The position numbers and the translations under genes were made by a program. A stretch of DNA of 64,000 bases from Owenia fusiformis (taxonomy: Eukaryota): positions 11,780,001 through 11,844,000 of the forward strand of contig CAIIXF020000001.1 in NCBI GenBank assembly GCA_903813345.2. The letters are read 5' to 3'. Shown here piece by piece: positions 1-64,000 of the stretch. The notes beneath the pieces were generated by a model. The model was not told the DNA's origin. It did not search any database and saw nothing but the letters and a program-made list of their open reading frames with translations. Position 1 is the stretch's first letter; each line of letters starts with the position of its first letter.

Positions 1-194
1 GACCACCAAATGCCTAAAAACATCCACAAAAAAAGTTGGAGACTATAACAATATGTCACCACTTGTGATGGTGACATGATAATAATGTATGGTCTCAGTA
101 TATATAATTGAAAATGTAAGTTTATGGGGAGGTATACAATCTTACGAGTACATCTCTAGAAGGATGACTTTAACCTTTACAATTATGTACTTAC

Positions 195-266
195 ATGGTC
201 AGAAGGGAATGCTCTGCTTTCAAGTAGCACTTTGTGTCGTTTAGCAGTGGGACGATAAAATGAGAC
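195..266 (-). CDS. KYNU: KYNU coding exon 5 (72 nt)
   Basis: [24 protein letters not shown] (conserved FPSD motif); acceptor ttttgtag, donor GTAAGT. Confidence 0.96.
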
Positions 267-3200
267 CTACAAAAGAGGTAACAATGAGTCTGCTTTATCA
301 GGATAAAGGTGTAAGGAATATGATTTTGTCAATTAAAACATCAAATCAATGTTTCACATTCAGAAAATGATGGAAAGTTTGCTTGAAATGAAAGGGGTAC
401 ATGGACCAGGTAATAGGTAAAGTATGAACTATGCCTTAGCTCTCTCATTATAACTATCTAATGATTTTCTTATATAAGATCACCAGTTTGTGCACCAAAT
501 GTTGCAAGAAAATACATAGCTGTGGAACCTATAATATGCCAGGAATACTGAAGAAAGTGACAGCTTAGCAATTGGTACTTTGGTATTGTTTTAGGGGCAA
601 TGAAATAATTACTACTCACAAGTAGAAGATGAAGATTTACAGTTAAGCCATTCATGATTGCAACCTCTTCTCTTTTTGCACCTAATATAGGAACATAAAA
701 TTAATTCTAAAATCAACACATGTAGATATAATATTATGAATACATGAATGAATGTACTACATTTAAGATAGTATAAACTATTAGTGAGAAAACACTTTAT
801 AGAGCTGTTATACTTTGACTCTGTGTGGGCTCATCATTTGCCTCCGTGTGAATAATTTGGGGCAAACGGTGGGGCACAGCATGGGATACATGTTGGGCAA
901 AACAAGTACTTTTACAGCAAAATATCATCCATCACACCAAATACAAAGATTAATTGAAAGTGTCTCCTTGAGCAGAGATATTAGCCTATAAATTTGGACT
1001 AAATATCTATAATTTGGTCTACAAATGGTATTGAAGTTATCAAAACTATAAGGCTTTAGCGCTTCTTTATCTCCCTTGAAGTTCATTCTTTGGGATAATC
1101 AAATCAAATCTTTTGACGGGGATTTAATTTGGATTTTTTGATTTTTTGAGTCTGTATGCAGGAATATGTATGTTTTGATGGTCCGAAATGGTAGAACAAG
1201 ATATTGACATCATGTACGAAAAATTTCATCAACATCTGATCACTAATTAAAAAGTTATGACTGTTTGAAAATAATTGGTCAAAATTAGTCAATTTTCAGG
1301 AAATTAATTATAGTACCGATTCTAGCAATGTCGCAAATTTGCTAATTTATGGTCAAAAGAGTTAAAAAATGAATGCCCAAAATTAGCCACATCATGGCAA
1401 ATGGTGAGCCCACATGGCCATGACAGGTTCTTCTACAGGTTTGAAATATTTTTTAAGAGATAAAACAAGATAAAAACAAAGGGTTAAAAGGGACCAATGC
1501 AAAAGTTCAATGTACTAGAGCTAAACTATGTTTTAATAAAGTTTCCAACTTATCAACGACCTTCTCATATCCAACCCCCCCCCCCCCCCACAAGGAATAT
1601 CCCATTGTCAGATTGCTGTAATTAGGGTTACTTTATATTCTTCTATTTTAGGTATTTCTACCAAATCAGAATCAGATCTATTGGGGGTGACAAAATTACA
1701 ACCAACACGTATAACTTTCCAACATTTTCCTTACATCTCAAATACAATATCTGACAAACGGTCCAAAACATTTTATCAGTTGGTGAAGTTATTTAAGTTT
1801 AAAAATGCAAAAATTAGAGAAAATGTTCAACAAATAATAAATATAAAAAAACGAATGAATTATTATAAAATCCTCAAATAAAGTATTCGCCTTGGGTATT
1901 TTTAGAAAATAAACATGACAAGGAATGATATGAGCAACTAACATTCTAAAATCAAAACATTTTTTGTATGGTTGCTTGATCTGATCTGATACTACCTTTA
2001 ACTATTTGAGACAATAAGCCCCCCTCCAAACTAGCAAATATACATAATGTAGTTAATTATCCGACATCAATCTTTTGCATTGAGTCCCATGAAGCATCAC
2101 ATCATTGATGTCAAAGTTATTTATTACTTTAGGAATTTCAAACAATACAGAAAAAAAACAGTAATACAACTTCCTGAAAGCAAAAGTGACTAAAAGCGTT
2201 CTCACAATTATGTTAACATCAGAAAGACAAAGCAATTTTAGTAGTCCGAACAGAAATATGCATTTAGGTCAACAATGATGCTTCTGTTTGGGCTTCTGTT
2301 TGGGCTACTATGATGGTAGATCACGCCTAACCAACGACAACGTACAGTGACAAAATATACCGTCATACACTTTAGATGTACAGTGTCACTATTAACTGAT
2401 TTGAAGCAAAGACAATGATGTAGGTTTGATGTAGGTTTAAAAAAATTATCTAAGGAATACATAAAGGATTTCATGTTTGATTTTGTTTTATCGAACATGA
2501 CTTTTTAAAATCCTGTTTATGATATATCTGGAAAGTGCTCAATAGTTTCAATAGTTCAATCAGATTGAAATAATACTGTAATTGTTCAGTTGAATTTCAA
2601 ATAGATCTGACCCCCCCGCCTGTAAGTGTTAAGAAAAATATGTTGCCTGCATTAGGGTTAACTGTGAATTGAGTAAGTTCAATGCGACAACGTACATTCG
2701 AGTTGACAACATGCACTTATGATTTTTTAAATTATAGCCAAAACATTAATACTTAATATAATAATAATAAATCTTCGACAGACCTTAATTGTTTAAAGAA
2801 ACATATTCTCATAAAAATATTTGACACTCTGAGACGTCAGGGGAGGAAATGATCAAAGGAAATGAGTAATAAAACAATATTTTCCAATCGACCAATTTTA
2901 TGGGTAGATTGACCACGAAAAAAATCGACCACTGTTCGAAAGTCTTTTAACGTTATTAGCAAGTTAAATGTCTTCCTAAACGAATACACATGAAATCAAA
3001 CATGAAATCCTTAATGTATTCCTCAGATAATTTTTATTAGAGGTGGGATAACCAGAGGATATATAGGGGTTATGCACTGGGAGGTTTTGGATACAGGGAA
3101 TATCCCGAGGGATGTACAATATATTTTCCCGAGGGACCAAAGGGACCGAGGGAAGATGTATTGTATATCCCAAGGGACATTCCATGTATCCAAACCGACC

Positions 3201-6200
3201 GTGCATAACTGGTGTATCTCATACTTGAGTGGGTTTAGGGTAGATATAACCTTTTCCACCTTTTTCAAATGACAAGATATTTATATTTAACATTTTCGTA
3301 ATATTCTTTTTGTTCAATACAATGAAACTGTAACACTTAAACTTTAAAAATTTTAATTTTAAAATTAAAAAATTAAAACTTTTTATATTTAAACTTTTTT
3401 AAACTTTTGAAAAATTCCCGGGAGCGGGATGGATATATTATATCTGCCCGCATTTGGCCTGGAGCGGGACATATACAATATATCCTGCCCGCTCCTCAGA
3501 TACGATATATTCCCAGGTGATATCTACCCCAAACCCACTCAAGTATGAGATACACAGTGGTATCACACATTTCAAGCAATCATCTAATCCACAACCATCT
3601 CAGTTTAAATAACAGAACAGTGCATGTGTTATATGCTGATGGGTGAATGGATGAAAACAGTTAGAATACAATCCTAAAACTAAATACTGGGTACAAACTT
3701 GACTGCGTTATCATTCATAAATATATATATAAAAATATCAGAGCATTATTATTACTTCAGAGGTTCCAATATACCATTAGAAAGGAACCAATGTCTCTTT
3801 ATGGATCTGATGGGTTTACCCTTCAAGAGTTTTTCACCATTCTGAACACATTTTACATGATTTGGGCCATTTTTGGACCAAAATTGTCACAAGTGTACCC
3901 TCCTGGAATTTTTCAAAAAGTGAACCCTCCCTTGGCAAATCCTGGCTACGGGCCTGAACATGTATCTCAACCTTGTGATATTAATTATAAATTATGAATA
4001 ATTGCTACCCTGTCAACCCTCACGCATTAGGCGCGATTGTCACGCATTTGCTGGAAAAATAGAAATCACGCATCAATTTAGCATGTATGATCAAATATCA
4101 CGCAAATCACGCATTTTGTTGATCTCTTTAAAAACTGTTTTTAAAAATCGCTTTTTGTGAAATGCCGACACGGTAAAATACCGAACGGCGAAAAAAAGCA
4201 AACGCATTCCGTTCGGTCTTTGTACGCGATTGCCATTTATGTCACGCATTTGGTACAAAATATGTGTATATATCACGCATTTGTTACGAAAATATTTACA
4301 CCTACTCCCCCCCCCGTTAACGGATTTGAACAGCGAGCGTGAGTGAGCTGGAAAAATCTTAGGTGTCCAAAATCCTACCAGTGTTCACTGAAGCTGTCCA
4401 AAGTTTGAAGGAAGGTGTGTTCAACATTTAGAAGTCACTGAGCCATAATTGCAAATATTTTAGGTAGGTGTAAATATTTTCGAAACAAATGTGTGATATA
4501 TACACATATTTTGTTCCAAATGCGTGACATAAACGGCAATCGCATGCAAAGACCGTTTTTTCGCCGTTTGGTTTTTTACCATGTCGGCATTTCACAACAA
4601 ACGATGCGTGACAATCACGCCTAATGCGTGAGGGTTGACAGGGCAGTAATCGGCGCCCATGTCCTTATTAGCGCCCCTCCCAGACTTTTGGAGACCCGAG
4701 GGTGAGAGAATCAACGATCATTTGGGTCAAACGTAAGAAATCCAGTGGGTGATAATAGAATACTTGCTGGTTTTAGTTACTTTTTGCAGTTTTTCAAAAG
4801 GTATTGCAGCTTAAATATATGTCACTCTTTTCACCATAAGATGTATATAATGTTTGTAATTCAAGTCCATATCCATTATGACGACTACCGCTGATTTTTC
4901 CTGTAATCTAGCCATCTCGTTTCGGTATGTGTTGAAAATAGTCAGTCCCGATATGCAATCCAAAACGAGGCTGAGAAGAAATTCAGTAGGTTTATATCAT
5001 TTTCTTATCGACTTGTTGATTAAAATACTGATGTACAATAATAAGTACATGTTTTATATTCCATTGGTGAAGCAAAAAGAGTAGTATAGGTAAGAACCAC
5101 ACAGTTCATGCAAACATGGAATCTCACGAACAAACATTTTTTTAATTTTTTTTCTAAACTGAAATTACCTGGTAACTAATATGGTATCTTTTCACATTTT
5201 TATTTTTTATTCTGCTAGCTGTTTTATGTTATTCTTCTCTCCAGAGCTAGTAATCAAGCCAAAATGTGATACAAGGATGCTGGATGCCAGCAATTATGGT
5301 CAAAGGGTCCAAATCTTTGTTTCTTGGTTATTTTCTTTATGTACCTCAAAACATGTCAAAGAATGGGATATAAAAAGCATCATTCTTTTGACATTCATTC
5401 AACTATATATACATACTAGTTTCAAACATAATTATACAACAGCATAAATGTTGGATGATACATCAAGTTTGGACCCAGTATTATTTTAAGAATTTAAAGC
5501 ATTTCGATTGGTGTTGTATTCTCTTACCCACAACCTTTGCTGACAGTTCATCAACGCATTCATCAGCGAATGCCCAAGGCATTTCCCCTTTAAAATGACC
5601 ATGTAGGCCGCTAGAATGTGCAAGTTTCATGACATAAATAAATAAGCATGCAAAATACCTATATTATAAGTTATTGAATGATTCTAAGTGCAATACAATA
5701 TATATTCTGCTCGAGAAATACCATATTGGAACGAGACGAAGTTGAGTGCCAATACAGAATATCGAGACAGAATATATCCTGTATCACACTTCAAATCATT
5801 CAATAACGTTTTTATCATGTGATCCTCTGTATTGTTACTGAGATTGTTCCCTCCGTACCAATATTTTCTGTATTGCGACGGAGATGATCAATGGGGACAA
5901 TCTCAGTAGCAATACAGATTGGAAGAGCACAAGAACTGACCAATCAGAAGGCTTCATTTTACAGATCATACGATAAAAAGTTATACATGGCAGGTACAAT
6001 GCAAAGATGGCTAGGCGCAATGTAAAATATGGCTGTTAAATAAGAGTCTTAGTTACAAAACAACAAGTAGGAGGGCAAGGCCCCGGGGGTTTCACTCTTA
6101 TATACCTCTTCATACCTATGTGCTGTGCCAAAGACCCCCTTTTTGAGCAATTTTTCCATGTCAATTTCCACTCAATATTGAAAGGGACTAAATTTCCTCA

Positions 6201-9200
6201 ATATGGGTATATTGACTACAAAATCCAGTTCTCCGGTGATTTGCCCCACACCTCACCAACTGATTTAATCAATCTATTACAATTTCTTGTAGAAAAACTG
6301 ATTTTTTACTTAAAAAGGATTCTCTCTTCCACAATTTTTCCATGTTTTTTCCTCTCAGATTGACCAGGTTCCATGGTTTATGCCTTAAGCCAATATTGCC
6401 CATGCTGCACATGACTACAAAACTTAGTTAGAGTGAACCCCCAGGGGCAAGGCAATAACATGCAAAATGTCACAACCTACCATTTGTTCCATATATCAAA
6501 CACTAATGAACACCATCCACAAAAAAATGGAGGCTATAACAGTATGTCAAAAAAAATTAATGATTTATCTTGGAACACAAAGGTGTAATATTTGGCCACA
6601 AGAAAGTTGTTAGCTGCTTAGACTAGCTGGGTGCGCTTAAATATATGTTGCTGCAATGAACCAATATTATTACTAATCTAGGTATATACCCTATGGATTT
6701 TTATTTCCAGTTACTTTGATAAAACCATTAATCAAAGGATTTAAGCATAGGACTCTTGTTTTGACTCCTGATTTTGATGAACGAGTTATTATATATATAT
6801 GTGAGAATCTTTGAATGATTGAGAGACTGCCAGGCCAGTTTATAAGGCTAGGCCTATCATACAAAAAAATTGATTTATATAAATTCTTTAAACACAGTAA
6901 TATTCTTGAAAATGAATTAAAAGTCTACCTAAATATTTTGCTAGCTTTTTACAATATTGACATTTGACTTGCATAAGCATCTGTATTGGCTTTTCATCGT
7001 CAGACTATTTATATCAATTATAATTGTTTTCCCTTATTACAGTTTTCTTCTATTAACCATGTATCTATGAGAAAAAATAGCTTTACTGTATGATTGGCCA
7101 GCGAGTGACATAAAATGTCTATCTATATTAGTGAAGGTTAAAAGAACACTGAAAGCAATTATAAATCATGCATTAAACAATATATCTGAACGCATTTCAA
7201 CTGACCGATTCATGTGATTACTTTAAGCACCCTCCATCCTGACGTGAAAATCTAAGAAGCATTAAAATTGTGCTAACTGCTCTATTATCTTAAACCAAAA
7301 TACTGGGTGTCCACAATATAATTTATACCACAACACTTTTCTTCCCAAGGTCTTACCTACAAGATTGGCCATAGATTGTTCACATAATTCATCACATTCT
7401 TCCCAGGGCAAATCACCAACATACCGTCCAAATGTCCCCCTACATCACAGTGCACAAGATTTATCAATATGAGGTGACCTTGAGATCTTGGGGAGTTAGT
7501 TTTCTTACCCTATCTAAATCAAATAATGATTTCCAGCAACAACTAAACACTGTATGATTTCTTTTTTGACAATGCCAACAAACAGAATACCAAAACTACT
7601 GCCCAAACAAAAGACAAATTATCTCCCCCCCCCCACCCTTATCCCTTATTCAGTCCGAGAACAACCCTGAGCACATAGTGACAAAGGATATCCCAGAACA
7701 GCTTTTCTGCTAAGATTAGACACCCTCTAAATGTAATGACTTGCTCTAACTATCAATCAATGTTATCAATTTTTTTCAGGAAGATTCGTAAAATTCCATT
7801 TTGTATTGTTTAAAAACATCGACTTGTAAAAGGAAATGGCTAGTATTTTAAAATAGAAAAAAGTACATCTTGAACTTGAAAATCTGTTTGATCCAACTTT
7901 GAAATATTGACCTGACCTTTATGCACTATTCAAAGATTTGAATGTGATCCCTCAGCTGACATGGGTGGGGAATTTGATAAAAAAAACTTGTCAGATTTCT
8001 TACCATGGGGCCAAATTTTAATGAATCAATTTCCCAACCCTGGGAGCAATAAATCTTGTCAAATATTCCCCATCATTGGGCTCTGACCCCGAACTATTCA
8101 TTCAGAAATACTAATAAGGGTGTAATACATTGGCATATTGAATGAGTGATTGCAGAGTTGTTCTGATATAAGTTATTAAAACTAAGGATAGGCATGTTTA
8201 GTGAGCGAGTTTGATATAGCAATGGAAGAAAAACACATTTTTCGCAAATTCTTGAATTTGAAATAAGGGTGAAACCAAGCTAGAAAAGCCAAAAAGACAA
8301 AACACTTTTTTATTATGTATGGTATCATTCTAGAATTCTCTTCCCTTTTTACAAATTATTCTCAGCAATAAAAAACAATATGTCACCATCCCACCTAGTT
8401 GCTCAAATCTGAATTTAAACTTAGATTTGTAACCTATAGATGCTTTTGAAAAATAAATTGGTCAATTTAAAGCATGTTGAAAAAATACCTTTTGACCTTT
8501 TTTGACCTTGAGAAGGCCATTGAAGGTCAAATCTCAAATCCCAAATCTGAAGTCAGATTGAACTTCTGAGAACTTGTAGATGATTTTTAAAAAAGGTTTG
8601 GTCAATATGAACCAAGTTGAAAAAAACATTTTTGATCTTTTTTGACCTTGAGAAGGTCATTGAAGGTCAAATCTCAAATCAAAAGTCAGATTTGAACTTC
8701 TGAGAACTTGCAGATGATTTAAAAAAATTGAAGTCAGTCTAAACAGTATTTATTAAGTTATTGGAAGTTGTAAGAATTTGTTACAGATGCCAACCACCAA
8801 CCGCAAACCACCAACCAAAACCCGTCGTCACAAAAAAAGGAGACCATAACAATATGTCACAACTTTTTGGTGGTGACATAAAAATAAGAATAAAGGTTGT
8901 TTAATGTTGTCACGCATATTTAATTCAGTATTTTTCAATGTTACTAACTACTTCTCAATAGAATAAAATTTTTAAACTTAGGCATTATTCCTACAACAGG
9001 AGAAAAAGATTTTATATAAATCTGGCAACTAACTGTAGTTGAAATCTAAATTATGAGGTGTGTATGTGTAAAAACTAAACGTGCATGTATTATTTAGTGT
9101 GTTATCCTTACATTTTGCCCCATTTGTCCAGCTCTCTGTTGACACATTGTTTGGCTTCCTTGGGCTGCAGTCCTAGTGAATTGCCACAGAGATACACACA

Positions 9201-9890
9201 TTCATCATCTCCCCTAATGAGACTTGGATCAACTGGGAAAGAAAATTGAAAAACATAAATATGTAAGTGTCAAGGGAGGAAAGACCATAAAGTATAATAC
9301 AAAAGTTCCATGATATGATTACTATCTGTAAATGTAGTATTATGTATTTTCACTATTGAATAATATAAACCCATATGAATAGCAATACAAACTTACTATA
9401 AAGGTTTTATTTTTAAAATTTCACCTCCTTCCCTACCAAGATTCAGCCCATTACATTTATATTACTAATTTGCATGGCCTAATTCCTTCCTTCTGGGATT
9501 GATTTTCAACCTGATCAGTTTGAAGCGCTCTACTCCAGAGATATTGTTTTTCAAAATCTATCTATCTTAATAATATCTTTTTAAACTAAATACATATAGG
9601 GCCAGGGGTTTCACAAGTAAACATAAGCTTATTATCATATAATCATACAATTACTTACAGCTAGGCAAATCCTCATTTAGAGGATAGATGAACTTGTTAC
9701 GGAAATGTTGCAATGGGTCATCATCATCCATTCTTTTGGCAAATTCTAAGCCAGTGAAGGATAATCCTAACTCATTTGCCCGTGCTTTTAATTTTGTTGA
9801 TGGCAATGTGGAAGTGGCATCATATTTTTGAACTTTGGCAGGTGATGCTTCAATGTCATCACTTAAACTTCTTTTTTCTACAGCAGCCAT
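195..9890 (-). CDS. KYNU: Kynureninase (PLP-dependent L-kynurenine hydrolase), 5' part; gene continues beyond the left edge. Coding exons 9890-9659, 9232-9112, [7439-7357 or 5610-5528], 681-620, 266-195
   Basis: Spliced translation gives ...DPLQHFRNKF...YLCGNSLGLQPK...ELDKWGK-IGLHGHFKGEMPW...[46 protein letters not shown], colinear with eukaryotic kynureninase. All junctions are GT-AG and phase-compatible. Confidence 0.97.
620..681 (-). CDS. KYNU: KYNU coding exon 4 (62 nt)
   Basis: (G)[20 protein letters not shown]; acceptor ttag, donor GTGAGT. Confidence 0.96.
3213..3555. mobile_element. Small palindromic non-autonomous element
   Basis: tgtatctcatacttgagtgggtttagggtagatat at about 3213 is the inverted copy of atatctaccccaaacccactcaagtatgagataca at about 3520-3555. 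Confidence 0.6.
4001..4650. mobile_element. MITE / foldback non-autonomous DNA transposon
   Basis: About 45-bp near-perfect TIRs (ccctgtcaaccctcacgcattaggcg...), plus inner inverted arms at about 4150-4290 and 4475-4600. Confidence 0.8.
5528..5610 (-). CDS. KYNU: KYNU alternative coding exon 3b (83 nt, canonical His variant)
   Basis: (I)GLHGHFKGEMPWAFADECVDELSAKVV(G); acceptor ttctag, donor G|GTAAGA; aligns to human [29 protein letters not shown]. Confidence 0.93.
7357..7439 (-). CDS. KYNU: KYNU alternative coding exon 3a (83 nt, Arg variant)
   Basis: (M)GTFGRYVGDLPWEECDELCEQSMANLV(G); AG acceptor, G|GTAAGA donor, CTAAC branch-like motif about 55 nt upstream; same length and phase (2 to 1) as exon 3b; no stops. 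Confidence 0.85.
8368..8885 (+). mobile_element. Helentron-associated (HINE/pearl-like) non-autonomous element with two internal units of about 133 bp
   Basis: tgtcacca subterminal motif, duplicated ttgaccttgagaagg.cattgaaggtcaaatctcaaatc unit, and 3' stem-loop atatgtcacaactttttggtggtgacata. The same end occurs at 41-80, about 6450-6550 and 30727-30965. Confidence 0.6.
9112..9232 (-). CDS. KYNU: KYNU coding exon 2 (121 nt)
   Basis: (F)DPSLIRGDDECVYLCGNSLGLQPKEAKQCVNRELDKWGK; acceptor ttcccag, donor AT|GTAAGG. Confidence 0.96.
9659..9890 (-). CDS. KYNU: KYNU coding exon 1 (ATG at 9890; acceptor AG at 9940-9939 implies an upstream non-coding exon)
   Basis: ORF MAAVEKR...FAKRMDDDDPLQHFRNKFIYPLNEDLPS; donor T|GTAAGT, phase 1. 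Confidence 0.93.
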
Positions 9891-10184
9891 TCTACTTGAC
9901 TTTTCTAATTTTCAAACCGCTTAGCTGTTATTCTCCTCCTAAATAATAATAATAAAAATATATTGAATTTTATTGTCATACAATACTTGTACACCGTACA
10001 GTCAATGGACTTAATACAGGCCTGTCAACTGTCCCGCAATTTGCATATTTGTCACATATTAGCTGAAGAACGCCAGTTTTTTGCGTAACATAATACTTGT
10101 ATGTCACAAATATGCCTTTTATCTGTTTCATCTGTTTTCATAAAAACTGCGTATATGTCACGTATTTGCTTCAAATCTTTTTGT

Positions 10185-11163
10185 CACTACAGAGATTCTC
10201 TGGAGTCTAATGTCTTAAAACCCTCTAGCTCCAGAGTCTAATAGCTTTTCCGGAGTCTAAAGTGTTTTTCCCCGAGTCTAATTTAACATTTTTTCACAAT
10301 ATTTGTGGTAAAACTCTTGAGAAAATACATAAAACTGGATAAAAACAAGGAATAAGAAGTCAGAAACCTTTTAGAAATAAATATTGGATTAAAATAGCAA
10401 GATAATCTTAAGTATGTTAAAAAGTATACTAATAGGATATTAATATCTGATCTCACATGGGGGATAAGTAGTCGTGATACCGCGAAAAAAGTAGTCACAA
10501 TACCGCGAAAAATCCGGGGTCTAAAAATTTCCTGGTGAGAACCCTGACACTTGAATAAAATAAACAAAACACAATTAGAAATAATGTATACCGATAGATT
10601 TTACTCTTCATTTGTTCCATTAATTCATCCACATTACTCAAGAAAATACACAGTTTTAAATTTGCGATTTTACATTCAGGCAAATAAAGGCGAAATCACT
10701 GTGCTTGCAAATTTAGCATGTTTTACAGTATTTAGCAGTTTCACAGACTTTTGGTCGGTTCTCTATTAGATCCTATTAGGAGTGGCTTCAGTGTTGACAT
10801 TTGCCGACAATTATTTGTCGGTCCTCTAGCGTGTCCACACGGCGAAGTCTCTCCTATTGACAATTGTCGGTACTCTAGCCTTTACGAATGAAATAATGTA
10901 GTCATGGGCACTAAGAGATATGAAATTATTTTGCATTCACAAATAAATTTTTTAGAGCACAAGGACCGAAAATAGTGGAAAATCACTCTGATTTTATCTT
11001 CATGTATTTTCTTAAGAGTTTTACTGCAAATAATGTGACAAAAATGTAAAATTAGACTCAATTAGAAACACACTTTAGACTCCAGAAAAGCTATTAGACT
11101 TTGGAACAAGAGGGTTTTAAGACATTAGACTCAGGAGAATCTCCGGATTCTAAAAGCCTAGTA
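10185..11163. mobile_element. Non-autonomous TIR element, possibly CACTA/EnSpm-like
   Basis: About 100-bp inverted ends built of repeated GGAGTCTAA / TTAGACTCC motifs; begins cacta and ends near ctagta. Confidence 0.6.
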
Positions 11164-14100
11164 AGAACCATGAGTGTTATATGCAATTATAAAACAAACG
11201 TGAAGAAAAACAAACAACACTTAAAGCCCCCTCTTATACAGACACAAACACCTTTAATCATTTCACAAACACCACAAAACATTTAAGACACGAAACTGCT
11301 ATATATCAATACATTACGAATTTGGTATAGGTCCATGGTCAGGGAGGGGGGGGTTCAAGTAAATCCATCCCCCCTTGCCAAAATTCTTTCAAAATCTTAC
11401 ATTTTTTACCAATCTGAGCACTGTTAAGTGATTTCGGGCCAAAATGTTCAAGTGTGACCCCTTGGTTTGTTTTGAAAATTGATCCCCTGGGCTAAAACTT
11501 ATTCCGAGCCTGTATTATATTGGATGTACATGTATTGCTCCGATTTCTTCTGGCAAATCGCTGATAATAAATAAGAAAGGTACATTAGGCTAGGTTAACT
11601 GATACAAGTGGTGTTAAGCCATGCTAAAACAAAATTAAAACGTGTATTCTCTCACATTTCACAATTCATGCGTTTTCTGTTATCCATATATCTGAGATAT
11701 AAACTGGGGATATAAACAACAGATTAGTCCATGATGTAATACATTTGTTTCTACTACAATTGGACCATTTAAAGCTGGTTTTAATTAATTTTTTGTTTTC
11801 CATTTTCAAATGTATATTCGGTATGTTTAGTTGTTTGATAATGAAAATAAAGAAGCGGGCACATTTTATATTTATTCCTAATGTTTCATCTGACATAGCG
11901 ATGATTACGCTTTGAGCAAATTGATGCATGGTAGAACAAACTGATGTAAATAACATGTTGACATACAGGACATGTATGTCAGAGCAATATGATAAGTAAA
12001 ACTTTAATCCCCAATTATTCAATTGTGTTTTGTTAACACTGAAAGCTAATCTGTTTGTTGGAGGCGATGGATTGATTTTCTACAGCCAACAGTTCTAAGT
12101 TCCACAAAAAAACAAGTTTTTCATATTTATTTGATTCTATAATGTCCCTTATATTATGATTAACATTGTGTTAAAATTTGGATTAAATTGATTGACTCAA
12201 CAGAAAGTTAATTTTTAATCAATGGGTTTCTTCACATTTTTACTCCATTGTTTCTCTGCCATATAAAGTTAACAACAAACAACATTTAAGCGCCACTCTT
12301 ACACAGGCACAAACAACCACCTGTATTCACTCTGCCAACCACAAAAATAGTCTTGACACAGAACTGCTCAAATTTTAGCTAAAAGCATTACGCATTTTAT
12401 ACAGGCCCGTGCCTAACGAGTAACGATTCCCTCCCCTTGGCCAACAATTCTTTCAAAATCATGAAGAGTTTCACCATTCACATACATGTACATGTATTGA
12501 TGACAGAGCAATATAAGTAATACTTTTGTTCACTGATAACTAATCCGATTGTTAGAGTTAATCCGTTTGTTAGAGTGAATGGATTAATATCTAGAGCCGA
12601 TTGTTTTATTTTCAACAAAAATAATAATTTGCAAATTAAGTTTTTCATATTTGTTTTATTGTATAAAATCCCTCTTTCTATGATTAACATTGTGTTTAAA
12701 TTTGGATTGAATCGATTAACTCATTGGAAAGTTAATTATTTGATTTTTATTTGATGATTTTTGCACATTTTTACTCCATTGTTAACATTAATTTAAAACA
12801 AGTTAAATTTCTTTCTTCTAAACATTTATTTGTAAATATTTTTCAAATAGAAATAGAACAGTCAAAATAAAATATGTGTGACATGTGTAAGTAATAGAGA
12901 TGAGAAGGCCAGTAGAACGGTTAATCCTATTAACTGCCATGCTGTGCATTCTTTGTTTTGTTTGGTTAAGTAATTAACCAGATGGATTGTACATCAAGTT
13001 GGACGAGAATAATCGAGTATAATATTTTTTAGAACCCAAATAATACAATATAATTTGATATATTCTGCTTAGATTGGAAAATACTAGAAAATAATATTTT
13101 TTAGAATAGAAAAAAATCTAAATAGACTGCAATCATCAGTTTGGATTGATAAATATGACCAAATAATATTTTAGAAAGACAGAATAAATATAAATTGGCG
13201 CAAATAATTCTAAAAAAGAATATTATACCGGGAATAAAACATTCTGCTACATTTCTTATTGAGATAATCGGATTTGGTAAATGTTTATATGTACAAATAA
13301 TATATTTGGATCTCACTTATTTCTAATTATATTATATTAATCTCTATATAATGTAGTATATTATGCTGATTATATTTTTTTCCTTCATAATATAATATAA
13401 TAATTACAATACTGAATGGAAATACTGTATTATTACGCATCTTTTTACACAAATATCCGAAAATAAAACATATTTTTATATATTATTTTATCGATTTCAC
13501 CAAGTGTTGTATTTGAATACATTTGTTTGTTTCAATACTGCATGCTGTGTCATAAACAATAAAACACACCCTTGGTAAACGCAGCTAACGAAAATTGACC
13601 TGTACGGGTCAAAAGCTGGACCAGTACGGGTTAACGGTTTTATTTGAATTTAAAACAGCCATAACTTGCTCAATATTGACTTCCTCGTGTCTAATTTGAA
13701 ATACATGATGCCTCCCGATGCTTTTAAGTACCCCAATTTTTTACAGATTTTTAAACAGACCAACGAAAACTCTCTAAATGCGCATTTATGCTCTTTTCTC
13801 TCGAGAACGACTGTCTCATTTTCACGATAACTTTTATTTAGTACTTCTAACATATAAGATCTATTTTTCCCCATCGAGGTATGATGTAAATTAATGACAT
13901 GCTATTTACATCTTGTGAGTTTCAATGACGCGGCGTTTGATTTTATAAAAAATGCCAAACTTTGTGACAAAGAATTTCATCCTGCTTGCAGCGAGAAGAC
14001 GGACCGGTTCGGAGCAATAGAGATGAGATCCTACTACCAAACGATTTTGCCAACATCTGTGAGTTAAATCATCAAAACATTCAAAAACGGACGTGCTGGA

Positions 14101-15029
14101 CAGTTTTTCGAGGTTTGCCATTTTGACCAATCAGATTCCAGATTTTGAACACTACCCACTTTTTGTACCCACTTTTTAACACTCCAGATTACTTTAATGA
14201 AGATAAGAAAGTACAGATCACTGCATACTGACTGTGCTTACCTCAGTTTACAGTAGTCTACCTCCAAAACTAAACTCCAGTCAAATGGATAGATCTAGCG
14301 CAAGCCCGCCCCTAATCACAGATCGTGTTCATGTAGGCTAACTTGTTTGTTTGTTTGTAATGCGCTAGACTAGCTGCTAAATGTCGCTAAATGGTCTTGG
14401 ATTCCGAGAAACCATAATATTGGCACATTGCCGTCTAACTAAACTATATATCAATGATAGAAATTAGATTAGTTCATACAGTGACCTTCGATAGACTAGA
14501 TTGGATTGGTTTGAATGTTTTCTCGTGACCTGAATCGAGGTTGAATTTGTCCATGTTCCTACGCTGTAAGCAAACAGAAGTTTGTAAAATTGCATTGGAC
14601 TGGACAGTGCTCTAGGTCGTATCTACATCTACAAAACTACATGTAGAGTCAATAATCTGCAAAGGGCTATCCTTTGAGCCTACTACCAATAGAGGCTGGA
14701 TCTGGCTCCGGATGGATCTGTGCTTGAAGTTGAATGTTTTCTCGTGACCTGAGGTTGAATTTATGTGTAAAATTCACGGACCAATTTTTCGTATATGTGA
14801 TCGATTTTACGATGTAAAGATATAAATGCGATATAATATGTGCTGTTTTATTTAAAAAGCTTTAAAATATCAAAAACAATAGAAGATTTTTACTCACTTT
14901 AATTTTTTATACTTAGGTAGGGTCTTGAGCTTCCATTTGGCCATGATAAAGTTCACATTTCCTCTTAAATAACATGGAATAAATATTTTAACACGGAAAT
15001 GGATGGATCAGCCAATAGCGTGAGTTTCA

Positions 15030-15746
15030 TCAGATCATACACCCATAACTATATGCTTTAAAGAGGTGTTGGTAACGAAATTGGCTAATGGTGTCGCTGT
15101 GCAACCATTCCACTACATCTAAGAAACATCGGTAGGCAATATTGTCCAGTGGAAATTCACCTTTCATTAGTAGCTCCAGGAAGGCGTTGAACGTGGACAA
15201 TGACCCATCCTTTGCTAACTTTTCTGCAATTATTGGAGTCATACTTTGAAGCTTGTTTATGATATCAGCTGTCACAACGTTCGGTTCATCTGCAGGTCCT
15301 TCTACCATTTCATTGTCATGAGAGTCTATTGTAATTTCAGAATCATCTATTGTCATTTCATTAGAAATTGCAATTTCATTGGTAATTTTATTTGATTTTG
15401 TAGGCGTTGAATCAGATATTTTGGATGATTTCATTCGATTATTGTCATTCACTGAAATTGTCATAAATTCATCACTTTCTACAATTATGTGTTTATTTAT
15501 TGATTTCACTTCATTTGGTATTATTCCAGAGAAATTTCTTGTAATCATTCTAAATTTGCCTCTATTTTCAATAATCTTTCTCATCTTCATCTCTTCATCT
15601 TCATGGTGTTCTATAAGGTGATTTATAATGTTTTGAAATTTAACAGTTCGTAGTGAAGGACAATAGAAACATGTAAATCCAATCACTCTGAAATGCAAAC
15701 ATATCATTAGAATCCACATGGTAAAATCACTCACTTGGCTGATCAT
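15030..15746 (-). pseudogene. Truncated, probably transposon-derived ORF with a C2H2-like zinc finger
   Basis: 238-aa ORF with CFYC-x12-HLIEHH and FPLDNIAYRCFLDVVEW...QFRY; in-frame stop just upstream, abrupt end, locally duplicated flanking segments. Confidence 0.5.
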
Positions 15747-16272
15747 ATTTTTTTTATAACATCCTCCTTACTCGATACTGAAGGGGAGTTGGAACGTCTG
15801 ATATGCATGTAATGTTAAGTTATTAACCATAGATGATATTGGTTTTGTGATCTAAAAACAGAAAATTTTGTGAAAAATACATTTTCTTTCGACGGGTTTT
15901 TGATTTTGCTTCTTTTATCAACTCAGTTCAGGTATTTCGGTTGATTTAATCACTGAATCCTGTTACCAAATGAATCTTGAGTCTCTTATACAGCATATGG
16001 AATACCATCTGTAGGTAAAATGACTTTAAACTGGTAAAGAGAAGACAAACAAACATACCTTTCCTTCGACATTTTGGATTTTGCGCATCTTGTCGAGTCT
16101 TTGATCACCCACTTTTAATACTAGGCGATCACTGTACATACAGTGTTGACGTCCGTGGTAAAATTGCATTGCTCAGTTCTCTATGTCTATGTCAATGATC
16201 TGCAGATATATAATTTAACCATAATTTAACAGAAATAGAATTTGAACAAAATATAATTTCAACTAGAGATAG

Positions 16273-16458
16273 CAGGCCCGTAGCCAGAAGGGGAGCTGGG
16301 GGAGCGGAAGCTCCCCCCCCCCTGGCCAGAAATTCTTTCAAAATCATGCAGTTTTTCACCATACTGAGAATTTTTCGCATGATTTTTAGCAAAAATTGTG
16401 AAAAAGCTCCCCCCCCTGGAAAAAAGCTCCCCCCTGGTAAAAGCTGGCTACGGGCAAG
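16273..16458. mobile_element. Short GC-rich MITE
   Basis: caggcccgtagccag...ctggctacgggc TIRs with gatag duplicated on both sides. Related fragments at about 3790-3956, 11330-11512, 12402-12480 and 20721. Confidence 0.7.
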
Positions 16459-16665
16459 GATAGTACTGTACTAATGTCCACTGGTATTACGTACAGTTAA
16501 ATTATTGGTTGGTTCAGCTACAAAGAAAAATATGAAACCTCTACTTTTAATCATACAAAATACAAGCTTCTATCAATTTTGTCAAGAATAATAACATTTT
16601 CATTATCTTTTCAAATACAATTATTTCCAAAGGAGAAAGGAAAGTATCGCAGTCGGACATTCATA

Positions 16666-19207
16666 CACTCCCCTCCATAAGTTTGGCAACCTTAGCTCCC
16701 CCATTGAACTACGTGTTAGAGCCTCTTTACCTTTGAATTTTTATTTGCAACAAGTACATGATACGACGTCAGATACTGTACATCACGGCGTAACAGTGTA
16801 ATTTCATTTTACCGACAAAATGCAAAGATTTACGCGATAAATATGCGCAATGCTCCTCCAAGTATGCAAACGTTTTAATATTCGTGGAATCTTCTTAAAA
16901 ACTTCAAGTTTTCTTCAGATTAATGTGTGCTTCAATACAATTCTATATTCAAAAAGGTTGTGTCACGATATACAGAATTAGAATCACCAGAAAGTAGACA
17001 TTTCAAACCCTATCCGTTTTCTTCTTTGTCGCGCTTTTCGGCCCTGCGCTCTCGTTGTCGCACCGTCTTTCTAGACTCTTTCACAATGCCCCTTGTCATA
17101 TTCAACTGATAAACACAGACGGGAAGATATTAAGGATTGTTAAATGCATTATTTGTAATTTATTTTAACTCGAATATTTAGTTTTATTTATTTAAAGCAA
17201 TGAATAATAAAGGAGAACATATAATACGCTAACGGCGTAACGTCTTATTTTGTAAAGGCTTCACTTGGGGTTGCGGTGATAAAACGATGTATATCTCAAT
17301 ATAGGCTATACTGATTCAAATTAAATGAAATTAATTGTATGTAGTAAGGGGTATATTTAAAAGAACATGCTGAAACATTGGAAAGTTTTGAATGTTTATC
17401 CCTTAATTAGAAATATTTGAACTCAAAAAATGAAACGTAATTTTGTGAATTTTTCACATGGCTTCACTTCATATTTCTTTCAATTTATACTTCTTACAGA
17501 CTGAATTTTAATCGAAATGATATAGTTTTTTGATAAAAATATAGAATATGATATGCCTTTCAGGAATCAAAAAAGAATAATTCACCTTTCAAACGATTTA
17601 ATGTTTAATTGATCAAAATATATATTTTGTTGGTACGAAATTCTGCCTGTCGACACTTTTTTTGCATAAATATAAGCGTAAAGTTAGCATTATTATATTA
17701 TGACGTCATCACACAGAATCTGTTTGTCTTTTCCAAAATGGTGAATTTAAATATTGTGAAAATTTGAGAAAGATCCGTTGGGAAATGAAAAAGTTATCTT
17801 CATTTTTCGTTTAAAATTAAAATCACTTTTCTTCAAAATGTTACAGTCGACACCCGGTTTTAGCATAGAAAGTCGCATAATACGGCTTGCGTGATTCTCA
17901 TTTAAAAAATCCCAAATCAGTTATTTGGAATTCTGATAGGCAAAATATTTCATGGACATACGTGTTCAACTGATGACGAAAAATTGTAGAAAAATATGAT
18001 TTTGCTGTCGAGATATTGCGGTTTTAAAAGTAAGTACGCATTAAAAATGCAGTAAAATGCCGCGATGTACAGTATCTGACGTCGTATCACATGTAGTGCA
18101 GAGGGGCCATTCAACGATCATGGACCAGTGTCAAAATATATTTAAGTTTGGATATTTCATGAAGACTAACATCTTTTTTTATTTTCTACAAAGAAACCCC
18201 CTGGATAATCAGTATTTCAGCTTATATTCCTCTTGAAACATGGTGGATCTTAAAAATATAAAAGTGGACGTCCCCTTTTTGAAGCTTTGAACTGAATTTA
18301 CACTTTTTAATGCCGAAATTAATAGTTTATCCGTACATTTTAAGAAAATAGGTATGTCGAAGAAGATGTTAAGCCAACTGTTGGCTTGATAGCTCAGAAA
18401 AAGTTAAAATTTTCCTATTTTCTCTCTACAAGCCTTATTGCCCCTTTAACCTACGATGAAGATACTAATACTATTAATGGAAACGTAATTTGACTTTATT
18501 TTCAATACCTCCAAATTTTCTCAATTTTTTATCTCAATTACAATAAGTCGGAAATTGATGATAAACTTGATGAATTTGTGAAAATCGACATTCCCATGTT
18601 AACCAATGGGAAATGGTAGGTTTGCCGCAAGTCATATGACAGAATATCTATCCCTCCGAGTCCTTGCAAAAAATACGAGTTAGGCAGGCAATTGAATTTG
18701 CTAACTTTATTTAACAAAAATTGATATGTTTCTTCAGGTTCAACAAACTAATAGGGCTTTAAAGTCAAAATTGTTAAAAAAAACTCTCCCATTGAAATAA
18801 CACAGGAGACGAGAAACAGAAACTATTTTCAAAAATGACTTTGAAGTTTGAAGATTCATCAAATAAACTTAACATTTAGCACAAAAAAGTTAGACAGTTC
18901 AATTTTCTATATAAAAATATTTTTTGCTGAATCTTTCACTGAAAAGATATCCTGATTTCTGATTTGCCCCGAACCCTCCATTTCCCATTGGATTACATGG
19001 GAATGACGATTTTCAAAAATTCATCAAATTTATCATCAATTGTCCACCTATTGTAATTGAGGAAAAAATTGAGAAACTTTGGAGGTATTGGAAATAAAGT
19101 AAAGTTACGTTCCCATCAATATTATAAGTTATTTCATCGCCGGTTAAGTAAATAAAAATTCAAACGTAAAGAGCCTAGGCTTTAACACGTAGTTCAATGG
19201 GGGAGCT
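16666..19207. mobile_element. Tc1/mariner-type MITE (same family as 60941-61777), interrupted by nested insertions and truncated at the right end
   Basis: TA|CACTCCCCTCCATAAGTTTGGCAACC start; similarity to the 61 kb copy resumes at about 18450 and runs to 19207. Confidence 0.85.
16759..18089. mobile_element. Non-autonomous TIR element nested in the mariner-type MITE
   Basis: About 31-bp TIRs: tgatacgacgtcagatactgtacatcacggc and gccgcgatgtacagtatctgacgtcgtatca. Confidence 0.8.
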
Positions 19208-19806
19208 GAGGATTTAAACAGGGGCATATCCAAGACCAATGCATAACCTCCAGGACTAAAATGACAACTAGAGATGGTAAAATAATTTCAACTTTGAGAC
19301 AGGGAAGATGCAAACAACCTACCAACCGTTTTTTCTGAAATGTTGTTCTGATTTTCAACCCCTTCTACCCCTGCTTTTTCAATTTTCGTGTTTCAATATG
19401 TTGCATTTTGACACAGAGTAGACCCCTTTAAAGGAATAAGTGATTCCTTCGGGGGTTTTAAGATATCCATTATGGGTAACCAAAATTAGCTGAAAGCAAT
19501 GGATCGCATGAGTTTTCCCTATGAGAAAATGACATGGGAAATATTATTTTCCACTTTATCTAAAATGAATCACTTATTCCTTTAAAGAGGTTAACTAGGT
19601 GTCAAAACACAACATAGTGATACAAGAAAAAAAATTAAAAAGCAGTGGTGGAAGGGGTTAAAAACCAGGAAAACATTTCAAAAAAACATGTGGGTGAGTT
19701 GTTTGCATCTTCCCTGTCTCAAAAGTCGAAATTATTTTACCGTCTTTAAGAGTGCTTTTCCTGGAGGTTATGCATTGGTCTTACATATGTACCTGTTTAA
19801 ATCCTC
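19208..19806. mobile_element. Foldback MITE with arms of about 240 bp (GAG...CTC termini, possibly Sola-like)
   Basis: gaggatttaaacagg...cctgtttaaatcctc; arms 19208-19446 and 19567-19806 are inverted copies. Confidence 0.85.
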
Positions 19807-19889
19807 ATATATTTATTTAAATACGCATATATAGAGCATCGCGCGCGAAGCGAGTCGCCGAGCGAAGCGAGACCCCACAGAAATATTTT

Positions 19890-20617
19890 TAAAGGTGTGC
19901 TATCGATACAATGGTAAACTTTTTGAACACACTTTTCTCAAGTAAACCAGTCATCAAAACATTCTAAAAATTTTACACATCGTAAATTTAATGGTCATCT
20001 TTTGGATGGTAACATTATAATTTGAGATATATTTGTATACTTTTCTTTATATTGTTTTAGAAAACACATGAGACACTTCTTTTGTTCTTGGTATCATATG
20101 TTCGGAATGAAGTGAAACATCTATCCGAACTTCATTGGAACAAAACGACATAAACCAGGTCTCTCAATATTATAATTGTACAAAGGAAAGTTTGGTTGAT
20201 TTTAAAAAAGTATTTTGTGAATTAAATAAAAGGTTGAACTTAATTTTTATCTATTTTGGGGGGTTTTGTTTTAAGTTTTTGCATACTTATTGTAAAATTA
20301 ATCAAAATTTCCTTTGTATAACTCTAATATTTTGAAAGGTCTAAGAAAATGTTGTATATGCTATTTTGTTCCAACAAGGTTCGGAAGACATTTTATTTCA
20401 TTCTCAAGAATTGGTAGAAAGGAACAAAAAACAATTGCACTAAAAACAAAAACAGTTATATAAAACATACAAGTTGTATATAAATATTTTTGCATTAAAT
20501 TGTTGCCAATCGGTCAACATTACATAAAGGATTGTGTTTTTTACAGAATGTTTTCAGTAATTGATTTAAGAGAAAAACATTGTTGAATTCAGTTCACCAT
20601 ATCGATACCTATCCTTT
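19890..20617. mobile_element. Interspersed repeat; a diverged inverted copy lies at about 25601-27246, split by a mariner insertion
   Basis: Reverse complement of 27114-27246 and 25601-26178 aligns by eye across 19890-20617. Confidence 0.7.
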
Positions 20618-21069
20618 AGACTTTCTCTGGTGCAATCTGAGCATGATATTAAATTATTATTGAATTCCTAGTAAAAATCTACACATCTGAAAATTTAATG
20701 AACAAAACATACATGTAGCTCAGGGGCGTAGCCAGCTTTCAGTCAGGGGGGGGGGGGGTGCGATCACCAAAAAAGCCAAAAAAGATTAATTTTGAATTTT
20801 ACAAAAATTGATGCAACTTCCTTCAAAATTGAGCTAGAAGCTTCAAATAAAATGAGGTTTTGGAAAAAGCGTGTTTTCTGAAATGAAACCTCTTTGCAAA
20901 TATTGCAAGATATTCCATTGATTTTCGCAAAGTGAGTGACAACATTACATATGTACCTCAATTATGAATGAGTCATTGGAGTTCCATGTCAAATGGTGAA
21001 AAGTAGGCTACATGCATACTCCATGAAAAGCCCCCGAGTGATGATATGTAAGAAAAGGTGCGTCATAGC

Positions 21070-22242
21070 CGGGTCAATTTTGGCCTAAATTGGTCAATAG
21101 CATCATTTATATGCTGTTGAGACAATGAATTTCGCTTCTCATAATTCTGTCCTTCTAAGGGGACTGAATGAATGTAAAGGATTCATATTTCATTACACTA
21201 ATACACCAGTTCTTCCAATACACGCTTGTCGCAGATGCTGGGTGATCTGGGGGGGGCAGTGATTAAGGGGGGATGAATATACGCAAATTTTCCTTCAAAC
21301 ATTTGACACTTTTGTCATAATTTGATCATCCGATCGGATGTCAATGTCTGCGACTACCACATATTGGGAAAACTAATAGAATTACCCAAATGCGAGTAGG
21401 TAGTTACCAGTTTCACCACCAGGTGGCTGATTCGGGTCAATTAACATGGCAGGTATATAAGAAAGTTCCCTTAAACTTGAATATTATAAATTATAAGTGG
21501 CTCAATTCTCATATAACCCTTATGTGTCTAATACGTATACTAATGAAAACATGTCCAGTAAAGCAAAATATTATCTGCCCACTAAAAGAAAAGATATTTC
21601 ATTCTTTGTGATTTTATAGCATGGGGCCTATGGGGAATCTCCCCGAGCTAGAAGTCACATTTTCAAAGAAAAGTAATTTTTCAAAGTTGATAAACACTTT
21701 TTAAAACCACATTTCTAGATGTAATTTTACATGTAGATTTCAAATATGATATTACTCTGACTGAATTTTGAATTTTTAATGACGTAAATCAAGATTATTT
21801 CTACTCGCATCTGGGTTATTGGTGTACCATGAACCCCTTACATTTACACAGTCCCTTATTAATGATAGAATTGTTGAGAAGTGGAATCCATTGTCTCAAC
21901 AGCATATCAATGATGCTATTGACAAGTTTAGGCCATAATTGAGGGCTATGATTGATCAAAATGGTGGATATATTGAACGTCTGTTTATATAAATAAAGTT
22001 GAAAGTTTATAGAAATAAAATTTGGTTTTTGCAAGTTTTGGAAAACCCGTTTCGAAACGAAAATGAGGTCATTTATATTATGGACGCTGGTTAACATACA
22101 TTATAATAAATTTGAACTTACGATATACCAAATTAAAGATAAGTAAATTCCCTATCCATTGGTATATAATATGGCATATTTTCATAAATAAAATCAATAT
22201 TTATTTTTGAAATACGAGTGTCCCATTTTTAAGCCACTCTTT
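21070..22242. mobile_element. Degenerate Tc1/mariner remnant (same family as 26180-27113)
   Basis: Shared blocks (ccatgaaccccttacat..., NGGYIERL C-terminus) and right TIR gaaatacgagtgtcccatttt. Confidence 0.75.
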
Positions 22243-22297
22243 ATTTTGCTGTGACATATGATTTTACATTTTTAAACGTTTTGGCGTCTTGACTGTA

Positions 22298-23827
22298 TCA
22301 CTTCGTTAGATCGCCCTCGGCATCAGTTGAACAGACATTGAGTTTGTTTTGGAGTAATTCTACTAATGCCAACGTGGAACAATAATGCAATGCAGCATGA
22401 TTATGTTTATCCTTAATTGTTGTGTCTATCCCGTTCTCAAGCAAAATGCCTACAGTTTCAATATCATTATGTTTTGCAGCTATATGAAGCGCTGTTTGGA
22501 GTTTTGTATTTCTCGCATTAACTCGGGCGTTTTTGGTCAGTAGATACTTTGTCATGCCGATGTTATGATTTTCGACTGCATGGTGTAATGGCGTCATACC
22601 GTTCGAATCTTTAGCATTCATCTTTGCACAAAATTTCACCAAAAGCTCCACGTTTGGAATGTGACCCGCACTTGCAGCACTGTGCAACGGGGTTCTCTCA
22701 TTCGCATCCCTAGCATTCACATTAGCCCCATTAGCAACCAGAGCTTGTAGGATGATTGACCGAGTTCCTCTTGCAGCCACATGTAAAGGAGAAACCCCAC
22801 TTTGTGTAACGTGTCTATTCACGTTTGCACCCTGTCTTATAAGTGTCTCAATTACCTCAATGCATCTGTCAAATAATGTGTCTGCGTTTTCATTTCCTAT
22901 TAACTGTTTTGTAACCCCAATTCTAGATTCAGTCCCTCTTTTAAGTACCCCAACCGGTTCGCTTTCATGACTGTCAAAATTAACTTTGTTAATTCCGTGT
23001 TTGGAAGCACACTCTACTGCTAAAAGAAGTGGGGACCTTCCAGCTTCATCGATAATATCAACAGATCCATTTCGATTCACAAGGAGTTTAATAGTATCTA
23101 AATCACAGCTGGCACTTGCAAAATGCATTGCTGTCCACCCATTATAATCAGATAGATTAATAGCGGCATTCCTTTGTGAAAGTAACTTACAGACATCCGA
23201 ATGGGCATTTTTTGCAGCCAGACAAAGTGGGGAGCGTCCATCTTTATCCTGTAAATTTACTTTAGATCCATTCTCCATCAAATGTTTGGCCACCACACTG
23301 TTACCTTTATGGCAAGCATAATGCAGTGGTATTCTCGATGATGCATCTAAACTATTCACGTCGGCACCAAATGAAGTTAATACAGAACATGTAGATGCTG
23401 ACCCATTTAAACCAACCAAATGTAATGGTGTTCTACCAAGGACGTCGCGCTGGTTCAAATCACCACCATTTTCAGCCAAAATTTCTGCGATTGCATTAAT
23501 TCCGGTAAAGCATGAGATATGTAGTGGCGAAAATCCTTTACAACACCACGAGAAGTCAACATGCCCAGCAAAGTTTGTGCTATTTGTTGGTGACGGGCGT
23601 TTAGGCACAGTGATATTCGGGTCGGCACCATTGCATAGAAAATGATGAACGATCTCTAGATTGCCAGTTGAACATGCTGCTTGCAGGGGATTAACACCAG
23701 CGAGACCAATCGTTTCTGCTAACTGCTTTGTCTGGTGATCATTTCCATCGATTAAGGCGTATATGGCGCAATTGTCATTTTCAACAATATGGGAAATCAA
23801 TCTGTTAGACCAAATATTGTTCATCAT
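22298..23827 (-). CDS. Ankyrin-repeat protein, 509 aa, about 12 repeats, single coding exon
   Basis: Uninterrupted ORF with repeated G-x-(T/S)PLH-x-A...LL-x-x-GA-x-VN motifs; acceptor (ttttag) at 23842-23841 just before the ATG; AATAAA on the minus strand at 22245-22240. Confidence 0.92.
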   Translation of the reverse strand: MMNNIWSNRLISHIVENDNCAIYALIDGNDHQTKQLAETIGLAGVNPLQAACSTGNLEIVHHFLCNGADPNITVPKRPSPTNSTNFAGHVDFSWCCKGFSPLHISCFTGINAIAEILAENGGDLNQRDVLGRTPLHLVGLNGSASTCSVLTSFGADVNSLDASSRIPLHYACHKGNSVVAKHLMENGSKVNLQDKDGRSPLCLAAKNAHSDVCKLLSQRNAAINLSDYNGWTAMHFASASCDLDTIKLLVNRNGSVDIIDEAGRSPLLLAVECASKHGINKVNFDSHESEPVGVLKRGTESRIGVTKQLIGNENADTLFDRCIEVIETLIRQGANVNRHVTQSGVSPLHVAARGTRSIILQALVANGANVNARDANERTPLHSAASAGHIPNVELLVKFCAKMNAKDSNGMTPLHHAVENHNIGMTKYLLTKNARVNARNTKLQTALHIAAKHNDIETVGILLENGIDTTIKDKHNHAALHYCSTLALVELLQNKLNVCSTDAEGDLTK

Positions 23828-26179
23828 CCTTCCTCAATTCCTAAAAGTATAAAAATTACATCATATTACTGGCGGTTACTAATGTTTTAAATGGCGGTAT
23901 TTGTTCATCCATTAAAAAACTATACTTAAAATACCCCGATGATATACTACACTTGAGACAAGGATGGTGTTGACCTTTTATTACCCCAATGTGTCTCAAT
24001 CAATAATAGTTATATGTTATTTGAATAATTTTTACATATGTTGATCATAAAATTGTCTTTCAAGGCATATTTCAAACATGGTTTTGCAGCATGACAAAAA
24101 ATATTTTGTGGATTTCATAGGTGATAATTGAGATGCCATGGGGACTCCCAGGTTTTCAATTTGAAAAGGCAATAAGTACTCTTCTATTAGACGTAATTAG
24201 CGACAAGATGAATAAGACAATTTTATAATAAAGTATTCACCATGTGTTATTAACAAGCATCATCGTTTACTAAAACGTGAGAATACACACCTGGATAGTT
24301 CTAAGCCAAAGAACGAGCTTTTCGAGCTTTAACATTTACAGAAAATAAGTTTGTATAAGTCCATCTATTGTGCAAATGACATAGTTTATGGTTTGAAATT
24401 AACATCGTTTTGCGATGCTACTATGACTTCAATCTGGTATGTAGGTAAGGTTAGGATTACAGTATACTGGCCCAGTCTTAACACACGAGTCCAGGGTCAT
24501 TTTACCTTTCGGGGGAGTCTTCCTATACAAATACGAACCAATAGACTAGTATCCAACACCTCTTCTTCCTCTGTGAAGGAGAATGGATGGAGAGATGCGT
24601 ATATGGACTTAATACACGACTATTTAAATTGTATTTGAACAAGATACATCATAGATTTGAATAACTTTTGTATTGAAAATAACACGTCTGTTTTGACTCA
24701 CCCCTCGGTTGAAAAGGCCTAGCGCAGGGCCTCGAACTAATTCATAAGTATAATATTCCTTGGCACTCAATTAGAACATGTATCGTCTACTTCTGCATAA
24801 GTGTCATTCGTTGATTTCTCAACTTCCTGGAGACCACGAACAATAATACGAATATGGCAATAGACCTAAATACAGGATTTATTGTGTTTGTACAGTACGT
24901 AAATTTATTTTAAGTGAACAATCAATGTCAACAGGTAACGATAAAAGGTTTAGTTCAATCACCCTTTGGCTCGATGAATTATATAAATAAGTTACAAAAT
25001 GGTTTATGAAAAGGAAATGGTAGCAAGAGTTTTGCAATGAAACAAACGATGAAATAAATTGCCAAAATTTTTCTCTACAAAAATAAATTGTAAAGAAAGG
25101 AAAATAGGTAATTTCAATTTTAAAATAATCAGTTTATAATTGGTTACGATGGAGATTACAATCATACTGAATTTCATGAGCATTGTGTCATTTGTTATAT
25201 ATAGAAATATATTCAAGAATCGAATAATGGTAATAAACGTAATTTTGAAAGCACTATTAAAACTTTAAATTTTGAAATCTGTATTTGTAAAAATGTATTT
25301 TTAAAATCTTATGGAACATGATTAAAACATAATTCATTTAAATCATTTATTTATTATTGTATTTCTGTATTGTAACAACATAAATTGAAATGTTTTTCTT
25401 TTTTCAAATAAATATCAACGATGCGTCGGAAAAAGAACTACATACTGTACCTATATTTGAAAAAAATAAAAACAAAGGAGGTTCGTTCCTGAGTTTGTTC
25501 ATTGTAAAATCAAAGACGTGGCATGGATAGTTATCATTGATTAATGTGTTTTTTTACATTCAACATTCCACCAACCATTATGATTACAAGACATTAAAAA
25601 AAGGATTGGAATCAATATGGCGAACTGAATTCAACAATATTTTTCTCTTAAACCAATTATTAAAAACACTCTGTAAAAACATAGTCCTTTAACGATTTAG
25701 TCACTGATTGACAACAATTTAATGCAAAAACATATTTTTTATAAGTGTTTTTGTTAACATTTTTTGATTTTTAATGCAATTGTTTTTTGTTCCTTTCTAT
25801 CAATTCTTGAGAATGAAGTAAAATATCTTTCCGAATCTTGTTGGTTGGAACAAAATAGCATATACAACATTTTCTTAGACCTCTCAATATTATAATTATA
25901 CAAAGGAAGATTTGGTTGATTTAACAAACAAAAACCCCAAAATAGATAAAAATTAAAGTAAACCTTTTATTTCATAAACAAGATACTTTTTTTTAAATCA
26001 ACCAAACTTTCCTTTGTACAATTACAATATTAAGAGACCTAAACACGTTGTGTATACTAGTATGTCAGTTTGTTCCAATGAGGTTCGGATAGTTGTTTCG
26101 TTCCATTCCAAACATATGATACCAAGGGCAAAAGAACTGTCTGGTGTGTTTTCTAAAACGATATAGAGATAAGTATATA

Positions 26180-27113
26180 CAGGGTGGTCCAAAAAATGGG
26201 ACACTCGTATTTCAAAAATAACGTCATTTTCATTTCAAAACGGGTTTTCCAAAACTTACAAAAACAAGTTTTGTTGTCAACTCCATTTACATAAACAAAC
26301 GTTCAATATGTCCATCATTTTGAGCAATTGTACCCCTCAATTTTGGTCTAAGCTGGCCAATAGCATCATTGATATGCTGTTAAGACAATGAATTTCACTT
26401 CTCATTAATTCAATTCTGTCCTCAAGAGAATGAATAGATGTAAAGGATTCATGGTACACGAGATCTGTAAGTTCTCCCTATACGTGGTAGTCGCAGACGT
26501 TGGGTGATCGTGTGATCTGGTCTGGGGGAGGCAGCAATTAGGGGATGAATCTAGGCACATTTTCCTTTAAACATTTGACACTCTTGTGAGATCTATTGCT
26601 TGGAGCCCCATCTTGTTGGAAAATGTAATGATTCGAGAATGAGTTCATATCAGGATGGTCTAAAAACAACATAATTGGATAATCCGATGTCAACATCTGC
26701 AACTACCACGTATTGAGAGAACCTACAGAATTGGTTTACCATGAACCCCTTACATCTACTCAGTCCCTTATTAAAGATAGACTTGTTTAGAAGTGGAATT
26801 CATTGTCTCAACAGCATAGCAATGATGTTTTTGACCAGTTTAGGCCAAAATTGAGGGCTATAATTGATCAAAATGGTGGACATATTGAACGTCTGTTCGG
26901 GTATATAAAGTTGACAAAAAACTTGTTTTTTGAAAATTTCATTTATATAACGGACGCTGGTTGACAGACATTATAATAAATTTGAACTTATGATATACCA
27001 AATTATAGATAAGTGAAATCTCTATCCACTGGTTTATAATATGACATGTTTTCATCAAGAAAATCAATATTTATTTTTGAAATACGAGTTTTCCATTTTT
27101 TTGAACCAGCCTA
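26180..27113. mobile_element. Internally rearranged Tc1/mariner non-autonomous element
   Basis: TA|CAGGGTGGTCCAAAAAATGGGACACTCGTATTTCAAAAATA TIR with a matching right end; transposase remnants FQQDGAP (minus strand, about 26600-26625) and NGGHIERL (plus strand, about 26872). Confidence 0.85.
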
Positions 27114-28601
27114 TATATTTTCAAATTAAACGGTTACCATTTAAGGATGATCACTAGATTGATGATGTGTAAAATTTTCAGAATTTTTGGGCTGGTTTAA
27201 GAGAAACATGTGTTCAATTCTGTTCGCCATATCCATACCAATCCTTTGCTGATTTTTATACCATGTAGTGTACCTGGGGACAAATGGGGGACACTCTCAG
27301 GATATCACTGACAATGATGAAGTCATAAGGCTGCAGGCATTTATAAGAAAATCAAGTCTGAGTTCCCTGAGGAAAAATCTTTTCTTCATGTTCCTGGACC
27401 TATATGGAAGAAGTGGCTCTTAAGACAAACCACATCAGTTTATTTGGACTCAGTTGACTGCAAGAAGTATCTAAGGTATCTAAACACAGTTGCTACATAC
27501 TGTAATGAGTATATTGCTTCTTCTTATCTGTGCATTTTCCACAAATTATGTTTTTTTAGTGACGTCACAATAGCTACAACAAACGATTAACATGTCTATA
27601 TTGCAGTCTGGAGGCGCTTCTTCTTTTAACAATGAACATATGATACTACACTGCTGTACTTTACTGTACTGATGTGCAGTGATGTGTACTGCACATCCTT
27701 GCAAAATTTCTAAAAACCAATTATAATATGAATTATTGATTAATAAATAATAATCATAATTGGATTAGAATATTAAGCACTTGGATTACATTAGGCACTT
27801 GGATTTATATCATTAAAGTTAGATAAGCATATGGTATATCCAACTAAAAATATTGTGATATATAATGAAGATATACACTAAGCACTTGGATTTATATCAT
27901 TGAAGTTAGATAAGCATATATGGATGTATGGTATATCAAATTAAAAATATTGTGATATACAAATACATCCTATTGTACATGGCATTTTCTGGTTACTTCA
28001 TTTCAAGATCAAAATCTCTTTTCACAAAAATCTAGTTTGCTAATAAAAAAATAAATGAGATCGTTAATGTGTTTGAGAATCAAGGATAAACAGTATATAA
28101 GGAATGGAAGATTTTGACAGGCTTCACTATTTCCTCGTAAATGAGCCATTAATTTTTCCACTCTTCAAAATACATTTCATCCCTTTCAGACCATTTTAGA
28201 AAGTTCAACACTTTAAATAATAATTTAAAATACTGCACTTTTAAATCTATCAAAATCCTGTTTTATAAAAAAAATCACCATATCCTTGCCATTTAAGATG
28301 CTTTCTTAGGTATGATAGTAATTAGCCACCGAATTAGCAATACCCAAAGTTTATTTCATATATTACAAAGAATCATTAGAATTGAAATGACATCTGCATG
28401 ATAAGAAATATTTGAAAAGTAGATATCAAAATATTTCAATTAAATGTTCAAATGACATTTTTCAACTTTTTTGTGAAAGTATGAAACTAAAAAAAATAAT
28501 ACAGATGACTGGTTCAAAAATTCTCAATGGTTGCCTTTTGAAGGGCATTATACAAGATTTATATGCATAATGTTAATGAAACAGGTCAATTTAAGGGTAT
28601 T

Positions 28602-29413
28602 CTAGGCATCCATTATAGACCCATAACTTTGGTGAGAAGGTTTAACAAGAACATATCTAGGACCAGCCAAGTATGCTCTACGGTTGTGCATGCACATCAA
28701 TGTAACAATCGTAAAGAGTATGATCACAATGACTACCAGTGCAATAATTACAATCACCATGTAACCAGGCACATGTTTTTGGTGGTGATGGTGATGGTGT
28801 GGATGAGGTGTGCTGCTATCAAGAGTTGACTGTCCAGTGGAAGCCTCTTCCGGAATATTTACTGCCATTAGGACTTGTCCAAAGGAATGTATATTGTTGG
28901 AGTGAAAAACGGGTAATTTTTCCAATTCCATTGAGTGGTTCAATTTGTTCCTCGAGGTGTCCACCGATCGTTCTTCTGAGGAGAGACTTGATTCAAAATA
29001 CTTGTTATATTCATCATAATCAAGGTGACTAATTGAGCAAATATGAGTAGCTTTGCATGCATTTCGCACACATGGTATACCAGTATCATATGACACTGCA
29101 TTGTATTTATAGTACTTAGAAAAACGCTCACTTTTCCTCTTTTTAAAGCTCTGCAGCAATAAATCTAGAGATTTAGGTGATAAATCAGGAATGTTATAAG
29201 CCTTTGTGGCCTGATATTCCAGGAGCCACTCAGCCGATTTTTTTTCATTGGCTTTGGCGAGGTCCAAGTAATACTGGTGGATGTCAAGGATCTCGCCAGT
29301 GTCCCTGTTATACGTGTAGAGCCTCACGGATGGATTGTTTGGAACAGCCGTTGGAGCATAAGCGCGAAATGAAGTCACTGAAGGACCCAGAAATAGTGAA
29401 CCCTTTGGAATAC
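28602..29413 (-). CDS. SMPDL3: SMPDL3 exon 6 (C-terminal domain, stalk, TM helix, cytosolic tail)
   Basis: GIPKGSLFLGPSVT...NNPSVRLY...CSI...HHHHHH...VIVIIALVVIVIILFTIVTLM...stop at 28604-28602. Confidence 0.93.
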
Positions 29414-32400
29414 CTGAAAGACAAACAAACAACTTTTTCATTTCAAGTCTGACAGAAATATGGTGGCATTGACTTTAAGTGTTTATTGCTAGCTGACAAA
29501 TCTATTTGGTAACATGTGTAAGTTTTAAACAATGTAAAGTGATGTTGAGAGACTAGTGAGGGTGTAAATATAAGCTGCAATAGTAAGTTCTAGCCAAAAT
29601 GGTAATGCATGTAGATCAATCCACACAAAGTCCTATGAAGGACAAAATATGACAGAATGACAGAAATATGGTGGCATTGACTTTTAAGTGTTTATTGCTA
29701 GCTGACAAATCTATTTGGTAACATGTGTAAGTTTTAAACAATGTAAAAAGGATGTTGAGAGACTAGTGAGGGTGTAAATATAAGCTGCAATAGTAAGTTC
29801 TAGCCAAAATGGTAATGCATGTAGATCAATCCACACAAAGTCCTATGAAGGACAAAATATGACAGAATGACAGAAATATGGTGGCATTGACTTTTAAGTG
29901 TTTATTGCTAGCTGACAAATCTATTTGGTAACATGTGTAAGTTTTAAACAATGTAAAGTGATGTTGAGAGACTAGTGAGGGTGTAAATATAAGCTGCAAT
30001 AGTAAGTTCTAGCCAAAATGGTAATGCATGTAGATCAATCCACACAAAGTCCTATGAAGGACAAAATATGACAGAATGACAGAAATATGGTGGCATTGAC
30101 TTTTAAGTGTTTATTGCTAGCTGACAAATCTATTTGGTAACATGTGTAAGTTTTAAACAATGTAAAAAGGATGTTGAGAGACTAGTGAGGGTGTAAATAT
30201 AAGCTGCAATAGTAAGTTCTAGCCAAAATGGTAATGCATGTAGATCAATCCACACAAAGTCCTATGAAGGACAAAATATTTACTCTAGGGGAAGATTCGA
30301 AGACAAATGCACTTTCACTATTTAAAGGCCTCATGCAATTAGTTTGAAAATATTTTTTATCATTCAAATACATCTTTATTTTTCATGAATTCATTCTGGA
30401 CATTTTTGAAATATCGAATTTCCACCATTTCACAAGTGGGGTAATATATTCAGAAATGTACTAGAAACTATAAGTGCTGCTGACCATCATCTCCAAAGTA
30501 TAATCTGAATGAGTCCAAGTGGATATGCCCAAACACCTGTGTGACAATAACATCAAGGTAGTCAGTCACTAAGTTGAGAAACTTTTTGTTGAAGTCAGGA
30601 TAGTAGAAGGCCAAGTCTCTTACTCTCTCCATTGTTCCAGGGGGCACATGACCTATTATCATCACCTGAATAATAAAAGTACATGCATGTAAGATTTTCT
30701 ATCAATGAACCTCAAATAAATAATGAACAAGGCATTAACATGCAAAATGTCACCACCTCCTATTTGTTACAGATGCTGACTGTCGAACGCCAAACACTGA
30801 CCTTTGAATAGCCTTGTCCAAGTTGGAATTTTTTGCTTATCTGTTCTTGAATTATTACAGAAATCGAGATAAGTAAAAGAGACCGACTTGGGCAAGGCTA
30901 ACCTCTGAACACCATCCACAAAACATTTGGAGACTACAGCAATATCTCACCACTTGTGGTGGTAAAACTAATTAAACTTATTAAAAAATGCATCATGGTG
31001 ACCCCAACCCTTGATTATGAGTGCATTCATAATATTGAGTGACTTATAATGCTTTCCAATGATCAATGAGACTTTTAACATTTTCAACATGTTATTTTCT
31101 TACATTTTAATTGAAATAAGCTGTTTAAATGGCTCAGTTTTCTTAATAAACATACCTTCTCACCACTGGATTTAGCTTTTTCTAATGTTTCAGCAAGCCA
31201 CTTGAATTGCCCAACTGGATCATCTATTCCTTCAGACAGTTCGTCTTGATTGTAATAGAGGGCAGTGTTTAAGCCAACAAGTCGAAGAGCTGGGTTGATA
31301 AGACGGCTATAATAACCACCTGAAATAAATAGATAAATAAAACTTTAAAGCCCTCCTCGCATATGAACGAATCCATGAAACGCAGTCTTGTGAATTGGAT
31401 AAATTGTCAATTCTTGTGATTGGGAATGTAAACGTGTGACCCCGAAGCGCATCTTTGCGCATGCTTCTGAAGCCACCTGAAGCTTCCGAAAGGATACTTT
31501 TACTCAAGTCCTATTTGCCAGCACACGCAAATTGACGTTTGGGGGCTTTCATTCATATTTGAGGATTACCACACAGTCACCGAATTCTGGCTATGCCAGT
31601 ACATTGAGTTACATAAAGGCAAATGAATATAAGTAAGTCAAGCTAGTAATCTATCTTTATCTATAATACAACTGTTTTCCAAAGGAAATATGAAGGAATA
31701 AAAATTGTATTGAATCATATTACATGAAAAATCGTATTTTCCCCCGGGAAAAAAATCATATTGGACAGTATTACATGAAAAAATCCTATTGTCCCCGGGA
31801 AAAATCATATTTGAGCGTATTAACCTATTTTTGGTGTCCCGGTTATATATTTTTTTTTTTTTCAAACAATGTGCATTTATTAATATAATGTTTGCATTAT
31901 CCAAATGTAACATTTAAGAGGGATGTTTTATGGAATAAAAAGATTATTTCTGGTCGGGATTAAATTAATATGGGTTTCATTCCTCTGAAAATATGATATT
32001 GACCTTGGCCAATATCATATTGACACTGGGTTGCTGCGCTTCCTCGGTCAATATCATATTACCCTACGGTCAATATCATATTGTCCCTCGGAATAAAACC
32101 CATATTCAATCCCTCCCAGTAAATAACCTATATATCACCATGTAATATTGTGCAGATATTCCCGGTAACACAAATTTTATTTATCTTTTTTTGCCAAATG
32201 TAAGACTTTGCAGGAGATTAAGTTTTGGTGTACTTATATGAACAGAGATATAGGATTTCAATCAAAAAACAAAATGAAACTAGGCTAATCACGTCTGCCT
32301 GTCACTGAAGTAATATTAAAGTCCCCGTCTAAAGTTTAAAAAATATGTTTTGATAAAAAAGTTGTGAGCACTTTATTTCTCAAATTATCTTTCCCGCCAT

Positions 32401-35400
32401 TTTTCAAAAAAAGTTGAATTTTTTAATCATCAAATATTTCTTAATGCATTTCAAAAAAGATTATCTTTTTAACACCAATGCAAAGATTGAACAAAGGACA
32501 CACTATTTCAATAATAAAATGCCATATTTAATGGGCCACTTCAATGTTTTAGCATATCAAAAATATTTTGAAACATTAGTGATGTCACTAAGGTAGCAAA
32601 AACTTTTTGAAAAAAATTGAAATTTTTTTTATGTCAATCTTTTCTAAAAATGCTAGACTTCAATAATAAACCAATGTTGATTGTCTAACCAGGTTAAAAG
32701 GAAGAATATATTATCACGCCCGGTGATCGTGAATATGGGACGGAGGGGGGGAGAAGGCAATTTCTGCTAGAAAATTCAACAAATCTGGTAAAATTATTTT
32801 TTCAAGACAGAGTTTACGATTGAATTGCAAATTGAATAAGCGCACGGTATGATAAAATATGTTAGGTATTCTAGGATTATTTTTCAACCGATACTCTTTT
32901 AAGATATAAGATCTAATAAAAAAGGCGCAACGCAACCAACGTGCAAAAGTCAAAGTTTTTGCTATAAATCAAGCAACAATGGACTACACGACCTGTAATA
33001 AATACTTGTAAGTGATGTTATCATAACTAAATTAATGTCATTGCTGAATTTATAAGATAAGTTTCCATACGTAAAATAAAAAATAATCGAAAATAATTAA
33101 AATGGGACGGAGGGGGGAGGGGACGGAGGGGGGAGGGGACGGAGGGGGGGAGTAATAATTCTATAAAGTGAAACAACTTCACACGAATTCTTGTATTTGA
33201 AAAATGAACTCATTAACTTAGTAAGAAACTGGATGATATACCCCTGGAGACTGAAAAATGGGGACATTTGGAGTAAAAGGACTTAAAGTCGCGAAACATC
33301 TCTAATCATGTCTTATATACATATTGCTCCCCCCCTCCGTCCCCTCCCCCCCTCCGTCCCAAATTCATTATTTTCGATTATTTTTTATTTCACATATGGA
33401 AACTTATTTTATCAATTCAGCAATGACATTAATTTAGTTATGATAACATCACTTACAAGTATTTATTACAGGTCGTCCAGACCATTGTTGCTTGATTTAT
33501 AGCAAAAACGTTGATTTGTGCCTGTTGATGGCCTTGCGCCTTTTTTAATAGATCTCATACCTTAGATGCGTATCGTTTCAGAAAAAATCCCAGAAAACCT
33601 AACATATTCTACCATACCGTGCGCCTATCCATTTAGCAATTCAATAGTAAACTTTTTCTTGAAAAAAGAAATCTTCCAGATTTGTTGAATTTCCTAGCAG
33701 AAATTGCCTGCTCCCCCCCTCCGTCCCATATTCACGATCACCGGGCGTGATTATGTTTTAGATATCATTGTACCATTGGTTTCTATGAGAACTAAAATTT
33801 TGAAATGCATTTTTCTCCGAACCATTTTCATGCACTGATAAGTTCATTTCTCGGCAAAACACATGCAAGGATGAATGCTATGCATTGGTATGAATTGTGG
33901 CTAATTAAAAGATATGTGTGACCTTCAAAAGTTAGTTTTAAATAAATTCACAAATTTTGGAACAAAAAGTCTATCAAAAACCACTTTTTGAAATTTAAAA
34001 AAAAATGTTTTCACATATCACACTTTGATAACATTGGGTAAGACTACAATATAAGTTAAAGTGATTTAAACTTTATATGGGGACTTTAATGGCTGGCTAT
34101 ATTTTCTGAGATTTTATTTTGCCTTATATGTTGACTAGAAGACTGTTAAAGCACACTCTATAGAATTCCCACTTCAGGGCAAACTTAAATACATAATTGA
34201 CAATGATGAATCTTACAGGAAGGCCTTAATTATTTTCTTATGTAACTCTTTTGCGTAACAATGACCATGTGTTTTGTTTGTGTAACCCGATGCAACCCCA
34301 AAGAAATTTGTACTTTGGTAAGTGATATTGGGGAAAACAATTCCTTCAATTCAAGGGGATCTTCTGGGAATTCTTCAATCACTGTCAATATTGTCTAGTT
34401 AGATTCTTGCAAGATCCTTGCTTCATTTCAGCAATCTTTACTGTCATCTTTCCAATAACAATTAATAATTATTACAAAAGTAGCCTGTTATTTCATTTTG
34501 TTGAAAATAAGGCATTCTTGGCAACAAAATTTGCCACACATGAAATTCAAAAGGAACTTTTGACTTCTTCCATATATGGGCAGTTATTAAAATGATAAAA
34601 AGGAGGTATATTGAATTTTCTAACAACCCTGGGTGCCATCCTGAGATATCACAGCCTTCTCTCAGTTTCCTTTCTAGAAATTCTTGTGCATTGCAGAGAT
34701 GGTCTGAGTATCAGAATGCCTGGGTGCTAATTAAACAGGATACGGTATGAAGCAAATCCATCAAGTAGATGAATATTTGAGTTATTTTGTGAATGGATGG
34801 ATGGACTGACTGACTAAAGGAGAGAGAGCTTCACTCTATCTTTGACAAAATGTTTGAAATAACTAGACAACAACCACGCCAAAGAGTAGAAAATCCCATC
34901 GAACAGCCATGGCTGGCATTTTTACAAAGTTTATAGCAAAAAAATGGCAGCCATTTTTCAAAATGGGCACTTCCTACAAAAAGTGTCATTAGACAAGGTG
35001 CCATGCTTATAGTATTCACATACCAAATAAGAAGAAAATCGCTTCACTGCTTTTTGAATAATAGCAAAATACGTTAATACGTTAAAATGGTGGCCATTTT
35101 TCAAAATGGCCGCCTTCTACCAAAAGTGTCATTAGACAGTGAGCCATGCTTATAGTATTTACATACCAAATATGAACAAAATCGCTCTCCTACTTTTCGA
35201 GTTATACTAGTAAAATATGTCAAAATGGCCGCCATTTTCTACCAAAAGTGCCCTAAGACAGTGTGCCATGCTTGTAGTATTCACATACCAAATATGTACA
35301 AAATCACTCAACTACTTTTCGAGTTACAGCAAAAATCGTAAAATAACGAGTAAAGGCCGCCTACAGTTATTACAGTTTTACATATTGCACTTAAATTACT

Positions 35401-38400
35401 GTAATATTGGCACTTAAATGGCCGCCATTTTAAATGAGCTTGTTTGACGGGATAATTACAACCACTGTAGGCTATACTAAGTGAAAAATAATCATTCCAT
35501 GATTGATACTTAACACTTCATACATGTCAAACTTCATTTCACACTTTATAGAATTTAAACACACTAAACTACTTAATTGACAGTGAGTCAAGACTGTTCC
35601 AAAGAAAAAATCTTACAGGGAGGCCTCAATTATTTTATTATCAATTGTTTTTATTTTATGACTAAGATTTTTTTATTTCACCTAGGATTTTTTTCAATCT
35701 AGGTTTCACCCGACACAACCCCAAAGAAATTTGTGTGCTTAGGGTAGTGAAATCACACTTGACGTCGACAGCAACTAAATCATCAATGTAAATTTTCCCA
35801 GTAAGTAAAGACGCAATTTTCTTACAGATTGATCACAAAACAAATTTTTGTGCATGCGTATAAATGCATTTGTGCACTGCTCCCGACCTTTGAACTTAGT
35901 ATACATCGATGACGAAAGTGACATTGCCTTTTCAACATGACAGTCCTTTTTTAATTTTAATGAATTTGGACATTTATGGATCTTAAATCTTCAATAATTT
36001 AAGTTTTGATCAGATTCCCTTTTTTTTCAGAAATAATACAATAAAAATTGTAAGGAAAACATTGGCATGATTTTAAATATTGCTTCCAACACTTTAAACT
36101 CCTTAACTCCTTAATTCATCACGCTTACAAACCTGATTTAAAATCTTTAACCACATCTGTATCATTGAAGGTCTTGCCCCATCCAGACTGCCTTAGGATT
36201 TTGGCATAGAACGGATCCTTCTTCTTCACAGGGAGTTGTCCATATGGAACGCTATCATGATTGCCAAGAACTGGGAAGATATCAGCATTCGGGAAATTGT
36301 ATTGTATAAGATCAGTTATGTTACGAATCATCTTGTTTATCTCAAGTGATGATATTGAACCAACATGGCCAATGTTGTCCCTGAAAACAGATCAATTCAA
36401 ACTATCACATTGTGACTGGAATATGGTGACTATCTTTTATTACTTGTAACTTGTGACCTAAAGATTTGCTCTGTATTACCCTTTTTCAAGTTGCATGTAT
36501 TAACCTTAGTGGGGGGAATAATATAAAGTTATTAGTGAAAGTTATTGATAACTATGTCAAGGATGAATAATGTTACATGTTACATGGAGATGTCTAATCA
36601 GAGTGTAGAACTTAACATATGAGAATGTTGTTGACTTCCAGAAAGAAACCACATAAGACCAATGCATTGAGGAAATCAATCTAAATTTACAATGGAACAA
36701 TAAAATAAAACATATAGCAGAGCGACCAGATATATATAGTACAAGAACATTCTGAATTTTTAAGGATTGTCACAAATGATACATCAGCTTTTGGACTAGA
36801 ACAATTTGGATTAACACTGGATTTTAAAATTTCTTGTTTCCCACACTAGAGACAGCTACCGTGTGACACAAAAAATGACACCCACCCACCTAATGTTTCA
36901 TAAGTTTTTTGTCTGAGGAAATTCTGAATTGTTCTTTCACACATTAAAACTACAATCCATTTGGCAACACATCAAGAACTTTCAGATGACTAGTTCACCT
37001 AGATGCACATTTATGAGCGTTACAAAAGGTGTCATTCTATTCCTTTGCTGACACAACTGGATCTTACACAAAAAATGACACCAACCTTTTTGTAACATAA
37101 TTTTGGAAATAAGTTATAATGATTTTATCAATGACAACTACATCATTTTGTGTTAAATTGAATGGACTTCAATTCCCTGAAAGTACAAACTAAAATCAAT
37201 AGTATTTACAAAGTTATGTTACAAAAGCTGGGTGGCATTTTTTGTGTAGAATCCATGTGTGTCTGCAAAGGAATGGATGATATTTAGAGCAAATGTTGTT
37301 ACGCTCATAAATTTGATCCACTTGACCTACACACCTGAAATTTCTTGAGGTGCTTTCGCATTATGTCTACCTCAAGTGTGCCAAAGGACAAGTCTATATG
37401 TTAATTCACGAACAAGTTATGCAACATATTCGAACACAGTATTTTTACATGACAGCAGTGCATGAAATAATCAATAACGCATTTGTTGTGTTTGGTTGTT
37501 AACATGATGAGATTGAAATTGATGCTTTGCCAATACTTGATCCTTGCAAAACGATTCATTGAAAATATGTTCTTTTGGTGATTTTGTATCTTTTTAAGTG
37601 ATTTTGTAGAAAATATTTTATAATTTGTGAAAAGAATCTAAGCCCGAGAGCCTTGTTTCCTAAACTTTGCATTCCCGCTGTGCAGTCATGCAAAGATTTG
37701 GAATCAACACTTAGTCCAGGGCTTAAATCCTTAAATAAGCATGGACTGTAAGTTAGCTGTTTTCAATATCTTCCAATGTATGTCAAATTAAGAACAATTT
37801 CTTGAATTTAACCCTTACAGCCTTAAAAGACCAAATATGTCTTTCAGAAAAAAAATAAAAATAAAATCAAAATTTTGACTTTGATTATCGTTTTTAGAAG
37901 TGTTTGGAAGAATTTTATGCTTATTCTTAGGTAAGCATTCAAAATTAGGAGAGATCCTAACCACAAGAGAAATTTCATTGAAGCAAGAAATACATTCAAA
38001 GAGATGGCTGAAAAAGCCCAATTAGATTACTGGAACAACCTGTTCAAAGACCTTAACACCCAGGATACTAATGATATATGGAAGGTTGTAAAAAAACACT
38101 CTACATACAATCAAGACAAAAGTATAGTGCAACCCATAATAAAAAATGACAAATCCATTGCTTTCTCTGATGAAGATATTACACAGGAAATGCTAAAACA
38201 ATATGGTAAAGAATGCCTTGAAATCCAAAACAAACTACCTAATTGGTACAATGAAGTACAAGATACTGTACACAAATTCATAGAAAAAGAAAAAGCCAGA
38301 ATTCAAAATGATAAATATGATTGCAATCAAGGAGACCTCAACATCCATGAGGTAAAAAAAGCTATATAAGAGGCTAAAAGTCTATCTGCCCCAAGCCCAA

Positions 38401-41400
38401 GAGAAAACATACAGTACATATTAGTCCAAAAAGGAGGAGAAAGGGAAGCTAAAGCGCTTCTCTTACTATTTCAAAAGAGTTGGAAAATTGCGTCGCTCCC
38501 CAGAGAGTACTGCATTGACCCCAAGGAAATGATTCCTAAACCCAACAAGCCATCCTATAATGTAACTCCCTCATACCGGCCCATTACCTTAGAATAAGTA
38601 TTAGGAAACTTACTAGAAAAGGTCCAGGCAAATAGATCCAGCTGGGTAGCGATGCAATTAGATATCATTTCACCTTTCCAAGAAGCATATCTCGAACAAC
38701 AGAACTGCTCACAGATACTGATGTAAGACACAGTTAGAGACCAAAAGTAAGCCGCGGATCGACTTACTAATCGTAATTCGATTTCAAAGGTCACTATTGA
38801 TGAGCTGTTCACTTCTCCGTTTGAGAGCCATAAGTTTCAAAATCTAACATGGCTCTCGAAGTGAGTAAGTCAAAGGCAGACTTCTGTGTTATATTACTGA
38901 ATACATTCTACACAGGAGCTATTCAATAAAATGTAACAAGTTCACAACACCCCTAAAGACCTCTACTGTTGGTATACCTCAGGGAGCTGTGATCAGCCCG
39001 CAGCTCTGTAACTCATATACGGCAGATGCTCTATGTGGTATCCAATGTCTACATGGAGAATATGCAGATGACATCATAATATGGACCTCAAATGAATCAT
39101 TGGAAGAGGCCATAAAAACTGTACAAAATGATATTATATCAATACAAGATTGGTGTTCTAAATGGAATATGAGTTTCACCAACAGTAAAAAAAAAACCCT
39201 GATATTTTCACCTTCAAAAAATGACAACAACTTACCAAAAGCTATAAAGGTTGAAACAGGTGAAATTGAGGTAGTAAAAACAACCAAGATGTTAGGCGTA
39301 ATGTTAGATGACAAACTAGAATTTAATGAACATATAGAGGATAGGACCAAAAAGGGATTTGCATCCCTAAAAAGAATATCAGATTTCACAAGCAATAATA
39401 AAGGATGCACTCAATCTGCTTTTGTATATCTCTATGAGACACTTGTACTACCCAATGTTGACTATGGCAGTATGGTTGCTCTTTTTTAGCCACAGTACAT
39501 AGAGCTGCAGTGGAAAAGTACCAACAGGTCCACAGACTTGCACTATTGAAAGCATTGGGCTGCTACAAAACAAGCACTGATGCATTGGATGTAATCATAA
39601 ACACCCAGCCTATTAGTGTGTGCCAAATTGCTTTCTAAGTGGCTTAGTTAGGCTAAACCTATGTTGTGGTAGCTTACTATGAATTGACCCATAGTCATTT
39701 TAGATTGATCTATTATCTATTCATCTTTACTTGTCTGCAGTCAAAATAGTGACACGAAAGGGCTAAACGGCTTGCACCAAGGTGCGACTGCCAAAAAGAT
39801 GAGTTTGAAAAATATACATTTTTTTAAATAATACTTGTAAGTATACAAAATAAGATGCAAATTTAATATTGATGTGTAATGATAGTCCATTCGGGTGTGG
39901 TAATTTTATGAAAAACAATTATGGTAAAAAATTGGATATTTATGACCTTAAAATGCGTTTTCAATTAAAAAGTTACTGTTGTCAAGGATATTATTCCTAT
40001 TTTATATAGTCAGTGTTTTTTAAATATACCAATAACCATTTCATTAGTTTTTGACAAAGTAAATAATTATAGGGCTCACACAAGGATCAACTTTGTTCAT
40101 AGCATTTTCATATTAAGTGATGTTTTGAAAAAATACGAAGGTAAACTCAATTTTATTTTTTATTTGTTGAAGAAAAAACAATTATATGTTTGTTTTCTTG
40201 TTTCGACTGAAAAATCTCAATTCATCGCCCTTGCTTCGCAAGCAGGAGAGTCTACACCAGTACGAAAAAGTCTTCAAAAAGTTGATCCTTGTGTGAGCCC
40301 TACAATTATTTACTTTGTCAAAAACTTATATAATGGTTATTCGGATATATAAAAATCATTTAATAGGTAAAACAGGAATAGTATCATTGACTTTTGATTT
40401 TGAATAAAAAAGTATTACGAGCATATAGTGCATCACTTAGTTTATAGCTTGCAGACAGTGATCTAAGAGACATCATCTTGTAGTAATTGGTGTGACAGTG
40501 ATGAGACGGGAATTGATTTTATTAATGTAAGTTTTGACAATCCTAGTATTGATGGTTTATCTTACGGACGTCATATTAAAAGATACCAATTTGCATTACA
40601 TCAACATCAAAGAAGTTTGATTTGTTCACAGATACGTGTCAGAGTGATACCTGTAGCAGTTGCACTAGATTGATATACAACAAGATATGTGTGAGCATTC
40701 ATTGCAACATTTACTTAAGAGTTATAATTTTACTAAATCTGATGGAAGATTAGATAGTTTAAGTCTATCTCTTTTGGTTTATTCAATTTGAATATTACTT
40801 TTGCAATAAAGATACTTTACTTTTGAAACATTAGCAGCAATTTCATTTCAAAAAGATCAGTTTTCAACTTCGTATATGTTTTGTTCATAAAATGTGTATT
40901 CAACATAGGTCAAAAGTCAGGGTAATTTCAAGTTTAAAATATCAATATCTAGGATAGTTGGCATTTTAAGACATTTTGCCGATGGTGTGACCCTTCACAG
41001 CCGATGATTATGTGACCTGAGGTAAAGATCAACTGAATGGGTGTAGGTAATTTCACGGTCAATATCTAGCAATTTGGTGTTTTAAGGCAATTGAGAACAA
41101 TTCTGACCCTTGACAACCGATTATTAGGTGACCTGTTGTCAGGGTCAAGGTCTATAGGTCAAGATCATTTCAAGGTCATCAATATCTAAATATTTGGCGT
41201 TTTTGGGCTGAGGTTACCCTTTGTGAATCATGAATGTGTGACCTGAGGTCAAGGTTATTTCAAGATCAAATATCAGTATCTAAGTATTTGGTGTATTTAA
41301 GGCCCTGGTATCTGCTGTGGCCCCTAGCGACTCATGATAGGGTGACTTCCAAGGTCAATATCTAGCAATTTGGAGTTTAAAGGCAATTGAGAACAATTGT

Positions 41401-44400
41401 GACCTTTGGCGACCAATGATTAGGTGACCTGGTGTCAAGGTCATGTCAAGGTCAATATCTAGGTAGTTGGCAAATGTGGGGCTACAGTCCTATTTAATGA
41501 CCAATGATAAAGTCACCAGAGATCTATAAGTCAATGTTTATGGATCAAGATCATTTCAAGGTCATAGCTCAATATCTAATTAGTATTTGGCGTTTTGGGG
41601 CTGAACGTGTTTTTGTGAAAACAATATGATTTTTCTTATGTAAATTCCCTGTGATAAAAATGATATCATCCAACTTCTTCACTTCAAAAGAAAAAACATC
41701 ATGAATCCCCCTCAACCTTTATTTTTCAACTTATTTTTTATTATGATTTCATTCTGGTTTGATTCCTTGACAACTTAATGATACACTACATGATTTTATT
41801 ACTATATGTACGGGTATAAGCATCAAATGTGGTGCCACCTGTTATTAATAACATTCGTAAACATAATGCTTGAATGTATCAATAAATTGAAATTGAAAAT
41901 ATAAATATTTGAAAATATATCTGAAATATTATTGATAAGATCCCCACCTTGTCACTTTTTGAAAAATATTAGGCTTATTTTCTAAAGTATTTTTTCTTAA
42001 TTCGAATATATCAAAAGTTCTTCTACGCGAATGAATTAAAAATTCTGAAAGGGGGATGGGTATTGAAATGCGATAAAGTTAAAAACCACAAATTCCATGT
42101 TATTTTCCATTGGAAAAACTCAAACTATCCATTGTTTTCAACATAATTTTGATCATTGAAAATTGATATCTCCAAAACTAGACTTTCATTACAATTCTAC
42201 TAATAAAAAAGTTTTAGATGTTGAATAATATTTTCATGCACTTAAATAAAAAAGAAGAACCTCTGTTGAGTAAATAATTTCAAAAAAATGTTGAGATGGG
42301 TTCCCCATTCATAGTTTTTTAGATTGTTTGAATGATATTTTTATAATCATTGAGAATTGAATTTTCTTGAAAGATAACATATTGTGTTTTTGAGAAATGT
42401 CATATTTATATTGAGAAAGTAGTCATGGTAAAATATATGATGATCAGATATCACTTGCCATACTATACCTGGTCCTTTGCCAATTTGAAGTGAATTGTAA
42501 AATCATATCAGAAGAGAGGACATCCAAATATGAGGTCATTTTATGTCTGCAATCAGTAATCAACAGCCACGAGAGTTACTTTCTCTAGTAATTCCGAATT
42601 GGATCAGTATTGTATTGTATTGTATTGTATAATATGACCATTTAATTCACACTAGTTTCTTCATATGCCTGGACTTAAAATTTTGAATCTGTTTGGGTGA
42701 AATAACCAAATGTGACCAATAATATGAGTATATTTGAGTATTGTCTCTTCACTTTCCAGTCAAAAATGTAAGATTTAAAAATATTTTTACAAATAATTGC
42801 AGTAAAACATGCAAAATATAATGCACATTGGTTATTGAAATGTAAAGATAGTCCATGAGGGTATGGTTATATTATTAAAAACAATTATGGTAAAAATTGG
42901 GTATTTCTAACCATATAATGCTTTTTATTCCAAGTTCAATGACATTCTTCCAATTTTACCTTTGAAATGATTTTCATACCGACGAATAACCATTATATCA
43001 GTTTCTGGTAAAGTAAATAAGTGTAGGGCTTACACAAGGATCAACGTTTTTTAAGACTGTTTATGTACTTGTATATCCCCTGCCGTTCTAAGAGGAAGAG
43101 CAATGAATTGCGATTTTTTAGTCAAAACAATGAAATAAACACACTCTGTTTATTTTGTTAAACATTTAACAAATAAAATTGTGTTTAACCTTATATTTTT
43201 TCAAAACATCACTAAATATGAAAATATTGCAAATAAAGTTGATCCTTGTGTGAGCCCTATATTTATTTACTTTGCCAAAAATGAATATAATGGTAATTAA
43301 AATATTTTGAAAACATTGAATAGGTGAAATAGGAATATTATCATTAACAACCATGACTTTTGAATTAAGATGGTATTTTTAGGTCAAAAATATATAATTC
43401 TTCACAATTATTGTTTTTTATAAAAATGGCCACACGCAAATGGACTATCATACTGATCAATATCAAATTTGCCTCCTATATTGTATAACTATTTCTATTA
43501 TTTGAAAAAAATAATTTTTTATCAAACTCATCTTTTTGATGGTTGCACCTTGGTGCAAACCGTTTAGCCCTTTCGTGTCACCTTTTTGAGTGCAGACAAG
43601 TAAAAATGAATAGTTGATGGACCAATCTATAATGATAATGGGTCACTTCATAGTAAGCTACCACAACATAGGTTTTTGTGATTTTCTGGAGTTTTGACAC
43701 ACACTATATGGACATTCACATAAGACAGAGGCAGAGTCAAGAGTATACCAGGTTATTAGGTAAACATAAAAATGACCCTCTAATGAAAACACACACAAAA
43801 TGGTCAAATAGTAAAGTTACTGAACGAAAACCAACTTTATTCAGTATACTTAAGTCAAGACTCAGAGAATTTAACAGTCACTCAAGAATGTTATTTTTGA
43901 AAAAGAGTTCCAACTGAGCTCACTGTTCCCACCCTACGTTGTAAATTCTCAAGAAAGATGCTCTAATTCTGGAATATCAAAGAAAGAGCATCACAAATAA
44001 AATACAAATTCTTGGCACAAATGATATAATTGTATTCACTGATGGTTCTACCCTTAAAAACCCTGGTCCTACGGGAGGAGCCAGCACGATTGTATTTTTA
44101 GCAGGTAGTAAATCTGAGCCAATATGTCTAAAGAGAGCGGTTAGCAATAAGAGTAACAACTTCTGTGGTGAAATTCAGGCTTTACACCTGGCACTTGAAT
44201 TCCTTAATTCCACTTCTACTAGTCACTTTAAAATACATATCTTTGGCGATTGCCAACCAGCACTGTTTAGCACCTTCACCAGCACCAAACCCAGAACTGA
44301 ATCTCAATGTATTCAAAATAGCAGGCTCCTGGCCTTTAATTTAAGTGAAAATAACAATTCTCTGACATATTACTGGGTCCCTAGTCACCTTGGTATTTTT

Positions 44401-47400
44401 GCAGATACATATGCCAAGAAAGTTGCAGCGTCCCTGCCAGACACCACTACAACTCAAAGTAAGGAAGAATCCTACAGGGGTATCAGAATAACTGCATTAG
44501 TTAAATGGCAGAAAGCATATGAGAGCTCTTCCAAGGTAAAACACACCCAAGGAAGTTATTGACACTGTAGGTACTAACAACAACTGACTTGAAAACAGAA
44601 GAGCTGAATTCTGTAAAATTAACCAGATTATAGCAGGTCATACCAATCTGAACAGCCACATTGCTAAAATAAGACCTGATGTTAGCAATCTATGCCCTAC
44701 ATGTAACAAAGTAGAGACAGTGAATCACTATTTGTATGAACTGAGAGAGAAAAGATGTTCTTCTCCATTGAAAAAGTTACAAGAACACAAATGTGTACAA
44801 AATGTCCCCACCTATGGGTGATCCTGTCAAATGGTTATCCTAAAAATGAGTAGACAAGACTTTACCGACACAATTTGAGGACGGAAAATCCAAAATGGCC
44901 ACCTTAAAATTTACCCTGAATGCCCAAAAATTAGTCAGTTCTAGATTTTCATACTAAGAACCACCCCTGAAAATTTCAAATTGATCCGTCACACAGTTAA
45001 CCAGAAAACATGTAAACAAAACTTTATAGACAAGATTTGAGGACGGAAAATCCAAAATGGCTGCCTTGACATTTATCCAGAATGCATAAAAACTAATCAG
45101 ATCTAGATTTTCATACTAAGAATCATCCCTGAAAATTTGAAATTGATCTACCAAACGGTTCACCTAAAAACGCGTAGACAAGACTTAACGGGCGAGATTT
45201 TTGGACAGAAAAGCCAAAATTGCTGGCTTGACATTTATCCAGAATGCCAAAAAACTAATCAGATCTAGATTTTCATACTGAGAATCATACCTGAAAATTT
45301 CAAACTGATCTACCAAACGGTTCACCTGGAAATACGTAGACAAGACTTTACAGACAAGATTTTAGGACGGAAAATCCAAAATGGCTGCCTTGACATTTAC
45401 CCAGAATGCCCAAAATCTAATCAGATCTAGATTTTCATACTAAGAATCATCCCTGAAAATTTGAAATTGATCTACCAAATGGTTCACCTGAAAACGCGTA
45501 GACAAGACTTTACAGACAAGACTTTAGGACAGAAAAATCCAAAATGGCCGAAAATAAAAAATTGATTTCTTTTTACAAAATTATCACATATAACTACTGT
45601 TAACAATAACATAGGCTTTTACAACAAAGTACACCTGAAATTATTTATAAAGCTACTAAATAGTTAAAGTATGAAAACTGAAAATCACCATTCAATATGA
45701 TACAAAGTATTACCGTGCGCTAACTTTTCTTAAAACATTCAAAATGGCTGACATGACTGAGCTAACAGGTCCAAAACCTAATCAGATCTAGGATGAAGTG
45801 AGCTGAACAAGATGTTAAAGTTTTAAAAGCAACTGTGAAGCCGTCGTTTTTCTTAAAGTTTGCAGACAAGGATTTTAGCATTTGACTTCAAAATGGCCGA
45901 CAGGAAGTAGGTATCGAGATAATTTTTTTTCATCCACATCTGTATGCACTCATAAGTTATCCCTGAAAATTTGAAGGTGATATCTGTAGCGGCTTTGGAG
46001 AAAACTGCCGGACGTACGGACGGACAGATAGACAGACGCGCCTACGCCGACAATATGGCCCCACACTATGTGGTGGGGACATAATAAAACTATTGACTGG
46101 AATGAATAAAATCTCTTACTAAGAGAACAGAATACAAACATTAGATCATATCTTATGGAGTATATAAAGAAAACAAACAGACTGTAATAAAAAAAAAGAA
46201 AGATAGAGACTGTATGTAAAATAAACAATCTGAAACAAGGAAACAACTATTAAAGAGAGAGTGCTAAAGTAAATTATAAAGTGAAACTTATAAACTATAA
46301 AGCTACGCAACAAGTGAAAAGTACAGAGTGAGAGCACCGAGAGACTAACAAAGTACACAGTGACCAACTGCTGAGGAAAATGCAGCATTAAATGCACTAC
46401 AACAACAACAATTTTTTGAAATAAGTCAGTCCCTTAAGGATTAAAAGATAAACTAAATCAACCTACCCAGTCCAAACGATAAAATCTGCATCAGATTTGA
46501 ACTGCTTCATAGCATGTACAGCTGAATCTACCAGAATACTTGGCGAATCACAACCATAAGTACCAAACATGCCTGGTCTCTCAGGCTCATTTTCATTAGT
46601 ATTTCCATGGCTCCTAGATTTACTTTTTGGATCGCTGCTAGCTTTTCTGATTGTATAGCTGCTAGTTTTGTGACAGAGGTTGCCTACTTGGCCATCTTCA
46701 CTGTAGAAAGGGTCCAAATGTATATCAGTTATTTGCCAAAACGTCCCTGGAATGAGAAATTAATTAACATTGAATTCATTTTATTAATCATGATTTCATA
46801 AATCTCAATGCAAATAAAGTTATGACTAAAAATCATCTTCAGGCCTGTCAACTGTCCCGGAAGTTGGTCACATATCTGCTGAAGAAAGTGAAGTCACACC
46901 AGTTTTTCGTGTGACAAAATATGTCACACAAATATGCATATCTCTGATTATTGTCAAGCAAAAATATCTCCGAAGAAAACGAAGAACATCAAAAAACGAA
47001 GACCGAAACAATTTGTTCGTAATTTTCACATGAATTGCATTTATGTCACATATTACATCTGATTTTTTCGTCCCTACCACTTATATAAAGAATGAGATGT
47101 CATTTACCCTCCACAACTTGTAAACATTAATGAATGTCAGCATATAGACTTTGCTATGTCAACCATTGAGCATAAGCACAATATCCAAGAGATATTAAAT
47201 TACGTAACATACACTGCTTCTATGTAGATATGAACTTCTTTTCTATTGGTCTATGTATCACACCGGAATAGCCTGAAAACGGTTAAGTCAGATACCGTTG
47301 TCACAAATGACGAACATAACTGTCGCTTCAACTCTTCAATCACTTTGTCCTCGTTTCATGGGACTTTATAGTCGCTTATTTTATTATTATTATATTGTTA

Positions 47401-47736
47401 TTACACTGTCTCCTGACTCCGGATAGTCCGATATGGTAAGAAAAACAATACTTTAGAATGTTATGCATCGATTGAAGTAAGGGTAAATGTTTCCAAGATT
47501 TCTTACATTACATTTTTACAAAAGACCTTTATAAAGGACTTGGAATATCAAGATTTGCATAGCCATCTATCTAAAGATGGCTATGTGCAAATATAGTAAC
47601 ATGTCCCTGATAATTATAAAAGGAAGCCATTGAAATATTTTCTAGCCTGAAAAATTAAAAATCATTCACCTGTGGATTCTTGTCCTTTGACGATCAAAAC
47701 TGTCCATAAAATAACAAAATTCACTTTGATGTACAT
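28602..47736 (-). CDS. SMPDL3: Acid sphingomyelinase-like phosphodiesterase (SMPDL3A/3B family), 583 aa. Exons 47736-47670, 46746-46467, 36380-36133, 31319-31156, 30665-30485, 29413-28602
   Basis: Signal peptide MYIKVNFVILWTVLIVKG; metallophosphoesterase motifs FWQITDIHLD, IVWTGD, LGNHD, GHVPPG, FGHIHLD; C-terminal NNPSVRLY. All introns are GT-AG and in phase; CDS totals 1752 nt. Confidence 0.95.
29450..30280. repeat. Tandem repeat, 4 copies of about 209 bp, nearly identical
   Basis: tgacagaaatatggtggcattgac recurs at 29450, 29658, 29868 and 30077. Confidence 0.97.
30485..30665 (-). CDS. SMPDL3: SMPDL3 exon 5
   Basis: VMIIGHVPPG...QVFGHIHLDSFRLY. Confidence 0.95.
31156..31319 (-). CDS. SMPDL3: SMPDL3 exon 4
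   Basis: GYYSRLINPALRLVGLNTALYY...DPVGQFKWLAETLEKAKSSGEK; not present in the ORF track. Confidence 0.95.
32320..34085. mobile_element. Kolobok-like non-autonomous DNA transposon (TTAA target duplication)
   Basis: TTAA|agtccccgtctaaagtttaaa ... tttaaactttatatggggact|TTAA. Confidence 0.75.
32715..33749. mobile_element. Foldback element with arms of about 420 bp, CAC...GTG termini and a 5-bp TSD, nested in the Kolobok-like element
   Basis: attat|cacgcccggtgatcgtgaatatgggacgg ... ccgtcccatattcacgatcaccgggcgtg|attat. Confidence 0.88.
34790..35450 (-). mobile_element. HINE/pearl-like element with about 3.5 tandem cores of 123-142 bp
   Basis: gccatgcttatagtattcacataccaaat recurs at about 34998, 35140 and 35263; adjacent ggat/gact microsatellite at about 34795-34815. 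Confidence 0.6.
36133..36380 (-). CDS. SMPDL3: SMPDL3 exon 3
   Basis: DNIGHV...IFPVLGNHD...FKSG. Confidence 0.95.
36859..37380. mobile_element. Tc1/mariner-like MITE, right end lost
   Basis: TA|CCGTGTGACACAAAAAATGACACC start; internal inverted arms at about 36985-37110 and 37200-37340. Confidence 0.55.
39614..43706. mobile_element. Academ-like non-autonomous DNA transposon (4.1 kb, long TIRs) inserted in the LINE
   Basis: tat|TAGTGTGTGCCAAA ... TTTGACACACACTA|tat (3-bp TSD); inverted arms of about 700 bp; removing it restores the LINE frame NTQPMDIHIRQRQ. Confidence 0.85.
40905..41605. repeat. Degenerate tandem array rich in AGGTCA/TGACCT
   Basis: Recurrent caaggtcaatatctag...ttggcgtttt...gtgacct units inside the Academ-like element. 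Confidence 0.7.
44778..46089 (+). mobile_element. Helentron-associated (HINE/pearl-like) element carrying a 162-bp satellite-like array
   Basis: 5' aaatgtccccac subterminal motif; ggac(g/a)gaaaa unit at 44879, 45041, 45203, 45365, 45527; acgg/acag microsatellite at about 46010-46037; 3' hairpin ccccacactatgtggtgggg. Confidence 0.85.
46467..46746 (-). CDS. SMPDL3: SMPDL3 exon 2
   Basis: GTFWQITDIHLDPFY...GTYGCDSP...DFIVWTG. Confidence 0.95.
47670..47736 (-). CDS. SMPDL3: SMPDL3 exon 1 (signal peptide)
   Basis: MYIKVNFVILWTVLIVKGQEST-G; donor G|GTGAAT, phase 1 matches exon 2. Confidence 0.8.
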
Positions 47737-49581
47737 CGTTGGTTCATTTCATGCCTTATTTAAGCTCCAAAACATAACCTATTAGGCAAAAAAGACTAGT
47801 TTAACTGTGATTCCGAATTTTTGTTGATTTTAACAACGACTGATTTTTGGTAATGGGTTTTATAATGGTGTCGTAATCTACACCAGGGGAACGAACGATG
47901 TCTATTGTACAATAGACGACCAGTGCAGTGGGAATGATCCACGGTCCATTTTCAGTTAGAAATTCGTATATTTGTTCAGATATAACGGCTTAGCCTTCGA
48001 AACTGAACCACAAAGTAAGTGGGGTCGTAACCGGGGGTCGTAGCACCGGGGTCGTAGCATACGATACGGCCAGGACTACGCCGCACTTCGGCGAATGAGT
48101 TTGCGTTTTATGTGCCATCATCATGATAAATTAGGGTCCAGGCTCCACAAAATTATGTTGGGAGTCATTAATGCGGGCATTAATGTAACTGTTAAAAAAG
48201 TTTAACTTCTGTTGACAATTTGTAAATAGCTAAGTAAAATACGTTACACTTTTACAATACACATTCGAAGCGTTTATTTACGCATTACCATCGTTCCCTG
48301 CTGTTCCTCTCAATCGTTTACTCAATTTACCAATGTCTGTACTCTGTAGTAATTTAAAACGTAAAAATAGATGGAGTTTATAAAACCAACACGATCGTTA
48401 ATAAGTGGACTTTGTTAATGTTGCATTGGTTCTGGAAAGAAGAAAAAGATAAGCGTCGAAAAGAAAAACGTGAAAACCTCATGGGTCAGCTGGAGAATAA
48501 GAATATTTTTTGTTAAAACTTGATTAAATGACACCTGAGACTAACATAGAATTTTATGATGGTCTCAGATGACACCAATACAGGAGTTTAGCCTTGCTAA
48601 ATAGTTGAAAATACTCTATAAACAGCCAATAGATGTCTAGCCCATTTTCAGGAAAAGAATCTTAGGCCTAAAGCAGTTCCCCATTGAACCAACATGTAAA
48701 ACATCACATTAATACTATGATTTTAACATCATAATGCTACCATTTCTGTTTCCTCATTCATTCAGAAAATCAATAGATCTTTAGCTAAGATCTTATATTT
48801 CATTGGTATGAAGTTTTTTGGTCTTTTAAAACAACATAAATAATGGAAAATAAAGATGAATATTGGCTATTTTGTTTAAATTATTTGGCTTGATGTTGGT
48901 CAGCTTAAATCACCAAAATGACCTGGGGTCAATAAGTTTATATAGCCACCAGTAAGATGCTGCTTGTTTTAAGTGCAGCTTGAATTACAATGTTTACTAT
49001 TGTCCACATACTGATACAGGATAAAAGGTAAGTTAGCTAGATAGTTAGAGATCATTCAGATATTTGATGCAGGATTTGAGAGTTAACATTCAGACATAGT
49101 TTTATAACTAGTTCAAAATTTGCAGACTCAGAAACTGATCCAATGTGCCAACTTACACTAAATATCAAACATCATTGAAAATGTTTCTAAAGTTTTTTCT
49201 CCAGACATTTTTATTAACGAATACTACAAAATGTAATTATAGATGTTAGATATTTTGTACTTTCAGAAGAAATACTAAGAAGAAAGTAGATTAACTAATT
49301 CACATGTAATGTATGGCCCTGTAGTGACCCTTGACCAATTAGTCATTTTCCAGTTATATAACAGTTGGAAAAGATATATCTTTGATGTCTTTAAATAGAT
49401 AACAATCTTGTCATGACCTATGGCCCAAGAATTTTTTTAAATAAAAATAATTTTTTCAAAGAATCAAAGAAAAGGGTGAAAAATCTAGAGAATCCCCATA
49501 CATTCTATGTTATCATTTCCTGAATTCTTATCATATGACTGCCATCTATAAATGGAATTAGCTTATGCTAAAAGGGCTTAT

Positions 49582-50182
49582 TGTTACGCGGTATATGGCC
49601 GGGTATATGGCATACATTCATGGTTGCGCGGTATTTGTGATACGGGTGAATATGCCATACTCACCTGCGGTATATGGCATATTCTGCAGGTGAGTATGCG
49701 ATATTCCGCGGTGAATATGCGATACATTGATTTCAGTGAATACCCGATACTCACCTGCGGAATATGTCATACTCACTTGCAGGTGAAAACGTTATACAGA
49801 AAGCCTTGATTTGATTGGTTGCGAGAATCGACTCTAAATGTAAAACTACGCTAGATTACCAATATATTTAGTGCGTCGAGTACTAATATATGAATCCTGG
49901 ATTGATTGGATAAGTTTATTACGCGAGATTGGTGACTGATACATCTGCCAAGTTAATATATTCGATACACAGTACTGTTGATTAAGTAATCATTATAATA
50001 ATTTATAACGTTTTACTTGTTCGTTCAATCGATGCAATTTACATTTTGTACTTCCGTATCACGTTCTCATTGGTTAGTGTGTATGTGATATACTGCAGAT
50101 GAATCTGTCATACACCGCAAGTGAATATGCCATATTCGTTGCGGAATATGACATATTTTTGTATCGTGTTTACCGCGTAACA
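49582..50182. mobile_element. Palindromic non-autonomous element with short internal repeats
   Basis: tgttacgcggt ... accgcgtaaca ends; repeated atactcacctgcgg units. Confidence 0.6.

Positions 50183-64000: not shown

Follow-up and report, generated by a model that had tools for sequence, protein, structure and literature searches.

A candidate pair of mutually exclusive exons predicted to swap the substrate-recognition loop of an animal kynureninase

Introduction

The closest described system is COQ-2 of rhodoquinone-making animals. According to the available portions of the report on this enzyme, two internal exons, 6a and 6e, which are homologous and equally long, are spliced in a one-or-other fashion and remodel the substrate pocket, with one form resembling the exon found in every other species and the other being restricted to a lineage (PMC7434440). 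That work describes splicing, switch, and phenotype alike as established experimentally and across phyla, and COQ-2e is proposed to use 3-hydroxyanthranilate, the product of kynureninase (PMC7434440). Within the same portions of this work on exons 6a/6e, no splicing of kynureninase is reported (PMC7434440), and the available part of a second paper reports no helminth-specific residues within KYNU-1's active site (PMC8659336).

Among the determinants of a kynureninase's choice of kynurenine, residue 102 and the loop around it are the best documented. The accessible text of a study on engineered enzymes describes the loop of residues 102–112, including residue 102 itself, as the substrate-recognition element, with H102/N333 conferring a preference for 3-hydroxykynurenine and W102/T333 the bacterial preference for kynurenine (PMC11329768). 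When position 102 alone was changed in engineered human enzymes, the activity dropped strongly, according to the same text (PMC11329768). A preliminary description of the 64-kb stretch of DNA analyzed here (the window) had proposed that a kynureninase gene carries two alternative copies of the exon encoding this loop. We found no paper in a literature search that describes two alternative kynureninase exon-3 copies. Here, we examine the exon pair, the selection on its divergent member, its RNA coverage, and its candidate regulatory elements, and compare it with the known systems.

Results

The window contains the 5' part of a kynureninase gene, which lies on the minus strand and runs past the window start, with the exons downstream of exon 5 lying beyond it. 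Exon 1 (9659–9890, 232 nt) begins with the ATG at 9890–9888 and ends in phase 1 at a GTAAGT donor, and exon 2 (9112–9232, 121 nt), encoding ...YLCGNSLGLQPK...ELDKWGK, ends after two bases of a codon. On the other side of the exon pair, exon 4 (620–681, 62 nt) starts in phase 1, encodes ...AKREEVAIMNGLTVNLHLLL, and is followed by a GTGAGT donor, and exon 5 occupies positions 195–266 (72 nt). Position 333 (Asn in the canonical eukaryotic enzyme) and the PLP-binding lysine with the catalytic core are encoded outside the window. Of 185 candidates returned by a search with the ORF of exon 2, 141 matched at E ≤ 0.01, and each of these that bears a name in its source is called kynureninase or a synonym. 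The spliced N-terminus in its exon 3b form (190 residues) shares 52–56% identity with proteins of Lingula, Ptychodera, and Saccoglossus, with a best E of 1e-56; Lingula P0002 and Ptychodera P0121 are approximately 54% identical to the script-spliced N-terminus including exon 1. When exon 1 was used as a separate query against longer proteins, it gave 44 candidates, all with an E above 0.001. The full-length relatives carry the Pfam domains PF22580 and PF00266, and the intron position at the end of exon 2 recurs in the read-through ORFs P0001, P0011, and P0015 as well as in a metagenomic locus, L001. By homology, the available part of the gene can be assigned to the kynureninase family of PLP-dependent hydrolases. 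An Rfam search of the window gave no match. Two protein leads to the taxon disagree: an ASMase exon led to a cluster dominated by Mollusca, and a reverse transcriptase to clusters dominated by Arthropoda.

Two 83-nt exons are present between exons 2 and 4 on the minus strand: exon 3a (7357–7439), encoding GTFGRYVGDLPWEECDELCEQSMANLV, and exon 3b (5528–5610), encoding GLHGHFKGEMPWAFADECVDELSAKVV. They are identical at 44 of 83 bases without gaps and at 9 of 27 residues. Each is immediately preceded by AG, ends at a G|GTAAGA donor, runs from phase 2 to phase 1, and is free of stop codons solely in the frame dictated by exon 2. The splice sites were judged by these sequence motifs, and the acceptor of 3a has a poor pyrimidine tract. 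With either exon taken singly, the reading frame stays open through exon 5. Joint inclusion shifts the frame and leads to a stop in exon 4, and skipping of both shifts it and leads to a stop in exon 5; the frame shifts themselves had been argued in the preliminary description from the length of the exons. Its placement of the two exons between exons 2 and 4 was also exact in coordinates, strand, phase, and splice sites, and the junction coordinates that it gave (9112, 7439, 7357, 5610, 5528, and 681) are correct. Compared with the whole window by tblastn, each exon peptide matched only its counterpart, at E = 8.9e-4, and anything ranked below that had an E of 0.74 or worse. Homology, equal length and phase, intact splice sites, and non-productive joint inclusion or skipping are among the features of mutually exclusive exons derived from tandem duplication, and on these sequence grounds 3a and 3b are a well-supported candidate for such a pair, one that would swap the specificity loop.

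The residues at stake were identified through a gapless alignment of Lingula P0002 with the human enzyme (3e9k_A), in which the GH of the segment falls at human positions 101–102, and thus on His102, and PW at 108–109, with Ile110 directly after PW. Exon 3 codes for an active-site loop, from human His102 to about residue 125. This alignment, together with the specificity role of the residue described in the accessible text of PMC11329768, bears out the earlier proposal that the segment holds the His102 position. Reading the two exons by the same ungapped register, we assigned His102, Phe103, and Ala110 to 3b, the canonical copy, and Arg102, Tyr103, and Glu110 to 3a, the divergent copy. The register and the family columns agree with the preliminary description, which had contrasted His in 3b with Arg in 3a and noted acidic residues after PW in 3a. 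The loop of 3a reads GRYVGDLPWEE, and its pocket changes are His102 to Arg, Phe/Glu103 to Tyr, and Ile/Ala110 to Glu, while the strongly conserved positions of the scaffold (G, G, G, PW, DE, A, and VG) are all retained. To place these residues in the family, we used two sets of 90 and 139 kynureninase segments (229 sampled, with one segment common to both). Arg at column 102 occurs in none of either set (0/90 and 0/139) and Glu at column 110 in a single member of each (1/90 and 1/139); Trp at column 102 was found in 9 of the 90. By this register, the His102 of 3-hydroxykynurenine-preferring kynureninases is present in 3b and missing from 3a.

We then asked how 3a scores against a family profile built from the 90 segments. 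Exon 3a scores 30.2 bits and 3b 47.7 bits. Across the 64 kb, 20,790 other windows of 29 codons without a stop were scored with the same profile, and the highest value among them was 6.2 bits. In a neutral-decay simulation, the observed 39 substitutions in 83 positions were applied to 20,000 copies of 3b. None of these copies reached 30.2 bits, the top score being 19.0, and none kept all nine conserved residues shared by the two exons; 24% remained stop-free. The exons differ by no indel at 47% nucleotide divergence, and different codons are used at six of the nine residues that they have in common. Because no neutral copy attained the score of 3a and most of the shared residues are encoded by different codons, the data support purifying selection on 3a, which is not a decayed copy. 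The long-term selection on both exons suggested in the preliminary description is therefore supported by the simulation and the synonymous differences. The pairwise dN/dS of 0.70/0.90 over 27 codons is high, which fits divergence and is uninformative on constraint. Exon 3b shares up to 17 of 27 residues with the segments of other animals. The split between the exons looks old, because 42 of 175 family segments from other species are closer to 3a than 3b is and because two motifs present in Lingula, GDLPW and CDE, persist in 3a and are altered in 3b.

A segment resembling 3a was found in none of the proteins searched, including the 90- and 139-member family sets, in searches whose reach hardly extended to close relatives. 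Comparison of the stop-to-stop ORF around 3a with longer proteins, a weak test in that 90% clusters merge isoforms and exact five-residue words are needed, yielded four candidates and none at E ≤ 10. Neither of the 27-residue exon peptides matched a solved structure at E ≤ 10, and the cluster members of ten relatives contained no isoform pair differing in exon 3. Two of the proteins, P0010 and P0278, differ by a single residue that lies outside exon 3. A pattern scan of metagenomes returned two loci. One of them, L001, is a fragment of a kynureninase gene from a distant animal, in which the exon-2 intron is followed directly by a single exon 3 of the His type; its contig ends inside that exon. 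The other, L002, was rejected as a kynureninase locus and is a chance match.

RNA coverage was taken from 6–12% of the reads of each of three runs from the same species, with the tissue unstated. Minus-strand transcription of the gene is present at a low level; the exon-2 bin has a depth of 0.34–0.66 with first mates on the plus strand. Depth over the kynureninase exons does not exceed about 2, and none of the gene's junctions reached the listing threshold in these sampled reads. The bin containing 3a (7288–7634) has mean depths of 0.1, 0, and 0.1 in the three runs, corresponding to at most about 35 bases per run, in contrast to roughly 1–2x at the other kynureninase exons. Because of this difference, 3a is at best a minor form in the three samples at the fraction read.

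Steric hindrance between the splice sites was rejected as the mechanism of exclusion because the intron between 3a and 3b is 1,746 nt long. The introns contain three candidate pairing elements on the minus strand: S1 (7277–7339), 18–80 nt past the 3a donor; D (5445–5502), 26–83 nt past the 3b donor; and S2 (3664–3718), far inside the intron that separates 3b from exon 4. D is complementary to both S1 (−42.0 kcal/mol) and S2 (−39.9 kcal/mol), so that only one pairing would be possible at a time. S2 and D share a 20-nt core of 95% complementarity, and S2 lies within the span of a DNA contig whose depth is single-copy. Three copies of the 10-mer AATACTGGGT or its complement are present in the 64 kb, all within the kynureninase gene; 0.18 occurrences are expected, and none of 100 shuffles reached three. 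With motif-centered windows, the pairing was equaled by 0.13% of random pairs, and when the windows were fixed at 100 nt, 2.4% of random intron pairs were as stable as S1:D. As 15 flank pairs were compared, the RNA pairing is marginal and not significant after counting them, and it is best taken as a weak lead.

Discussion

The reading that we favor, with modest confidence and as somewhat better than an even call, is that 3a and 3b are a mutually exclusive, loop-swapping pair that arose when exon 3 of kynureninase was duplicated in tandem long ago, with the 3a isoform minor or condition-specific. Each transcript would carry one of the two exons, and those with both or neither would probably be removed by nonsense-mediated decay. 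The 3b isoform would be the ordinary 3-hydroxykynurenine hydrolase, apparently dominant in the three RNA samples, and the remodeled and charged ring pocket of the 3a isoform would give it a different substrate preference or activity. Looping among S1, D, and S2 might aid the choice of exon. A bolder form of this idea, in which one gene makes two kynureninases, the Arg102/Glu110 form acts on another ring substrate or is used conditionally, and splicing routes tryptophan breakdown among NAD, pigment precursors, or 3-hydroxyanthranilate for rhodoquinone, possibly through a choice between S1:D and D:S2, is speculative and we consider it rather improbable.

The most serious competitor is that 3a is a former alternative exon, now unused or spliced as noise, which has not yet decayed and leaves a single 3b enzyme. 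The near absence of RNA cover over 3a compared with the other exons, the weak pyrimidine tract of its acceptor, and the lack of a 3a-like protein among those searched speak for this explanation, and an Arg102 seen in none of the 229 sampled segments (the sets sharing one) could be disabling. However, the RNA sample is small, covering 6–12% of three runs of unstated tissue, and the frame, exact length, splice sites, and nine scaffold residues of 3a are intact at 47% nucleotide divergence, a state that none of the 20,000 simulated copies came near. Any loss of use would therefore have to be recent, and on balance we regard an unused 3a as possible though doubtful.

A different fate for a 3a exon in use is that it yields a subunit with little or no catalytic activity, which would modulate the enzyme, perhaps in mixed dimers, instead of supplying a second specificity. 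Kynureninase is a dimer, and Arg102 together with Glu110 could simply inactivate the pocket, both charged residues being absent from or nearly absent from the sampled family. The strong loss of activity on changing position 102 alone in the engineered human enzyme, as given in the accessible text of PMC11329768, points the same way. On the other hand, the conserved scaffold residues are those expected of a folded enzyme with a working loop, and we judge a modulatory subunit to be improbable. Finally, that the resemblance of 3a to exon 3 comes from a chance ORF or an annotation artefact has only the short length of 27 codons in its favor and is negligible, given its 30.2 bits, where no other window scored above 6.2, and the right position, strand, phase, length, and splice sites.

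If the mutually exclusive reading holds, one natural gene with two versions of the recognition loop would already provide a comparison from which to learn how specificity is set. The flux of the kynurenine pathway would be steerable by splicing instead of by separate genes. Because Arg102 is unseen in the sampled family, work on the 3a isoform could bring to light a new substrate or else a subunit with a regulatory role. If 3a is instead unused, the locus would be an ordinary relic of exon duplication.

In arthropod clusters of mutually exclusive exons, exon choice is associated with RNA pairing between a docking site and selector sequences, and the classic layout places the selectors upstream. 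The kynureninase gene is similar in that D is complementary to two elements, S1 just past 3a and S2 further downstream, but the layout is not of the upstream-selector type and the significance here is marginal. Among the enzymes themselves, the 3b form corresponds to an ordinary animal kynureninase N-terminus, as in the canonical eukaryotic enzyme with His102/Asn333 (human 3e9k and 2hzp), whereas the 3a form carries the loop GRYVGDLPWEE, with an Arg102 present in none of the sampled natural sequences. A natural difference at residue 102 that goes with a different substrate preference is also seen in the bacterial kynurenine-preferring enzyme (1qz9; W102/T333). There, however, the difference lies between the genes of different species and not between two exons of one gene, and the bacterial Trp is hydrophobic while the Arg of 3a is charged.

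The nearest parallel is COQ-2 6a/6e. The kynureninase pair is seen here at the level of the DNA. Both systems have an equal-length pair of homologous exons in the substrate pocket of a metabolic enzyme, with one canonical and one divergent member, and the two pathways touch. On the bolder reading given above, kynureninase would add another splicing switch to the pathway in which the COQ-2 6a/6e switch acts, and should the animal come from a lineage that makes rhodoquinone, this parallel would give the exon pair a direct relevance to anaerobic metabolism.

Kynureninase gene with two versions of exon 3

The minus strand of the window carries a kynureninase gene as far as its fifth coding exon, the remainder lying beyond the window start. 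In a protein search, the stop-to-stop ORF around exon 2 gave 185 candidates, of which 141 reached E ≤ 0.01, and the source-named proteins among these 141 are kynureninases; the computationally spliced N-terminus is ~54% identical to the proteins of Lingula anatina and Ptychodera flava. Exon 1 (9890-9659) and exon 2 (9232-9112) are followed by exon 3a (7439-7357), exon 3b (5610-5528), exon 4 (681-620), and exon 5 (266-195). Both 3a and 3b are 83 nt long, are preceded by AG, end in G/GTAAGA, and are stop-free solely in the frame set by exon 2. The preliminary description of this locus had reported two such exons whose joint inclusion or joint absence breaks the frame. Its junction coordinates all proved correct when the exon borders were checked in the window, and splicing in silico agreed with the frame logic: 3a alone or 3b alone yields an open frame through exon 5, the two together lead to a stop in exon 4, and omission of both leads to a stop in exon 5. 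Steric exclusion was ruled out because the intron between 3a and 3b is 1,746 nt long. The predicted exclusivity of the pair comes from this frame rule, probably together with nonsense-mediated decay.

The alternative exon encodes the specificity loop

The Lingula kynureninase (P0002) aligns without gaps to the human enzyme (3e9k_A), with His102 as the H of the segment GH and Ile110 directly after PW. In this register, 3b reads G-L-H-G-H...P-W-A, giving His102 and Ala110, whereas 3a reads G-T-F-G-R...P-W-E, giving Arg102 and Glu110, which bears out the earlier assignment of His versus Arg to human position 102. A 2024 paper describes H102/N333 as the hallmark of 3-hydroxykynurenine-preferring enzymes and W102/T333 as that of bacterial kynurenine-preferring kynureninases, and places roughly one in three mutations of laboratory-evolved variants within loop 102-112 (PMC11329768). 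The residue mapping, read with this paper, therefore indicates that the alternative exon encodes exactly the specificity loop.

We then compared 3a with the family in columns numbered by human residues. The family profile was built from 90 ungapped segments (from 109 region-covering matches among 120 listed), in which column 102 is His in 81, Trp in nine, and Arg in none. With the Lingula protein as HMMER query, a full scan of 1.84 billion cluster representatives gave 5,102 matches at E ≤ 0.001; 139 of the best 150 span the segment, and among these the same column holds His (121), Tyr (6), Phe (4), gaps (3), and one each of Gln, Ile, Trp, Lys, and Leu, with no Arg. The two sets overlap in the Lingula sequence alone. 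Glu at column 110 was found in 1/90 and 1/139 segments and Tyr at column 103 in 0/90 and 1/139, the larger set again being drawn from the best 150 of 5,102 matches. Exon 3a thus keeps the scaffold and alters the pocket. At the column of human residue 99, which is position two of exon 3, all 90 ungapped family segments carry Val, yet 3a has Thr and 3b has Leu.

Exon 3a against chance and decay

The resemblance of 3a to exon 3 is real and well beyond chance. Each exon peptide, searched over the whole window by tblastn, matched only the other exon (E 8.9e-4; next E 0.74 or worse). Against the family profile, 3a and 3b score 30.2 and 47.7 bits, and no other stop-free 29-codon window of the 64 kb, of 20,790 scored, exceeds 6.2. 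Exons 3a and 3b are different at 39 of their 83 bases, with no indel and with the splice sites of both intact. When 39 random substitutions were put into 3b in 20,000 replicates, 24% of the neutral copies were still open, the highest score was 19.0 bits, and all nine conserved residues shared by 3a and 3b were retained in none. That 0/20,000 copies reach the score of 3a, together with the use of different codons at six of the nine shared residues, supports the earlier suggestion of long-term selection on both copies. Judged from the sequence, the pattern in 3a is that left by purifying selection on a coding exon. It is also compatible with a recent loss of use; that 3a is now out of use is the main rival reading, which we regard as a serious one if rather unlikely. 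As for the age of the pair, 42 of 175 family segments of other organisms are closer to 3a than 3b is, and GDLPW and CDE are kept in 3a as in Lingula and altered in 3b; the split appears to be either old or fast-evolving.

Expression was sampled in three raw RNA-seq runs of the same species label (X13, X14, and X15) and one DNA-like run, with 6–12% of each RNA run read. The mean depths per 347-base bin in X13, X14, and X15 were 0.66, 0.52, and 0.34 for exon 2 (9023-9369), 0, 0.35, and 0.25 for exon 4 (348-694), 0.25, 0.24, and 0 for the bin with 25 nt of exon 3b (5206-5552), and 0.1, 0, and 0.1 for exon 3a (7288-7634), respectively. First mates map to the plus strand, the orientation that a standard stranded library gives for a minus-strand gene. 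The gene is thus transcribed, if weakly, and 3a is no more than a minor form in the three runs. In the same 6–12% of the three runs, no junction of the gene was listed at the threshold of at least three reads.

In searches for relatives, neither the exon-1 query nor the ORF around 3a matched longer proteins, and cluster look-ups of ten relatives gave no exon-3 isoform pairs. Among metagenome contigs, a pattern scan picked out a single kynureninase fragment from a distant animal (L001, 1-1846 on the minus strand of that locus), which contains exons 1 and 2 and the first part of exon 3 at intron positions that agree with those of the window gene. Its exon-2 intron of ~670 nt leads to a single His-type exon 3 with no second copy between, and thus 3a appears not to be universal in animals.

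On balance, we lean toward 3a and 3b being a true and ancient mutually exclusive pair by which the kynureninase specificity loop is swapped; the His form would then be the predominant isoform, and the Arg form a minor or condition-dependent one whose pocket is altered. A 3a isoform serving as a poorly active, modulating subunit, a reading that also takes the 3a exon as expressed, seems improbable.

Intron elements as a candidate exon selector

Three copies of the 10-mer AATACTGGGT or its complement are present in the 64 kb, all within the kynureninase gene (expected 0.18; 0/100 shuffles reach three). Three candidate minus-strand intron elements were delineated: S1 (7277-7339), 18–80 nt past the 3a donor; D (5445-5502), 26–83 nt past the 3b donor; and S2 (3664-3718), ~1.8 kb further downstream. 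S1 and D lie at near-equal distances past their respective alternative exons. The middle element, D, is complementary to both S1 and S2, with predicted duplexes of -42.0 and -39.9 kcal/mol. Equally stable pairings were obtained for 0.13% of random intron pairs with motif-centred windows, and for 2.4% with fixed 100-nt flanks, where 15 flank pairs were compared. Pairing of S1 with D would loop out 3b, and pairing of D with S2 would release 3b and bring it nearer to exon 4. Competing RNA pairings control other mutually exclusive exons, and the layout of S1, D, and S2 follows the same logic, making them a possible exon selector and a candidate lead with modest statistics.

Other features of the window

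Three stretches in the kynureninase introns (2777-4164, 5553-6593, and 8329-9022) have DNA-contig word depths of thousands to tens of thousands, versus ~10–17 for single-copy sequence, and RNA depths in the tens on both strands; they are highly repeated, transcribed elements. Several intron repeats carry long inverted repeats, such as 4214-4305 and 4464-4555, which are 93% complementary. Elsewhere on the minus strand, an ORF of 511 uninterrupted codons (22298-23833) consists almost entirely of ankyrin repeats (Pfam Ank_2, E 5e-85). Two minus-strand exons are acid-sphingomyelinase-like phosphodiesterase exons: 28602-29474, whose match to the ASMase C-terminal domain (E 8e-38) precedes a His-rich stretch and a membrane-like segment, and 46463-46759, with a metallophosphoesterase-like start recognized by eye. 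A further minus-strand ORF (55044-55517), with a signal-peptide-like start, dibasic sites, a cysteine-rich tail, and no Pfam match, may be an exon encoding part of the precursor of a small secreted peptide. Non-LTR retrotransposon fragments are present on the plus strand at 37935-39489 and 43945-44562 (RVT_1, E 4e-12; RNase H, E 4e-9), and their closest Atlas clusters are of the jockey type, with mainly arthropod members. The two language-model leads on taxon disagree, as the ASMase exon points to a cluster of mostly Mollusca and the reverse transcriptase to Arthropoda.

Comparison with known systems

No description of alternative or duplicated exons in kynureninase was found in full-text literature searches, in which "kynureninase" and "mutually exclusive exons" occurred together in COQ-2 papers only. 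According to these papers, COQ-2 exons 6a/6e toggle the enzyme between 4-hydroxybenzoate and 3-hydroxyanthranilate, a switch found in helminths, annelids, and molluscs that make rhodoquinone (PMC7434440, PMC8659336). Because kynureninase supplies that 3-hydroxyanthranilate, a parallel between the splicing of the two genes is tempting, if speculative. The 3a/3b pair would belong to a known class, that of mutually exclusive exons that arose by tandem duplication and reshape the pocket of an enzyme.
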